From Macrostomum lignano (taxonomy: Eukaryota): 64,000 nt of DNA. The position numbers and the translations under genes are program-made. Positions 1-64,000 of the stretch are shown one piece after another. Positions within the stretch are counted from its first letter, which is position 1; each line of letters opens with the position of its first letter. Under the pieces are notes generated by a model, which saw nothing but the letters and a program-made list of their open reading frames with translations, did not search any database and had not been told where the DNA came from. The stretch lies in the NCBI GenBank assembly GCA_002269645.1, contig NIVC01001503.1, positions 62,001 to 126,000 of the forward strand, given 5' to 3'.

Positions 1-1018
1 CACAGATGGAGACAGATAGATAGAGAGATGTAGACAGGCTTGACGTGGTGCCCAACACGCATAAAAGCGGGGTGTCGCCCTAGCGGAGACTCCCGCTGCG
101 GCGGGCCATTTGGTCCTAATGAAGTCATAATTGGATTTCCGTTCGCTGTTCGTCGAGTGCCGCCATTGGGGCGCGAGAGAGAGAGAGAGAGAGTGAGAGT
201 GAGAGGCGAGGACGGGTTCCAAGAGAAGAATGGAGCCGAGAGAGGGAAGGCGAAGGAAATGAATGAAGGCGTGATGGGGGGGCGTCCTGCCGGACCCGGT
301 GGCGCCCACGGGGACTGTGTTGGGGCTGGCTGGGCGACACTGTCAGGCCACAATGTCGGAGGGTTCGGGTTAGAGGAGGGAGTCCCGCGTGCAGCTGCTG
401 CTGCACTCTCGGCGTGCCCCCCCGGCCCTCGGCTGCTGCTGCCGCCCCGCTTTTTTGGCATCTTTCTTCCTCTCCGGCCACCGCTTGCATGCCTGTGGGC
501 GCCTTGGCTGCTGGCAGGCGGCGATCGAGCTCGCTCGCTTACTGTCCCCCACTCTGCTCTCTCTTTCACACCCTGCACCGCTGACCGACTGCCCCCAGTG
601 CGCTGGATCTCACAGTTGGCTGGCGGGAACTACCGCGAACTGTCCTGAGCTGAGCATCTCTATCTCTCGCCTTCACCCGCGTGATGGGTGAAGCATAATA
701 CCCCCCCCCCCTTAGTAATTGTGCCACGGATCTGAAGTCGGAACAAGTGCAAAGATGGCTGTTTTTTCTCTCTCTAGTAGGCGTCTGGTCTGGACAGCGG
801 ACTTCCGCGCAGCATCTTTTTGATGCATTAATCCCTTCATCAGACACTGTGTCATTATGCATGCATTCGGATTCGGACAGTCCCATCTCGGACAGAACTT
901 CTTGGGAGCAATAGTTCCACACTGACACTTGGAAGCCGATAATGCAGGCTTATCCCAAACAAAATTTAGTTGCTAGAATTTCTATCTAAACCCGCAATCT
1001 CCTATTCCTAATCCGCAG

Positions 1019-1955
1019 GAGTGGACCGACTACCATCTGCGCTGGGAGCCCGAAGACGAGGATGGCATCATGTTTGTACACATACCCACCAAGGACATCT
1101 GGCTACCCGACATTGCGCTATACAACTAGTAAGTGACCGCTGACTGGGAGGCTCTGGGGCCAGCGATGGCGCTTTCAGTATCCCTATTGAGAACTGCATG
1201 AGCTGCTCTCCGCGTGTGAATCATTAATGAGCCGGGAGTAGCTATGCGGCTTGAAAATATGACCTCAGCATCCTCCCCCACTCGCCACAAGCCAGCGGAG
1301 TTAGCGGGAGAGATACGTAGAAGATAGGCAAATGGAGCAGTACAGATACTCGTAGTTGGCTGATTCTCATGCATTTATTCAGCATTGTGGTTGGCTTACA
1401 CACCAGGCTGTGTTGTACGACTGCGCGCTGGGCAGCGCAGGATTTTGTTGGCTGTTTTGCCGGGTTTGGTGGCAGCCTTGGAAGAGCAGAAGCCAGCGTT
1501 GCTGTCTGAGCAATGTCTTGAAGAGCAGTCAGATGGAGGAAAACTTGATGACGATTCTGCTTTATTCAGCGATTCATGACAAAGTTGGAAACTGCTTTGC
1601 GGCATCATGAAGATGGGAGAGTCTGTGCCAGTGAATGAGAGCTGCGGCATCATGAGGATGGGAGAGTCTGTGTCAGTGAATGAGAGCTGCGGCATCATTC
1701 AGAGGCAGTGATGAGTCCAGTTTGGGGAGATGAGAGTCAGCGGCAGTGATGAGTCCAGTTTATACCCAGCTGAAGCAGACAGATATCTCAGCACAGCTGT
1801 CCCAATATCAGCTGAACGTCAGCAATAATAGACAGATTTTTATCAGCCATCTCTCCTGTCTCGGGCATAGCTGGGGCAAGAAGCTGTCCCCAGTGCTGCC
1901 CAGCCCGGAGCTGTCGTGTCTGTCATGCACGCGTCTTCAGGAAATTTGGCGGTCT

Positions 1956-2031
<76 letters not shown>

Positions 2032-5000
2032 AGTCAGAGACGCGACCCTGGGCAAGGCTCCGGGAGGTTGCGGTTTCTTCAAGCGAAAATTGCTGAGATA
2101 GAGGAGGGCTGGCAGGCGGCGGCAGCTCAACTCTTTCTCTTCCTCTGCCCTCTTTCACGACTCGGAGCGCTAAAACTGCCATCGCCGGAGCCCACAGAGC
2201 CGGGAGAGAACTGCATTGAGCGCTGCTCAGTGCAATATAGCCGGCCGACTCTCTTGGGGGGGGGGGTGGCAAAGCACAGATTTCTGCGCAAACTTCCTGT
2301 CACTTGAGCTGACTCTGCCACACTTGGGCGCCCACCCCAGAGTACAGTGCTGACCCGCTCGCTCACTCTGTCGCAAGCTGTTTCGTTCGTCTTTTCTTCT
2401 GCGGCAACTCCCGCATTTGAAGCTTCTGCATTCGGAATTTTCCGAATCGGAGCACTTTCAGCCGCGCATTCTGGGTTGTACTGAATGGCACCAGCTGAAG
2501 TTTAATAGATGCTTGCACTGCATGCACACAGACCTTAACTCAAAGCACTGCCTACTCAATTGCCCTCCCTCAACTAATTTCTCACAACCCATTCCTCACA
2601 ACCCATTCCTCACCACCCAAGCCTCACAACCCATTCCTCACAACCCAAGCCTCACAACCCAAGCCTCACCACCCAAGCATCACAACCCATTCCTCACCAC
2701 CCAAGCCTCACCACCCAAGCCTCACCACCCAAGCCTCACAACCCATTCCTCACAACCCAAGCCTCACAACCCAAGCCTCACAACCCAAGCCTCACCACCC
2801 AAGCCTCACAACCCAAGCTTCACAACCCATTCCTCACAACCCATTCCTCACAACCCATTCCTCACAACCCAAGCCTCACAACCCAGGCCTCACAACCCAA
2901 GCCTCACAACCCATTCCTCACAACCCAAGCCTCACAACCCAAGCCTCACAACCAATTCCTCACAACTCAAGCTTCACAACCCATTCCTCACAACCCATTC
3001 CTCACAACCCAAGCTTCACAACCCATTCCTCACAACCCAAGCCTCACAACCCAGGCGTCACAACCCAGGCCTCACAACCCAAGCTTCACAACCCATTCCT
3101 CACAACCCAAGCCTCACAACCCAGGCGTCACAACCCAGGCCTCACAACCCAAGCCTCAAAACCCAAGCGTCGCAACCCAAATCGTCACTTCTCTGTTCCG
3201 CAGCGCCGATGAACGGCTAGAGGAGAGGCGGGACGTCGCAGCAAAGGTGCACTACACCGGGCTGGTCGAGTGGCACCCAATGGCCATCTACAAGAGCGCC
3301 TGCGAGATTAAAATCAAGTTTTTCCCATTCGACAAGCAGGTTTGCTGGTTGAAGTTCGGCCCTTGGACCTACGATGGGTGAGTCGGTGTTTTTCTTACGG
3401 GAGCGAGTGTTCTCAGGGCTTTGCCCCAATGTGAGCGAGTGTTCTCAGGGCTTAGCCTCAATGTGAGCGCGTTTATGCCCTGAGTGACTAGGTGTTCTCA
3501 GAGCTAATGTCCTGAGTGACTAGGTGTTCTCAGAGCTAATGTCCTGAGTGACTAGGTGTTCTCAGAGCTAATGTCCTGAGTGACTAGGTGTTCTCAGAGC
3601 TAATGTCCTGAGTGACTAGGTGTTCTCAGAGCTAATGTCCTGAGTGACTAGGTGTTCTCAGAGCTAATGTCCTGAGTGACTAGGTGTTCTCAGAGCTAAT
3701 GTCCTGAGTGACTAGGTGTTCTCAGAGCTAATGTCCTGAGTGACTAGGTGTTCTCAGAGCTAATGTCCTGAGTGACTAGGTGTTCTCAGAGCTAATGTCC
3801 TGAGTAACTAGGTGTTCTCAGAGCTAATGTCCTGAGTGACTAGGTGTTCTCAGAGCTAATGTCCTGAGTGACTAGGTGTTCTCAGAGCTAATGTCCTGAG
3901 TGACTAGGTGTTCTCAGAGCTAATGTCCTGAGTGACTAGGTGTTCTCAGAGCTAATGTCCTGAGTGACTAGGTGTTCTCAGAGCTAATGTCCTGAGTGAC
4001 TAGGTGTTCTCACAACTAAAATTCCGTGCTCCTCACGCAAGCGACTGCAAGTGCCAAACAGCAGTTCTCGCGTGTAACCCCCCCTCCCCCGACTAACGCC
4101 TCGCACTCCCCAGTCGCGATTACTGTGTACATAATAATGAATAGGCGCCTAAAGCACAATAGAAGGTGTCAGAGCGCGCTCACAAGAGGGCATTTCCTGA
4201 GCTGGGTGGGCCCTTGTCGACTCCTGCCAGTCAAATATTTGCGCTCTCCAAATGCCAGCCCCCCCCCCCCAGGACAGGCGCCCTTCCTGCCTTTGCCCCC
4301 CAGCTCTCCTTGGCATCAGGCGAGGATCCTGGAGCTGCCTGAGGCTGAGCTGTCCAGGTCAAATTGAGAATCCAGCTTTTCTTTAGCTTAGCGATTCGAG
4401 CAGAGCTCGGCTGTACAGGCTTAAACGGCTTGCCGGCGGCCCGTCGCTAAGAAATCTAGTTTAGTCTGAGGAGCGACAGAGAGATTGAATAATTCTGATT
4501 GAGTAATCTGATTTTGTCTCGGCCGTGCATCGCTGCCACTGCGACTCGTTTTGCTGCGCTGGGGAGACGGAGATGGGGCGGACAGAGTGTTTTGGGATAA
4601 GGGAGCTGACGCTTCGATATGATTGAGGGTCGTGCAGATAGGGAGAATTTGGGGCGGGATTAGAAGCATGATATGAGACTTCGGGGCAGGGAGAATAGAC
4701 AAGAGATGGAGCTAGGAGATAGTGAGACAAGATTAAACTGACTTGAGAATCCAAGAGGATATGGGAGAAGGCCAAGAGACAGTGAGGATAGATTGAAGAG
4801 ATCCAGCCAAGAGACAGTGAGAATAGATTGAAGAGATCCAGCCAAGAGACAGTGAGAATAGATTGAAGATATCCAGCCAAGAGACAGTGAGGATAGATTG
4901 AAGATATCCAGCCAAGAGACAGTGAGAATAGATTGAAGAGATCCAGCCAAGAGACAGGGAGAATAGATTGAAGAGATCCAGCCAAGAGACAGTGAGGATA

Positions 5001-8000
5001 GATTGAAGAGATCCAGCCAAGAGACAGTGAGAATAGATTGAAGATATCCAGCCAAGAGACAGTGAGAATAGATTGAAGATATCCAGCCAAGAGACAGTGA
5101 GAATAGATTGAAGAGATCCAGCCAAGAGACAGTGAGAATAGATTTAGGAGATCCAGCAAAAAGAGACAGTGAGAATAGATTGAAGATATCCAGCCAAGAG
5201 ACAGTGAGAATAGATTTAGGAGATCCAGCCAAGAGACAGTGAGAATAGATTGAAGATATCCAACCAAGAGACAGTGAGAATAGATTGAAGATATCCAGCC
5301 AAGAGACAGTGAGAATAGATTGAAGAGATCCAGCTAAGAAACAGTGAGAATAGATTTAGGAGATCCAGCAAAAAGAGACAGTGAGAATAGATTGAAGAGA
5401 TCCAGCCAAGAGACAGTGAGGATAGATTTAGTGGATCTAGCCAAGAGACAGTGAGAACGGAGACAAAAAGGGAAATGGATTTAAATTCTGAGTCCGATGC
5501 TCAACTCCCGCAGCTGGCGAGTGAACATCTCGTATTATCACAACATGACGAAGTTCGACCTGGAGGAGATGATCGACAGTCCCGAGTGGACAATCCTCAG
5601 CCACAAGGCCAAGTACAACGAGGAGGTGTACCCCTGCTGCCCGGAGCCCTACGTTGACATCACATTCTGGATTTGGATTCGCCGGTCTACCGCATTTTAC
5701 ACTTTCATCCTTATCCTGCCCTGCTTCCTGCTGTCCTCGCTGACCCTGGTCCTGTTCTGGCTGCCTCCGGAGACCCCGGCCAAGATGGTGCTCGGTGAGG
5801 CATTGTGGGACTTTGACTGCACAATTTCCTATACTTTGACTATTTCCAGGATTTTCATTTTCTTACTTTTACCCTTTTCTTTATTCTCTGAGTTTCCCTA
5901 AATTTCTCATTCCCTATACATCCCATTACCTATACATCCCATTCCCTACATATCCCATTCCCTACATATCCCATTCCTTACATTTCCCATTCCCTACATA
6001 TCCCATTCCCTACATATCCCGTTCCCTACATATCCCATTCCCTACATATCCCATTCCCTACATATCCCATTCCCTACATATCCCGTTCCCTACATATCCC
6101 ATTCCCTACATATCCCATTCCCTACATATCCCATTCCCTATACATCCCATTCCTTACATTTCCCATCCCCTACATATCCCATCCCCTACATATCCCACTC
6201 CCTACATATCCCATTCCCTATACATCCCATTCCTTACATTTCCCATCCCCTACATATCCCATTCCCTACATATCCCATTCCCTACACTTCCCATCCGCAG
6301 GCATGAACATATTCGTTGCCTTCTTCCTATTGATGCTGCTGCTGGAGAAGCAGACTCCATCGGCATCAGACTCGTTTCCGTTGATTGGTGAGTTCACAGA
6401 AATCTGTCTGGTGCTTCAGGTACTCGCCATAACCTTCATTAGTTACCTGGTCACAGAGGTGCTTTGGGCCACATGCAGCCAGCCAAGAGGACGCGCTCAC
6501 GCGGTGTCACACTCAGCCCTGACTTCTCTCCTCGTCAGACATGCACACTCTCTGAAGGCTGGCCCTCAAGGGTTGTAAAATTAATGTGGCTACGCACGGA
6601 ATCGAACCCAGGACCGTTTGGCGCGGGAGTTACCGCTGCGCTACTCCCCCCCCTCGCCGTAACCTTTGACAACTCGGCGCACTTTACCGACTGCCTGCCG
6701 GACAGCTCTTCTTTGCCAATTATTGATAATAATAGCTTGGCCAGAATAGTCGAGCATACACGCGCGCATATACATAAGCCTGGCAGTCTATCATTTCGCT
6801 CCTAGAGTACGAAGTCCCCTTTGCTGGCCCTCTATTTCTCCCTCTATTCTGGGCGCATTATCGGGTCCGGCCGAGGTCTCTGCCCCCCCCCCCCCCAGTG
6901 ATTAATGCTGGGATTCTGAATGCGAAATCTGCACTAGCTACCTTCTACTAAAATAGTGAAAGAGAGAGAGAGATGAGGGACCAGCAGCGGTGATTAATGA
7001 CGCTCTGAACTCCCTGCTTCTCCTCCTACTGCCCTGGGATTACTTTGGTGGTTCGGCCTCCGGCTGGATTCCAGGATTTCTGCCTGGCTCCGCAAATAGC
7101 CCGGATTCGAACAGTCCAGCGGTTGGCGATGAGGCCCTGGGGGGGGGGGGTAAACACTACTTGGCTCAGGTTGCAGATTTACCTGTTAAGTGGCTGGTGT
7201 ATTAGGAGAAGAAAATCAGTCTAAATAGACCGGATTACATGCTAGCTTGTAGGTCCTTGGATCGAGTCCTGGGTAGTGAGAGACCCCACCATTTTTACAA
7301 GTTTTGTCTGAACCTATTCGTTTTTCATTCACGCACGAGATAAGCACAGCTAAATTCAGCTCTATTGTTTTTTTACGTCCCTTTATGGAGCAAAGGGGCT
7401 GTAGCCTAGTGGTTAGAGCGTCGGTCTCACGAATGGAAGGTCGGAGGCTCGATTCTCGACCCAGTCGGAACAATTTGTGTCCTTGAGCAAGACACTTAAC
7501 TCTGCATTGCTTCAGTTCACCCAGCTGTAAAATGGGTGCGATGGAGTAATTAAGGGTGTGTGTGGCGACCCCCAGTCCTTGGACTGAACAGCCGTACGCA
7601 GCCTTCAAATGCATCCGGTTAAAACTTTCAGGCCAGTACTACTGCTTGAACATGGGAATCATCACCCTGTCCACTTTCCTGTCCGTGATCGTGGTGAACT
7701 TCCACTTCCGCGGCGACAACCGGCAGGAGGTGCCCTACTGGCTTAAGAAGGTGAGAACGGGGCTGTTTAGTTGGCTTTTGCTTAATTCAAAGGACGACTA
7801 GGCATTGTGGTGTAAATCAGCCTTCAAAATTTCATTTACTGATGATGATGGGCTTTCAGTGAAGTGGAGCCGATATGTAAAGATGCTTCTTGCAGTGTCC
7901 ATCAATAAGCAGAGCTGAGGGCGGTTCATAATTTTAAAATTTTATGCCACCGAAAGACAAGTTTTCACGCGCTCAAAAATTCACAAGCTCAAAAATTCAC

Positions 8001-8956
8001 AAACTCAAAAATTCACAAGCCACAAACTCGAAAGTTCACAAGCTCGAAAGTTCACAAACTGGAAAATTCACACACTCGAAAGTTCACAAGCTCGAAAGTT
8101 CACACACTCGAAAGTTCACAAACTGGAAAGTTCACAAACTCGAAAGTTCTCATACTCGAAAGTTCACAAACTCGAAAGTTCACACACTCGAAAATTCACT
8201 AAGTCGAAAGTTCACACACTTGAAAATTCACTAAGTCGAAAGTTCACAAGCTTGAAGAATTTCACATCACCTAAAAGTCTTAGCAGCCTCATCCGCTCAC
8301 TTCTCAAAACGGTTTCAATGCGCCAGTTTAGTCGTGACTAATTTCTCCAGCTGGTATAAGAATATTCAACCGCAGGGAAACACAAAAAATGCGGCAATTT
8401 CGCTACAGATTAAGCTGAGCTTATCCTCAGCCTCCGCTTCTCGAGCTGGGCCTCCCCGGCTTTCACCGGGATAAACCGATGAAAATTGACATGCGAGAGA
8501 AAACACAAGACAAAACTGATGAGATCGGGAGAAAGTTTGGCTAAGTTCATTGACTTCATGCCGGTCTGTTTGCTCTGCCGCAGCTTCTGCAGGCCGGCCT
8601 TCCTTCCCGGGGCATCCGTGAGTTCGGCCATCTCTGATCGATCATTCAAATCTGGAGCAACAATTGCTGCCTTTGCTTGCTTTTCTATTTTCGTCTCCTG
8701 GGTTTTATGGAGGGAGGGGGGTAATTTCAGGCCAGATACCATCCTTGTTGCTAAGCCACCCAACCCCCTGGTCAACAGTCGGGTAAAGCTCTGATGGTGT
8801 GCTTAATAGGCTCTGCTTTTCTTGTCTGCTATTGGACTTTTTAAGAGAGAGTGGGGTAGATGTAATGCTTATGTCTCTGACATGTCATTTGGTTATTTAT
8901 TTATTTATTTAGTTAGTTAGTTAGTTAGTTAGTTTGTTTGTTTGTTTGTTAGTTTC

Positions 8957-8987
<31 letters not shown>

Positions 8988-9020
8988 GTTTGTTTGTTTG
9001 TTTGTTTGTTTGTTAGTTTC

Positions 9021-9085
<65 letters not shown>

Positions 9086-9094
9086 CAGTTAGTC

Positions 9095-9185
<91 letters not shown>

Positions 9186-9186
9186 C

Positions 9187-9233
<47 letters not shown>

Positions 9234-9242
9234 CAGTTAGTC

Positions 9243-9333
<91 letters not shown>

Positions 9334-9334
9334 C

Positions 9335-9373
<39 letters not shown>

Positions 9374-9384
9374 CAGTTAGTTAT

Positions 9385-9417
<33 letters not shown>

Positions 9418-9438
9418 CAGTTAGTTAGTTAGTTAGTC

Positions 9439-9505
<67 letters not shown>

Positions 9506-9506
9506 C

Positions 9507-9597
<91 letters not shown>

Positions 9598-10464
9598 CAG
9601 TTAGTTAGTTAGTTAGCTACTCACAGTCCCAACCGGCCACCTCTGCAGCTCGCCATCCAGCACGGCTCCCGCCTGCTGTTCGTCAACCTCAACCGGAAGC
9701 CACCAGCCTCCGGCCTGGTGCCCTCGGCGTCCAGGGCGAACTCTACGCCGGCTGGAAATTCTGATCGTCGCCAACAGCGGCGCGGTGTCGGCGGCGGCGG
9801 GGACGCTGGCGGCTCCCGCTGCTACGAGGACCTGCCGATGCAGCCAACTGGAGCCTCAGCCTCCGCCATCACATCTCCGGGCTATTCGCTACACGCCGGC
9901 AACTCATCGCCGCACTACGCGCCCTCCTACCATGGCCGGGCGGCGGCGGCGGCGGCGGCGGCGGCGGCATCGCCGTCAGATCGTCGACGACCGGTTAACG
10001 ATGCCGCTGGGACGTCGAGATCTGGAGGAGGCGGCGGCGGAGGAGGTGCTGGTTTTCAAGAGTTCGATGATGTACTGGCTCAGTGCCTGCACAGGCAGCA
10101 GAGTAGGGTGCAGCATCAACACAACCAGCACCAGCACCAGCAGCACCAGCTGCTCTCATTCCCCAGCGGGGAAGATCTGATCTTCCCAGGCGGGATGCTG
10201 GACGCGGCCACGAGGCGGCGCATCAACATGCTGACCAAAGACGTGCAGGACATTGTGAAGGCGCTGCGCTACATTCAGAAGCTGCACGAGAACCGGGAGA
10301 AGGTCAATAAGGTGGTGCAGGAGTGGCGCTCCGTGGCACTGGTCTTGGACCGATTGTTCTTCCTAATCTACGTTCTCACCATCATGCTCTCCATCATCTT
10401 TTTCTTCCCTAAGTCCGGCAACGAGGTTAATCCGGGCGTCATCCCAGCAAACTTCACAGCCTGA
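1019..10464 (+). CDS. Cys-loop ligand-gated ion channel, nicotinic acetylcholine receptor alpha-type subunit, probably anion-selective (ACh-gated chloride channel). 5' exons lie upstream of the window. Exons: 1019-1128, 3204-3377, 5514-5794, 6301-6387, 7632-7750, 9649-10464.
   Basis: All six exons have AG/GT boundaries with matching phases (1587 nt, 528 aa + stop). Motifs read directly: [11 protein letters not shown]...[11 protein letters not shown] (loop A), Cys-loop [23 protein letters not shown] (loop B), YPCCPEPY (loop C vicinal Cys, alpha-type), TM1-TM3, long low-complexity intracellular loop, and TM4 [17 protein letters not shown]. Confidence 0.96.
1959..2030. repeat. (GA)n microsatellite in nAChR intron
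   Basis: Perfect AG dinucleotide run. Confidence 0.97.
2578..3180. repeat. About 14-bp minisatellite (CCTCACAACCCAAG / CCTCACAACCCATT variants) ending just before the 3204 exon
   Basis: Visible tandem units; the source of the spurious 267-aa ORF. Confidence 0.93.
3481..4012. repeat. 32-bp minisatellite TGAGTGACTAGGTGTTCTCAGAGCTAATGTCC, about 16.5 near-identical copies
   Basis: Direct inspection. Confidence 0.96.
4771..5455. repeat. 35-bp minisatellite GATCCAGCCAAGAGACAGTGAGAATAGATTGAAGA, about 19 copies
   Basis: Direct inspection; ends about 60 bp before the 5514 acceptor. Confidence 0.95.
5910..6295. repeat. 16-bp minisatellite CCCTACATATCCCATT abutting the 6301 acceptor
   Basis: Direct inspection. 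Confidence 0.95.
7395..7611 (+). mobile_element. tRNA-derived CORE-SINE, copy 1 (tail shortened)
   Basis: A-box TAGCCTAGTGG and B-box-like GGCTCGATTC. Central GTGTCCTTGAGCAAGACACTTAAC...CAGTTCACCCAGCTGTAAAATGGG resembles the MIR CORE domain as I recall it. Homologous to copies at 20443 and 31046. Confidence 0.88.
7975..8250. repeat. 16-bp degenerate minisatellite CTCGAAAGTTCACAA(A/G)
   Basis: Direct inspection. Confidence 0.9.
8908..9616. repeat. (TTAG)n tetranucleotide array with TTTG/TCAG variants, ending about 30 bp before the last nAChR exon
   Basis: Direct inspection. Confidence 0.97.
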
Positions 10465-10880
10465 GTTCGAGGGCTGCTAATTGCTCAAGAATGGCTTGGA
10501 CTCAATTCAACTATAATATCGCAATTGTATCCGTCTCCCCTCGCTGAAGCCATCGCTGCTAATTGCAGTTAAATCCAGACTCGTTTAGCTAAAGCAAACT
10601 CGCTATCGTTAGACCGAAGGCAAAGATGGAATGAAATCTTCCCGCATTGATTTGCGGCACACAAGTGCGCCTATACACGTACTGTGCAGGCAGCCCGTTT
10701 TTGGTGTTGTAATTGTTGCAAATCCGACTGTCATTTGATTTTGCCTGCAAGTGACTGTTTCCCTTTTTTTGTTCATTTCCTTCACTTCGAGTTCACTTGC
10801 AACAGATATCGAAAGTTATTCTCTTTGTTGAGTGCTTACAGATTAAACTTTCCTGATCGTGTATTTAATGAGGCGAATGA

Positions 10881-11170
10881 TGAAGCTGTGTCCTGTCTGA
10901 TTGGCTGGCTGGGAACCAAAGGGACAGAGAGTGAAGCTGTGCCCCTGTCTGATTGGCTGGCTGGGGACCGAAGGGGCAGAGAGTGAAGCTGTGCCCTGTC
11001 TGATTGGCTGACTGGCAATCGAAGTGGTAAGAGAGTGAAGCTGTGCCCTGTCTGATTGGCTGGCTGGCAATCGAAGTGGTAAGAGAGTGAAGCTGTGCCC
11101 TGTCTGATTGGCTGGCTGGCAATCGAAGTGGTAAGAGAGTGAAGCTGTGCTGCTATTTAATTGGCTGACT
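10881..11170. repeat. About 52-bp tandem repeat (5 copies plus a partial), each with CTGATTGGCT (reverse CCAAT box)
   Basis: Unit GAAGCTGTGCCCTGTCTGATTGGCTGGCTGGCAATCGAAGTGGTAAGAGAGT. Confidence 0.9.
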
Positions 11171-12539
11171 GGAGGAAAGAACGGATCATAAACTGCTGCT
11201 CAAGCACAAAGTTAGATGTGATTAATATCGATTTTTGGATAATAATTTTTAACTCCAATGAGAAACAGCCACTTGAAATTTTTATTGCAACAATAAACAA
11301 AATGTTCAGTACGTGCAAACGCAGTCTCAAATGACAATTTTCTAGTGAAATGAGCATTTTTACACGAACACATCACTCTTTTTTGTCTTTTGTCGATTGA
11401 CTGGTTTGCACGCGCATAGCTTCATGAAAAGTACCAAATGTATCTAAGCCACGAATGCAGAAGCCCTTGGTAAGCCCAAGCTATAATTGTATACTGTCAT
11501 AACTTTAGTAATAAAAAAGACAACACATATAACTATTAACCGCGTGTCTTACCTTTTTTGCTTGGCGCCATTGAATTCGCTTCGACTTTTTAAAGCTTAT
11601 GTGGCAGCGACTTTAAAATAGGTTTTTTGGAGGAGTCTGGATATAAGAATTATGAATGGGGCTTTTTAGGCCTTTCGTGATCGCCCGAGCCGCGTGCCGC
11701 TGAGCAACTGCCGCAATCAGTCGGCCCAGAATTCATTGCATTGTCCCCGCCGCTTCCGCTCTGACCTGCCTGCTGTCTGTCCGCTGGGGAGGCTGCGCCG
11801 ATCGAGGCGGTGTGGTGCCAGCCATCAACTGGCCCAGGCTGGACGGTCGGTCGCTTTTCAAAATTCAATTGCTCTTGGCCTCCCCCTCTGTCTGTCAATA
11901 AATCCCAGACAGGCAGGCAGCCAGGCCGGAGCCAGCGGAGGTCTGGGCTAAACGATGAAGTTCTGGAAAACTCTTAAGAAGGTTGACTTTCCGCTCTGAA
12001 CTGGCGCTTATTCTGCATAGGTAAGAAGCGGCTTTATGACTAAAAAAAACCGGGCGGAATTGTACGATTGACTGCCCAGATAAGTTTAGTGAGCCGGATG
12101 AATCTTGTAGATGGATACAGGATCCTTATCACTCTTGCAATAAAGGCAATGACGCATCCGGGATGGCTGACCAGTCTCAGCCTGACCGAGCCTCTGCAAT
12201 TTGGTGGCTCCGGTGCGATGGGCGATAAACTTGGCGCCCTGGTAGGTCGTCAGATTTCTAGTGGGCTCGGTAGCGTCAGAAATCAGCGGATAGGGCGCTA
12301 AATACAGCGTAAAATAGGCAGATAGGGCGCCAAATCGAGAGATATAGTGGCGCCGAATTAGGGAATAAAGGTGCCATATTAAGAGGTGGACTAAATCGTA
12401 AATAAAATTGTTCCTTCAGCAGTCAAAGTGGTCAATACTCTAAAAGATGATCCATATTTTACTGAATGAATGAATATTCATACTTGTCCAGATATTTGGA
12501 GAGCTATCTTTAATTGAGCAATTAGTGAGTGGCTTCTAA

Positions 12540-13033
12540 CTGCTTCCTCACTGCTTCCCCACTGCTTCCCCACTGCTTCCCACTTGCTTCCCCACTGCTT
12601 CCCACTTGCTTCCCCACTGCTTCCCACTTGCTTTCCACTTGCTTCTTACTGCTTCCCACTTGCTTCCCACTTGCTTTCCACTTGCTTCTTACTGCTTCCC
12701 ACTTGCTTTCCACTTGCTTCCCACTTGCTTTCCACTGCTTCCCACTTGCTTTCCACTTGCTTCTCTCTGCTTCCCACTTGCTTCCCACTTGCTTCCCCAC
12801 TGCTTCCCCACTTGCTGCCCACTTGCTTCCCACTTGCTTCCCACTGCTTCCCCACTGCTTCCCACTGCTTCCCACTTGCTTTCCACTTGCTTCTTACTGC
12901 TTCCCACTTGCTTCCCACTGCTTCCCACTTGCTTTCCACTAGCTTCTCACTGCTTCCCACTTGCTTCCCACTGCTTCCCACTTGCTTCCCACTGCTTTTC
13001 ACTTGCTTCCCACTGCTTCTCACTTGCTTCCCA
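12540..13033. repeat. 10/11-bp pyrimidine-rich minisatellite CTTCCCAC(T)TG
   Basis: Direct inspection; the source of several spurious ORFs. Confidence 0.94.
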
Positions 13034-13974
13034 TGGCTCTACACAGTTTTTTTCACTTATACTTTGCCACTGGTTTCCAATTTCGACCAATTTACTTTGT
13101 AAGTTAACAATATAAACCTCCTAGACTGGACAAATATTAGATTTATAATCAGCCTTCATCAACAAAACTGAGCAAAGCTTTGGCCACCGCATGCAAAAAG
13201 TACATCGCCAGGCGGAAAAAAGTTCGCTCGAAAAAAATTGATATTCGCGCCCCCATAGTTGGCCTACTCGGGCGCTGTGCACAGTTTTCAGTCGCAGCAG
13301 CAATTTTATTTTTGTGACCCCGGCTTCCCGCGCCGCTCGGGTACCTTCTTCCCCTTCATAAAATCCTCATTCCCAACCTCTTTCGGGCTTGCCTGCCAAA
13401 AGCATTTCAACCGGCGGCATTTACCCTCGACTTGGCTGGAGCAGAAAATGCGATTGGCCCTGCGTGTGGGTGCAGCCGCGGCCTGGTAAATCACTTCCAA
13501 AATGGGCTATCAGACCCCCTTGATGAATTGGCTGGCCGGCGGCCCCACGCAGACGCATAGGAGAGCCTTAGGCATAGCGAAGAAGGGTTACCGGTGTTCA
13601 GTCAAACAATCCAGCGGAACCGCGGGCACTTATGACTACGTCTGGGGGGTGAGGGTTCTTGCGTTACACGTATATACTGGCATTCTGGATCCGCCTGCAC
13701 ATTGCGTTTCTTCTAGCCAGGTGTGCGAAGAAAGCGCAGCCGGCATAATTGCCAAGTGCTGCAAAGACTTCTGCAGCTCTGCCAGCATAGCCAAGTGTTG
13801 CATTGTCCACACTTGCATTGTCCACATTGTCCGTCGCATAAAAAAGAACTGGCTATGTAGTAAATGTGCTGACTGTGGCATTTAAACGTAATTTGCAATT
13901 CTTTTTTGCGTTTTAAAAGTCTAATACAACGTAGATTTATGTTCACGATGTGCCGTTGAGATTTTACCAACCTG

Positions 13975-16900
13975 TAAATTATCCACGTGTCTTAATTGGA
14001 GTTGAAATGCAACAATCCACGTGTCTTATTTGGAGTTAAATTGCAACAATCCACGTGTCTTAATTGAAGTTGAAATGCAACAATCCACGTGTCTTAATTG
14101 GAGTTGAATTGCAACAATCCAGGTGTCTTAATTGGAGTTGAATTGCAACAATCCAGGTGTCTTATTTGGAGTTGAATTGCAACAATCCACGTGTCTTAAT
14201 TGGAGTTGAATTGCAACAATCCACGTGTCTTAATTGGAGTTGAAATGCAACAATCCAGGTGTCTTAATTAGAGTTGAATTGCAACAATCCACGTGTCTTA
14301 ATTGAAGTTGAAATGCAACAATCCACGTGTCTTAATTGAAGTTGAAATGCAACAATCCAGGTGTCTTAATTGGAGTTGAAATGCAACAATCCACGTGTCT
14401 TAATTGGAGTTGAATTGCAACAATCCACGTGTCTTAATTGGAGTTGAAATGCAACAATCCACGTGTCTTAATTGGAGTTGAAATGCAACAATCCACGTGT
14501 CTTAATTGGAGTTGAAATGCAACAATCCAGGTGTCTTAATTGGAGTTGAATTGCAACAATCCAGGTGTCTTAATTGGAGTTGAATTGCAAAAATCCAGGT
14601 GTCTTAATTGGAGTTGAAATGCAACAATCCAGGTGTCTTAATTGGAGTTGAATTGCAACAATCCACGTGTCTTAATTGGAGTTGAATTGCAACAATCCAG
14701 GTGTCTTAATTGGAGTTGAATTGCAACAATCCACGTGTCTTAATTGGAGTTGAAATGCAACAATCCAGGTGTCTTAATTAGAGTTGAATTGCAACAATCC
14801 AGGTGTCTTATTTGGAGTTGAATTGCAACAATCCACGTGTCTTAATTGGAGTTGAAATGCAACAATCCAGGTGTCTTAATTGGAGTTGAATTGCAACAAT
14901 CCAGGTGTCTTAATTGGAGTTGAATTGCAACAATCCACGTGTCTTAATTGGAGTTGAAATGCAACAATCCACGTGTCTTAATTGAAGTTGAAATGCAACA
15001 ATCCACGTGTCTTAATTGGAGTTGAATTGCAACAATCCACGTGTCTTAATTGGAGTTGAAATGCAACAATCCACGTGTCTTAATTGGAGTTGAATTGCAA
15101 CAATCCACGTGTCTTAATTGGAGTTGAAATGCAACAATCCAGGTGTCTTAATTGGAGTTGAATTGCAACAATCCACGTGTCTTAATTGGAGTTGAATTGC
15201 AACAATCCAGGTGTCTTAATTGGAGTTGAATTGCAACAATCCACGTGTCTTAATTGGAGTTGAAATGCAACAATCCAGGTGTCCTTTTTGGAGTTGAATT
15301 GCAACAATCCACGTGTCTTAATTGGAGTTGAATTGCAACAATCCACGTGTCTTAATTGGAGTTGAAATGCAACAATCCAGGTGTCTTAATTGGAGTTGAA
15401 TTGCAACAATCCACGTGTCTTAATTGAAGTTAAAATGCAACAATCCACGTGTCTTAATTGGAGTTGAATTGCAACAATCCACGTGTCTTAATTGGAGTTG
15501 AAATGCAACAATCCACGTGTCTTAATTGGAGTTGAAATGCAACAATCCACGTGTCTTAATTGGAGTTGAAATGCAACAATCCAGGTGTCTTAATTGGAGT
15601 TGAATTGCAACAATCCAGGTGTCTTAATTGGAGTTGAATTGCAAAAATCCAGGTGTCTTAATTGGAGTTGAAATGCAACAATCCAGGTGTCTTATTTGGA
15701 GTTGAATTGCAACAATCCACGTGTCTTAATTGGAGTTGAAATGCAACAATCCAGGTGTCTTATTTGGAGTTGAATTGCAACAATCCACGTGTCTTAATTG
15801 GAGTTGAATTGCAACAATCCAGGTGTCTTAATTAGAGTTGAATTGCAACAATCCAGGTGTCTTAATTGGAGTTGAATTGCAACAATCCACGTGTCTTAAT
15901 TGGAGTTGAAATGCAACAATCCATGTGTCTTAATTGGAGTTGAATTGCAACAATCCAGGTGTCTTAATTGGAGTTGAATTGCAACAATCCACGTGTCTTA
16001 ATTGAAGTTGAATGCAACAATCCACGTGTCTTAATTGGAGTTGAATTGCAACAATCCAGGTGTCTTAATTGGAGTTGAATTGCAACAATCCAGGTGTCTT
16101 ATTGGAGTTGAATTGCAACAATCCAGGTGTCTTAATTGGAGTTGAATTGCAACAATCCAGGTGTCTTAATTCGAGTTGAATTGCAACAATCCAGGTGTCT
16201 TCATTCGAGTTGAATTGCAACAATCCACGTGTCTTAATTGGAGTTGAATTGCAACAATCCACGTGTCTTAATTGGAGTTGAATTGCAACAATCCACGTGT
16301 CTTAATTGGAGTTGAAATGCAACAATCCAGGTGTCCTTTTTGGAGTTGAATTGCAACAATCCACGTGTCTTAATTGAAGTTGAAATGCAACAATCCACGT
16401 GTCTTAATTCGAGTTGAAATGCAACAATCCAGGTGTCTTAATTGGAGTTGAATTGCAACAATCCAGGTGTCTTAATTGGAGTTGAATTGCAACAATCCAG
16501 GTGTCTTTATTGGAGTTGAATTGCAACAATCCAGGTGTCTTAATTGGAGTTGAATTGCAACAATCCACGTGTCTTAATTGAAGTTGAAATGCAACAATCC
16601 ACGTGTCTTAATTGAAGTTGAAATGCAACAATCCAGGTGTCTTATTTGAAGTTGAATTGCAACAATCCAGGTGTCTTAATTGGAGTTGAATTGCAACAAT
16701 CCAGGTGTCTTAATTGGAGTTGAAATGCAACAATCCACGTGTCTTATTTGGAGTTGAATTGCAACAATCCACGTGTCTTAATTGGAGTTGAAATGCAACA
16801 ATCCAGGTGTCTTATTGGAGTTGAAATTGCAACAATCCACGTGTCTTAATTGGAGTTGAAATGCAACAATCCAGGTGTCTTAATTAGAGTTGAATTGCAA

Positions 16901-19357
16901 CAATCCAGGTGTCTTAATTGGAGTTGAATTGCAACAATCCACGTGTCTTAATTGGAGTTGAAATGCAACAATCCAGGTGTCCTTTTTGGAGTTGAATTGC
17001 AACAATCCACGTGTCTTAATTGGAGTTGAATTGCAACAATCCACGTGTCTTAATTGAAGTTGAAATGCAACAATCCACGTGTCTTAATTGGAGTTGAATT
17101 GCAACAATCCAGGTGTCTTAATTGGAGTTGAATTGCAACAATCCAGGTGTCTTATTGGAGTTGAATTGCAACAATCCACGTGTCTTAATTGGAGTTGAAA
17201 TGCAACAATCCACGTGTCTTAATTGGAGTTGAATTGCAACAATCCACGTGTCTTAATTGGAGTTGAATTGCAACAATCCAGGTGTCTTAATTGAAGTTGA
17301 AATGCAACAATCCACGTGTCTTAATTGAAGTTGAAATGCAACAATCCACGTGTCTTATTTGGAGTTGAATTGCAACAATCCAGGTGTCTTAATTGGAGTT
17401 GAAATGCAACAATCCACGTGTCTTAATTGAAGTTGAAATGCAACAATCCACGTGTCTTAATTGAAGTTGAAATGCAACAATCCAGGTGTCTTATTTGAGT
17501 TGAATTGCAACAATCCAGGTGTCTTAATTGGAGTTGAATTGCAACAATCCAGGTGTCTTAATTGGAGTTGAAATGCAACAATCCACGTGTCTTATTGGAG
17601 TTGAATTGCAACAATCCACGTGTCTTAATTGGAGTTAAATGCAACAATCCAGGTGTCTTATTGGAGTTGAATTGCAACAATCCACGTGTCTTAATTGGAG
17701 TTGAATGCAACAATCCAGGTGTCTTAATTGAGTTGAATTGCAACAATCCAGGTGTCTTAATTGGAGTTGAATTGCAACAATCCACGTGTCTTAATTGGAG
17801 TTGAAATGCAACAATCCAGGTGTCTTTTTGGAGTTGAATTGCAACAATCCACGTGTCTTAATTGGAGTTGAATTGCAACAATCCACGTGTCTTAATTGAG
17901 TTGAAATGCAACAATCCACGTGTCTTAATTGGAGTTGAATTGCAACAATCCAGGTGTCTTAATTGGAGTTGAATTGCAACAATCCAGGTGTCTTATTTGG
18001 AGTTGAATTGCAACAATCCACGTGTCTTAATTGGAGTTGAAATGCAACAATCCAGGTGTCTTAATTGGAGTTGAATTGCAACAATCCACGTGTCTTAATT
18101 GGAGTTGAATTGCAACAATCCACGTGTCTTAATTGAAGTTGAAATGCAACAATCCACGTGTCTTAATTGAAGTTGAAATGCAACAATCCACGTGTCTTAA
18201 TTGGAGTTGAAATGCAACAATCCACGTGTCTTAATTGGAGTTGAATTGCAACAATCCACGTGTCTTAATTGGAGTTGAATTGCAACAATCCAGGTGTCTT
18301 AATTGGAGTTGAATTGCAACAATCCAGGTGTCTTATTGGAGTTGAATTGCAACAATCCAGGTGTCTTAATTGGAGTTGAATTGCAACAATCCAGGTGTCT
18401 TAATTGGAGTTGAAATGCAACAATCCAGGTGTCTTAATTGGAGTTGAAATGCAACAATCCACGTGTCTTAATTGGAGTTGAATTGCAACAATCCAGGTGT
18501 CTTAATTGGAGTTGAATTGCAACAATCCAGGTGTCTTATTTGGAGTTGAATTGCAACAATCCACGTGTCTTAATTGGAGTTGAATTGCAACAATCCAGGT
18601 GTCTTAATTGGAGTTGAATTGCAACAATCCAGGTGTCTTAATTGGAGTTGAATTGCAACAATCCAGGTGTCTTAATTGGAGTTGAAATGCAACAATCCAC
18701 GAGTCTTAATTGGAGTTGAATTGCAACAATCCAGGAGTCTTATTTGGAGTTGAATTGCAACAATCCACGTGTCTTAATTGGAGTTGAATTGCAACAATCC
18801 AGGTGTCTTAATTCGAGTTGAATTGCAACAATCCAGGTGTCTTAATTCGAGTTGAATTGCAACAATCCAGGTGTCTTAATTGGAGTTGAATGCAACAATC
18901 CACGGTCTTAATTGGAGTTGAATTGCAACAATCCACGTGTCTTAATTGGAGTTGAATTGCAACAATCCAGGTGTCTTAATTGGAGTTGAATTGCAACAAT
19001 CCAGGTGTCTTAATTGGAGTTGAATTGCAACAATCCAGGTGTCCTAATGGGGGTTGAATTGCAACAATCCAGGTGTCCTAGTTGGAGTTGAATTGCAACA
19101 ATCCAGGTGTCCCAATGGGGGTTGAATTGCAACAATCCAGGTGTCCTAGTTGGAGTTGAATTGCAACAATCCAGGTGCCCCAATTGGGGTCTAATTGCAA
19201 CAATCCAGGTGTCCCAATTGGGGTCTAATTGCAACAATCCAGATGTCCCAATTGGAGTTGAATTGCAACAATCCAGGTGTCCCAATTGGGGTCTAATTGC
19301 AACAATCCAGGTGTCCCAATTGGGGTCTAATTGCAACAATCCAGGTGTCCTAGTTGG
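13975..19357. repeat. 34-bp satellite CCA(C/G)GTGTCTTAATTG(G/A)AGTTGAA(T/A)TGCAACAAT, about 158 copies over 5.4 kb
   Basis: Period measured (14051 to 14085). There is no spacer between units, and the right edge diverges. Confidence 0.98.
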
Positions 19358-20442
19358 AGTTGAATTGCTCGTGCAGCCCTCCACAAATCCGCTACATGTG
19401 CCGGCTTTCCAACCTTCTTCATTTATTTCGACTTTCTATCTTCGCCCCCGTCTCTACGTGTATAAATAGTTTCCATAAGGCTGCCAACCCGCCAGCGAAC
19501 ATGGGACTAATCTGATTTACCTCAACTGGGCCGGGCCAGACTCGAAAGGGATCCGTAATTATTCATGCGCATCCAGCTGCACCGCCGCCCAGCCTCCTTC
19601 CTCCACCAGGGCCAGCAAGTGAATCCGAGCTCTTCCCGCTGGGGACTGCCTGTCATTGTTTTGTGCGTAGCTGGCTAAACTGAAAAAATGCGGTAATTGC
19701 TACTGATAGTATAAAGAAAGTCAAAGCTATCTTCTAGTACATGTAGCTCCGTATTGATGCGGAAAAAACTGCCGTATAACTGGAGGGCTGAGCAGGCGGC
19801 TGGCTAGGGTGAGCCGCAGATAGGGACATGGGATGTGTGGCGCTGCAGAAAGGATAAAGGGATGAGGAATTGCAGGAAGACGAGCTCCAGACACACCTAG
19901 CTTGCGTTCAGCACTTCCGCAGCCTCCCATCCCCAGATTCCCATCCGTTCCAAGTCTTTTACCCACTCTTCCTAGAGCTCTTCCTCTTCCTAGCCGGCAG
20001 TTCCCCTCCTCTACGTTCCCGTGCGCGATGTTTTGTGGCGCATCCACGGCCGCGGCAGACCGGCCATTGATCCCAACGGCGTGTTCTCCCCTCCCTGTGC
20101 GTCTCCCAGCTTCAGCCCGCAGATGGCGAGCCCAGCTGCCAGGCCGATCCGGGGGGGGGGGGGGGGGAGCATCGGACCCAGGGCTCTGGAGGCTCAGGGG
20201 AGAAGGATGCGGAGAGAAGTGGGAGAGAAAAGCCGCCTGAAATATTTATGCCGGACTCAGCGTAGAGAGGCGCGGCCGCATCCCTAATATCCTCCCAAAT
20301 AACCTTTCCGCTACTACCAGGACGGCTCATGTATCCGTCTTTACTATCTCGCTTGCAAAAATGATAGTCTAATCATTTTAGTACTCTCGAATATGTCTTT
20401 TAGAGTTTTTTCCAGAACTTTGTGGTCGGAATTTGTATTGTC

Positions 20443-20696
20443 GGGGTTGTAGCCTAGTGGTTAGAGCGACTCAGGACTAAAAGGTCGGGGGTTCGATTCT
20501 CGACCTACTCGGAACAATTTGTGTCCTTGAGCAAGACAACTCTGCATTGCTTCAGTTCACCCAGCTGTAAAATGGGTGCCAGCATTAGCTGGGGTAATTG
20601 AGGCTGTGTGTGGCGACCCCCAGTCCTTGGACTGAACAGCCGTACGCAGCCTTCAGATGCGCCGCGCAATAGCTGCGGCTGAGCTGTCGGTTGCAC
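20443..20696 (+). mobile_element. tRNA-derived CORE-SINE, copy 2
   Basis: GGGGTTGTAGCCTAGTGG...GGTTCGATTC head, CORE-like centre, and a tail ending GCTGTCGGTTGCAC shared with copy 3. Confidence 0.9.
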
Positions 20697-22359
20697 ATCT
20701 GCACATTGGGGCCGGTGTAATAAAACTTCAACGCACAGTCAGGTTGTTTCGTTAATTCAAATTCGAATCTGCGCCAAAAGCCGGAAATTAATTTTGTTTC
20801 CAGAAGTAATCACTCCTAACGAAATTCTTAAGCTTTAAAGAAGCATAAGTACTTAACTGTGCATTTTGCTTCAATTTAGATTTTGTCATATCCAACTGCC
20901 CAGATCCTAGTCATGCCTGCTTCCAGAATTAACTTCTGCACGCCAAGCCGAGCGTTTTCATTGTTTAATCCCAACATTTCTAGAAGCTCTATTTTTGTTA
21001 TTGTTTTAATCAGATGTACAGCACCGCATGCAAACAGCATGTAGGCTGGAGCTTTAAAACAGACAGTTCCTTTGGTTAAACAGTGCAGATCAGCGACTGG
21101 GACCACCAGGGATGGATGGATTGATGAGCGAGGGGAGCGTGAAGGGCGGGATGGGTGGATTAGGAAAGCGGAGCACTGATCCAGCGCTGCACTGCCCCCT
21201 TTATTTTGCCATTCGCTTTCTCCCTCTCCTCTCCCCCTCCCCCCAGCCCCCGATTTTCATTCCCCATGGGATGGCCTCAGAGTGAGTTAGAGTGGTTGCG
21301 ATTCTTCAGAGATTCTCTGGCTGCCGTCCAGGTTTTCTTTTCAGAGAACTCGTTCGGCCGGGGCCCCCTGAAACAGAACTGGCTACTCATTAGCCCCGTG
21401 TCTCGAATGGGAATTAGATTGTCCAATTCAATTATGACTCTTGCGAGGCCCTGGCCTTCCTTTTGCTCTCCTCCCTACCCCCCTCTTGCTGTTTCTATAG
21501 AAGAGACTATGGTACTACGGAGGTGAGAGGGCTCCCCGAGGGTGGCTGATCGGCGCTTGAGTTCAGCCGGGGCCAATTATGAAGCAAGCGGCGGGCTGCC
21601 CGAGACTCAACAGTTCCTACTTTCGAAGGAAGAACTCTTAATAAAATGAAAGATCTAAATATAGTAAGCAGCGCGTCGGGAATTTGAGCAGTAAGAAAAA
21701 ACACGCGCGAAAATCGCCACTAGAACCCGTTTTTACGCGGCTGTGTCTCTTGCCTTTGCTGCCGCTGTAGGCTGTCTCTGTCTTATATGCATTTTTCCTT
21801 CTATTTATATCGAATATCGCCCCTCAACCCAGCTCCGAGTCCGTGGAGAGAGAGAGAGCTAGAGACAGAGGGAGAGATAATATCGTATTTTCGCTAAGCC
21901 AGGAGCCCCACGCACTGAAACAGAGAATGACTCGAGTAGAGACGACAGACAGGCGAGGCAAATGAGAAGACGAGAACCTGAATACAAGGAGATGAGAGTT
22001 TTTAGCTTGCTGGGCCAGCGCCCAGCGGCCTGAGTATGCGTATCAATAATTAATGAGCCCCATCACTGAGCTGGCTGAGCAGCCGCCCTTGGTCCCAGTT
22101 CTCAGAGGCCCAAGAGCGGATAGCTACATTAATTGTCGCTCTTCTTCGACTGCTCGCCAATTGGTGCGAAATATACATGTATTGCGCCTTCGTATGCTGC
22201 AGTTGCTCAGCTCGATCTGGGGTGATCAGGGCGAGGGTTGCAATTCCATTCATTCTGCGCTTTCTCTTCTGACTTTAATGCACTCATACTGGCCCCCACC
22301 TTGTATCCTTCTTACTTGCCTAATCTCACCTGTTTCTGCTCCCGGCTCTTCTCGCGTGT

Positions 22360-23290
22360 CTCTTCTCACCTGTCTCTTCTCACCTGTCTCTTCTCACTTG
22401 TCTCTTCTCACCTGTCTCTTCTCACCTGTCTCTTCTCACCTGTCTCTTCTCACCTGTCTCTTCTCACCTGTCTCTTCTCACCTGTCTCTTCTCACCTGTC
22501 TCTTCTCACTTGTCTCTTCTCACCTGTCTCTTCTCACCTGTCTCTTCTCATCTCTCTTTTCTCACCTGTCTCTTCTCACCTGTCTCTTCTCACCTGTCTC
22601 TTCTCATCTCTCTTTCACCTGTCTCTTCTCATCTCTCTTTCTCACCTGTCTCTTCTCATCTCTCTTCTCACCTGTCTCTTCTCACTCACTTGTCACTTGT
22701 TCTTCTCACCTGTCTCTTCTCACTTGTCTCTTCTCAACTGTCTCTTCTCAAACGGTCTCTTCTCACCTGTTTCTTCTTACCTGTCTCTTCTCACTTGTCT
22801 CTTCTCACTTGTCACTTGTCACTTCTCACCTGTTTTTTCTCACTTGTCTCTTCTCAACTGTCTCTTCTCACTTGTCACTTGTCACCTGTCTCTTCTCACC
22901 TGTCTCTTCTCACCTGTCTCTTCTCACTTGTCACTTGTCACTTGTCACTTGTTTTTTCTCACTTGTCTCTTCTCAACTGTCTCTTCTCACTTGTCACTTC
23001 TCACCTGTCTCTTCTCACCTGTCTCTTCTCACCTGTCTCTTCTCAACTGTCTCTTCTCACTTGTCACTTCTCACCTGTCTCTTCTCACCTGTCTCTTCTC
23101 AACTGTCTCTTCTCACCTGTCTCTTCTCACCTGTCTCTTCTCAACTGTCTCTTCTCACCTGTCTCTTCTCAACTGTCTCTTCTCACCTGTCTCTTCCCAA
23201 TCTCTCTTCTCAACTGTCTCTTCTCACCTGTCTCTTCTCACCTGTCTCTTCTCAACTGTCTCTTCTCACCTGTCTCTTCCCTACTGTCTC
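22360..23290. repeat. 14-bp pyrimidine-rich minisatellite TCTTCTCACCTGTC
   Basis: Direct inspection; explains the 284-421 aa ORFs. Confidence 0.95.
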
Positions 23291-24644
23291 TACCTCTGCC
23301 TCTACCTGGCTACTATAATCTTCCCATCCCGTCTCTCCCATCTCTCCTCAGAGCACGCATCTGAATCGCAGACCTAAGCTTCAATTGTTTATACTTCAAT
23401 CCCACAAGCTATTCAAGTGACAGAATTAGCCCGGGCCCAGCCAGTCTATTTCAGCTTTTTTTAACTTCCTCTCCGGACTGAAAAGCCTCAGGAAGCAGCC
23501 CCTCCCCCCCCCCCCGATCCCTGTCGGGGTCTGAGTAGTTCTCAAGGATTGGGAAGAAACACAGGAAATCCCCACCCTTTAGGCACACGAGGAAGAGGCA
23601 CTGCTGCTGCTGCTGCTGCTGGTGGACTAAAGTCTCCCCGTCCGCGCTCGCTCTTCGGTTTCCCGTTGGGAAATTCTCGGGCCAAAGAGTCGCAATATGA
23701 GGAAAATTTTAGAAACGGGGTGGACTCGCGCCTATTTAAAGACTGCACACCTCCTGTCATTCGTGTTCTTCTCTTTTTTGTCGCCGAATTTGTCGTTCTC
23801 CGCCGTTGCTACCCCGAGCCGGGCTGCTTCTCCCCTCAATCAAGCGTGTCTGTCGTCGGCCCAAAATCAATGCCCTACAGCCCGGTAGTGTCTGCCTGGG
23901 GGGGGGGTAGCGAAGCATCGATTTTGAAGGATTAAGCGTAGGGGGGGGGCTCATAGTGGGTAGGTGTCAAAGAAGAATTTTCACCCAGGGGCTCGCTCTT
24001 GCTACAGTGTTAAATATGGCCGCTAAGCCGCTACGAGACGATGTTTTGCTTAGTTCGATGATGAGCCGATTTTTCTACATCGATTCTCGAGTAGTTCGCC
24101 TGTTGTGTTTCCCGAAGACCCACCCGACTGAGAGGCAGACAGAGACAGGCAAAGACTGAGGCAGAGAGTGGGGGCTTCCCTCTGGTAGCCGGGAGCAACA
24201 GGCCGGTTCCTTGCCTCCTAATTAACAAATTGCTGTTTTTTCTACATCATCTTTTACGTTACCTTAAAGAGGAGCTGCTTTCGAAACGGGAGACCCAGCC
24301 TATTGGGATTAATCAACTTGCAACAGGGGGGCGGAGGAGGAGGAAGAAGGGGAGATTTGGGCGCATGGGATGCGGCCTGAGAGAATGGGAGTGGGGCGAG
24401 ACTGAAGTGGAAGCGAGTGAGTCAGCGACGGATAACGGCTGAAGAGGGCGAGGGCGCCGGGGATAAGTATGCTAATGCATCTGAGAGCGACTTTGCTGTG
24501 AATTGCTGAGTCGGTGAGGGAGAGGGAAGGAAGGGAAGAAGCAGAAAGGAATGAATGCGGAACCTCATTTGTGCCCTGAGCCCGGTTCCTTAAAATCCAC
24601 ATTTTGCCCCGCGGTTAGAAAGGTCGGATCACACCACTCACTCA

Positions 24645-24769
<125 letters not shown>

Positions 24770-25493
24770 TCGCGTGGTCGTTCACAAAGCAGAAGCCCTT
24801 GGTCGCTGTGGGGAAGTTAAGAGAGAGAGGCGCCGTGCTGGGGAGAGCTGCGCTGGTCGGTCGCAGCTTCATGTGCGGGCTGGCGGAATGAGGATGAGAA
24901 CTCTCGTCCCCTCATCCCCGTACCCGTCTTGCGCACTCCCCACTGGCCGGATTGGGATGCGGAAGAGGCTGGGAAATCGGGCGCCAGGGTGAGACAGAGG
25001 CTGAAGGTTGCTGCTGAAAGCCTCAAGCTCTCACTGGCCTGACTCTCTGAGCCTGAGCTTCTTCTCCCTTTGCTCTCTCCATCTCCATGCCTCTCCTTCC
25101 CGTCTCAGCCACTGCTTCGGCCTGCACCTCTCACCCCCATCTCCTCTCTCCCGGCCAAGCCTCCATAAACGGGAGGTATCGGCCTCCCTTCCCCACTCTT
25201 CATCATTCCCACGCATCCAGCCTCTTTGCTCACCGCATCCGTCTCTCCGTCTCGCTCCGTCCTGCGACCTCCCCTCCGGCCTGCTCTCTATCCTCTCGTC
25301 TCCGCTCGGTGCAGCCTTAGCAGTGCCTGCCCAGTTCTCTGCATCCCAAGTTAGCGAGCGGCTCCCCCAGCGCCTAGCATTAAGTTCGCCAGTGCACTAG
25401 CGGTGAAAGCGAGCACTGCGCTAGCAGGTAAATCAGACAGCGCCAACTACTCAGCTCTCAAAAGCCTTTCTTCCATAGTTAAGCCAAGAAGAC

Positions 25494-28400
25494 ATGGGCA
25501 ACTCGATTGGACCCCGGAAGAAGTTGCCGAAGGAGGATATGCAGTTTCTGATGTCAAACACCAACTTTACTAAGAAGCAGATTAAGCAGTGGTATCGTGG
25601 TTTTATTGTGAGTGGAATTTTTCTGCCTTTTTTCCGTAATTGTCAGCTGCATGATCGTTGTAGCATAAATCCATTGAGGGGTACCTTGCACAAGTTATGC
25701 AGCACTCATTATCGAATACATGCTCTGACTTACAGAGGCCAGCTCCCTCAGAGTGAGCTCTGATGCACCCAAATTCTGCAGCTGGCACCCCACCGTACTC
25801 TCAGAATCCTTCAGCTGGCGCCCCATCCCACCGCAGATCCCAGATCCCTTCAGCTGGTGTCTCGCGCCCCACAACACTCCCAGATCCCTTCACCCCATCA
25901 CACTCCAATATCCCTTCAGCTGGCCTCCCTCCACCACACTCCCAGATCCCTTCACCCCATCACACTCCCAGATCCCTTCAGCTGGTGCCCCACCACACTC
26001 CCAGATTCCTTCAGCTGGCGCTCCGCGCCCCAAAACACTCCCAGATTCCTTCAGCTGGCGCTCCGCGCTCCACCACACTCCCAGATCCCTTCAGCTGGCG
26101 TTCCGCGCCCCACCACACTCCCAGATCCCTTCAGCTGGCGCTCCGCGCCCCACCACACTCCCAGATCCCTTCAGCTGGCGCTCCGCGCCCCACCACACTC
26201 CCAGATCCCTTCAGCTGGCGCTCCGCGCCCCACCACACTCCCAGATTCCTTCAGCTGGCGCTCCGCGCCCCACCACACTCCCAGATCCCTTCAGCTGGCG
26301 CTCCGCGCCCCACCACACTCCCAGATCCCTTCAGCTGGCGCTCCGCGCCCCACCACACTCCCAGATCCCTTCAGCTGGCGCTCCGCGCCCCACCACACTC
26401 CCAGATCCCTTCAGCTGGCGCTCCACGCCCACCACACTCCCAGATCCCTTCAGCTGGCGCTCCACGCCCACCACACTCCCAGATCCCTTCAGCTGGCGCT
26501 CCACGCCCACCACACTCCCAGATCCCTTCAGCTGGCGCTCCACGCCCACCACACTCCCAGATCCCTTCAGCTGGCGCCCTAACACACTCCCAGATACTTT
26601 CAGCTGGCGCCCCGCGCCCCACATTCCTTGATCCTTCAGCGCGCGCCCCGCGCCCCACCAAATTCCCAGATTCTTCATCAGGCGCCCCACCACACTCCCA
26701 GATCCCTTCAGCTGGCGCCCGCTACGCCTCTCGGATCTCTCGCAAAGCTTAAGTCGGTAAAAACAAACTGACGGCATCAGCATCCGAACCAGCATTTGGC
26801 TGCAATGCCTTCCCGTCCCAGAGAAACCATCCCGTCCTGACAACCCAGTCAATCTCTTCCGCAGAAACCTTTCTCCTTTTCCCTCCCTCACTCGCTTCCA
26901 ATTTTGCTTTTTTCAGTCGGCACTCGCTTCGCTGGCACTGAGCCCCTCCCCCCATCTCCATGCCGCCTTGCGTGCCCCATTAATTAAGGGTTCGAGTCCT
27001 GAGGTCTGGAGCGAGTGAAAGAGAGAAAAGGCAGGCAGTTGGGCAGGCAAGGGAGGCGATGGATCTGGTAGAGGAGCGCATAGTAGGCAGGAGAGCTCGG
27101 ACTGCTGCGGCTGTGCAGGAGGAAGGGGAAGGCAGGAGGTACTTGAGAGCAGAGCTCCGAGGCTCCGAAGGGGCCACTTGCGGGTTCACGCAAGCGAGAG
27201 GCGGAGAGGCGCAGAGGAGTAAAGGGCAGTAAAGTGGAATGGGTTCACAATTTAGACCAAAAGCTGAAGCTGGGAAGTGATTGACAGAGCAAGTGTAAGT
27301 GAGTGTATTATAGATGCGGCCGGTTGGAGACTGGCTCAGCTGAAGAATACTGCCCGGTGAAGATGGCCCTGTGTTTTGACAGGGCCGGGGCAGTATGGCT
27401 ACCAGGGTGCACTTTTTGGGTGTTTAGTCAGACCAGCTGGATTGACAAACACGGCTGCTCTTTAAGGTACTTCGTTCTCGTGATGGAAAAACTGTCCTCT
27501 TGCCTGGAAGTCTTGATCCCAAACTTCCTCGGTCAATTCTCCCCCTTCTACCTGGTTGATTCTCCCCTCATTCCCGGTTGATTCTCCCCTCATTCCCGGT
27601 GGATTCTCCCCTCTTTCCCGGTTGATTCTCCCCTCATTCCCGGTTGATTCTCCTCTCATTCCCGGTGGATTCTCCCCTCTTTCCCGGTTGATTCTCCCCT
27701 CATTCCCGGTTGATTCTCCTCTCATTCCCGGTGGATTCTCCCCTCATTCCCGGTTGATTCTCCCCTCATTCCCGGTTGATTCTCCCCTCATTCCCGGTTG
27801 ATTCTCCCCTCATTCCCGGTTGATTCTCCCCTCATTCCCGGTTGATTCTCCCCTCATTCCCGGTTGATTCTCCCCTCATTCCCGGTGGATTCTCCCCTCT
27901 TTCCCGGTTGATTCTCCCCTCTTTCCCGGTTGATTCTCCCCTCATTCCCGGTTGATTCTCCCCTCATTCCCGGTTGATTCTCCCCTCATTCCCGGTTGAT
28001 TCTCCCCTCATTCCCGGTTGATTCTCCCCTCTTTCCCGGTGGATTCTCCCATCTTTCCCGGTTGATTCTCCCCTCATTCCCGGTTGATTCTCCCCTCATT
28101 CCCGGTTGATTCTCCCCTCTTTCCCGGTTGATTCTCCCCTCTTTCCCGGTTGATTCTCCTCTCATTCCCGGTTGATTCTCCCCTCTTTCCCGGTTGATTC
28201 TCCCCTCATTCCCGGTTGACTTTCCCCCTTTCCGGTAGATTCTCCCCTCTTTCCCGGTTGATTCTCCCCTCATTCCCGGTTGACTTTCCCTTTATCACGG
28301 TTGAATCTACCCGTTCTCCTTTCTTCTCTGGCAGGCAAACAGGAAACAAAGACATTCTCAACCCCATTTACCCTCAGCGTGACTGTCCATCAGGCCAGCT

Positions 28401-30662
28401 CAGCAAGAAGAAGTTCATCGAGGTGTACTCCGGCTTCTTCCCAGACGGCAATGCCGAGGAGTTCTGCACCCACGTGTTCCGCACATTCGACAAAGACAAC
28501 TCTGGCAAGATTGACTTTAAAGAATTCCTGTTGGCCATCAACATCACTTCTGGCGGCAAGCCCCAGGAGAAGCTGGAGTGGGCCTTCCAGATGTACGACA
28601 TTGACGGCAACGGCAGCATTGAGCGGTCTGAGATGGTCGAGATCATCAAGGTGAGGCTTTTTTAGCACACAGCGCCACAAGGAGAATAGCATGGCGCCAC
28701 AAGAAAAATAGCATGGCGCCACAAGGAGAATAACATGGCGCCACAAAGAAGAATAGCATGGCGCCACAAAGAGAATAGCATGGCGCCACAAGGAGAATAG
28801 CATGAAACCACAAAAAGAATAGCATAGCGCCATAAGAAGAATAGCATGGCGCCACAAGGAGAATAGCATGGCGCCACAAGGAGAATAGCATGGCGCCACA
28901 AAGAAGAATAGCATGGCGCCACAAGGAGTGTAGCACATGGCGCTGAAAAGACCCTACCACAAGCGCCTATCAAGACTCCCGCAAGACAAAATAAGCAATG
29001 AAGCTGTCACTCGGATGCAGGCCAGGCCGCTCACTGCCGCACAGTTTGTACAGATTCCATAGAAACGCTCACCAACAGACCACAAAGCAGTCGGCGCGTG
29101 TTTCTGCATCGCGGGCCAACACAAGCCATAAAAGACTCAGAGAAACAGACTGCTGGGATAATTCGGGAGCTAACGGGGCGCAATCAGTGAGGCATGCCAG
29201 CTGCCTGGCAGGCGGGCTTGAGCAGGTGTTGGGAGTTTAATCCCCGAAAATAATCCGGCCTCTTAGGTACGCGCCGGCTGTCAGAGCTTATGCGGGACTG
29301 GCTGACAGGCTGACTGCAGGCGGGCATCTTTCGAAGCCCAGAGCCAGAAGGTACAAGCGGGGATGAGCAAGGAATGCATGCAAGCAGAATCGATTCGTCA
29401 GACAGCCCCAGAATCCTTCAGTTTCAATCAGCTTCATCGGCTTCCTTTTCTTTCCAATCCAAAATTCGTACCGAGCTCAAGCGGTCCTGGCAACGGGTCT
29501 GAGTACTCGCAGCGTGGGGGATTAGCCGCCTCTTCGCCTTCTCTTTCTCTCTCTCTCTCTCTCTCTCGACGGTGCAGCGAAATCGGCTCAGCTCTGCACA
29601 AGTTGGGATGCAATTAAATTTGAGCACGCCAGAGTCTTTGAGCACGCTAGCTAGTAGAGGCATGCAAGAATGAGGGATTGAGAGAGCAAAAGGTGTCGTA
29701 TGTATGAAGCACTGACATACTGAAAAGCTTGAACAGCAACCATGTGCTCCAGCCATCCCATTGCCATCCCATTGCCATCCCATTGCCATCCCATTGCCAT
29801 CTCATCCCAGCGCTCAGTATCCCAACATCCCAGTGTTCAACATCCCAGTGCTCAGCATCCCAGTGCTCAGCATCCCAGTGCTCAGCATCCCAGTGCTCAG
29901 CATCCCAGTGCTCAGCATCCCAGTGCTCAGCATCCTAGTGCTCAGCATCCCAGTGCTCAGCATCCCAGTGCTCAGCATCCCAGTGCTCAGCATCTCAGTG
30001 CTCAGCATCCCAGTGCTCAGCATCCCAGTGCTCAGCATCCCAGTGCTCAGCATCCCAGTGCTCAGCATCCCAGTGCTCAGCATCCCAGTGCTCAGCATCC
30101 CAGTGCTCAGCATCCCAGTGCTCAGCATCCCAGTGCCCAGCATTCTAGCAATCCCAGTGCCCAGCATTGTAGCAATCCCAGTGCCCAGCATTGTAGCAAT
30201 CCCAGTGCCCAGCATTGTAGCAATCCCAGTGCCCAGCATTCTAGCAATCCCAGTGCTCAGCATCCTAGTATCCCAGTGCTCAGCATCCCAGTGCCCAGCA
30301 TTCTAGCAATCCCAGTGCTCAGCATCCCAGTGCTCAGAATCCCAGTGCTCAGAATCCCAGTGCCCAGCATTCTAGCAATCCCAGTGCCCAGCATCTTACT
30401 GTCCCATGCAGTTGAGTACTGGGGGACTCGAATCCTGCCTACAACCCCGAACCCGAACCGGCAATCTCTGCAGGCAATCTACAGCATGCTGGGCGCAGAC
30501 GAGTCCAACGTAGACATGAGCCCGGAGGCTCGTACCGAGGAGATCTTCGACAAGATGGACGACAACGGCGACGGCGTGTTGTGCCGCGAGGAGTTCATGA
30601 AGGGCTGCATGGCGGACAAGCAGCTCTACTCCATGCTGCTGGCGGACGAGCCCGCCGAGTGA
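25494..30662 (+). CDS. ncs-2: Neuronal calcium sensor (recoverin/NCS family), ncs-2-like, 191 aa. Exons: 25494-25607, 28378-28650, 30474-30662.
   Basis: Three phase-0 exons with GT-AG introns. N-terminal MGNSIG (myristoylation-type Gly2), [23 protein letters not shown] (inactive EF1), EF2 [14 protein letters not shown]3 [14 protein letters not shown]4 [12 protein letters not shown]. Closely resembles C. elegans NCS-2 as I recall it. Confidence 0.95.
25790..26720. repeat. 39/40-bp minisatellite CAGCTGGCGCTCCGCGCCCCACCACACTCCCAGATCCCTT in ncs-2 intron 1
   Basis: Direct inspection. Confidence 0.95.
27552..28290. repeat. 22-bp minisatellite GATTCTCCCCTCATTCCCGGTT in ncs-2 intron 1
   Basis: Direct inspection. 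Confidence 0.95.
28670..28925. repeat. About 22-bp minisatellite GAATAGCATGGCGCCACAAGGA starting about 20 bp after the exon 2 donor
   Basis: Direct inspection. Confidence 0.92.
29750..30395. repeat. 11-bp (CATCCCATTGC) then 15-bp (CATCCCAGTGCTCAG) minisatellite in ncs-2 intron 2
   Basis: Direct inspection; accounts for the QHPSA repeats in the 306-aa ORF. Confidence 0.94.
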
Positions 30663-31045
30663 TCAGCCAGCCGCCAGCCCCTTGTCTCCACGAACTTCGA
30701 GCCCCAGCATCCCCAGCTTCAGCCGGGCTCCAGCTCTGATAAGCTGCTTTTCCCTGCGACGTATCCTAACTGAAATATTTATTTTTACTGTTCTGGATAG
30801 CTGACTGGATATCGACTGAAGCCTGTTTGAATTGCAATTGCCGTCTCCACCCAGTCTGTGTACTTTTTGTGTCCTCTTTGTCTCCATTTCTTCCTTTTAT
30901 TTTAAATCTTTCTCTGAAGGTTTTTCAAACTTCTTATCACTCTGGATTAGTAAATTGGATTTGTCTTCGCAGTTATAGCTATATTCGATAGTACGCAAGA
31001 AAGGATGGGAACGGTTGCGGGTCGTCCCTGTATTCCGTTTTGAGG

Positions 31046-31307
31046 GGGGTTGTAGCCCAGTGGTCAGAGCGTCGGACTCACGACTTGAAGGTCATGGGTT
31101 CGATTCCCGAATCCCACTGGAGCAATTTGTGTCCTTGAGCAAGACACTTAACTCTGCATTGCTTCAGTTTACCCAGCTGTAAAATGGGTGCCAGCATTAG
31201 CTGGGGTAATTGAGGGTGTGTGGCGACCCCCCAGTCCTTGGACTGAACAGCCGTACGCAGCCTTCAGATGCGCCGCGCAATGGCTGCGGCTGAGCTGTCG
31301 GTTGCAC
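31046..31307 (+). mobile_element. tRNA-derived CORE-SINE, copy 3 (most complete)
   Basis: A-box TAGCCCAGTGG, T-arm GGGTTCGATTCCC, CORE-like centre, and the same tail as copy 2. Confidence 0.9.
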
Positions 31308-33090
31308 TTATTAATTATATCATTCCGTTTAGAAAATTCCGTGCCCATTACACAATTCTTGAAATATTCCATTCAGAATTAACCGCACCTATTGATAAGA
31401 CACGCGCGGGCTTTTGGACGAAACAGTAGTCACGTGACTGCTCTCAACCAATGGCGACAGGCACGCGTATATTATTGTGAGGACGACTGTGTGGTTTCCA
31501 AGGTCATGTGCGTCGCTATTGAACGAAGCAGTTGTCACGTGACTGGCTCTCAACCAATAGCGACAGACGTGGGATTGGATCTGTTTGTGTTTACTTGTAA
31601 AGGACGACTGAGTGATTTTCAAGATCAATTCTCATGCTCAGGGTAAACGTCCTAGAGAGTTCACCCTCCTCACCTCCCGAGAATTTACATTGCAATCAGG
31701 GTGATTGATTGGAAATGGCTGAAACTTTCTGGAAGGAAATTCCGAATTGACTGAAGACGGCTTTAGTAAACAGTTTCACTAAAAAAAGCGAGCACGAAGT
31801 CAAATCCGTTTGCTTTTCGCTCTATTTGATTTAAAGTGCATGGCCTACCTACAGTAAGCAGTTGCTTTTATTCGACCAGCAGGTTATGCGACTGCTGTTG
31901 TAAATCACAGCGTCCCATCATCCTCCATCTCACTGTTCTTATCGGCTTCTATAATCAATATTTTACTTATATCCAGCTCTTAACTGACAGTCATAGTTCT
32001 CTCAATATTTATACGGTAAGTGCGTATTACTAAAATACTAAAATGTGGCTAGAAATGTAGATAGAAATTATCTTTCTATTGCTTCTGAAGTGGTTCTGCT
32101 TTGCCCCTGCCTGTCGCACACGGTATGTCCTTCAGCGAGCGTCGCTGAAGGCGCTCTGAAGGATTGCTGACAATTTCTAAGAAAAAATCCAGTGTCTCAT
32201 CTGGAAGAAGGAATAGAACGGATTGCTAATCTACACCATATGGACGTTTGAATCCTTTTAAGCTTGAAGAACAGTCAGTGCTTGATAGTCAAGAGGTAAA
32301 TTTTTAAAAAGAAGTAATTTATTATGAAATTATATAGTATCCATTCTATTCATCTTTGTTCATACACTCGTAAACAAAATAACTGTGCAAACTTTCGCGA
32401 GATTCTTGAATCTGAAGTTTCCTCCCATCGTGTTTATTTTCTATCCCCCCATTTCTGTCATCTGTGAGCCACTCGTACTGTATCAAGGAACTGTCATATT
32501 GAACGCGAGGTCCAGTATAATAGAGCAGTATGGTGATCTGGCCCGTTGGCAGTAGCTCTAGCCTACTCTCAGAAAATGAAGCAAAGAATTCAATACATTC
32601 GTAAGCATTGTTCTTTTTCTCTGTATTTTTCCCTTCTACGCAAAATTTATGCTTTGTAATCAATATTGAAAAATAGGGATTAGCTTGGGAATTAGCGGGC
32701 GGTAGCCCTTTCTATAAAGGCATTAACTATGGCCCTCTGTGTTCCACTTTGTGCTTCTTGTCCTGCCGCACACGCTATCTCAATAATATGCGTTCATTTT
32801 CCTAATATTCTTTCTTGTGTGTTCTAACGATAGAAATTCGGGAAGCCCCAAACAGCCGCTGCGAATCGCGCAGGTATTTTTTAAGCTTCGGGTAGCCCAC
32901 TGTTAATATTCACCCACCTAAACAAAGGGATTTAAATAATAATTAATCAACGATATTAAATAAATTGCTTCTGCAATACAGTTCTCTTCTTTGCACTTTT
33001 ATTTTACTTTAAAGTTTCTGCCGTTTTAAAGTTTCTTTTATAATAGCAAAGCAGGTCCGAAAGAATTTAGAAATCCAGGGTTAGGATAAT

Positions 33091-33483
33091 GCCATCTCCA
33101 TGCATGATGGGGACAGGATCAGAAGCCGCGGTGCCATCTCCATGCATGATGGGGACAGGATCAGAAGCCGCGGTGCCATCTCCATGCATGATGGGGACAG
33201 GATCAGAAGCCGCGGTGCCATCTCCATGCATGATGGGGACAGGATCAGAAGCCGCGGTGCCATCTCCATGCATGATGGGGACAGGATCAGAAGCCGCGGT
33301 GCCATCTCCATGCATGATGGGGACAGGATCAGAAGCCGCGGTGCCATCTCCATGCATGATGGGGACAGGATCAGAAGCCGCGGTGCCATCTCCATGCATG
33401 ATGGGGACAGGATCAGAAGCCGCGGTGCCATCTCCATGCATGATGGGGACAGGATCAGAAGCCGCGGTGCCATCTCCATGCAT
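33091..33483. repeat. 42-bp perfect tandem repeat GCCATCTCCATGCATGATGGGGACAGGATCAGAAGCCGCGGT, about 9.4 copies
   Basis: Identical copies, open in four frames, so not treated as coding. Confidence 0.96.
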
Positions 33484-35425
33484 GCCGGGACTGCTGCGGG
33501 GGAGCCGTAGCCGTTAAATTTTTGCCCACAAGAGTCAATCCTTTAAGATTAGTGTGTATGTACATGTACAACCCATAGCGATGAAGAACTTCAGGGCCGA
33601 TGTGCACCCTGCATGAGCGTTTGCCTGCGTACGTATCAAAGTTGCTTACCTCTCCGCTGTCTGCGAAGGGATTGCTTGCAGTTGTTTCGGTGACAAGAAA
33701 AGACCCTTTTAGTGACAGCCGTTGTGTGTGCAGAAAATTATCTTGCCAATCTTAAGTGATGAAAACTAAAATTTCAGAGTCTGCTAAAACGGTAAAGCAT
33801 TGTTTCATTTAATTTTGTTTATGTATACTATTTTAGGGTTGCGATATTTGTATCTGTACGTTTTCTGCAACTCGCGAATATTTCTCCGTCCTTTTCTCGG
33901 TGGGAATTTCATGATGAGTATCATTTATGTTTATGTGTCTGAATATTCTGGGATGAATTAAAATGATCTGTAGAAAAATAAAACAAAATATCAGTTTGAA
34001 TTTGTTGTCCTGTGTTTTGAATTTCCTCTGTCTTGATTTGCCATCTCTCGACTTGGGTTGTTGACATCTTAGAATTGCAACAAAAAACAAAATGTAGTTC
34101 GGCAGGCTTACTTTGTTACTCAGCACACGCTTAAACAAGGTTCGTTTTCCCCTAGAAATTACAGCGTCGATTCGACAAAAATCCCCAAGGGGATCACCTG
34201 CCGGCATTGATGCAGCTACTCGATCTCCGCTTGATTCTCTAAGCGAATAATCGCATGTACCAGCCAGTAGCTACAGACGGGAGCGGCAGCAACGGAGCAG
34301 CAAGAAAACGAGCGGAATTTGATAATCGCAGTCCCCCAGGGACGGCTGGCTTCGCGGCCAGAGAGGCTGTGGTGTGTGAGATACTCCACTACTCCACTAT
34401 GGCGAGTGCCTAATGGGCTCAAAACAGCATGACCAACGCGGCAATGCGTGGCCGTCAGCTCGCTTTTTATTTATTAGTTAGCGGAGTACCGCGAGATCCG
34501 GGACAGGCTGAGAGTCTGGAAGTCGATGGCGTAATAGTACATTTGTCTATTCAATCCCGTTGGTATTACATGTAGCGCATGGAACGGGTGAGTCGCTAGT
34601 TTCGATGCAAAGTAAATAATCGACGAATAGCAGCTGCCTAGGGCTGATTTCCTTGACATTAGATGGTCACAGAAGCTACGAGTAAAGCTAAGGTCACCAC
34701 TCACGCGTAGTCCTAGCCAAAAAATATGTTTGTATTATTCACTGTAAAAATTAAAGCCATCAATTTAGCCAAGGGTCCGCAAACTCCGGCCTGTGGGCCA
34801 CACGCGACCCGCGAAGCCTCTCTATCCGGCCCTCGGGTCCTTTGAAACTTCACAATGGCAATCCGGCCCACTTACGAGTATATCCGCCCATTTACATGTA
34901 CTGCACTATAGCTTTTACTGTCAAAGTGCGACATATCATATGTAAGACGTCTACAAAAAACACACAGCTGTTCATAAATAGCCACTGTCTGACGGGCGCG
35001 GTGCGTACGAATTCATGAACAAAATCATGTGTTGTTGTTGTCCAATTGTTTTGCATGCCCACGTATACAACTAAGCAATTGGGGACATCAGTTCTGTGTG
35101 CTGCTTCTTAAAGTCTTTTGATCTAAAAAAGTACATTTAACTAGTCAGCCTACAGCAAAACCTCTATTAAATTCTGCGCTGAAATGCATTGACAATAAAA
35201 TAAATATCTGTTTAAGAAGACAGTTTCGTTCCCAATGCTGCCATGGACGTATTGCAGCATTAACACCAGGGTTGTTTACACAGACAAAACTGACTGTGCA
35301 GACCGGTTCGATGGGCTGAGTCTCGAGCGCAGCAGTTTAAGTGAGAGCTGCAGCAGCATTTGAGCTAATTTCCGAATCTGATAGATACGAGGGTACCACG
35401 GTATCACTGGCACCACCCGCAAGCA

Positions 35426-35743
35426 ATGGGCTCGTATTTCGCACTTCTGGCAGTCGTCCTGATGAGCGCCGCTGCCCTGCTAACCAAAGCCGACGCCATC
35501 AGTACTGGCAAGATGCTCTTCGACCTAGCCAATAACGGCCAAAGCCAGGACCATCGCCACCACGACGACCATCATCACGACCATGACAGCCATCACCATG
35601 ACGACCATCACCTGCACCACCATGACGGCCATCACCGCCATGACGACCATCATCACCATCATGACGACCATCACCACCATCATGACGACCATCACCACCA
35701 TCATGACGACGATCACCACCATCATGACGACCATCACCACTAA
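35426..35743 (+). CDS. Small secreted His/Asp-rich protein (105 aa; 40 His and 19 Asp in the C-terminal 64 aa)
   Basis: ATG-to-TAA ORF with a hydrophobic signal peptide ending in A-D-A (24 aa). The repeat stays in frame with mixed CAT/CAC codons. AATAAA at 36030. Confidence 0.82.
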   Translation: MGSYFALLAVVLMSAAALLTKADAISTGKMLFDLANNGQSQDHRHHDDHHHDHDSHHHDDHHLHHHDGHHRHDDHHHHHDDHHHHHDDHHHHHDDDHHHHDDHHH

Positions 35744-36199
35744 CATCATGGTTACTGAATTCTGAAAGCCAGAAACTGAAACGTGAAAGACATATGCATG
35801 TTGAAAAGTTATTCCGCTTCCTCAAATCCACTAGTTATTCCTATAATCTCAACACAACAGAAAACTCTATATTGATCGCACCTTCATCTAAGCATCTTCT
35901 CGCCTTTTACTTCAATCCTAGTGTCTGCTGTTGCATGAATACATCTGTTGTAAACTGCTAATCAGTCCTGAATGTAAAAGCTAACCACTTACTTGCTTTG
36001 ATTCTGCTATCGATGCACTTGAACTAAATAATAAATTGAAGTAAATTGAGAAAATTGAACCAGAGATCAGTAACTTAAATCAAAAAAAAATGCTGTGTCA
36101 GTTCTTGTGTTTAAATAATTATTAAATTGCCATAGTCGCGAGGCCCTGAATACTGTTGATGGAGCTGGGGATAGTGGCAAGGATTAGTTAGTTGACAGA

Positions 36200-36845
36200 A
36201 GTAAAGACCATTGACAGAAGCCTAAAACCAGTTGGAGTCGCCGATGGCACAACAGGTCACTTGGACGCTGATACAGTGCCATGTTGGAATTCGTTTGTCG
36301 CCGATCTTGAAGTCGACGAGTTGTAGACCAGCTTGATTTGGCTATTCGAGCGAGTTTACTGTCAAGCAGAACGGTCTCGATGGGCCGTCCGGTGTTGACA
36401 CGCAGTTTCATGTCACAGTACATCGCCATGATGGCGGAAACCAGCTGATTTGGTACCACCATTGGGAGCGTGAGCCTACATTTTTATCCACCGACGAATA
36501 CATAATCTACGAATCTGTAAATCTGTATGCCTGCGAATTCCCAAGATAACAATCAGGAGCTGCTAGAGCATCCGCGCCTCTTCAATGCCTCAGCGAAAAG
36601 CCAGAATTTGCGCCACTACTCCACGACCGAAGACAGATGCCCTGATACTCCTCAAGGTTATGGTGCGCGGCTTCTGAGGAATTAGCTGCGATGTATTCCG
36701 TGGTGCATTCGTTGGGCGCCTCCTCGCCGATGAGCACGCAGCCGGTTCACTACTCTCTGGCGACCTCACTGGCCACACAGCGGATGCGCAATACCTCGAT
36801 GGGCACCTCGTCCGGACCCAGCGCTTTCCCGCCCGGCGACAATTG
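36200..36845 (-). pseudogene. Degenerate non-LTR retrotransposon reverse-transcriptase fragment (RTE-like)
   Basis: Minus-strand translation across frameshifts and stops gives SPGGKALGPDEVPIEVLRI...IPQKP...EYQGICL...VAQILAFR.GIEEAR and VPNQLVSAIMAMY. These match the motif order at the N-terminus of LINE RT. Confidence 0.72.
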
Positions 36846-36899
36846 TAATTAAGGTTTGTCTCTTCTCATCTCTCTTTCTTTCAGCTCTCTCTTATCACC

Positions 36900-37290
36900 T
36901 CCTCTCCACTCCTCTCCTCTCCTCTCCTCTCCTCTCCTCTCCTCTCCTCTCCTCTCCTCTCCTCTCCTCTCCTCTCCTCTCTCATCTCCTCTCCTCTCCA
37001 CTCCTCTCCTCTCCTCTCCTCTTCCTCTCCTCTCCTCTCCTCTCCTCTACTCGCCTCTCATCTTCTTTCCTCTCCTCTCCTCTCCTCTCCTCTCCTCTCC
37101 TCTCCTCTCCTCTCCTCTCCTCTATTCTCCTCTCCTCTCCTCTCCTCTCCTCTCCTCTATTCTCCTCTCCTCTCCTCTCCTCTATTCTCCTCTCCTCTCC
37201 TCTCCTCTCCTCTCCTCTCCTCTCCTCTCTTCTCTTCTCCTCTCCTCTCCTCTCTTCTCCTCTCCTCTCCTCTCCTCTCTTCTCCTCTCC
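36900..37290. repeat. (CTCCT)n pentanucleotide array
   Basis: Direct inspection. Confidence 0.96.
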
Positions 37291-39919
37291 TCCCTTCTCC
37301 TTCTCCGCTCTCTCCTTTCTCTTATTTCTCTTCTCTATTCCTTCTCCTCCTCACTTCCTCTGGCCCGCAGTCATGCGCTAGGTTCTCTATTTGGCCCTTG
37401 ATGTAAAAAAACTTTGCCAACCCCTGAATTGAGCCTTTCTAGGGAACGTACAAGTTCCACTAAAATGATTTTCAATGTGTTCTAGTCATTTACCTTCAAT
37501 ATACTTTGTCGTCTACGGGCCCCAAACAGCTTTGAAAAATGCATAATCCGCGCCGAGTCATACTGCTCAAGATCGAGCTGCTTGCTCAGGCAGCAGGCCT
37601 CCCTACCAGACAGCACTCGGGTGTGCACTCGAGGCATTTCGTTGACTGCCTGCTGGCTGACTACGCGGAGCTGTCCGGATTCTGCTCAAGGACAACTAAA
37701 AGCAGGACGTTGCATTCGCAAATCGTAAAAATTTCGCTGGAGGCCTTCCCCGATTTTTGCTGCAAAATGCCCTGGCATGCGTTTCGTGCAAGGTTGATTA
37801 TCAAGTTTCTGGAGATCAAATTTTGCGAAAGTATACCATTTCAATAAAAGTGACATCAATTGTGCCTCGCCCATACACAAAACATTAACCTTGTGGCCAA
37901 TCGTGCAGCAGAATCAGTTCAACCGTGATGCATTCAACTTTGGCAAAAGTGACTTTAGTTTTAGTGACAAAAGACCTCGACATAAAGAGAACCGGCAATA
38001 GTACGAACTCCTGCTGAGAACCGCTGACTCACAATAGTGCCTCACAGGTGACAGACATATTTGCCGGATGGTTAATATTTTATGTATGAGTTTGCCACGA
38101 TTGAAGTCACTTTTGCCAAAATCGAGATTGCAATGGTATATTATTGAAGAACTCCAACTTTCAAATATACAGTTGTGTTTTCAAAACGAATTTTGTGTAA
38201 GGATTTGCTAAACAGGGTTTTGCCGTCCTTCTGCTTTTGTTGTGAGTGATTTTGCTTTTAGAGCAGACATGCCCTTGAAATTAAAGTCGGCCCGTACTCA
38301 TTGACCTTTCCCGTTTGAAGCAAAAATTATAGACGAAACAAGGAATGCCTTTTAGCAGTGTCATTTTTCGGTTGAAGTGTAGTATATGTTTTGCAATATA
38401 GACGCGATGCAAAAATGAAATGCAACACGAGTTTCGACAAACTCAATGCTGAAGTTGCTATAAGCCATGCGAGCTGGATGTACGGTGTACGGCCTAATTG
38501 CATTGCATGGAAGCATCAGACTAATTGAGCAGGTCTCAGTTTCTAATCAATTAGAACTAAGGCATCAATTAGACATGAGTAGCTATGTAAGTGTAAGAAT
38601 GCCTGCTTTTAGGTCGTGACATCTAATACCCGATTTGCCATTGCCATTTTATAGCAACTCAACACTTCTCTCCAAACTAAACTAATAAGAAATGGCAATC
38701 GGATCCGGCCTTCACCGGCAAATTCCCTGCAAATTCAATCTGGATAAAAGCTATGGCTATCGATGTCATCAGCAAACGGCGCACTTGAGTCACGAAACAG
38801 CGCTATAAGCTTCCACCCTCTGCTTATGCATGTGGTAGAAATTCATTTTCTCTTGTGTTTGGCTTGCCCAGACATAATCGGCATGCCCTAAGCCGCATTT
38901 GAAATATGGAATACATTATTTTCCTAATCTCTCGTGAGCAGCTTGATCTAGGAATAACAGGAAAAATTGCCCCGTTCCTTATTACTATTCTACCCTAATT
39001 CCCAAGTCAATAGCACCCAAAAAGGCCTGTCTGATTTCTACACAGTTAACCTTGCTCAAAAAGCTTGAAAATCTCGTTCACTTTAGATTTTCGAATTTCC
39101 CCTAGCCGAAGATTTAATCCTCAGCAGCTGAGATTGAATGAAATTTAGGACGGTCACAAACCATTATTGTTAATTTTGCAGGTCTTCAGCTAACTTAGTT
39201 TCCTGCATGGTTCCATCCTTTTTGTAGAATAATACATGCACGGTTCAGCAAATAAACTAGCTAATCAAAGCAAGGAGTAACATTACGAGTAGGTCCTACG
39301 GTCAGTACGGGATTAAAACTGGTTAATAATGAAAAAAGCTTCACGATGGCCAAGTGTTCAATATGAGGCACTTTTTCTTGATGCCCGGCCTGGCCATGCG
39401 TGTTGACGCGTGAACAACTATTAAGTATAGCCGTATAGTCATGCTGACATGTACATGTGCGTGCTGAACAGAATGCATTCATATGGTTCAAGGACATTAC
39501 CCTACTCTCCTTGCATGGATAAATCATGGATGAAGCATCCATGATGCCATGTATGGATCATACCTGAACATGTATGGAGCCATACCTGATCATACATGGT
39601 TCCACGTAAACTTCATCCATGGTTACTTTCCATCCATGTACATTGATGTATGATTTTAAATATAATTTTCCTTACTACACTACTGTTAGTAGAACGCAAT
39701 GTTTGCGTAGGTTCATTTTAAAGCTGAAATTTTCTAAACAAATTCGGCAGCATCTTTAGTGCTGCTGAGAAATATGTTTCCATTCCCTTATAAATCACTT
39801 TCAAAACAAAAAAGTATCAGAACAAATACTTATGCAATTAAATGTAGAAGTAATTGAAAACTCGTATGATGACCATTTCGAGACTTATATTATTAATGAT
39901 AATTAGGCATAATTCATTT

Positions 39920-40608
39920 CAAAGTACTGTAAGAAAAAATAAGACAGCTCAGTCTCAGAGAGCTTTAAAATACAGAATGGACAGAATTTGACGCATTTCA
40001 AGGTACTGTAAGAAAAAATAAGACAGCTCAGAGAGCTTTAAAATACAGAATAGACAGAATTTGACGCATTTCAAGGTACTGTAAGAAAAAATAAAACAGC
40101 TCAGAGAGCTTTAAAATACAGAATAGACAGAATTTGACGCATTTCAAGGTACTGTAAGAAAAAATAAAACAGCTCAGAGAGCTTTAAAATACAGAATAGA
40201 CAGAATTTGACGCATTTCAAGGTACTGTAAGAAAAAATAAAACAGCTCAGAGAGCTTTAAAATACAGAATAGACAGAATTTGACGCATTTCAAGGTACTG
40301 TAAGAAAAATAAAACAGCTCAGAGAGCTTTAAGATACAGAATAGACAGAATTTGACGCATTTCAAGGTACTGTAAGAAAAAATAAAACAGCTCAGAGAGC
40401 TTTAAGATACAGAATAGACAGAATTTGACGCATTTCAAGGTACTGTAAGAAAAAATAAAACAGCTCAGAGAGCTTTAAGATACAGAATAGACAGAATTTG
40501 ACGCATTTCAAGGTACTGTAAGAAAAAATAAAACAGCTCAGAGAGCTTTAAGATACAGAATAGACAGAATTTGACGCATTTCAAGGTACTGTAAGAAAAA
40601 ATAAAACA
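39920..40608. repeat. 73-bp tandem repeat (about 9.4 copies) inside the EnSpm element, downstream of the transposase
   Basis: Period measured at AGGTACT (40001, 40074, 40147). Confidence 0.95.
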
Positions 40609-40938
40609 GTAAATTTTACTGAACAGTCAATAAATAGAATTAGCCGAATTCGGTACGCATTAAGGGCAAGGGCCGACTAATCCTTTACGAAACGAAGTTA
40701 ATGCTGCATTAGTCAATTATTTGCGCACAGAAACTTGGAGATTTTGAATATGGAGAGATCGGACAAAGAGAGGTAACGGTGGGAGTCTGAGAGGGAGGAA
40801 GTTGGGCATCTGGAAAGTTATTCTGATTCCCTGATGGTTTTATCTTGGTCATGGAGCATAATTTTATTTTCTGCCAGACTTTGCAGCATTAATAATAAAA
40901 TAATCGGATCTAAGGTACGGACACATACTCGTACCTTT

Positions 40939-43239
40939 TTAATCATGTTCAAACTCTTTGAACAATGGCACAGCGCAATAACAGTCTTTGCTGAACGATT
41001 CTACTGGAACAGCGATGCAGGGTCGATCGACCTCTGAAAAATTAACTATACGTTCGCGTCTGGCCGATCTGGGCGCATTAGACAGGGATATCAATACAAA
41101 ATTGAATGTCGAAGACTTTTTGAACATGGATTCCAGCAATGCTTTCCAATTAAGTAAATCGATGGGGAAAGTTGCTGCTGGTACTCGTAAAACAAAATCA
41201 AACAGCGAACCAATGGGATCCAAAATTTGCACTCGAATAGTATTAGGCTCGAGGAACTCTGCAATAGTGCAGATTTCGCCGGACTTCAATTGGCAAAGAT
41301 GGTTAGAATTTTTCGACGCACAAGCTGAGCTTGTCGAGAAAAAATGTCCATTAAAATAAGCAAGTGAGTTTCGAAGAATACCATGTGGCCTGGATGGCTC
41401 TAAAGATATAGAGTTAACTGCATCCACTACAATAGAGTCCTTAACACAAGAAAAGTAGTGATGTAGCAACTTTTGAAACAAAAACTTGCGAACAAGCTGT
41501 GGGCCAAATGACACAGTTCCGCATAAGAACTTTTTGAACATGCCAATGGAGCTCTCAAATGCGAACATAGAATAATTAAATACAGGTCCGTACAATTCGT
41601 ACTGTTCAGCCATATGCAAAAGCAGGTGGAAATTAAGGCGGAGTACTTTCGGTCCGAATATTTGCTGAGCATTGGAGATAAAAGCTTTGCATAGCTTTTC
41701 GATATCAGTCTTATTTGATTGGGGGCTATACAACATGTGATAAATAAGAACTAAATTAGTTAACAGCAGTTTCAATGGAAAATGCGAAATTCTCTGCAAA
41801 AACGTAGGAAGAAGAAAGTATAGCGCAAAGTTTTTAAAATGCTTTGCTTTCCAATCTGAAAAGCCTTTAAAATTTGTGTTGATTGTGATGCTAGAAGGAG
41901 TTATAGATTGACGAATACAATTAGATATGAAATCCATGCAATTAGCTGAGCAAAAATACAACTCGCGCCTGTTTGCAGGTAATGACAGCTCTTCTAGTAG
42001 ATACTTGGTGTGGCCTTCGAAAAAGCAGTGTAAACTGTCAATAGGATTGCAGCTGGGAAACGGAACATAGTCTAACAAGCAACTGCGCATCTTTACGCCA
42101 AAAACAGGCCGATTTCGAATTTGTGCGAGCCGACAGTGTTCAAGATGGGAAGATGGGTTTCTCAAAGGAAACAAGTAGCCTTCACCATAGCGGAAGATCC
42201 AGTTTTTACCTTTCTCGGATACTTTAAAGCTCTCACCTGGGTGCAAGCACCTAGGACAGCTAAACGCACCATTGTACTGGTGAATGCAGAAGAGCTTAGC
42301 AAGAGCGGGCAAGTCACAAACAAAGAGTGTGTAATGGACATGAACGGTGTATTCCGAGAATATAAACTGTTTTGGCAAATTGTTCATAATTTCAGACAGA
42401 AAAGACTGGAAATGCGGGACTGCCTTCGATGAAACAAGAGCAATTAGAATTAAATTTGCAAAGCGTTGACGGATGTAAACAGGAAGGTTTAGAAGTTGAG
42501 CCTGAAATGGCCAAAAGCTACTCTGAACAGATTCAAAAAAATTGGCGCCATCAGCTGAGATTAGAAGATGCAAGTGAAGCGACTTGCCAGAAGATAGGCT
42601 TAAGCCTTGTTCTTTAACTATTTTGGAATTCAAAACGTCTGTGTTTTTATCCTTTTGCAATTCTTGCTCATACTGCAGAATAGTTGAAGTGTGGCTGCTT
42701 AAGATAGTCCGCAGCTGTGGAACAATATTGAGCTGTGTCACAGCAACCTTTGACTTTGGGGAATGAACCTGACACTGGCTTTTGCATTCTGGGCAAAAGC
42801 CAAATTCAGACACGTCACTATCATCAAGAGGGCAAGTATCTTGAATCAATGATTTGAGCAACTTGACGCTATTTGGAAGAGCTAGAGAATCTCTACTAAA
42901 AATAGAAAGTAGCTTCAGGAGTCTATCAAGAGCAGCCTCTGAAACTCCGGAAGTAATTGCCCACTGAAAAATCAGAGCCGCCTGCACACTGGGATCTGAG
43001 ATGGAAGCCAAATTCGCTAAGCTATCTGAACTCTCCTCAAGCACAGGCACAGCATTGTTTTCACCAATAAAAGTTTCCACAGCGTCAGGACAGCTGTGCG
43101 AGTGCGTTACACCGGCTTCGCTTGAAATTGAACTCCTATTACTTGTAGAAAAACTATTTGAGGGAGAAGAAATCGCCTGACAAGAGTAGGCTGAGTAATT
43201 AGTAGAAAGAGAGTGCTCAGATTCTGATTTACTAGACAT
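40939..43239 (-). CDS. EnSpm/CACTA-type DDE transposase, 766 aa, intronless and uninterrupted
   Basis: Motifs ISADGANFF (D), FVCDLPA (D), YNGAFSCPRC (CxxC), IDSLHCFFEG, WKAKHFK, NFHLLLH (HxxxH), YGPVFNYSMFAFES (E). Lies between TIRs. Confidence 0.93.
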   Translation of the reverse strand: MSSKSESEHSLSTNYSAYSCQAISSPSNSFSTSNRSSISSEAGVTHSHSCPDAVETFIGENNAVPVLEESSDSLANLASISDPSVQAALIFQWAITSGVSEAALDRLLKLLSIFSRDSLALPNSVKLLKSLIQDTCPLDDSDVSEFGFCPECKSQCQVHSPKSKVAVTQLNIVPQLRTILSSHTSTILQYEQELQKDKNTDVLNSKIVKEQGLSLSSGKSLHLHLLISADGANFFESVQSSFWPFQAQLLNLPVYIRQRFANLILIALVSSKAVPHFQSFLSEIMNNLPKQFIFSEYTVHVHYTLFVCDLPALAKLFCIHQYNGAFSCPRCLHPGESFKVSEKGKNWIFRYGEGYLFPLRNPSSHLEHCRLAQIRNRPVFGVKMRSCLLDYVPFPSCNPIDSLHCFFEGHTKYLLEELSLPANRRELYFCSANCMDFISNCIRQSITPSSITINTNFKGFSDWKAKHFKNFALYFLLPTFLQRISHFPLKLLLTNLVLIYHMLYSPQSNKTDIEKLCKAFISNAQQIFGPKVLRLNFHLLLHMAEQYELYGPVFNYSMFAFESSIGMFKKFLCGTVSFGPQLVRKFLFQKLLHHYFSCVKDSIVVDAVNSISLEPSRPHGILRNSLAYFNGHFFSTSSACASKNSNHLCQLKSGEICTIAEFLEPNTIRVQILDPIGSLFDFVLRVPAATFPIDLLNWKALLESMFKKSSTFNFVLISLSNAPRSARRERIVNFSEVDRPCIAVPVESFSKDCYCAVPLFKEFEHD

Positions 43240-43288
43240 AAAAATAGCAATTCAAATATTCAAAAGTTACTAGAATTTTTTCCGCAAT

Positions 43289-45239
43289 TCACGGTCCCAT
43301 TCGCCTTGAGCGGGAAATGGAATCCCCTGACTCGGGTCCAGAAGCAGCAGTTGAAGTTCGCTTTCTCGCCCGTGTCTCCTCCCTGGCCAGCTGATTGAGA
43401 TGGTCTCGTACAGACTTCCAGATTTCGTGGAAGTCGTAGCCAGATGTTCGATAGCACAATTGAAGCAAACCTGAAAATTCACGAGTATAGTAAAATATTT
43501 TTACAATAGACATTGTGTACTGTGTTTATAGTAGAAATAGGCTAAATTTAAAAGGAAGTTGATTTATGATGCTAATCATTAAATAGGTCAATGGGATGTA
43601 TTGAACTTTAGAACTATTTTTCCTCAATTTCTTTTATCTCAGACCTAAATGTGTTTTTTTAGAAAATATCCCAAGTATTGGATTCAGATCATTTAGCATT
43701 AATTAGCCTAAATTGCTTTATAATAAAAAAATTGCACAAAACTGTGAAAAAATTATATATATATATTTACGTTGAAACTCTGTCACATGCTCAGATGGAG
43801 CAGGCCTTCGGGAACTGCGAGCACCACAGGATGAATCGATTATATGCTCAAGCAAGTAGCCTTCGCCAAATCGCAGCTTGATATACCTTCGGAGGAACAC
43901 CTTAGGATCGTTGCAAAGAATTGAAGACAGCTCAGCTAGGGAACCATCAATGCACCTAAATTCCTAAAAAATGTTATTATATAGTAGAACTTTTATACTA
44001 CAGACGTGATGCTGCTGATGCTAAGAAAAAACTGACATACCTCATTTTGGTATTCTTTAATTGTTAGCATTCCACCAAAGTTGTCATCCTTTTTTAAAAG
44101 TCGGCATATCCTTGCAGCAAGACGCTTCTCAAGAGAAAGCAACTCGGATTGAATGAACAGTTTTAGATCTAGAGTAAGATATATGCTCATATATAAAAAT
44201 ATGGTGATTTTGATTTTTAATAATGTGATTGTATCATATTAAAAAAATAAAATTATACCTTTCATTGTTGCATCCGATTCACTGTTTACTATCTGTACCC
44301 CTCGGAGGGGTTGCACTTCTTGAATTGCACCTAGTGATAAAAAAGGCTTATTGCTACAAAAATATTGACTCATTTGGTATTTGGTTTTCAATTAGGTGTA
44401 ATAGAATATACAAACTTGATTCCAAGAGGCCTGTGGCACGAGCTTGCTCATTTTCAACCAAAGATGCCTCTCTCTCAAATGCAGAAATGGCTTTTTCTAA
44501 AAAATAATAATTAATCAAATAATACAACAAAAAAAACAAATTGCAAACAATTAATAGTTCATATATATTGCAGTTTTACCCATTGATTGAGTAGCTGGTA
44601 TCGCCAAATTTGGTTCGCCACTTTCACTATCCACTTCATAAAGCTCGTCAAGTAGTCCATGCTGATGACAACTAGAACTTGAAGCAACCTGCTTTGAACT
44701 AGATGACCTTATTGTCCTTACATTTGCAATGCCAGCTTGGGGATCTTTCATTGCAAAAAGCTCAATAGCTTGGCTAATCAATGAATCAGTATTTTCAGCC
44801 TCACTAACCAAGTTGGAAAGTTGGTTCATAGTTGAAGCCATTTGCCTTTCATTACCTTTTGCCACAAGTGTAGCAGAAAATAGTTTGCCATACATGCGTA
44901 AAAAGACTTTAGTCCCCTAAAATATAATTTAATAAAGTAATATTACATTTGTAGTTGGAATAATTTGTTTTAGAAACCATGTACTCAATAACAAAATATT
45001 ATGCATATAAATCCAACTTAAAATCTTACTTGTGCAAGTTCCAACTTTTCATCATTAGTTATTGTACTTGGCCAATAGGGAGACCCAAATGCAATGGTCA
45101 CATATTGCTCATCATGGCCAACATTGTGAAGAATAAAGCAGAAAAACAATGCTGAATTGTCATTTCCAAATTTAGAAGTACTTTTTGTCTGCTTTCGAAG
45201 AGGCCTAGAATTAGATGCACTTAATCCAATATCATCCAT
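43289..45239 (-). CDS. Transposon accessory protein of about 400 aa with a C-terminal BEN-like domain. Exons (minus): 45250-45030 (ATG at 45239), 44916-44580, 44496-44416, 44330-44259, 44168-44041, 43963-43771, 43470-43289.
   Basis: Six consecutive GT-AG introns all give matching phases (0,1,1,1,0,1) with no stop until 43289. The C-terminus DPKVFLRRYIKLRFGEGYLL...CGARSSRR...FQRLLQLCY...EIWKSVRDHLNQLAREETRARKR has a BEN-like pattern. An extra upstream exon is possible. Confidence 0.8.
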
Positions 45240-46893
45240 AACAATTTGTTCTGAAAAAGTTTCACAAGGAGATAAGGTTTGAAGAATCAATCAAGAGGCC
45301 AATGACAAACCAATTAGAATTGTATATAAAAAAAATTTAATGTAGGGACCCTAGGCCCCTATGATTTTAAATAAAAATTATAATATAAGGCCTAGGCCCT
45401 ATATATAGGCCTATAATTATAAAGTTGTGCCATTGTGGATTTTCTGATACAAAGTAGACAATATTAGGCCTAATTGGGCCTAGTCTAGTCTAGTTTTGAT
45501 TATAGACTGTATATTAGATACAAAGGACATGAAAGGTCTCGAAATTAAGTACCAATTACCATAATATACTATTATTTTTTATTATTTTGAAACTGTCAGC
45601 CTACCATGTGATTTTTATCATTAGGCTATGGCCTAGGTCTAGGATGCCACTTTAGACTAGGCCTTTGGCTTTGGTTAGGCCAACCTATCATTATAAAAAT
45701 GCAGCAAAATATCATTCAAAAATATACATCTAACCCCTATAGGTTATCTTTGCATCCCAAATATAATATATAATAGGGTTTCTATTTTCTAATATATCTA
45801 CAAATACAATTTTCACTGAAGGAGTGAAGATCAAAATTAGCATGTCAAAAAACCTTACAAGCCACCGAATTTTAAAACTAGCTACCAAAAGTGGAACTGG
45901 AAGTATATAGCTAAGAAAAAACATAAACATAAACATAGCACATAGTGACACATAATGAAATGATGACAACATGCAAGAGTGACAGAGTCCTCTTAGAAAG
46001 GAAAAATAGGCCTAGTAATTTATGTTTATGGGAAGTTAAGTCCGTAATTAACTAAACCGAAACAAAATGGCCAACAAAATTGCTGGTAATATATTCAAAG
46101 CAATTTGTAGGTGAAGATTTTAACAAATTTATTAAACTATTTTTTGTATTTACAATTTCGCTTTTATTAAATATATTTAAAACTTTATTAGATATACATA
46201 AAATAGCCTGAAATTTTTTATAAGCTTAGTTATTTATTTTCCCGTATGAACTCCCTGACATGGATGATTTTACCATGGAAAGTTTTAAAAATCCATGCAT
46301 GAAAATACCATGAACATGCATGATTTATCAATGGATCATGGATCATAGATGATTTATCCATGATAAGAGAGTAGGGTAGGTGGCTTAATTACATGCATAT
46401 ATGTACAATTTTTACCGAAAGAACCATAAGCCTCTCTATATACGACGTAAAATTACAGAACTGCAATTCTTTGTGGGCTAAAAGTTGTTGTGTTTGGTAC
46501 GCACTTATCGTTCAATAAAACTTGGCCACAGTCGCGTTTAATATCCATCGATCAACGGAGAAAACAGCTCAACAGAGAATTTAGCCCCTGATTCTGCCAT
46601 TGAGCCACACTAGCTGACGATCAGTGCTTATATTTTCAAATAGTTGGAGGCAATTTAGTTTAGAGAGATCCAATTAAACATTCCTCATTAATTCTACTGA
46701 CATTGGTGCCATGAATCCAGTTGATCATATGCTGACGACGTTTTACCTACAGCCACTACTGACAGTCGAGCGCTACACCAGCAAATCCTATATACTCGTA
46801 CATACTAAAGCTCTAACCCCTTTTTTCAGTACGAATGACAGTGCCGAAAGATTGTATACACACGTACATATAGCTCGCGTCGTGTTTTCACCA

Positions 46894-49800
46894 GGGTAAA
46901 CGGGTATCGGTAATTCACGGCCCGGCCCTGTCAACAAAAAAACAAAAAATACTGACCAGAATGCCGCATATTTTTAGAGTCAATTCCCAGTAAAAAAGGG
47001 TAGTCGGAATTCGATTGGAATCTGATCGGAATTTAATCGGCAGTCGGAATTTGCCGGAAAAGGTTTAAACCACAATATTTTGTTTTATATAACACGTTAC
47101 TATGATAATAAGCATAAAGTTAATACAAGAAAATGTTTTTCGAGCTATATTTGCGCAATCGGAAATTAGTCGGAAACCATCTCTTCTTCTTCCGATCGGA
47201 ATTTGTACTCATTTTTCTTCCTACTTTCCGATACAGCCATATTCATAACGCATGTGCTGTACTAAACGTGTTTTCTTGCTTTTATGTATTGCCAGAATGT
47301 GCAGAATATACCTTTATGATACAAAAAATTACTACAATAATTCAGTTTTTGTTTTGATGCCACAAAAAAATGCTGGCCATCCAATTTATATCGAAAGTAT
47401 TTAAAAAGCGATTTATTTTTTACCTTCCTCTCTATATAACCTTTTCGTTATATTTTTGCTTATGGCGTCTTTCCACTGGCACTAGCACTGGCACTGGCAA
47501 AAAATATTACTAAATGGTTATGAAAACCTACTTAATGCCTAACCACTATCTTATTAATTATTGCTAATTGCAATACTCCTAGGCCTACTCCTATTGCAAT
47601 TCCTACTTTACTAGGGCCTAGGCCTAGCCTATTTTACTACACATTTTTCTCAAGATTGTCTTTAAAGCAGTATTTTCATTTAACTACAACTACAACTTAT
47701 ACCTTTTTTCTTATATATAAAATTAATACTACCTAGTTTTAGGCTTTTAGTCATTGAATCTAAAAATATAGGGCCTTGGCCAGGCCCTAGTTAAACTTAC
47801 TTTAGACATTTAGTGTGTCTTATTAGGTTTACTCAATATACCTAACAATCAATAGACATTTGTTTAGGCTAAGGCATTTAAGCAAAGTAATTGAATAATG
47901 TCTATAGTTTACAATTGTATTTGTATATTATAATTTGCTTTTAGATAAGACTTTCTTTTTAGTATTATAATGAAGAATTATTAACTTATTATTTATAGAC
48001 TAGGCCTAGTAAGTAAATAATATAGGCCACATGTCAATAGCTATTTACAATTGCTTATAAAACATTTCTATGCTTAGAACTCTAGAACTCTAATTAAACT
48101 AAGACTCTAGACCCTGGAATGTTACATGTATGTCAGAAAATTTGGATATGCAAATGTCAAATGACTCATTTTAAAGTTGGCATACAAATTTTGGTGTACA
48201 ATTTATACATTTTTTGGCATACAAATTTTGGTATACAAATTCACATCCATTTTTGGCCTACAACTTTTGGTGAATAAATTTATGTTGAGCATGAAAATTT
48301 CAATGTAAATTAATGTGTTTACGTAAAATAAAGAAATATTTGTATACTCAAGAAATTAATAATAAACTTTCTACTTCTTTATAATTAAAAATGATTTAGA
48401 GTAGTAAAATTATTATTAAAATGTAAATGTTGCATCATTATTTTTATAGGTACAATTAAGTTTGTCTAAAATGAAAATATTTATAATATTTTAAAGAATA
48501 CTTTTCATACAAAAACCTTTCTTAGGAAACTCAACTTGTGAAAACCAAATGACCTTTTTAGGAGGCTTTTTTAGTTTACATTTTAAGGATTTTTTTGTTT
48601 TTGGCATACACTGTGGCATATATTTAGCTAAGATAAGATTCTTGTTCTAGCATACACTATTACACAATTGAGACCCTAGCTAAGACTTAGAATAATTTGG
48701 TCTTTTAATTTTGCCTTTAGAAATATTAAGATTTAGTATATATAGATAAATAAAGTACTATATATCTCAATGTCAAATGAAAGTTCTAGTAGAGAATAGG
48801 TCAATGAGATAATTTGATAAAAAATACTCAGGACATTATATCCTTAGAATACATTATTTATAATAGTAAATATGATTGTACATTTTGATTATGCTAGTAT
48901 TAATTTTTTATTGTTTATATTATTTCTCTTAGTTATCATAGGGCACTGTTAGACTAAGACTAGGCCCCTAGTTCTAGCTTTACTAAGTATGCTATAGCTT
49001 GTATTATTATCTTATCAATGGCTTCTGCTTCTATTTCAGACACTGCTGGTCTAGATGTGGTGCATTAGTGCAAAGGTGCCACAGTCTGTTTGCTACATAA
49101 TGGATGGGATCTCTAGGTTCAGTTCAAGACTGGGGAAAAGGATCCTGGAAGAGCTGACTAGGCCTAGCTAACAAGGATCAAAGGTCAAATTGTCTTTGAA
49201 TATGTACAAGCATACTTTGGCAAGATCTTCAAGGGTATGTGTTCTTTGTGTTTTTATTCTTATAGTATATTCCAATTGCTTTTATACCAGTTTTAAAGAT
49301 TGCAAATGTTAAGTTTTTTCTTGCCTTGCCTGAAGACAACTATTCTCCTTATTTTTTTATTTCCAAATCTTTCTAATGACAGTGAAGGTGCCCAACTGGT
49401 CTGCTGATCATGCCATTAACTCTAAATTACTCAATGCAGGACCATATCCTCCGAGTTCTCTGGATTGCATCAAAGGCCATTTAGAGCTTCTGCGATGGCG
49501 TCTGAAAGTGCAAGAGCTCCAGACCAACATTTGTGGAGTGTCAGTGGAGGAAGCAATTGCGACAATGAAGCGCCTCTGCCGCCACCTGTGATGACAAACC
49601 ATGTGCTGACTCTGGCTGTAAGTTTGCTGACTGATAATGCAGCCGTTTGGTTCACAACATTTATCTAGCTAGCTAGCTTTTTGCATTCATGTGTTGTTCA
49701 TCAATCATATTATTGTATTATTCTGCATTTGTTTTCTGTATTTTATTATTTGTTTTCGGCACTCATTTTCTGCATATATTGCATTATTATTATGCTCTTG

Positions 49801-50329
49801 ATGTTTCCTTGCATCCACGTGTAATACAGTTACTCTCTTGACGTGTTGTGCAGAAATTGCTTACTGTAATCTTTATAATTGCATAATATACAATGCATTG
49901 AGTAAATTAAATAGCCAATCATTATTGTGCTTCACTCTTCAAGCAGAATAATATTTTAAATAATGTATTACTTTGCTAAGCACTTTGAAAACCGATTTGT
50001 TTATTTTTTACGCAAGCTAGCCGATGCAAAAGCAAATTCTGAAAAATACAACCTAATCGTAATTTAGTCGGATATTAGCGTCACATTCCGATCGGAAAAC
50101 TCCGACTAGAAAACGACCGGATTGCACGAGCCACTTTGCTGACAAATTCCGACCGGACATTCCGATCGGATTCCGACTACCCTTTTTTACTGGGTTATGA
50201 GTTTACTATGTTGTAAAATATTGATTGTCAATTTAACGAACTTCTGATGCTCTTTTTTAAATTAAGTTAAAAACTAAAGTAACAACGCCGCGGCCGTGGG
50301 CCGGGCCGGGCCGTGAATTATCGATACCC
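46894..50329. mobile_element. MITE of about 225 bp (possibly Mutator-type) split by a nested 3.2-kb insertion
   Basis: AAACGGGTATCGGTAATTCACGGCCCGGCCC (about 46898-46928) is the inverted complement of the sequence at about 50303-50333, with one mismatch. GTTTTCACCA is directly repeated at 46884-46893 and 50330-50339. Confidence 0.6.
46986..50194. mobile_element. Non-autonomous CCC...GGG (EnSpm/CMC-type) element, 3209 bp, AT-rich interior
   Basis: Perfect 25-bp TIR CCCAGTAAAAAAGGGTAGTCGGAAT, TT dinucleotide TSD (46984-46985, 50195-50196), and TCGGAA subterminal repeats at both ends. No transposase ORF. Confidence 0.88.
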
Positions 50330-52509
50330 GTTTTCACCATTGGCGAGACTCGTAGCAAGGACGACCTTGATGCAAACCTTATCAGTTCAAAATGAGTTGT
50401 ACGATCTCTCTACTAATTTCATGCAGATTTTCTCAAATATTATTTGAACTGTTTCCCAGGCTGTCCACCATTAAGATGATTTTTGTTCGTAACTAAAACT
50501 TTGCGCGAATTCGGAATCGCCTGGTTTTTCCTAGAAATTGTGATTTCTACTATTGTATTGTGATGTATTGTAATTTATAAATATCCAGGGGGGCTTTTCA
50601 CATTACCAATTCCAGAACCAGAATCGGTTTGGATCTTCCAAGAAAAAAAACAATATAACTATTTAACTTTGTTGAATGTTTGACTGCCTTAACAGCCTCA
50701 CTTTGCACATTTTTTTTCAATTTCTTCTTGGCTATTGATTGCCATTTAATAATCGCAACTTTATACAATTATAGTACTTATATCCCTCTAGTTTAGTTTA
50801 GGAGACAAAAAGTTATACTTTACAAATTGGATCTGGTTCTAGAACTAAAATAAGTAATATGAAAAGGCCTTATGATTATCACTTAAAGAAAGTATAAAAT
50901 TAGATTAGATTAAAATTATTGGAGCCAAAAATTATTGTATCATTTTATTTTTCATGTTTTAAATAAATCAATTAGGGCTTATACTAATAGATGATTACTT
51001 TTTGGTATTTTCTAGGCCTAGGCCTATATGATATGTCAAAAATATCATGACAATAATGCCAATGGATGGTTCTATGTTTTAGACCTAACATCTTGACTAA
51101 TGTTATTCATGTAACTCATGCGCCATGCCTTGTTCAGTTTTGTCATTGCACTCCATTGCTTTATGCCCAACCATTGATCTATGCATTAGTTATATGAAAA
51201 AATAGTTAAAATTTTTGACTTTGTAGTTAAAGTTGCATTAAATGAAATGAAATCTATCATTGCCCATTGGCCATTGGCCCTATTTATTGCCATATTGGCT
51301 ATAGTATTGCAGCGAGGTCTAAACTGTGCCAGTGCCCACTTTCCTACACCAGATACTTACCTTACTATGCTACATCATACATTAACACTAATGGTAATAA
51401 CTAGAGTTCTAGTTAGGTTAAAGCTCAAGCATAGACCAAGATAGGCCCCTTAAGATGTAGAATAACTTACCACATGTAAAATGCACAATTTTAGAATTGA
51501 AAATGATGTAGAATAAAAATGGCACATGCTAAAGACAAGCAGTTTGCAGCAAAAGATGTAAAACACTTAGACCTATTGACTCAAAAATATTTCATTGCCA
51601 TGAAAACCAATTTTGGTTGCTATGGCAATAAAAAACAATTTTGGTTGCTATGGCAATAATAATATACTCAATATAATTAGGCAATAGGCATATTTTCATT
51701 GGCATTAGGCTTAGACTTAATAAGATTAGGCCATACTATAGGTGTATCCTTATCTTACCCTTATCTACTACTGTATCTTTTTTTTTCTTTAGGTTTACTG
51801 TATTCGTATTCCCTTTTTCAATTATTTAATTTTGTATAGGCCCCTTTCAATTTAAATTTATCTTCTTATATTTAGTATTTATCACTGCATGCCATTTAGG
51901 ACAATTTGCACTAGTAAGTAACCATGTGTAAATCTTTTTGTTTTTTTTGAATAGTGTAGTTGTATTACAGTTTGTCAAAAAAGAATTAGGACCTTAAAGC
52001 TATGAATAGTTTAATTTTTTTAGAAAAAGCAAAAAAACAATGGCTAAAGTCTTTTGAATATTTATCATTAGCAATTAACATGAGTTTATAGAATTTATAG
52101 AATAAAATAAAGATAAGAAGTCAAGTTATTAAAAAGGCACAAATTATACTAGTCCAGACCATTCAGTTTAATCTTTTTATTTTCCATTTTCAAGCAACAG
52201 TTTTTAATCCTTCTTTTAGTTTTTTTTTACTTTAGGTTTTTCTTGAAGTAATATTTATTAATAATTCTTTTTGTTTCATTTTTAGGGTACACAGCTGCAT
52301 TATAAAAAAGCTATAGATGGCTTGTAACTTCTAAATAAAGAAACAGTGGCTTGAGATACTTGGGATGAGCAAATTATTGAGATTTTAATAAATTATCGAA
52401 ATTATTAGATTTTCTAGGTTATTCATATCAAAAAGCTTGCATGCATGGCAGCCATATCTTAATACACAGTAAGTCATATATTAGTTTAAGGTGAGGGTGC
52501 AGGGTGAGG

Positions 52510-52755
52510 GTAAAGTGGGGGTGTGGGGCGGCCAGCCCCCACTAGTAGCCTTATTAATCCCAGGGGTTTGGTGTGGCAAGCCCCCTACTAGCCTTACTAA
52601 TGCCTGGGATGTAAGGGTGGCAAGCCCCCAGTAGTCTTACTAATGCCAGGGGTGTGGGGTGGCAAGCCCCCCCCATTAGCCTTACTAATGCTAGGGGTAT
52701 GGGGGTGGCAAGCCCCCACTAGCCTTACTAATGCCAAAAGTGTGGGGGCGGCAAA
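52510..52755. repeat. Degenerate repeat of about 44 bp (GGGGTGGCAAGCCCCC...TAGCCTTACTAATGCC), 5-6 copies
   Basis: Direct inspection. Confidence 0.8.
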
Positions 52756-53679
52756 CCTTGAAGATGACAGCGTGCATTTTCATTCACTAGTAAATTTTTT
52801 ATGAATTGGTATTATTTTTACCCTAGGGTGAGCTTCTACTACTCTATGCTTCACTATGTTAGCACTCTGATTTTTTGTAAGGCTTCAGCCTTGATTACTA
52901 GTACTGGAACCTATTTTCTAATAGCTATGGATCTGGCAGTCTTCTGCAGGCAGTTATTTACTAATGAAGTCTTTAAACATTTGAAGTATCTTGTTTTGAA
53001 TCTCATTATTTCATTTTGATCTTATTTTGAACAAAAGCTCAATATCAACCACCTATTAAAAAGTAAAACATTTTTTCTATATTATACCCATAAATTGCAC
53101 TATTGGAATACCATTGCCAGATCCATAGCCATTAAAAATGGGCTCTGGTGCCAGAACTCTAGCCATTGCCAACACTAACCCCCGCTACTTATATGCACAC
53201 CTATACCCAGTGTTGGGCACTGTTAATGAAAATCTTAACTTTTATTAATGGCAAAAGCATTAGTGTCAAAACAAAAAATCTTAACTTATTAACTCTTAAT
53301 TTTGTTAAGTTAACTGAAAGTTAACTGATAATTATTAATAAGCATTACTCCATTAAAGTTAACATAGAAAATACAGAAATCTGCACTTTCCCAAATAGAC
53401 TTCATAATGCACTGTCTTTGCTTGTCCATCTTTTTAGTAAAACACAGAGGTTACCTAAGCAATTTACAAGCTAAAAAGTAATACATCATAATTTCAAAAA
53501 TTTATATGTATAATACTACTAAAAGTAAGCATATGGTAAAAGAAGTAACTTTTTTATTTGGAATTTGAAAGCTAATTAGTTAATAAATAAAATATGAAGG
53601 AAATGCAAAAGTGCAAAAGTTTGTAAGAAAAATATTACACGGCTTTTATACCAAATTGTTGGTTTTTGCATGAATAAGA

Positions 53680-54109
53680 ATGCCCAAACGAAGCTGCCCA
53701 TTTGCTGACAATGCTAATCAGCTCAAAGTGCGCGTTTCCCAGAAGCTTGTGGACACGGGCGTGAATGCCGAGCAAAACATGAGTGCCGTTTATGGTGAGT
53801 GCATTTTAGAGTTACGAATTTTGATTTCACGCTACTGACTGCCTACTAACAGTAGCCAACACGACATTCTTCCGTTCCGTCCTTCTCTTTCAAGATCGCA
53901 CTTTGAAACTGTTGAATAATGGCGCTCGCAAATTCTACAACCCGTCAGCTGAGGACAGCAGCAGACTGGAGCTGCAGGCTCGCGACAGCGTCGAGTCGTT
54001 GGAGGTCAGCGAGACTGCAGAATCCAATGCTGACGTTGGCGCTGCAGCAAACCAATCTAAACTTGAACAGTTTGGCTTTGTGCGTTCACCAACTAAATCT
54101 GCGCACTAA
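53680..54109 (+). CDS. SIVA1: SIVA1 apoptosis regulator homolog; the visible part is 109 aa and lacks the C-terminal Cys-rich zinc fingers. Exons: 53680-53794, 53895-54109.
   Basis: [31 protein letters not shown]...DRTLKLLNNGA matches the SIVA1 N-terminus ([32 protein letters not shown]...EKTKRLLFLGA, from memory). A 100-bp phase-1 GT-AG intron separates the exons. Confidence 0.86.
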
Positions 54110-54289
54110 TTATCTGCTGCACATTATATTGCACTGTACATTTGTCTATTTTGTGGCACAGTTCCCTTTTTTAATACTGTGCTATATGTTTTCATTGCTA
54201 TCTATGTATGCGCAAGGCAGTTTTTGCACCATTTTTTTCTGCGACTGAGCCACGGAGTTTCAAAGAAAGAAAACTGCTGCGTGATGATA

Positions 54290-54890
54290 AATCAGCAGGC
54301 TAGTCATTAGTGTGTGATGACCAATCAGCAGGCTGGTCATTAGTGTGTGGTGACCAATCAGCAGGCTGGTCATTAGTGTGTGATGACCAATCAGCAGGCT
54401 GGTCATTAGTGTGTGGTGACCAATCAGCAGGCTGGTCATTAGTGTGTGATGACCAATCAGCAGGCTGGTCATTAGTGTGTGATGACCAATCAGCAGGCTG
54501 GTCATTAGTGTGTGGTGACCAATCAGCAGGCTGGTCATTAGTGTGTGATGACCAATCAGCAGGCTGGTCATTAGTGTGTGGTGACCAATCAGCAGGCTGG
54601 TCATTAGTGTGTGATGACCAATCAGCAGGCTGGTCATTAGTGTGTGGTGACCAATCAGCAGGCTGGTCATTAGTGTGTGATGACCAATCAGCAGGCTGGT
54701 CATTAGTGTGTGGTGACCAATCAGCAGGCTGGTCATTAGTGTGTGATGAGTGATGACCAATCGGCGAGCTGGTCTTTAGTGTGTGATGACCAATCAGTAA
54801 GCTTGGTCATTAGTGTCTTATGACCAATCAGTAAGCTTGGTCATTAGTGTCTTATGACCAATCAGTAAGCTTGGTCATTAGTCGGTAATG
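54290..54890. repeat. 33-bp minisatellite G(A/G)TGACCAATCAGCAGGCTGGTCATTAGTGTGT, mostly as a 66-bp A/G dimer
   Basis: Direct inspection; each unit has a CCAAT box and a TGACC...GGTCA stem. Confidence 0.95.
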
Positions 54891-55717
54891 ACCAATTAGT
54901 GGCACATTGATAAATAAGTGAATAAGTACTTAGACTGATGTTAAGCTACTAATTTTAGCTACTTTGAGTAGTCTATAAATGATCGTATTCTGTTTCATTT
55001 ATACTTTCCAGTTGTCGCTGACTTAAATTGATGTTATTTTTCTGTCCATTTTAGCCCATTTGTCTTTTCTCAGTATTGTTATTATTATTATTTCTTGTAT
55101 TCATAGCATCTGGCATAAAAATTGGCGTTAAAAATTATATCTCTGTCGAATGCTGCATATTTTCTATTATACCTGAAATACTACTTTCGTCTTCGGTAAA
55201 AGTAGTGTCTAATGTTTGGTGTTTCTTTGCTCTTTTTCTAATATATGAATAAGAATAACAGACACAATAAAGAACTTATGATCATTTGTATTCAGATTAA
55301 AATGACCTTTATAGATAGGACAGTAAGTACTTTGATACAAGACTACTGTTTTTTAACCATGGTAGAAACTTATAGTTTAGTTACTCATAGAAAAACTGAA
55401 TAGATCATGATTTCCCTATGACTGTACCATATCTATCCCGTTTCCAGTATTCCATTGAGTATTCCATTGCTATATTACATGAGTAGAGCATGAGTACTCT
55501 ATGACTACATCTTGCCTAAATCTAGGTCACAGCTAACCTATGACCAACTTGGACCTAGGTCATGGCTAACTTATGACCAAATTGGCCCTAAGTCATGGCT
55601 ATCATATGACTAGATGATGACTAGGTCATCGGCTCATGTCATACCTATAACTACCTGCTTAATTCCTGACCATTTAGCCACTGCCCACAAGCAAACAGAA
55701 CTGCCTGTCTGTTGCAG

Positions 55718-56311
55718 ACCGCCAGTCAGTGGCGCCGTATAGCGGTCAGTGCTCGCAGTTGCGGGCACCTCCTATTCAATCGCTACCTGTTGCTAACCAA
55801 CTGCGCAATCTGCGGCCTCAGCTCCTCGTGCGGCGATCTGATCAGCCAGAAACTGGAGTGCCGCAACAGGAAGCAATCGCTATTGTCAACAGTGAATTGG
55901 AAGCGCAATTTAACTATAGGATCGTGCGGCGTGCTGCTGGGCCCGCTCACTCACTATTGGTACCTGTTCTTAGAGAGACGCTTCCTGGGCCGGACTGCAC
56001 GCGCCCTGGTGTACAAAGTTGCCGCCGATGCGCTGCTGTTCTCGCCCGTGTACATCACTCTGTACGTTGTTAGCCTCGGCTTGATGCGCGGAGTTGGCAG
56101 GGAGGCGATTAAAGCCGATCTGTGGGAGGCCGGCCTAGAGATCTACAAGTACGAGGCCACCATATGGAGCGCTGCTCAAGCCGTTAATTTCTATTTTTTG
56201 CCAATCAGATACCGGGTTGCATTTGACAGCAGCGTGTCGCTTGCATTCGACACTTTTTACGCCAATCAGTACAACAGTGCGCCTAGCAACTCACCTGGCG
56301 ACAAAGCTTAA
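55718..56311 (+). CDS. MPV17L2: Mpv17/PMP22 family protein, MPV17L2-like (197 aa from the splice acceptor; no genomic ATG at the N-terminus)
   Basis: WRR...HLLFNRYLLLTN..CG...GDLISQ, GPLTHYWYLFLE, KVAADALLFSP, IWSAAQAVNFYFLPIRYRV. Phase-0 acceptor TTGCAG ends at 55717, and an in-frame TGA lies upstream at 55667. Confidence 0.9.
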   Translation, partial: TASQWRRIAVSARSCGHLLFNRYLLLTNCAICGLSSSCGDLISQKLECRNRKQSLLSTVNWKRNLTIGSCGVLLGPLTHYWYLFLERRFLGRTARALVYKVAADALLFSPVYITLYVVSLGLMRGVGREAIKADLWEAGLEIYKYEATIWSAAQAVNFYFLPIRYRVAFDSSVSLAFDTFYANQYNSAPSNSPGDKA

Positions 56312-56869
56312 TTAAACCTTACCGAGCCTTTACCATTTGCCTTTAAAATTGAACTCAGATTTGTAGAATATTGTGAAGGTTGAATTTCTGACAAAATACG
56401 GTCCAAAATATGCTACTTCCCACCACTTGTAGTGAGTAGTACTAATAGCGTTTCGTGCTATTAATATTTCTGACTGTTTTCAAATGTTAAAAAATTGAAC
56501 ATGTTAACAACAATTTTTAGGTCTCATATATTTATTTCGATTCTAAATTCTGTTGCTTTAATTTCGATATCAATATTGGCAAAGAATGATGAGTAATAGT
56601 TTTGATTTGATTGAAATTAGTTTGACATGCACCTGTGTTATTGTTGGTTCATTTTGTATCTGATTAAGCTTATGCAGTGATTAATGCCACGGCACATGTG
56701 AATTTCTGACTGGCTTGCTTGAACCAACCCATCGCAAATACATGAATGAAGTTACAGTGCAATATCAAGCTATGCACACCTGTTTTCTAGCTGAATCTGT
56801 AAAAATGATTTAATTTTCAATTTGACTTCTTACTTTTGCCTCCAACCACCACAGATACTACAATAATTA

Positions 56870-57402
56870 GATGGGCCACTCATCACATTTGCGTGTAAGC
56901 TACTTTCAGTTCAGTAGTAAGTTAAACAGAAGAATTTTAGAATTTTTTTTCATTTATTGGCTCCACAGGTACTCCGAGTAGAATAACTAGATGGGCCACT
57001 CAGGCATATATACTTAGCAAAACAGCTTTCTACTTTCAGTTCAGTAGCAAAGAAGAATACATAAGCTATATTATAAAAATAAAGACAGCTAAAATAACTT
57101 TGATAAGTTTAGAAGCCCTAGCTTGCAGGCGTAAACAGCTTGCTAATTGGTTCAACAGTAATGTACATTAGCCAGTCCAATGAAATGTACATGGCAGCTT
57201 TAGGCTGGAATTCCGAGAAAGGCAATAAAATTGAGGCGGGGTGGGGCGTAGTGTGCAAAGGCGCGGTTGGAGGGTTTAGGCTGGTGGGTAGAGCCAATAA
57301 ATAAGCCTTGGCTTTAAAAACAAAAAATACATTAAAATGCTTCTCTTTAACTTACTACTGAACTGAAGGTAGCTTACACGCAAATAAGCTAAGTGGCCCA
57401 TT
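56870..57402. mobile_element. Foldback/MITE-like element of about 530 bp with inverted arms of about 70 bp
   Basis: 56887-56926 (ATTTGCGTGTAAGCTACTTTCAGTTCAGTAGTAAGTTAAA) is the inverted complement of 57346-57385 with one mismatch, and weaker similarity extends on both sides. No TSD found. Confidence 0.6.
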
Positions 57403-58186
57403 TACCTCATCCTTGGCCTCGAACCCCGAACTTCTGCGGTTGGAACTCTGCTTTGGATTTGGAAGGCTGGGAAACTAGAGAAACTCTATCAACTAGGACT
57501 GTTTATGTCTATATGATAGCGAATATTTGTCGATCAAAACTTTTATGCAAGTTGACAAACTTGAAAATTTTAAAAAGCAGCTATGTAAGTACGCACTTTT
57601 TTAATTCGACCAGTTCTTTATCAGATTTAGCCCTATGCTTTCCACCGATAAGAATAAGTTCTCAACTGGTTATGCATGAAAGGCGATAGCCTGTAGATAG
57701 TTCGTAGAGAGCCATTTTTTAGAAATTCGTTCGAACCTGTGTCTTTTACCCCCTTCTCATTGGGCAAAGCCAGTCTTATCCAATCGGTTGTCCGTTGCGT
57801 GTATTAGCTGTGTGCAGCTAGAACTTCAGTGTATTACATATATAGGCTCGTTCTTACAGCGTGCTGATATTTTTCAATTAATTGATAGTTTTCAATCAAC
57901 TAACTCAAATTATAAAGTCAAAGTCCCTGATTATAATCTCGGAACATCTGAATGGTGAGGCAGTGTTATATCTTATTGTTATGAATACAGTACGTGCATA
58001 AGTCATACCGGTATTTCTTAAAACCGTCGTGATATTCGAGGGTCGAGCGTCGCCACCGGGGGGGGGGCAGGGGGACATGCCCCCAGTAAAAGCTATATTG
58101 GGGAACATGCCAATGCTTTTTTCCCTCCGCCCCACCGTGACCCGTTATGGAAATCAATATTTTTTCGAAAATATAACGCCTTCGGC

Positions 58187-59625
58187 GCCAAAATGACTGC
58201 ATGCCTGCTGTGCCAAAATGAGTGCCTGCCTGCGGTGCCAAAATGAGTGCCTGCCTGCGGTGCCAAAATGAGTGCCTGCCTGCTGTGCCAAAATGAGTGC
58301 CTGCCTGCGGTGCCAAAATGAGTGCCTGCCTGCATCGCCAAAATGAGTGCCTGCCTGCGGTGCCAAAATGAGTGCCTGCCTGCATCGCCTAAATGAGTGC
58401 CTGCCTGCGGTGCCAAAATGAGTGCCTGCCTGCATCGCCAAAATGAGTGCCTGCCTGCATCGCCAAAATGAGTGCCTGCCTGCGGTGCCAAAATGAGTGC
58501 CTGCCTGCATCGCCAAAATGAGTGCCTGCCTGCATCGCCAAAATGAGTGCCTGCCTGCTGTGCCAAAATGAGTGCCTGCCTGCTGTGCCAAAATGAGTGC
58601 CTGCCTGCATCGCCAAAATGAGTGCCTGCCTGCTGTGCCAAAATGACTGCATGCCTGCTGTGCCAAAATGAGTGCCTGCCTGCATCGCCAAAATGAGTGC
58701 CTGCCTGCTGTGCCAAAATGACTGCATGCCTGCTGTGCCAAAATGAGTGCCTGCCTGCGGTGCCAAAATGAGTGCCTGCCTGCATCGCCAAAATGAGTGC
58801 CTGCCTGCGGTGCCAAAATGAGTGCCTGCCTGCGGTGCCAAAATGAGTGCCTGCCTGCTGTGCCAAAATGACTGCATGCCTGCTGTGCCAAAATGAGTGC
58901 CTGCCTGCTGTGCCAAAATGAGTGCCTGCCTGCGGTGCCAAAATGAGTGCCTGCCTGCATCGCCAAAATGAGTGCCTGCCTGCGGTGCCAAAATGAGTGC
59001 CTGCCTGCTGTGCCAAAATGAGTGCCTGCCTGCATCGCCAAAATGAGTGCCTGCCTGCGGTGCCAAAATGAGTGCCTGCCTGCGGTGCCAAAATGAGTGC
59101 CTGCCTGCTGTGCCAAAATGAGTGCCTGCCTGCATCGCCAAAATGAGTGCCTGCCTGCGGTGCCAAAATGAGTGCCTGCCTGCGGTGCCAAAATGAGTGC
59201 CTGCCTGCGGTGCCAAAATGAGTGCCTGCCTGCGGTGCCAAAATGAGTGCCTGCCTGCGGTGCCAAAATGAGTGCCTGCCTGCGGTGCCAAAATGAGTGC
59301 CTGCCTGCGGTGCCAAAATGAGTGCCTGCCTGCTGTGCCAAAATGAGTGCATGCCTGCTGTGCCAAAATGAGTGCCTGCCTGCGGTGCCAAAATGAGTGC
59401 CTGCCTGCGGTGCCAAAATGAGTGCCTGCCTGCGGTGCCAAAATGAGTGCCTGCCTGCTGTGCCAAAATGAGTGCATGCCTGCTGTGCCAAAATGAGTGC
59501 CTGCCTGCGGTGCCAAAATGAGTGCCTGCCTGCTGTGCCAAAATGAGTGCATGCCTGCTGTGCCAAAATGAGTGCCTGCCTGCGGTGCCAAAATGAGTGC
59601 CTGCCTGCGGTGCCAAAATGAGTCC
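58187..59625. repeat. 25-bp minisatellite GCCAAAATGAGTGCCTGCCT(GCGGT/GCTGT/GCATC), about 58 copies
   Basis: Direct inspection; the source of the 443-507 aa minus-strand ORFs. Confidence 0.96.
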
Positions 59626-59803
59626 CGATCATTTTGAGTCCTCATCATGAGTCCCGATGTACATGTAGTAGTAGGTAGTATTCCGTAATTCATGGATGTT
59701 CCGATGGTGATTATGGCCAAATTCTATCCCGAGTTGCGCTGAGATCTCGTCCTATCAGCCTTCGCGAAATTCAACTGTTTTTTTCATTCAATCACGAGCG
59801 CAG

Positions 59804-62217
59804 GACCCCGACGATGAGCCGATAGTAAAGCTGGAACAGCAGACCTACATTGTGTACAAGTCTCGCTGGTTCATTCTGACCATCTACGGCCTGTTGATCA
59901 CATTTCAAGGCTCACTGTGGAACACCTGGGGCCCGCTGCACGACAACATGGAGCTTGCCTACAATTGGGACTCCGTCACGTTCGGCCTGTTGCCGTTCTG
60001 GGGCCCATTCTGCTACGTCCTCTCCTTCCTGCCCTGGACTTGGCTCATGAACTCCAAGGGCCTTCGGCTGCCAGTGCTGCTCAGCGCCGGGCTCGTGCTG
60101 GCCGGCTGTCTGGCTAAACTGCCCGCTCCTTTCGTCTCTGACGATCTGTTTCGCATTCTGTGCCACGTGTGCGGCTTTCTCAACGGCCTGGCCGCGCCAG
60201 CCCTGTTCACCACTCCGCCAATGCTGGCCGCCATCTGGTTTCCTAGAAATGAGAGAGTGACAGCCACCGCTATTGGCGGATCTTGCCAGGGCCTGGCTAT
60301 TGCCGCTTCTTTTATCATTGGTTTGTTCTTGCTTTTTTAGTTTTTGTGCTTTATGAATTGAGACTTCGTCACTCCAGTTGTAGGAAGTGAGGCTCTTCAG
60401 AGGTAATTTGTCACTCCAGTTGTAGGAAGTGAGGCTCTTCAGAGGTAATTTGTCACTCCAGTTGTAGGAAGTGAGGCTCTTCAGAGGTAATTTGTCACTC
60501 CAGTTGTAGGAAGTGAGGCTCTTCAGAGGTAATTTGTCACTCCAGTTGTAGGAAGTGAGGCTCTTCAGAGGTAATTTGTCACTCCAGTTGTAGGAAGTGA
60601 GGCTCTTCAGAGGTAATTTGTCACTCCAGTTGTAGGAAGTGAGGCTCTTCAGAGGTAATTTGTCACTCCAGTTGTAGGAAGTGAGGCTCTTCAGAGGTAA
60701 TTTGTCACTCCAGTTGTAGGAAGTGAGGCTCTTCAGAGGTAATTTGTCACTCCAGTTGTAGGAAGTGAGGCTCTTCAGAGGTAATTTGTCACTCCAGTTG
60801 TAGGAAGTGAGGCTCTTCAGAGGTAATTTGTCACTCCAGTTGTAGGAAGTGAGGCTCTTCAGAGGTAATTTGTCACTCCAGTTGTAGGAAGTGAGGCTCT
60901 TCAGAGGTAATTTGTCACTCCAGTTGTAGGAAGTGAGGCTCTTCAGAGGTAATTTGTCACTCCAGTTGTAGGAAGTGAGGCTCCGAGGTTGTCACTCCAG
61001 TTGTAGGAAGTGAGGCTCTTCAGAGGTAATTTGTCACTCCAGTTGTAGGAAGTGAGGCTCTTCAGAGGTAATTTGTCACTCCAGCTGTAGGAAATGAGGC
61101 TCCGAGGTTTTCACTCCAGTTGTAGGAAGTGAGGCTCTTCAGAGGTAATTTGTCACTCCAGCTGTAGGAAGTGAGGCTCCGAGGTTTTCACTCCAGCTTT
61201 AAGTTTTCGACTCAATTTTGAGATCGTCACTTCTGTCCTTCAGTGTCCATCGTATCTATAACCAACATTCTTCCAGGACCGCTCTTTGTGCCAGAAGTGA
61301 GCAACAGCACTCTGCGAGAAGCAAATTCAACGGATATTATCATAGAGTGAGCGAATGTACAATTATGAACACCTTCAAATTTACAGAGCAGCAATTGTGA
61401 CAAACTCTTTTACTTGTGCACAATATCCAGAAACATTAAGAGCGAAGTTTACGTGCTGAACTACTCGCAGCTGGGCATCGCTCTTGCAATATTCGCTGTC
61501 ATTCTCGCCTACTTTCCTAACCGACCACCAACGCCGCCTGCCGTGTCGTGCGAAGTCGAACGCGTTAACCTTGCCGCCGGTCTGAAATCGCTGTCAATTA
61601 ACACCTGGCTGGTGGTGATGGCCTACGGCCTGCCGCTGGGCGTCTCCGCCGGCTTCAGTGCCGCCTTCGACGTCAACGTCAGCCAATACGGCATTGGCCA
61701 GACTCAGGCCGGTTGGATGGGCTTCGTCGCCGTCCTGACTGGCACCGTCGTGAGCCTGTTGGCCGCCAGACTCATCGACTGGTTTCCAAACGCATCTATG
61801 AAATGGTTCAACATCGTGTTCTTGGGCGTTGCGACCCTGTGCTACGTGTGGTTCACGCTCATATTCGACAAGGTACTGCCCGGAGACACCGCTTCGATCT
61901 ACGTGGCAAACGTGCTGGCCAACACCGCACTCTATTCTTCTCTGCCGCTTTTCTACGAGATGGCCTGCGAGTCCGCATTCCCCATAGCCGAGGAGGTGCC
62001 CGCGATGCTCATCACCAGCGTCAACTGCTTCTTTGCCAGCGTGTTTCTCGCCCTGTTTTTCTTTCCCCAAATTGGAACGCTCTGGATGAACTACGTCATG
62101 ACTGGGGCCTGCGCCACCGCCGTGCCGCTTCTAGTCCTGTTCCGGGAGGTTCACAACAGGCGGAATCTGGACCTAACGGCGCAGGTCGGGGCTCAATCCG
62201 ACGGTCGTCTGCAGTAA
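59804..62217 (+). CDS. SLC49A4: MFS transporter SLC49A4/DIRC2-like (457 aa from the acceptor; no upstream in-frame ATG). Exons: 59804-60320, 61277-61346, 61431-62217.
   Basis: YKSRWFIL...FQGSLWNTWGPL...WGP...NGLAAP...WFPRNERVTATAI...IGPLFVP...YFPNRPPTPP match DIRC2-family motifs. Exon phases 1 and 2 fit GT-AG introns. AATAAA at 62297. Confidence 0.9.
60368..61198. repeat. 42-bp minisatellite TCACTCCAGTTGTAGGAAGTGAGGCTCTTCAGAGGTAATTTG, about 20 copies, filling SLC49A4 intron 1
   Basis: Direct inspection. Confidence 0.96.
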
Positions 62218-62949
62218 CGCCTAGCCTCCTGCAAATTGTTCTCGAATATCAGACATCGAAAATGACCCTAATTTGCTTAACGAAATCTCTGGTTTCAATA
62301 AAGCATTGTATGGTTTTTCAGTGTACCAGAGCGGCAAACAAGGTGTCACCCATGGGAAGAAATTTACTCAAGGGATGGGATGAGATACAGACTAATATTG
62401 GCTGATGTCATTTTCTCATTCCGGAGCTTCATGTTTTACCAGATTGTTGCCAGAATTTACGAGTAAGCCTCCGTTCTGACACTACTGTACATTATACGAG
62501 CTACATTTAGACACTTCCACATTGATACGAGCTGGTCTGAAAATATTCAGCAAACAAACAATTTAATGCTTAGTCTAGAATATAGCTAAAGCACAAACTC
62601 TAGCTGTTGTCACCTGAGGTAGATTGATACCCTCAATCTCAAGTATAAATTATCCTACCTGGTTAAGACCCCTTCCGTACGCGTGAATTCATGGTTTGAT
62701 TACACCGCAGACCTGCAATTTATACTGTCACAAAAATGGCTATAATTTCTCATACGTGTTGTGTTACGAGCTAAGCTAATTAACTAGTTTTGTTTCTGTT
62801 GAAATTGCCAAGTCATGTACGAGCTACAGCAAAATACATAAAAATCTCCACAAATCACGAGAATTGCAACTTTTTTGCTTGGCATTCAACTTTTGTTTTA
62901 GGGGTGCTTGGCTTTCAAACGTGTTGTCCTGGCGTGCTAGAATATAGTG

Positions 62950-64000
62950 AGTGTCCTTCAGTTCCTCTCAGTGTGCTTCTGTGTCCTTCAGTTCCTCTCA
63001 GTGTGCTTCTGTGTCCTTCAGTTCCTCTCAGTGTGCTTCTGTGTCCTTCAGTTCCTCTCAGTGTGCTTCTGTGTCCTTCAGTTCCTCTCAGTGTGCTTCT
63101 GTGTCCTTCAGTTCCTCTCAGTGTGCTTCTGTGTCCTTCAGTTCCTCTCAGTGTGCTTCTGTGTCCTTCAGTTCCTCTCAGTGTGCTTCTGTGTCCTTCA
63201 GTTCCTCAGTGTGCTTCTGTGTCCTTCAGTTCCTTAGTGTGCTTCTGTGTCCTTCAGTTCCTCTCAGTGTGCTTCTGTGTCCTTCAGTTCCTTAGTGTGC
63301 TTCTGTGTCCTTCAGTTCCTCAGTGTGCTTCTGTGTCCTTCAGTTCCTTAGTGTGCTTCTGTGTCCTTCAGTTCCTCTCAGTGTGCTTCTGTGTCCTTCA
63401 GTTCCTCTCAGTGTGCTTCTGTGTCCTTCAGTTCCTCTCAGTGTGCTTCTGTGTCCTTCAGTTCCTTAGTGTGCTTCTGTGTCCTTCAGTTCCTCTCAGT
63501 GTGCTTCTGTGTCCTTCAGTTCCTCTCAGTGTGCTTCTGTGTCCTTCAGTTCCTCTCAGTGTGCTTCTGTGTCCTTCAGTTCCTCTCAGTGTGCTTCTGT
63601 GTCCTTCAGTTCCTCTCAGTGTGCTTCTGTGTCCTTCAGTTCCTCTCAGTGTGCTTCTGTGTCCTTCAGTTCCTCTCAGTGTGCTTCTGTGTCCTTCAGT
63701 TCCTCTCAGTGTGCTTCTGTGTCCTTCAGTTCCTCTCAGTGTGCTTCTGTGTCCTTCAGTTCCTCTCAGTGTGCTTCTGTGTCCTTCAGTTCCTCTCAGT
63801 GTGCTTCTGTGTCCTTCAGTTCCTCTCAGTGTGCTTCTGTGTCCTTCAGTTCCTCTCAGTGTGCTTCTGTGTCCTTCAGTTCCTCTCAGTGTGCTTCTGT
63901 GTCCTTCAGTTCCTCTCAGTGTGCTTCTGTGTCCTTCAGTTCCTCTCAGTGTGCTTCTGTGTCCTTCAGTTCCTCTCAGTGTGCTTCTGTGTCCTTCAGT
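62950..64000. repeat. 30-bp minisatellite GTGTCCTTCAGTTCCTCTCAGTGTGCTTCT, about 35 copies, running off the window end
   Basis: Direct inspection. Confidence 0.97.

What the first reader, a model, noticed from the sequence alone, without database searches (positions are those of the whole stretch)
35426..35743. Unrecognised secreted poly-His/Asp peptide, a candidate metal-binding or biomaterial protein
Seen: a 24-aa signal peptide, a 17-aa spacer, then 64 aa with 40 His and 19 Asp in (H3-5 D2) blocks and no Cys. His is about 49% of the mature peptide, and mixed CAT/CAC codons keep the frame. Known: His-rich secreted proteins chelate Zn/Cu/Ni and act in metal-hardened structures (polychaete jaw, squid beak), antimicrobial defence and heme or metal handling. 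Inference: this is a lineage-specific secreted metal ligand (mucus, rhabdite, adhesive, stylet or eggshell). I recognise no family for it.
Basis: partly seen in the sequence, partly recalled or inferred. Interest (0 to 1): 0.72.

Follow-up and report, generated by a model that had tools for sequence, protein, structure and literature searches.

The report
Unannotated secreted His/Asp peptide, Macrostomum lignano
A flatworm (Macrostomum lignano) locus that GenBank annotates in the wrong reading frame most likely encodes a small secreted peptide that is half histidine; it should bind metals and flip charge with pH, but whether it is made and what it does are untested.

Summary
Window 35426-35743 (+) is a 105-codon ATG ORF with a 24-aa signal-like N-terminus, a 17-aa spacer and 64 aa holding 40 His and 19 Asp, with no Cys.

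The window is Macrostomum lignano, assembly Mlig_3_7, contig NIVC01001503.1. GenBank's RNA-seq-derived annotation places a 60-aa CDS on the same strand over the same repeat, but in the +1 frame (MTAITMTT...). This implies a + strand transcript. A likelihood-based ORF caller probably mis-framed it, because the His frame scores badly.

The non-repetitive N-terminus looks coding:
- GC3 is 0.71, against flank GC of 0.38-0.43.
- Its codon score equals that of true host genes.
- It has a purine at -3 and G at +4, and an A-x-A cleavage site.

Three assembly copies keep the ORF intact with no length change. They are about 99% identical, so this shows no selection.

No homologue, Pfam family or PDB relative exists. 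The best reading is an orphan, disordered, pH-switchable secreted chelator of Zn/Ni/Cu (pI about 6.1), analogous to but not homologous with PfHRP2, Nvjp-1, pHpG peptides and Hpn. Translation, secretion, tissue and role are all unproven. Interest is moderate.

The parts
35426..35743 (+). Complete single-exon ORF of 105 codons plus TAA: the pre-peptide of the His/Asp-rich product
   Evidence: The ORF is intact in all three assembly copies L007, L008 and L009, with one S55G difference in L008.
35420..35429 (+). Start-codon context caagcaATGg, with G at -3 and G at +4. The nearest upstream ATG is at 35311 and opens only a 2-codon uORF.
   Evidence: Sequence; ATG list.
35426..35497 (+). Predicted cleavable signal peptide, 24 aa: n-region MGSY, uncharged h-region FALLAVVLMSAAALL, c-region TKADA with Ala at -3 and -1
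   Evidence: Crude von Heijne-type rule set, passed by 4 of 101 ATG ORFs of at least 60 aa in the window. Synonymous codon score +8.3 bits. SignalP was not available.
35498..35548 (+). 17-aa non-repetitive spacer ISTGKMLFDLANNGQSQ. It has no dibasic site and no N-glycosylation sequon.
   Evidence: Synonymous codon score +4.6 bits.
35549..35740 (+). His/Asp repeat of 64 codons (40 His, 19 Asp). The consensus unit is the 21-nt CAT CAC CAC CAT CAT GAC GAC (HHHHHDD). The 3' units are near-perfect. The 5' units are degenerate and differ by in-frame indels (unit lengths 7, 4, 2, 6, 7, 7, 7, 7, 8, 6 and 3 aa).
   Evidence: TRF periods 21/24/15/42. Codon list. Unit parse. The unit occurs nowhere else in the held DNA.
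35583..35765 (+). The CDS annotated in GenBank for this locus (60 aa, MTAITMTTITC...). It is the +1 frame of the same repeat and is most likely a mis-framed call on a real + strand transcript.
   Evidence: Gene calls in L006 and in L007, L008 and L009 convert to these window coordinates and match the ORF listed. The codon model gives this frame +20.6 bits against -24.9 bits for the whole His ORF.
36030..36035 (+). Candidate poly(A) signal AATAAA, 287 nt after the stop. A second candidate, ATTAAA, is at 36121.
   Evidence: This is a motif match only; use of the site is not shown.

Best explanation
This is a real, lineage-restricted, single-exon gene of Macrostomum lignano. It is transcribed on the + strand and translated from the first AUG (35426) into a 105-aa pre-peptide. 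The 24-aa signal peptide is removed in the ER. This leaves an intrinsically disordered peptide of about 81 aa and 10 kDa that is 49% His and 25% Asp.

The proposed mechanism rests on two properties.
- The peptide would be a pH-switched polyelectrolyte. Calculated charge is about +21 at pH 5, as in an acidic secretory granule, and about -17 at seawater pH 8.1, with pI about 6.1.
- Once the imidazoles are deprotonated, about 40 of them flanked by carboxylates would form many low-selectivity, high-capacity sites for Zn2+, Ni2+, Cu2+ and Co2+.

It would therefore buffer, sequester or deliver metal in a secretion. Alternatively it could hold secreted metalloenzymes inactive, or cross-link a secreted matrix.

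Shown here: the ORF, its signal-like and coding-like N-terminus, and an annotated transcript-derived gene model on the same strand. Inferred: translation in this frame, cleavage, secretion, metal binding and any physiological role. The GenBank 60-aa CDS is the same transcript read in the wrong frame.
For: 1. Transcription. The Mlig_3_7 GenBank annotation comes only from RNA-seq transcripts with TransDecoder CDSs, with non-coding and repeat-overlapping transcripts removed (PMC5730564). It places a + strand CDS at 35583-35765 in all three assembly copies. The longer or better-scoring minus-strand ORFs were not chosen, which suggests the strand was fixed by the RNA data.
2. The His frame is the longest + strand ORF, and it starts at the first AUG after a 2-codon uORF, in a good context.
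3. The N-terminal 41 codons have GC1/2/3 of 0.59/0.42/0.70, like the host MFS and Mpv17 genes, against flank GC of 0.43 and 0.38.
4. Their codon score is 25.7 bits. True-gene windows score 25.4 +/- 8.2, and 0.77% of stop-free null windows reach it. The synonymous-only score is 12.9 bits; true genes score 17.4 +/- 7.0, and 2.8% of the null reaches it.
5. It is the only strongly coding-like + strand segment in its own reading frame between 30.7 and 40.9 kb.
6. The N-terminus has signal-peptide architecture with A-x-A.
7. About five unit-length changes inside the array are all in frame.
8. The array length is identical in three genomic copies, while the CTCCT array 1.2 kb away differs by 19 and 5 nt.
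9. The calculated charge switch.
10. The metal chemistry of comparable His-rich peptides is documented: Nvjp-1 (PMC9465683), pHpG (PMC9472272, PMC12108757) and Hpn (PMC4671568).
Against: - No homologue, paralogue or predicted protein shares even three 5-mers with the N-terminus among 5.8 billion clusters.
- Exhaustive HMMER found one marginal hit that reflects composition only.
- The annotators' pipeline did not select this frame.
- Four of six frames are open through the repeat, and this window is full of minisatellites with spurious long ORFs.
- The three copies are about 99% identical in their flanks, so keeping the ORF intact says nothing about selection.
- His codons in the repeat are CAT 23: CAC 17, whereas host genes in the window use CAT 1: CAC 10. 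The repeat is therefore not codon-optimised.
- The signal n-region has no basic residue.
- The annotation also holds other tiny, doubtful CDSs, such as the 57-aa one at 49495-49668. A gene call therefore proves transcription at most.
- There is no transcript sequence, peptide or expression evidence in hand.
Confidence: 0.5

Rival explanations
1. The ORF is spurious. A transcribed but non-coding locus (a lncRNA or transcriptional noise) contains a CAY/GAC minisatellite that happens to be open, and its upstream extension resembles a signal peptide by chance.
For: - The window has 61 TRF rows, and many repeat-derived ORFs of 150-500 aa are plainly not genes.
- Four of six frames are open across this repeat.
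- There are no homologues anywhere.
- The crude signal rule is passed by about 4% of ORFs, and the synonymous codon score is reached by 2.8% of null windows. Each single feature is therefore only moderately rare.
- His codon usage is unlike that of host genes.
- Slippage in a sequence built from triplet-like units would give in-frame indels without selection.
Against: The rare features coincide at one place: start context, signal shape, GC3 and codon usage, first-AUG position, and an in-frame junction to the repeat. Taken together, these are expected in far fewer than one of the roughly 35 arrays in the window. The GC3 step up from AT-rich flanks begins at the ATG. The array length is stable across three copies while the neighbouring microsatellite varies.
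Confidence: 0.3
2. The peptide is real and secreted, but its main role is not metal handling. It could be a pH-triggered polyelectrolyte or coacervate component. It could be an antimicrobial His-rich peptide. It could also supply nucleophilic His residues for quinone cross-linking of eggshell or other tanned secretions.
For: The evidence for coding is the same as in the best explanation. The charge reversal is extreme, from +21 to -17 between pH 5 and 8.1. From general knowledge, His-rich proteins serve as cross-linking partners in sclerotised materials such as squid beak and insect cuticle, and as pH-dependent antimicrobials such as histatins and clavanins.
Against: Nothing here separates this reading from metal binding. 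A peptide with 40 His will bind transition metals in vitro whatever its role. It has no Tyr/DOPA, Gly or Cys content typical of structural matrix proteins.
Confidence: 0.12
3. The ORF is a fragment of something larger. It could be the first exon or a decayed remnant of a gene with a His-rich ectodomain, such as a LIV-1-type ZIP zinc transporter. Alternatively the annotated 60-aa Thr/Ile/Met-rich frame could be the true product.
For: From general knowledge, LIV-1 ZIP transporters start with a signal peptide followed by His-rich stretches. GenBank annotates the +1 frame, and that frame scores +20.6 bits in a codon model.
Against: - The His frame ends in TAA, and the His/Asp repeat upstream of it contains no GT that could serve as a splice donor.
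- There is no Zip hit or any other Pfam hit.
- There is no strong coding-like segment downstream on the + strand up to the transposon at 39.5 kb.
- The next annotated + strand genes in the insertion-free copies are a 131-aa ORF in L007 and a 111-aa Siva-domain gene in L008 (PF05458), each about 8 kb away.
- The 60-aa frame has no unique N-terminus, starts at an internal ATG behind two His-frame AUGs, and owes its score to Thr/Ile/Met being common in the membrane-protein training set.
Confidence: 0.08

Closest known systems
[quoted passage not shown]
   Same: An N-terminal signal sequence is followed by an almost purely low-complexity array of short His-rich tandem repeats that also carry Asp. 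The protein is released from the cell and its repeats vary in length and evolve fast (PMC11360870). Binding of metal and haem is from general knowledge.
   Different: There is no sequence relationship; the exhaustive HMMER search found nothing. PfHRP2 repeats are Ala/His/Asp of the AHHAHHAAD type, with roughly one third His and much Ala. This peptide has no Ala in its repeat and 62% His. PfHRP2 is about three times longer, has two exons and comes from an apicomplexan parasite.
Nvjp-1, the His-rich jaw protein of the polychaete Nereis virens
   Same: It is a secreted, intrinsically disordered, His-rich animal protein whose behaviour is set by pH-dependent Zn binding to imidazoles (PMC9465683).
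   Different: By general knowledge, Nvjp-1 is a Gly/His-rich structural matrix protein of about 38 kDa. This peptide is about 10 kDa, has a single Gly in its repeat, and pairs His with Asp. No homology was found.
[quoted passage not shown]
   Same: They are small secreted peptides with an acidic residue/His cluster. They are thought to keep secreted Zn-metalloproteinases inactive during storage by chelating metal (PMC9472272, PMC12108757). This is a concrete model for what a His/Asp peptide could do inside a gland.
   Different: pHpG peptides are about 20-30 aa, carry a poly-Gly tail and are excised from a larger multi-product precursor. This peptide is a stand-alone ORF with no poly-Gly and about 40 His. 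No homology was found.
Hpn and Hpn-2 of gastric Helicobacter
   Same: They are very small proteins with a comparable His fraction (about half the residues, by general knowledge). They act as high-capacity Ni stores and buffers, and they are lineage-restricted, recently acquired genes (PMC4671568, PMC8704837).
   Different: They are bacterial and cytoplasmic, have no signal peptide and contain Cys and Gln-rich parts. No homology was found.
Histidine-rich Ca-binding protein (HRC) of sarcoplasmic reticulum; His-rich ectodomains and loops of ZIP/ZnT transporters
   Same: They combine a signal peptide or luminal location with alternating His-rich and acidic stretches that bind divalent cations with high capacity and low affinity (general knowledge).
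   Different: They are large multi-domain proteins with recognisable Pfam domains. None is detected here. There is no ER-retention or membrane domain after the signal peptide.

Membership tests
Protein-coding gene (as opposed to an ORF in non-coding DNA) | Transcript on the same strand covering the ORF | tested here: inconclusive
   A + strand CDS of an RNA-seq-derived annotation overlaps 35583-35765 in three copies (method in PMC5730564). The transcript's 5' end was not available, so whether it includes the ATG at 35426 is unknown.
Protein-coding gene (as opposed to an ORF in non-coding DNA) | Codon usage and third-position composition like host genes, in the non-repetitive part | tested here: met
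   GC3 is 0.71 (6.4% of null windows reach it), against flank GC of 0.38-0.43. The codon score is 25.7 bits (0.77% of the null reaches it) and the synonymous-only score is 12.9 bits (2.8% reaches it). The training set was small (779 codons).
Protein-coding gene (as opposed to an ORF in non-coding DNA) | Conservation of the frame under divergence (orthologues, paralogues, dN/dS) | tested here: inconclusive
   Only three copies, about 99% identical, were found, with one non-synonymous difference. No relatives turned up in the protein databases. Other Macrostomum genomes and transcriptomes could not be searched at the DNA level.
Protein-coding gene (as opposed to an ORF in non-coding DNA) | Peptide or ribosome-footprint evidence | not testable with these tools
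   No proteomic or Ribo-seq data were accessible.
Secretory-pathway protein with a cleavable signal peptide | Short n-region, uncharged h-region of 7-15 residues, c-region with small residues at -3 and -1, and no later TM segment | tested here: met
   The layout is MGSY / FALLAVVLMSAAALL / TKADA|I. A hand-written rule set is passed by 4 of 101 ORFs. The rest of the peptide is strongly hydrophilic, with GRAVY -2.55. SignalP was not available. The n-region lacks a basic residue.
PfHRP2/HRP3 family | Detectable sequence homology and AHH-type Ala/His/Asp repeats | tested here: not met
   The exhaustive phmmer search returned no such hit. The repeat contains no Ala.
Histidine-rich Ca-binding protein, ZIP (LIV-1) transporters and other Pfam-defined His-rich families | Match to the family's Pfam model, or downstream exons encoding the family domain | tested here: not met
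   Pfam gave no family at E <= 0.01 and only sub-threshold noise at E <= 10. The ORF ends in a stop, and no coding-like segment follows downstream.
pHpG venom-gland peptides | A poly-His block followed by a poly-Gly block, excised from a larger precursor | tested here: not met
   The repeat contains one Gly, and the product is a stand-alone 105-aa ORF.
Functional class: His-rich metal-binding peptides (convergent, not a homology family) | Binding of Zn, Ni or Cu by clustered imidazoles | not testable with these tools
   The composition (40 His in 64 aa, flanked by Asp) makes binding in vitro very likely by general coordination chemistry. No measurement was possible.

The most novel reading that the evidence does not exclude
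The peptide is a young, possibly de novo gene built by expansion of a 21-nt coding minisatellite behind a signal peptide. It would serve as a pH-triggered switch in a Macrostomum gland secretion. Packed as a polycation at granule pH, it would become a metal-chelating polyanion on contact with seawater. In that state it could control Zn-dependent curing or release of the temporary adhesive, or keep secreted metalloproteases or seminal-fluid components inactive until discharge. The mis-framing by a likelihood-based ORF caller would also imply a hidden class of extreme-composition secreted peptides that transcriptome-based flatworm annotations systematically miss.
Probability: 0.12. Interest if true: 0.6.

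Novelty: new member of a known kind. Interest (0 to 1): 0.36.

Why it matters
If the peptide is real, it is one of the most His-rich secreted animal peptides described: 49% of the mature chain, with His and Asp together making up 92% of the repeat. It is small enough to synthesise. It occurs in a genetically tractable flatworm where in situ hybridisation, RNAi and transgenesis are routine, so its role in metal handling or in a gland secretion could be tested directly.

There is also a practical lesson. The public annotation has the locus in the wrong frame. The likely cause is that codon-likelihood ORF callers penalise extreme compositions, so proteins of this type are probably under-counted in transcriptome-derived annotations.

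If the ORF is not translated, it is simply one more open minisatellite in a genome that is 15% tandem repeats.

Tried and rejected
- Full-length homology search: 6,943 word-sharing candidates, none at E <= 1e-3.
- Search with the N-terminal 48 aa: no candidate shares three 5-mers.
- Exhaustive phmmer on 1.84 billion representatives: one hit, P0004 at E = 6e-4. It is a 120-aa protein that looks like a bacterial lipoprotein with a His/Asp/Arg patch, and I rejected it as compositional.
- Pfam at E <= 0.01 and at E <= 10: nothing credible.
- PDB sequences at E <= 10: nothing.
- Exact look-ups: the 105-aa product and both reverse-strand ORFs (110 and 74 aa) are not on record in any assembly, Logan included. 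No independent transcript contig was obtained.
- Full-text search for the peptide strings in 8.3 million papers: nothing. Searches for Macrostomum with histidine-rich or secreted found nothing relevant.
- dN/dS between copies is impossible, because there is one difference in 318 nt and the flanks are 99% identical.
- tblastn of the N-terminus and a search for the 21-nt unit in the window and in nine loci found only the three allelic or duplicate copies.
- Rfam found no RNA family at the locus.

I considered and rejected three readings:
- The ZIP-transporter first-exon idea, and the idea that the annotated Thr/Ile/Met frame is the product (see the rival explanations).
- The CAT/CAC mixture as evidence of selection, because it is part of the repeat unit.
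- A repeat period that is a multiple of 3 as evidence of coding, because about a third of the window's arrays have such periods by chance.

Full report
**What is there**

Window 35426-35743 (+) is an ATG-to-TAA ORF of 105 codons. Its translation is MGSYFALLAVVLMSAAALLTKADA / ISTGKMLFDLANNGQSQ / DHRHHDDHHHDHDSHHHDDHHLHHHDGHHRHDDHHHHHDDHHHHHDDHHHHHDDDHHHHDDHHH.
- 40 His and 19 Asp in the last 64 residues, and no Cys.
- His is 40/81 = 49% of the peptide after the proposed cleavage.
- His codons are CAT 23 and CAC 17; Asp codons are GAC 20 and GAT 1.

Tandem Repeats Finder sees the last 190 nt as an array with periods 21/24/15/42 and the consensus CAT CAC CAC CAT CAT GAC GAC. The four 3' units are nearly perfect. 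The 5' units are degenerate.

**Where it comes from**

The MFS-transporter ORF at 61414-62217 is 99% identical to the Macrostomum lignano protein BOX15_Mlig023460g1. Exact look-ups place the window on contig NIVC01001503.1 of assembly GCA_002269645.1 (Mlig_3_7). The window is a typical piece of that genome, with 61 TRF rows and many minisatellite-derived ORFs of 150-500 aa that are obviously not genes. An open frame through a repeat therefore means little here. Four of the six frames are open across this particular repeat.

**The locus is already annotated, in another frame**

Gene calls returned with the flanks of the neighbouring transposase (L006) include a 60-aa product. Its coordinates convert to window 35583-35765 (+). 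That is the +1 frame of the same repeat: MTAITMTTITCTT...NIMVTEF. An exact look-up of that product found it in three places in the assembly, L007, L008 and L009, where L009 is the window's own contig.

The Mlig_3_7 GenBank annotation was built only from RNA-seq-derived transcripts (StringTie, TACO and TBONE). TransDecoder called the CDSs, and non-coding and repeat-overlapping transcripts were removed (PMC5730564). So a + strand transcript over the repeat is implied, though I could not see its ends.

My crude codon model, trained on 779 codons from host genes in the window, gives these scores:

| ORF | Score (bits) |
|---|---|
| Whole His-frame ORF | -24.9 |
| - its N-terminus | +25.7 |
| - its repeat | -50.6 |
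| 60-aa Thr/Ile/Met frame | +20.6 |
| Reverse-strand 74-aa ORF | +59 |

A likelihood-based caller restricted to the + strand would therefore prefer the 60-aa frame. This explains the annotation, by inference. It also suggests that the strand was fixed by the RNA data, because the better-scoring reverse ORF was not chosen.

**Is the His frame coding?**

The informative part is the non-repetitive 41-codon N-terminus.
- **Start context.** The ATG has G at -3 and G at +4. The nearest upstream ATG, at 35311, opens only a 2-codon uORF.
- **Signal-peptide shape.** The first 24 residues consist of a short n-region, a 15-residue uncharged h-region and TKADA with Ala at -3 and -1. A hand-written rule set for this shape is passed by 4 of 101 ATG ORFs of at least 60 aa in the window.
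- **Composition.** GC1/2/3 is 0.59/0.42/0.70. The host MFS ORFs have 0.55/0.43/0.75 and 0.53/0.47/0.73, and Mpv17 has 0.51/0.44/0.65. The flanks have GC of 0.43 and 0.38.
- **Codon score.** It is 25.7 bits. In-frame windows of true genes average 25.4 +/- 8.2 bits. The score is reached by 0.77% of stop-free non-genic windows and by 0.12% of all windows.
- **Synonymous-only score.** The training genes are membrane proteins and a signal peptide is hydrophobic, so I repeated the test using synonymous codon choice alone. The score is 12.9 bits. The null is -8.7 +/- 11.2 bits, and 2.8% of it reaches the observed score. True genes score 17.4 +/- 7.0 bits.
- **Isolation.** On the + strand between 30.7 and 40.9 kb, the only other segment that scores as high (35538-35750, 27.2 bits) is the +1 frame of the same repeat.

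Each feature is only moderately rare. Their coincidence at the head of one of about 35 arrays is not expected by chance.

**Copies**

All three assembly copies keep the ORF intact. L008 differs by one non-synonymous change, A35588G, giving S55G. Flanking DNA is about 99% identical, with about 15 differences in 3 kb, so this carries no information on purifying selection.

It is negative within this small sample. The His array has the same length in all three copies, while the CTCCT microsatellite 1.2 kb downstream differs by 19 nt and 5 nt.

Inside the array the unit lengths are 7, 4, 2, 6, 7, 7, 7, 7, 8, 6 and 3 aa, so at least five indels are all in frame. That is suggestive only, because a sequence built from CAY and GAC triplets will tend to slip in threes anyway.

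**Points against coding**

- There is no relative of any kind. The full-length search found none at E <= 1e-3. No protein among 5.8 billion clusters shares three 5-mers with the N-terminal 48 aa. Exhaustive HMMER on 1.84 billion representatives gave one marginal hit that reflects composition only. Pfam and PDB gave nothing.
- The exact product and the reverse-strand ORFs are not recorded in any assembly.
- His codons in the repeat (CAT 23: CAC 17) differ from host usage (CAT 1: CAC 10), although that host sample is only 11 codons.
- The annotation also contains other tiny, doubtful CDSs, such as the 57-aa one at 49495-49668.

**Most likely mechanism**

I put about 0.6-0.7 on the ORF being translated and secreted. 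I put 0.5 on the full statement that it is a secreted His/Asp peptide working through its metal and proton chemistry.

After signal cleavage the product would be 81 aa and 10.07 kDa, with GRAVY -2.55, and it is surely disordered. The calculated net charge runs from about +21 at pH 5 to about -17 at pH 8.1, with pI about 6.1. Such a peptide would be a polycation in an acidic granule. On release into seawater it would become a polyanion carrying about 40 neutral imidazoles next to carboxylates. That makes it a high-capacity, low-selectivity ligand for Zn, Ni, Cu and Co.

Documented analogues work in this way:
- Nvjp-1 binds Zn in a pH-dependent manner (PMC9465683).
- Viper pHpG peptides are thought to hold secreted metalloproteinases inactive during storage by chelation (PMC9472272, PMC12108757).
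- Hpn stores and buffers Ni (PMC4671568).
- PfHRP2 shares the overall design of a signal sequence followed by His/Asp-containing tandem repeats (PMC11360870).

None of these is homologous to the present peptide. The resemblance is convergent. I could not address which gland or process is involved.

**Rivals**

- **A chance ORF in a transcribed minisatellite (0.3).** This fits the genomic background and the lack of homologues. It must explain away the coincidence of features at the N-terminus.
- **A real peptide with a non-metal role (0.12).** It could be a polyelectrolyte, an antimicrobial or a cross-linking substrate.
- **A fragment of a larger gene, or the annotated frame is the true product (0.08).** This is disfavoured for several reasons:
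  - The stop codon is not preceded by any GT donor within the His/Asp repeat.
  - There is no Pfam domain.
  - The downstream + strand sequence lacks coding potential.
  - The next + strand gene calls in the insertion-free copies (a 131-aa ORF in L007 and a Siva-domain gene in L008) lie about 8 kb away.

**Verdict**

It belongs functionally, not by descent, to the known kind of secreted His-rich metal-binding peptides. It is a modestly interesting lead that is cheap to test in a tractable model. It is not a new kind of system.

Noticed in passing
window 39500-50194: This stretch of about 10.7 kb is absent from the otherwise collinear copy L008. The window blocks 38031-39499 and 50195-54900 map to L008 12521-13991 and 14597-19296. 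The stretch holds a 73-bp tandem array (39915-40609), an intact 766-aa DUF1258/Transposase_21-like ORF (40939-43239, minus strand) and AT-rich DNA. The identical 766-aa product is encoded on 8 contigs of the assembly, so this looks like a recently active transposon and an insertion polymorphism between duplicated regions.
   Followed up: partly
window 35583-35765 (+) and 49495-49668 (+): GenBank carries very short CDSs here (60 aa and 57 aa). They look like by-products of likelihood-based ORF calling on RNA-seq transcripts. The 57-aa one lies inside the transposon insertion, and its cluster mate is 'hypothetical protein BOX15_Mlig024698g1, partial'. This suggests both systematic mis-framing and over-calling of small ORFs in this annotation.
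   Followed up: partly
window 31044-31119 (+): A tRNA-Val (anticodon CAC) gene lies about 400 nt downstream of the EF-hand gene's stop. ARAGORN and Rfam (33.1 bits) agree on it.
   Followed up: no
window 27874-32049 versus 32107-39499, compared with L008: Divergence between the duplicated copies is mosaic. Identity to L008 is about 94% across the EF-hand gene region, but 98-99.7% from 32.1 kb onward. L007 is 98-99% identical throughout. Possible causes are gene conversion or recombination between homeologous or duplicated regions, or assembly collapse.
   Followed up: no
window 29742-30662 (+): A 306-aa ORF fuses an intronic 15/24-bp minisatellite (QHPSA and IPVLS repeats) in frame with the genuine last EF-hand exon of the annotated 191-aa calcium-binding protein. 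It is a clear local example of a repeat-derived ORF that is not coding.
   Followed up: partly
window 13981-19368: A 5.4-kb array holds 159 copies of a 34-bp unit at 94% identity. Together with about 35 other arrays it makes the window unusually dense in minisatellites. Array periods are multiples of 3 in only about a third of cases, as expected by chance.
   Followed up: no
window 6303 (+, 91 aa) and 51247 (+, 65 aa): Two other ATG ORFs pass the same crude signal-peptide rule. Their N-termini are [23 protein letters not shown]... and MKSIIAHWPLALFIAILAIVLQRG.... I did not examine them further. They may be chance hits and are part of the null estimate.
   Followed up: no

Follow-up and report, generated by a model that had tools for sequence, protein, structure and literature searches.

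A SIVA-like, MPV17L2-like and SLC49A4 gene trio in Macrostomum lignano: the idea of a three-gene spliced-leader operon is partly supported

In the flatworm Macrostomum lignano the spliced leader (SL) is a 35 nt sequence, CGGTCTCTTACTGCGAAGACTCAATTTATTGCATG, with ATG at its 3' end, and the trans-splice acceptors follow the motif [T/C]TNCAG (PMC8629364). According to the same study 30% of the genes are trans-spliced, 15% are operonic, 60% of the trans-spliced genes lie outside operons, and operon spacers are inflated by repeats (Ustyantsev & Berezikov 2021, PMC8629364). The operon rule given there asks for neighbours on the same strand uninterrupted by a gene of the other strand, SL trans-splicing of the downstream gene and a repeat-adjusted distance of <1 kb. 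The gene annotation of the species is that of Wudarski et al. 2017 (PMC5730564). That the 3'-terminal AUG of a flatworm SL serves as the initiator Met goes back to Cheng et al. 2006, taken here from the accounts in PMC12582326 and PMC9851317. Outron-type trans-splicing turns into cis-splicing if a donor is introduced upstream (Conrad et al. 1993, as related in PMC8629364). Acceptors common to cis- and trans-splicing are frequent in flatworms, and intercistronic distances extend up to kilobases in some cases.

The window analysed here is a stretch of 64,000 nucleotides from M. lignano (contig NIVC01001503.1, positions 62001-126000). An initial annotation had proposed that three of its genes, named SIVA1, MPV17L2 and SLC49A4, form one SL trans-spliced operon with a single promoter and repeat-inflated spacers. 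We found this idea partly supported. The host is a flatworm with SL trans-splicing, as had been supposed, and GenBank annotates all three genes. They lie on the + strand with zero annotated genes in between, on either strand, and their protein accessions in GenBank follow one another (PAA67177, PAA67179). The spacers, estimated at about 1.6 kb and 3.5 kb, measured 1608 and 3492 bp. The gene order is identical in all three copies of the locus, namely the window and the two paralogous copies L002 and L003. These copies are 94-100% identical, so their conservation carries little information on function. The best explanation of the whole, to which we assign a probability of about 0.68, is that the locus gives three distinct mature mRNAs, two of which would carry the SL while the third would have a 5' exon of its own. 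The features are collected in Table 1.

Table 1. Features of the three-gene locus (positions of the window; a slash marks a splice junction)
Feature	Position	Strand	Details
TTGCATG, read as SL footprint	53666..53672	+	Equals the 3'-terminal 7 nt of the M. lignano SL; abuts the annotated SIVA-like 5' end
SIVA-like exon 1	53673..53794	+	BOX15_Mlig015401g1, PAA67177.1, annotated 'partial'; donor G/GTGAGT
SIVA-like exon 2	53895..54109	+	TAA stop at 54107-54109
33-bp minisatellite	54281..54896		18.4 copies; GACCAATCAG motif in every unit
SIVA-like 3' end, candidate	55266..55301	+	AATAAA 55266, ATTAAA 55296; putative use
Second 33-bp tandem array	55522..55634		3.4 copies; 84 nt upstream of the MPV17L2 acceptor
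TTGCAG acceptor	55712..55717	+	Fits [T/C]TNCAG; junction 55717/55718, ctgttgcag/ACC
MPV17L2-like gene, single coding exon	55718..56311	+	Mlig002842 family; stop TAA 56309-56311
ATTAAA hexamer	56311..56316	+	Overlaps the MPV17L2 stop codon
Foldback (MITE-like)	56868..57404		88-nt arms 56868-56955 and 57317-57404, 84% complementary, 361 nt apart
SLC49A4 candidate first exon and core promoter	57839..57954	+	Start codon ATG 57952-57954 ends the exon
SLC49A4 intron 1	57955..59803	+	Donor GTGAGG, acceptor gcgcag; 78% tandem repeats
25-bp minisatellite	58178-59623		In SLC49A4 intron 1
SLC49A4 exon 2	59804..60320	+	BOX15_Mlig023460g1, PAA67179.1
42-bp minisatellite	60368..61196		In SLC49A4 intron 2 (60321-61276)
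SLC49A4 exon 3	61277..61346	+	
SLC49A4 exon 4	61431..62217	+	Stop codon at end; AATAAA 62297-62302 after

For the second gene the AUG would almost certainly come from the SL, judging from sequence and annotation. The protein matched the Pfam family Mpv17_PMP22 (PF04117) with E 1.3e-13 and its top named relatives are mollusc proteins called 'mpv17-like protein 2' (38-39% identity), which bears out the name MPV17L2. The frame is open in phase 0 from the acceptor, and no Met appears in it before codon 123 of 197. Upstream of the acceptor we searched the same frame for an ATG and found none before a stop. The N-terminus aligns with the extreme N-terminus of MPV17L2 homologues, and in GenBank the CDS is 5'-partial in all three copies and starts within 6 nt of the acceptor. 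As the acceptor has phase 0 and the SL ends in AUG, the SL would provide the initiator codon that the gene itself lacks; joined at 55717/55718, its AUG would be in frame. At this junction L003 reads ctgttCATG/ACC and the other two copies read ctgttGCAG/ACC, and CATG is the 3' end of the SL. The initial annotation had stated that the second and third genes both begin at in-frame acceptors without ATG, that neither can be translated unless trans-spliced and that standard annotation truncates their N-termini. All three statements are supported for the MPV17L2-like gene, which has no full-length protein without an external ATG and is labelled 'partial'. SLC49A4 likewise has a phase-0 acceptor without in-frame ATG but does not simply begin there, as its CDS is complete and starts from a cis ATG. 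The poly(A)-like signals placed behind both genes are present.

The first gene has its own ATG at 53680, 7 nt past the junction 53672/53673, and from there encodes a product of 109 aa with the same endpoint in all copies. It matched the Pfam Siva profile (PF05458) with E 5.7e-13 at positions 1-66 of 173. A full-length match including the Cys-rich C-terminal half was looked for, and the alignment was confined to the N-terminal third. By its sequence the product is a Siva N-terminal-domain protein; the profile match does not establish full SIVA1 orthology. At the 5' end of this gene L003 carries a canonical acceptor, tttttttcag, and its partial CDS begins 1 nt past TTTCAG. The window and L002 have TTGCATG in place of this acceptor. 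We read the heptamer as an SL footprint that marks the SIVA trans-splice junction 53672/53673, where the SL would be added and translation would begin from the gene's own ATG. If SIVA itself is trans-spliced at this position, the promoter is not located at SIVA1, which speaks against the single promoter that had been placed there. For both the SIVA-like and the MPV17L2-like gene, SL use is suggested by the style of the annotation together with the footprints in the assembly.

The footprints themselves call for an explanation. The assembly, Mlig_3_7, was polished with Pilon using RNA-seq reads, and in well-aligned paralogue sequence TTGCATG and CATG were the only clean substitution blocks abutting a splice junction. 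Probably SL-derived bases from this RNA-seq polishing overwrote genuine AG acceptors. The blocks might also be real genomic differences, either mutated acceptors or the result of conversion by reverse-transcribed SL-bearing mRNA. Both blocks stand in the deposited assembly, and SL-derived relics exist in the genomic DNA of other SL-using lineages (dinoflagellates). We nevertheless regard real differences as very improbable: RNA-seq reads went into the polishing, the change is confined to the 4-5 bases nearest to the junction, as expected if reads with short SL overhangs had to align over their whole length, the SIVA intron is still present and the AG-less copies are annotated with an unchanged transcript start. 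Overwriting of acceptors by polishing matters for splice-site studies and for the design of constructs from this assembly, and the SL bases can also be used to locate trans-splice sites without reads.

After removal of tandem repeats spacer 1, counted from the SIVA stop, comprises 879, 901 and 895 bp in the three copies. The distance between the first two genes is therefore within the published rule of <1 kb, and this is the part of the proposed three-gene operon that stood; the third gene, with its larger distance and its cis ATG exon, did not fit. For co-transcription of the first two genes from a promoter upstream of the SIVA outron we see about an even chance. There may instead be no operon and a promoter for each gene, with that of MPV17L2 inside spacer 1 and with outron-type trans-splicing of SIVA and MPV17L2, as in most C. 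elegans SL1 genes. About 60% of the trans-spliced M. lignano genes are non-operonic (PMC8629364), spacer 1 is 1.6 kb long and AT-rich with 18 tandem GACCAATCAG motifs, which resemble CCAAT boxes, and the first canonical poly(A) hexamer does not come until 1.16 kb beyond the SIVA stop, all of which agrees with separate promoters. From the SIVA stop to the MPV17L2 acceptor there are no canonical hexamers other than this AATAAA and the ATTAAA behind it, which lie ~420-450 nt upstream of the acceptor. With a SIVA 3' end near 55290-55320, no more than ~400 nt would remain between the cistrons, and the pair fits the operon criterion in all three copies with 879-901 bp of unique sequence. Both points weigh against separate promoters for these two genes, and we consider them a tentative alternative with the odds somewhat against it.

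Of the window, 30.7% consists of tandem repeats; the share is 45% and 41% in the two spacers and 29% in the remaining window. Given the coverage across the whole window, the repeat-rich spacers are background, and the minisatellites belong to the neutral background of a genome very rich in repeats. The description of the spacers as repeat-inflated is correct in that the 33-bp and 25-bp arrays and the foldback are present, but coverage is only modestly above that of the window and the 25-bp array is intronic, since the ATG exon at 57952-57954 places it inside the SLC49A4 gene. The first 33-bp array has 20.4 and 8.5 copies in the two paralogous copies of the locus, and the second has 13.5-13.7 copies in paralogous loci. 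SLC49A4 intron 1 is 1.85 kb long in the window; in the paralogous copies its length is approximately 1.70 and 5.67 kb.

The third gene matched Pfam MFS_1 with E 3.2e-18 and had PDB matches to FLVCR1/2 only. Its nearest named relatives are annotated as 'solute carrier family 49 member 4 homolog' in oyster, amphioxus and chiton (32-38% identity, query coverage of at least 96%), and the name SLC49A4 was confirmed. The GenBank CDS begins at ATG 57952-57954 with the donor GTGAGG immediately after it, and PAA67179.1 is reproduced exactly by one unique exon solution. ATG/GTGAGG is kept in all three copies, ATGGTRAG occurs only once in the spacer between the second and third gene, and a first coding exon whose coding part is ATG alone is found also in the paralogue Mlig032072.g1, which is 44% identical. 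The leader upstream comprises 276 nt without ATG, a length equalled by 2 of 228 nearby ATG-to-ATG gaps. A TATA-like TATATAGG is found at 57839-57846 and CCAAT at 57780; the TATA-like box is weak and one TA unit differs in L002. On this evidence SLC49A4 most likely has its own candidate promoter near 57.8 kb and needs no SL for translation. Its 5' exon, inside the supposed spacer, would be cis-spliced over the minisatellite-filled intron of 1.85 kb to 59804. The claim that the third gene depends on the SL was thus contradicted by a cis ATG exon kept in three copies and an old paralogue, the very kind of finding that the initial annotation had named as counting against it.

Under the full operon, one promoter would give a polycistronic SIVA-MPV17L2-SLC49A4 transcript that is resolved by the SL at 59804 or upstream of the ATG exon. 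The common strand and the unchanged order in three copies agree with this. The acceptor at 59803/59804 (gagcgcag/GAC) leads into a phase 0 frame without in-frame ATG, which would be in frame with the ATG of the SL, and SL acceptance there may at times be possible because acceptors shared between cis- and trans-splicing are common in flatworms; kilobase intercistronic distances are known there as well. However, gcgcag does not match [T/C]TNCAG, and none of the three copies shows an SL footprint at 59804. After subtraction of tandem repeats and the foldback the second gene is separated from the ATG exon by 1103 bp and from 59804 by 1509 bp, beyond the published 1-kb rule in either case. The cis ATG exon, moreover, is part of the annotation and is conserved also in the old paralogue. 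Upstream of this exon 57860 (TTACAG) and 57889 are candidate acceptors. The first exon could itself be trans-spliced at one of them, and the gene would then remain in a longer transcription unit, but an SL at 57860 would open an upstream ORF of 39 codons that is out of frame and extends over the start codon. Taken together we consider a three-gene operon quite improbable and retain a separate promoter for SLC49A4.

By the rule of Conrad et al. 1993, as related in PMC8629364, the donor ATG/GTGAGG makes the sequence upstream of 59804 an intron and not an outron. What sets SLC49A4 apart from that case is that its donor exon has ATG as its very last three bases, just like the SL, and the encoded protein would therefore be identical for the cis- and the trans-spliced product. 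Phase-0 introns right behind the start codon are a general eukaryotic pattern, and both M. lignano SLC49A4-like paralogues follow it with an intron between codons 1 and 2. Where the SL of a species has AUG at its 3' end, an intron of this kind could, speculatively, have remained from trans-splicing or serve as its alternative. That the ATG-only exon is a cis-encoded stand-in for the SL, both ending in AUG/GU and both served by the same phase-0 acceptor, strikes us as unlikely. If it were true, the structure shared with the 44%-identical paralogue would make the arrangement old, and a stand-in exon might be a general route into or out of SL dependence for flatworm genes. The ATG-only first exon in two SLC49A4 paralogues offers a small testable case of substitution between a cis exon and the SL.

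The locus as a whole adds little new biology, as SL trans-splicing, donated start codons and inflated spacers are already published for flatworms and M. lignano and the locus itself is in GenBank. The MPV17L2-like gene resembles the system of Cheng et al. 2006 in its phase-0 acceptor, the lack of its own ATG and an N-terminus that is complete bar the Met. According to the accounts that cite it, that system was studied in Schistosoma mansoni with experimental translation assays, whereas in M. lignano we infer the use of the SL AUG by this gene. Compared with the published operons of M. lignano, which are from the same species with the same 35-nt SL, the first two genes are likewise same-strand neighbours whose spacer, repeats excluded, is <1 kb, and the acceptor of the second fits [T/C]TNCAG; SLC49A4 differs in that it lies outside the rule and has a cis 5' exon. 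With the SL on two of the three genes and an own start-codon exon on the third, the locus would be an ordinary case of published biology.

We compared the window (assembly GCA_002269645.1, Mlig_3_7; contig NIVC01001503.1, contig coordinate = window coordinate + 62,000) with the two contigs that carry paralogous copies of the whole locus, L002 and L003. The gene order Siva - Mpv17 - MFS is the same in all three copies. As these are 94-100% identical, the common order follows from recent duplication and is no sign of long-term conservation, and the same similarity ruled out paralogue footprinting as an approach to promoters. All coordinates of the initial annotation hold, including the signals ATTAAA at 56311 and AATAAA at 62297, and its guess of an SL-using organism was right for both the kind of organism and the mechanism. 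The features are listed in the table below.

Features of the window and their coordinates
Feature	Position	Strand	Remarks
SIVA-like gene	ATG 53680; exon 1 to 53794, donor G/GTGAGT; exon 2 53895-54109	+	109 aa
MPV17L2-like gene	acceptor ctgttgcag/ACC at 55718 to TAA 56309-56311	+	single ORF, Pfam Mpv17_PMP22
Tandem array, 33-bp	54281-54896		TRF
Tandem array, 25-bp	58178-59623		TRF
Tandem array, 42-bp	inside gene 3 intron		TRF
Cys-loop ligand-gated ion channel gene exons	5497-5901, 9718-10464	+	
ORF, weak sub-threshold EF-hand match	29742-30662	+	
tRNA-Val(CAC)	31044-31119	+	

The second gene, MPV17L2-like, almost certainly relies on the spliced leader (SL) for its start codon, judging from the sequence at its acceptor. 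M. lignano uses one 35-nt SL, CGGTCTCTTACTGCGAAGACTCAATTTATTGCATG (PMC8629364), and all flatworm SLs carry an AUG at the 3' end that is usable as initiator (Cheng et al. 2006, as related in PMC12582326 and PMC9851317). The acceptor lies in phase 0, so that the SL would supply ATG/ACC GCC and the protein would begin M-T-A-S-Q. There is no ATG in the upstream frame, within the ORF a Met first comes at codon 123 of 197 and the ORF start aligns with the very N-terminus of the homologues; this supports the SL requirement proposed initially for this gene. The acceptor also conforms to the M. lignano trans-splice motif [T/C]TNCAG (PMC8629364). The ORF is an exact match to one protein cluster, whose members are the GenBank entries BOX15_Mlig002842g1 and g2 of M. 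lignano, both 'partial'. A word-indexed protein search returned this cluster only and the relatives emerged from an exhaustive search, with molluscan 'mpv17-like protein 2' as the top named ones. In the three copies the GenBank CDS starts 0, 3 and 6 nt past the junction. The pipeline behind the GenBank gene models splits transcripts wherever SL-trimmed reads peak, so a 5'-partial CDS whose start coincides with the AG is the expected mark of an SL site. Another GenBank CDS of this genome (L008, 16602) is likewise 5'-partial directly after an AG (cacagag/ACC ACC), which suggests that SL-donated start codons are common in the annotation. An array with TGACCAA (55522-55634) adjoins the MPV17L2 acceptor and has 3.4 copies versus 13.5-13.7 in the paralogous loci. 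Exact-protein look-ups among transcript contigs gave no match for either the SL-initiated MPV17L2 (MTASQ...) or the 109-aa SIVA.

The assembly itself appears to carry traces of the SL at two junctions. At the gene 2 acceptor L003 reads ctgttCATG/ACC (9991-9994), whereas the window and L002 read ctgttGCAG/ACC. Where the SIVA transcript is annotated to begin, L003 has the canonical acceptor tttttttcag/AATAAAAATG, whereas the window and L002 have tttttGCATG/AATAAGAATG, which places TTGCATG at 53666-53672. Both altered blocks consist of the last 4-5 SL bases, end exactly at the junction and destroy the AG. No other clean substitution block in the well-aligned paralogue sequence adjoins a splice junction directly. 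RNA-seq reads mapped with STAR were used in the Pilon polishing of Mlig_3_7 (assembly paper), and the acceptors were likely overwritten by SL-bearing reads with short overhangs. Whether artefact or real, the altered blocks imply SL-bearing mRNA at both the SIVA and the gene 2 junctions. Such overwriting could corrupt many Mlig_3_7 acceptors genome-wide, and it could also flag trans-splice sites without any reads. The 7-mer TTGCATG was dropped as evidence by itself (13 copies in the window versus 16 expected, not significant) and none of the other 12 copies has a gene context; the weight lies in position and paralogue comparison. The SL-like TCAATTAATTG at 57874-57884 (10 of 11 positions as in the SL) was attributed to chance, with 4 matches versus 2.4 expected and a palindromic sequence. 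We also looked for poly(A) footprints, A-runs written into one copy, past the stops of MPV17L2 and SLC49A4; there were none. Neither the window nor the paralogous loci contain an SL RNA gene or a match of at least 10 nt to the SL 3' end, and the Rfam search returned a tRNA only.

The SL-bearing mRNA at the SIVA junction implies that SIVA is also trans-spliced. It would therefore follow an outron (the segment lost in trans-splicing), and the single promoter initially placed at SIVA has to be given up. Relative to SIVA the SL AUG lies in another frame, where it opens an 11-codon upstream ORF; translation is predicted to start at the gene's own ATG and not at the SL AUG. The product matches Pfam Siva over profile positions 1-66 of 173 only: every copy has the N-terminal third of the profile alone and lacks the Cys-rich C-terminal half of the family. 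The UniRef name of the protein, 'TFIIS central domain-containing protein', seems to be a misnomer.

The third gene encodes an MFS protein that, among named proteins, comes closest to 'solute carrier family 49 member 4 homolog' (32-38% identity, nearly full length); the only related solved structures are those of FLVCR1/2. The initial annotation had it begin without ATG at the 59804 acceptor and depend on the SL. The GenBank CDS is complete (458 aa) and starts at 57952, at ...CATCTGAATG/GTGAGG, 1.85 kb upstream of that acceptor. From this ATG exactly one GT-AG exon set yields PAA67179.1 (59804-60320, 61277-61346, 61431-62217). ATG/GTGAGG is kept in all three copies, with intron lengths of 1.85, 1.70 and 5.67 kb and 58, 52 and 211 copies of the 25-bp array. 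ATGGTRAG occurs in the spacer once, at the gene 3 start. The 276 nt upstream are free of ATG, a length equalled by only 2 of the 228 gaps between ATGs in the surrounding non-coding DNA; a weak TATA-like element lies at 57839-57846 and CCAAT at 57780. A second SLC49A4-like gene, Mlig032072.g1 (44% protein identity; L004, NIVC01002441.1, 10001-10495), reads ...tatta/ATG/GTGAGT, followed by a 492-nt intron and ttaccag/GAG, so its first coding exon is the ATG alone; TATAAATA lies ~70 nt upstream. The same start-codon intron in so distant a paralogue argues that the intron is old and real. In flatworms one acceptor often serves both cis- and trans-splicing (cited literature); an SL footprint at 59804 is absent in all three copies. 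On the exon structure, gene 3 does not appear to depend on the SL: an annotated cis-spliced ATG exon is present in the three copies and in Mlig032072.g1, which is what the initial annotation had itself named as evidence against its proposal.

With the ATG exon at 57952 and the intron to 59804, the '3.5-kb spacer' becomes 1.64 kb of intergenic sequence, a 5' exon and an intron. The initial annotation proposed a three-gene operon, SIVA-MPV17L2-SLC49A4. The published operon rule for M. lignano asks for same-strand neighbours, a trans-spliced second gene and a repeat-subtracted distance below 1 kb (PMC8629364). From the stop codon, the spacer between genes 1 and 2 minus tandem repeats measures 879, 901 and 895 bp in the three copies, which makes the two genes a candidate operon under this rule. 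After SIVA, canonical poly(A) hexamers occur at 55266 and 55296 only; their use would leave an intercistronic gap of ~400 nt. We put the probability that genes 1 and 2 are co-transcribed at about one half. An extension to gene 3 is unlikely, given its cis 5' exon and an adjusted distance of at least 1103 bp between genes 2 and 3. Gene 3 may still lie within such a unit if its first exon receives the SL at 57889 or 57860, but either site would add an upstream ORF. The operon proposal stands for genes 1 and 2 as a candidate and is unlikely for the third gene.

The 33-bp and 25-bp arrays and the foldback of the initial annotation are all real. Tandem repeats make up 30.7% of the window, with 22 arrays of at least 200 bp; their share is 45% and 41% in the two 'spacers' and 78-87% in the two array-bearing gene 3 introns. 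Minisatellites are a property of the M. lignano genome and not of intercistronic regions. No dispersed repeats are common to the spacers and the rest of the window. The 33-bp minisatellite has GACCAATCAG in every unit, a motif that resembles a CCAAT box. Further arrays include a 5.4-kb array of 34-bp units (13981-19368) and a 30-bp array that starts at 62951 and runs past the window end. Elsewhere, a 766-aa ORF (40939-43239, minus strand) has a DUF1258 match and a weak DUF4218 match and appears transposase-associated. At least 8 contigs encode an identical protein, and the ORF therefore probably belongs to a DNA transposon that is young and was recently active. A bacterial promoter/terminator scan, a type not applicable to flatworm DNA, gave no matches.

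Mlig002842, Mlig015401, Mlig023460 and Mlig008909 are not mentioned in the literature or the Grudniewska 2018 supplements searched. The locus is already annotated in GenBank and the mechanism is already published: ~30% of M. lignano genes are trans-spliced and ~15% are assigned to operons, 60% of the trans-spliced genes lie outside operons, and the inflation of intercistronic distances by repeats is stated explicitly for this species (PMC8629364).

What the first reader, a model, noticed from the sequence alone, without database searches (positions are those of the whole stretch)
55667..55760. MPV17L2 has no start codon of its own; a splice acceptor sits exactly where Met1 should be
Seen: an in-frame TGA at 55667 and no ATG before the conserved domain (first in-frame ATG is far inside, MRGVG). 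The acceptor CTGTCTGTTGCAG ends at 55717 in phase 0, with a CTGAC branch-like site about 48 nt upstream. Adding one Met gives M-TASQWRRIAVSARSCGHLLFNRYLLLTN, which lines up with the human MPV17L2 N-terminus M-ARGGWRRL...GQLLF...LLVTN (from memory). Known: flatworm spliced leaders end in AUG, and this AUG has been shown to serve as initiator Met in Schistosoma. Inference: translation depends on SL trans-splicing.
Basis: partly seen in the sequence, partly recalled or inferred. Interest (0 to 1): 0.82.

Follow-up and report, generated by a model that had tools for sequence, protein, structure and literature searches.

The report
Spliced leader supplies MPV17L2 start codon
In the flatworm Macrostomum lignano, this mitochondrial-membrane-protein gene has no start codon of its own and almost certainly takes it from the AUG that ends the trans-spliced leader RNA; this mechanism is already known in flatworms, so the case is real but ordinary.

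Summary
There is an in-frame TGA at 55667-69. A TTGCAG acceptor ends at 55717 in phase 0. An intact 197-codon Mpv17/PMP22 ORF runs 55718-56308, and its first ATG is codon 123.

The window is Macrostomum lignano (NIVC01001503.1). Its single spliced leader (SL) ends ...TTGCATG. GenBank lists all three genomic copies of this gene as 5'-partial proteins that start 0-6 nt after the acceptor.

Adding exactly one Met puts the conserved LLxTN motif at residue 28. That is the position in vertebrate MPV17L2, and the interquartile range of 107 relatives is 28-29.

One paralogous copy reads CATG|ACC where the others read GCAG|ACC. The neighbouring Siva gene shows the mirror case, GCATG against TTCAG. The assembly was Pilon-polished with RNA-seq, so I read these as mRNA junction sequence overwritten onto the genome. 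That is accidental evidence that an ATG abuts ACC in the mRNA.

No transcript reads could be inspected directly. A cis exon ending in ATG (55359, poor donor) is not strictly excluded.

SL-AUG initiation is established in Schistosoma (Cheng et al. 2006). This is therefore a new member of a known kind and of modest interest. Its practical value is for annotation and as a caveat about the assembly.

The parts
55666..55670 (+). CTGAC, a possible branch point 47-51 nt upstream of the acceptor AG. It contains the in-frame stop TGA 55667-69.
   Evidence: Sequence. Weak evidence: CTRAY is common by chance.
55700..55717 (+). End of the outron: a pyrimidine-rich tract and the acceptor TTGCAG (55712-17), with the AG at 55716-17 in phase 0.
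   Evidence: Sequence. It matches the published M. lignano trans-splice acceptor motif [T/C]TNCAG (PMC8629364). It is identical in copy L001; in copy L002, bases 55714-16 GCA are replaced by CAT, giving CATG|ACC.
55718..56311 (+). Single coding exon of the MPV17L2 orthologue: 197 codons plus TAA, with no initiator codon. With the SL AUG added, the product is 198 aa and starts MTASQW...
   Evidence: Translation. Pfam PF04117 at 1.3e-13. The closest named relatives are almost all 'mpv17-like protein 2'. GenBank entries PAA54430.1 and PAA51805.1 are marked 'partial'.
56084..56086 (+). First genome-encoded in-frame ATG (MRGVG). Starting here would lose 123 residues, including the conserved N-terminal half.
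   Evidence: and alignment A3.
55359..55361 (+). The only ATG|GT in the spacer (AACCATG|GTAGAAAC). This is the rival cis exon that could supply an ATG.
   Evidence: The donor is a poor fit to GT[G/A]AG. It is 100% conserved in all copies, but so is the surrounding spacer. It is absent from the public gene models.
53666..53672 (+). TTGCATG immediately 5' of the Siva transcript start at 53673. This is the SL tail written over the Siva trans-splice acceptor; copy L002 keeps TTTTCAG here.
   Evidence: Alignment A2. The polishing method is given in PMC5730564.
53680..54109 (+). Upstream gene Siva on the same strand. It has two exons (intron 53795-53894) and its own ATG 8 nt after the junction. The SL AUG is out of frame with it.
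54281..54896 (.). 33-bp tandem repeat, 18 copies, in the Siva-MPV17L2 spacer. A second array lies at 55522-55634. Together they reduce the repeat-adjusted spacer to 879 nt.
   Evidence: The operon criterion of <1 kb after repeat adjustment comes from PMC8629364.
57952..57954 (+). Annotated start codon of the downstream MFS_1 gene. This ATG is the last 3 nt of an upstream exon (ATG|GTGAGG). It is spliced in phase 0 to exon 2 at 59804, which has no ATG of its own.

Best explanation
The gene is the Macrostomum lignano orthologue of MPV17L2. It is encoded in one exon that begins at codon 2.

The pre-mRNA comes either from a promoter of its own or as the downstream part of a Siva-MPV17L2 polycistron. 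It is trans-spliced at the TTGCAG acceptor ending at 55717 to the 35-nt spliced leader CGGTCTCTTACTGCGAAGACTCAATTTATTGCATG.

The last three bases of the leader then abut ACC GCC AGT in frame. They act as the only available initiator codon and give a 198-aa protein, MTASQWRR... Without trans-splicing no full-length protein can be made, because the next AUG is codon 124.

What is shown: the anatomy, the species and its SL sequence, the fit of the N-terminal length, and the 5' ends of the gene models.

What is inferred: that the SL is joined at this site (indirect evidence), and that ribosomes start at the SL AUG (by analogy with Schistosoma).
For: - Anatomy: stop at 55667, no ATG, phase-0 acceptor, sharp GC step.
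- Species: M. lignano.
- The SL ends in ATG and is the only SL described. A 2023 paper labels that ATG 'translation start codon'.
- The acceptor matches [T/C]TNCAG.
- The public models were built by cutting transcripts at SL-read peaks. They begin 0, 3 and 6 nt after the AG in the three copies and are 5'-partial. The same pipeline did find an ATG-terminal 5' exon for the neighbouring MFS_1 gene.
- With one Met added, T of the LLxTN motif falls at residue 28. In 107 closest relatives the quartiles are 28-29, and vertebrate MPV17L2 has exactly 28.
- Copy L002 has CATG|ACC in place of GCAG|ACC. Within 2.3 kb this triple makes up three of only five L002-private differences. Siva shows GCATG against TTCAG in the other copies. 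The assembly was Pilon-polished with RNA-seq.
- Purifying selection: 4 synonymous against 1 non-synonymous difference among the copies.
- Precedent: the SL AUG is in frame in 28% of S. mansoni trans-spliced mRNAs, and more than 40 cDNAs need it (Cheng et al. 2006, as summarised in PMC9851317).
Against: - No SL-containing read, cDNA, ribosome footprint or peptide for this gene could be examined.
- No supplementary table listing this gene was found.
- The 4-nt CATG imprint is equally compatible with the candidate cis exon ending ..AACCATG at 55361.
- The gene-model starts differ by 3 and 6 nt between identical copies. I cannot explain this.
- The SL AUG has a weak context (U at -3). On the neighbouring Siva mRNA it must be bypassed, so initiation there is probably leaky.
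Confidence: 0.85

Rival explanations
1. A cis-spliced 5' exon that ends in ATG supplies the start codon, as annotated for the neighbouring MFS_1 gene. The only candidate is AACCATG|GTAGAA at 55359-61.
For: MFS_1 next door is annotated exactly this way: ATG|GTGAGG at 57952-54 spliced in phase 0 to an ATG-less exon at 59804. The candidate also ends in CATG, so it fits the L002 imprint. Sharing of one acceptor between cis- and trans-splicing is reported in parasitic flatworms.
Against: GTAGAA departs from the GT[G/A]AG donor consensus. None of the three public gene models contains such an exon, although the pipeline found the MFS_1 one. Conservation is uninformative because the whole spacer is near-identical.
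Confidence: 0.07
2. The CATG in copy L002 is a real allele, not a polishing artefact. That homeologue would have a genome-encoded ATG and no acceptor, and would be translated without the SL, while the window copy still depends on the SL.
For: The sequence is in the public assembly. M. lignano is a recent polyploid with diverging copies.
Against: Three adjacent substitutions recreate exactly the SL's last bases at exactly the junction, on a background that is otherwise identical to L001 across the CDS. The reciprocal pattern occurs at Siva, where the ATG has no coding role and is out of frame. Polishing with RNA-seq is documented. The L002 gene model starts downstream of that ATG and is still 'partial'. 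An unspliced 5' UTR would carry several out-of-frame ATGs.
Confidence: 0.08
3. A Siva-MPV17L2 read-through or fusion transcript uses the Siva ATG.
For: Both genes are on the same strand, and the repeat-adjusted spacer is 879 nt.
Against: Siva exon 1 is 115 nt (phase 1), so joining it to 55718 reads MPV17L2 out of frame. Siva exon 2 ends in a stop codon.
Confidence: 0.01
4. The locus is not translated into a full-length protein. It would be a decaying copy, or would start at the internal AUG or at a non-AUG codon.
For: There is no genome-encoded start codon.
Against: The 197-codon ORF is intact in three copies, with a 4:1 synonymous to non-synonymous ratio. All conserved family positions are kept. 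Starting at Met124 removes the conserved N-terminal half.
Confidence: 0.03

Closest known systems
Schistosoma mansoni mRNAs that use the SL 3'-terminal AUG as initiator Met (Cheng, Cohen, Ndegwa and Davis, J Biol Chem 2006; cited in PMC12582326 and PMC9851317)
   Same: A flatworm SL ending in AUG is joined in frame to an exon that has no AUG of its own, so the SL provides Met1.
   Different: The species is free-living and early-branching (Macrostomorpha) and has a different SL sequence. Use of the AUG has not been tested experimentally for this gene or, as far as the searchable literature shows, for any M. lignano gene.
slORFs: ORFs created by SL addition (slORFfinder, PMC9851317)
   Same: The start codon lies in the leader and the body of the ORF in the recipient exon.
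   Different: Here the slORF is the canonical, conserved protein, not an alternative or extended ORF.
Downstream genes of SL-resolved operons (C. elegans; M. lignano operons in PMC8629364)
   Same: There is an upstream trans-spliced gene on the same strand, and the repeat-adjusted spacer is under the published 1-kb criterion.
   Different: The polycistronic precursor is not shown here. As I recall, nematode SL1 and SL2 carry no AUG, so they resolve operons without donating a start codon.
Vertebrate MPV17L2 (Mpv17/PMP22 family, PF04117)
   Same: 30-40% identity across the whole length, the same conserved motifs, and the same N-terminal length to the residue once Met is added.
   Different: The gene is a single exon here, and Met1 is not genome-encoded. 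Localisation and function are untested.

Membership tests
SL-AUG-initiated flatworm mRNAs | The organism has a spliced leader whose last three bases are AUG | tested here: met
   The species was identified as M. lignano from exact protein matches. The SL is CGGTCTCTTACTGCGAAGACTCAATTTATTGCATG in PMC8629364 and eLife 20607. The SL RNA gene itself is not in the window.
SL-AUG-initiated flatworm mRNAs | The SL is actually joined at this acceptor | tested here: inconclusive
   The evidence is indirect only: a motif match, 5'-partial gene models that start at the acceptor and come from a pipeline that cuts at SL-read peaks, and the CATG imprint in copy L002. No reads could be inspected.
SL-AUG-initiated flatworm mRNAs | The SL AUG is in frame with the ORF and no other in-frame AUG lies upstream of the conserved region | tested here: met
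   Phase-0 acceptor, stop at 55667, next ATG at codon 124.
SL-AUG-initiated flatworm mRNAs | The protein so defined has a complete N-terminus compared with its homologues | tested here: met
   The LLxTN motif is at residue 28 after adding one Met. In 107 relatives the interquartile range is 28-29, and vertebrates have 28. In 92 more distant relatives the median is 30.
SL-AUG-initiated flatworm mRNAs | Ribosomes initiate at the SL AUG | not testable with these tools
   This needs ribosome profiling, N-terminal proteomics or a reporter.
Mpv17/PMP22 family, MPV17L2 group | Significant match to PF04117, and closest named relatives are MPV17L2 | tested here: met
   Pfam E = 1.3e-13. 3015 relatives in the representative library. 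Almost all named hits to the profile are 'mpv17-like protein 2'.
Mpv17/PMP22 family, MPV17L2 group | Mitochondrial inner-membrane localisation | not testable with these tools
   No experimental data. Structure and targeting were not modelled.
M. lignano operon (Ustyantsev and Berezikov 2021 criterion) | Adjacent same-strand trans-spliced genes less than 1 kb apart after subtracting repeats | tested here: met
   From the Siva stop at 54109 to the acceptor at 55717 is 1608 nt. Subtracting 729 nt of tandem repeats leaves 879 nt. The Siva 3' end was not mapped.
M. lignano operon (Ustyantsev and Berezikov 2021 criterion) | A polycistronic precursor RNA exists | not testable with these tools
   No RNA data are available here.

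The most novel reading that the evidence does not exclude
The SL-tail bases found in the genome are real alleles, not polishing artefacts. These are CATG at the MPV17L2 acceptor of one homeologue and GCATG at the Siva acceptor of two others. In that case, homeologous copies in this young polyploid would be caught switching between an SL-donated and a genome-encoded start codon, for example through RNA-templated conversion of the 5' end from trans-spliced mRNA.
Probability: 0.07. Interest if true: 0.6.

Novelty: new member of a known kind. Interest (0 to 1): 0.3.

Why it matters
Biologically, this adds a conserved mitochondrial-protein gene from an early-branching, free-living flatworm to the set of genes that cannot be translated without the SL AUG. 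That fits the view that the terminal AUG is a functional, ancient feature of flatworm spliced leaders.

There are three practical consequences.
- Public M. lignano proteins flagged 'partial' at the 5' end may be complete apart from one Met. They can be repaired by rule where a trans-splice site is in phase 0.
- The Mlig_3_7 assembly appears to carry SL-tail bases written over some trans-splice acceptors. These destroy AG acceptors and create false ATGs, so splice-site statistics and start-codon calls from this assembly need care.
- M. lignano is transgenic-competent, so whether the SL AUG acts as an initiator could be tested directly.

Tried and rejected
- **Retrogene carrying an SL remnant.** The gene is intronless and TGTTGCAG resembles the SL tail TATTGCATG. 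Rejected: the 35 nt upstream align to the SL no better than the upstream regions of 338 other YTNCAG sites in the window (67% score at least as well). The resemblance is simply the acceptor motif.
- **Window-wide count of SL-tail k-mers as a test for imprints.** Uninformative. TTGCATG occurs 13 times against 7.4 expected, and TGCATG is inflated by tandem repeats. The best 8-mer site (41935, minus strand) heads a DUF4218 transposon-like ORF.
- **Count of clustered substitutions between copies as a null.** Confounded by tandem-repeat variants, and by BLAST opening gaps at the two junctions. I used the MAFFT column comparison instead.
- **Rfam scan.** Only a tRNA was found, and no SL RNA. Searches for the SL sequence found nothing in the window.
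- **Supplementary tables for Mlig002842.** None were held or none matched.
- **Transcript contigs carrying the SL.** The protein collection holds only the three GenBank entries.
- **Logan contigs of four distant homologues.** Their organisms are unknown. Two (L004, L005) appear to be multi-gene genomic contigs and were not read further. The two read (L006, L007) have their own ATG and no recognisable SL.
- **Siva exon 1 as an ATG donor.** Out of frame.
- **Bacterial promoter/terminator scan.** Irrelevant to a eukaryote.

Full report
**What is in the sequence.**
- TGA at 55667-69 is in frame with the downstream ORF.
- The tract CTGCCTGTCTGTTGCAG ends at 55717.
- From 55718 the frame reads TASQWRRIAVSARSCGHLLFNRYLLLTN... 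for 197 codons, to TAA at 56309-11.
- There is no in-frame ATG before 56084 (MRGVG). That is codon 124 of the protein once a Met is added.
- GC content rises from 0.47 in the 100 nt before 55718 to 0.60 in the 100 nt after it. It falls to 0.30 after the stop.
- The ORF matches Pfam Mpv17_PMP22 at E = 1.3e-13.

**Which organism and gene.** An exact-sequence look-up puts the protein in a cluster of three GenBank entries from Macrostomum lignano assembly GCA_002269645.1. Two are named 'BOX15_Mlig002842g1, partial' and '...g2, partial'. The window is NIVC01001503.1:62001-126000.

A full HMMER scan of 1.84 billion representative proteins gave 3015 relatives, the best at about 40% identity. A profile built from the best hits returned proteins that are almost all named 'mpv17-like protein 2'.

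**The leader.** M. lignano has one described spliced leader (SL), CGGTCTCTTACTGCGAAGACTCAATTTATTGCATG.
- It is attached to 30-39% of genes (PMC8629364; PMC5730564; eLife 20607).
- Its only ATG is its last three bases.
- The most enriched motif at M. lignano trans-splice acceptors is [T/C]TNCAG. The site here is TTGCAG.
- That motif occurs 2.6 times per kb per strand in the window, so the match is necessary rather than persuasive.
- The SL RNA gene is not in the window.

**Is exactly one residue missing?** This is the sharpest test available.
- With one Met added, the T of the conserved LLxTN motif falls at residue 28.
- Among the 107 closest relatives that start with Met, the 25th, 50th and 75th percentiles of that position are 28, 29 and 29. 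Vertebrate MPV17L2 proteins have it at exactly 28, for example [29 protein letters not shown].
- Among 92 more distant relatives the median is 30.
- One homologue even starts MTAWRRAADALKRF..., very close to (M)TASQWRRIAVSARS.

No N-terminal segment is missing apart from the Met.

**Gene models.** The public annotation was made by cutting assembled transcripts at peaks of trimmed SL-containing reads (the TBONE pipeline) and then calling ORFs.
- The three copies have CDSs that begin 0 nt (g1), 3 nt (the window copy) and 6 nt (g2) after the AG. None has an upstream exon, and the two named GenBank entries are marked 'partial'; the window copy likewise begins without a Met.
- The same pipeline did recover a 5' exon ending in ATG for the neighbouring MFS_1 gene. 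Its failure to find one here therefore carries some weight.
- I cannot explain the 3- and 6-nt offsets between otherwise identical copies.

**An unexpected witness.** I aligned the three genomic copies.
- Around the acceptor they are identical for about 100 nt on each side, except that L002 (NIVC01003354.1) reads CTGTCTGTTCATG|ACC where the window and L001 read CTGTCTGTTGCAG|ACC.
- Across 2326 aligned columns, L002 differs privately from the other two at only five columns. Three of them are this consecutive triple.
- At the 5' end of the upstream Siva gene the pattern is reversed. The window and L001 read GGTTTTTGCATG|AATAAG, while L002 keeps a canonical GGTTTTTTTCAG|AATAAA.
- In both cases the altered bases reproduce the end of the SL (..TTGCATG) immediately 5' of the transcript start.
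- The methods of the assembly paper state that the Canu assembly was polished with Pilon using Illumina DNA reads and RNA-seq mapped by STAR.

The simplest reading is that RNA reads with a few SL bases overhanging the junction were aligned with mismatches, and Pilon then 'corrected' the genome to match them. If so, the assembly itself records that the mature mRNA has CATG directly in front of ACC GCC AGT.

This is an inference, with two caveats. It could be a real allele, which I think unlikely for the reasons given under the rival explanations. Also, four bases cannot separate the SL tail (..TTGCATG) from the one candidate cis exon (..AACCATG|GTAGAA at 55359-61). The Siva imprint (GCATG after TT) does match the SL specifically.

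**Rivals.**
- The candidate cis exon has a poor donor against the GT[G/A]AG consensus and is in no gene model.
- A Siva-MPV17L2 fusion is out of frame. Siva exon 1 is 115 nt, and exon 2 ends in a stop.
- A dead gene is unlikely. The three copies differ at five CDS positions, four of them synonymous. Assuming roughly three-quarters of random coding changes are non-synonymous, that split has a binomial probability of about 0.016.
- An SL remnant from retroposition is not supported.

**Mechanism proposed.**
- The pre-mRNA is trans-spliced at 55717/55718.
- The mature 5' end is cap-CGGUCUCUUACUGCGAAGACUCAAUUUAUUGC-AUG-ACC-GCC..., with a 32-nt 5' UTR.
- Initiation at the SL AUG gives the 198-aa protein.
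- The gene may be the downstream member of an operon with Siva. Both are on the same strand, Siva appears trans-spliced too, and the spacer from the Siva stop to the acceptor is 1608 nt, of which 729 nt are tandem repeats. That leaves 879 nt, under the published 1-kb repeat-adjusted criterion. Canonical poly(A) signals at 55266 and 55296 would leave about 400 nt. None of this part is shown.

**Context in the same cluster.** Three neighbouring genes relate to the SL AUG in three different ways.
- Siva has its own AUG 8 nt after the junction. There the SL AUG opens an out-of-frame 12-codon overlapping uORF, MNKNAQTKLPIC*. Ribosomes must therefore often skip the SL AUG, which has U at -3.
- MPV17L2 needs the SL AUG.
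- MFS_1 is annotated with an ATG that forms the last three bases of an upstream exon (57952-54, donor GTGAGG). It is spliced in phase 0 to an exon at 59804 that has an in-frame stop 31 codons upstream and no ATG. It has the same anatomy as MPV17L2, solved in cis. Alternatively, that micro-junction could itself be a misplacement of SL-overhang reads, since TGAATG|GTGAG resembles TGCATG|GTAAG. I could not decide between these.

**Comparison with what is known.**
- All reported flatworm SLs end in AUG.
- In S. mansoni that AUG is in frame in 28% of trans-spliced mRNAs, and more than 40 cDNAs need it (Cheng et al. 2006, as cited).
- For Macrostomum, a 2023 genome paper labels the SL's final ATG 'translation start codon' and deliberately left it untrimmed.
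- I found no paper that names M. lignano genes dependent on it.

**Verdict.** The finding is a new member of a known kind. The interest is modest, at 0.3. The by-products are a rule for completing 'partial' M. lignano proteins and the apparent SL-tail imprints in the reference assembly. These may be of more practical use than the case itself.

Noticed in passing
window 53666-53672 (also L001 7525-7531), compared with L002 about 7925-7931: The Siva trans-splice acceptor reads TTTTTGCATG| in the window and L001 but TTTTTTTCAG| in L002. The four changed bases recreate the SL tail. This is probably an artefact of polishing the Mlig_3_7 assembly with RNA-seq. It destroys the AG acceptor in the assembly.
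   Followed up: partly
L002 9991-9994 (NIVC01003354.1 about 27308-27311, minus strand): The MPV17L2 acceptor GCAG is replaced by CATG in this copy only. This creates an apparent genome-encoded ATG in frame with the CDS. The public gene model for this copy still starts downstream of it and is 'partial'.
   Followed up: partly
window 57952-57959 and 59710-59804: The annotated start codon of MFS_1 is the last 3 nt of an upstream exon (ATG|GTGAGG). Exon 2 (from 59804, phase 0) has no ATG and has an in-frame stop 31 codons upstream. This may be a real cis solution to the same anatomy, or a misplaced SL overhang, which would make MFS_1 a second SL-AUG-dependent gene.
   Followed up: partly
window 53673-53710: On the Siva mRNA the SL AUG is out of frame. 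It opens a 12-codon uORF (MNKNAQTKLPIC*) that overlaps the Siva AUG at 53680. Siva translation therefore needs leaky scanning past the same AUG that MPV17L2 needs.
   Followed up: partly
window 54281-54896 and 55522-55634: Two 33-bp tandem arrays lie in the Siva-MPV17L2 spacer. The unit of the first array is GTGATGACCAATCAGCAGGCTGGTCATTAGTGT. It contains a CCAAT-box-like CCAATCAG inside an inverted repeat (ATGACCA...TGGTCAT). Array lengths appear to differ between the three copies.
   Followed up: no
window 58186-59623: A long 25-bp tandem array (CCTGCNGTGCCAAAATGAGTGCCTG-like units with GGT/TGT/ATC variants) fills the first intron of MFS_1. Its length and variant order differ between copies, and it is much expanded in L002.
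   Followed up: no
window 33100-33490: About ten 42-bp tandem repeats that are open in both strands' frames (MMGTGSEAAVPSPC... and MEMAPRLLILSPSC...).
   Followed up: no
window 40939-41937 (minus strand): A 332-codon ORF with a weak DUF4218 (transposase-associated) match. It starts at ATTGCATG, which equals the last 8 nt of the SL by chance. It is probably part of a transposable element.
   Followed up: partly
window 31046-31116 (+): The only Rfam match above threshold is a tRNA (33.1 bits).
   Followed up: no
window 56309-56316: ATTAAA overlaps the MPV17L2 stop codon (TAATTAAA). If it is used as the poly(A) signal, the 3' UTR would be only a few tens of nt. The next AATAAA is at 57078.
   Followed up: no
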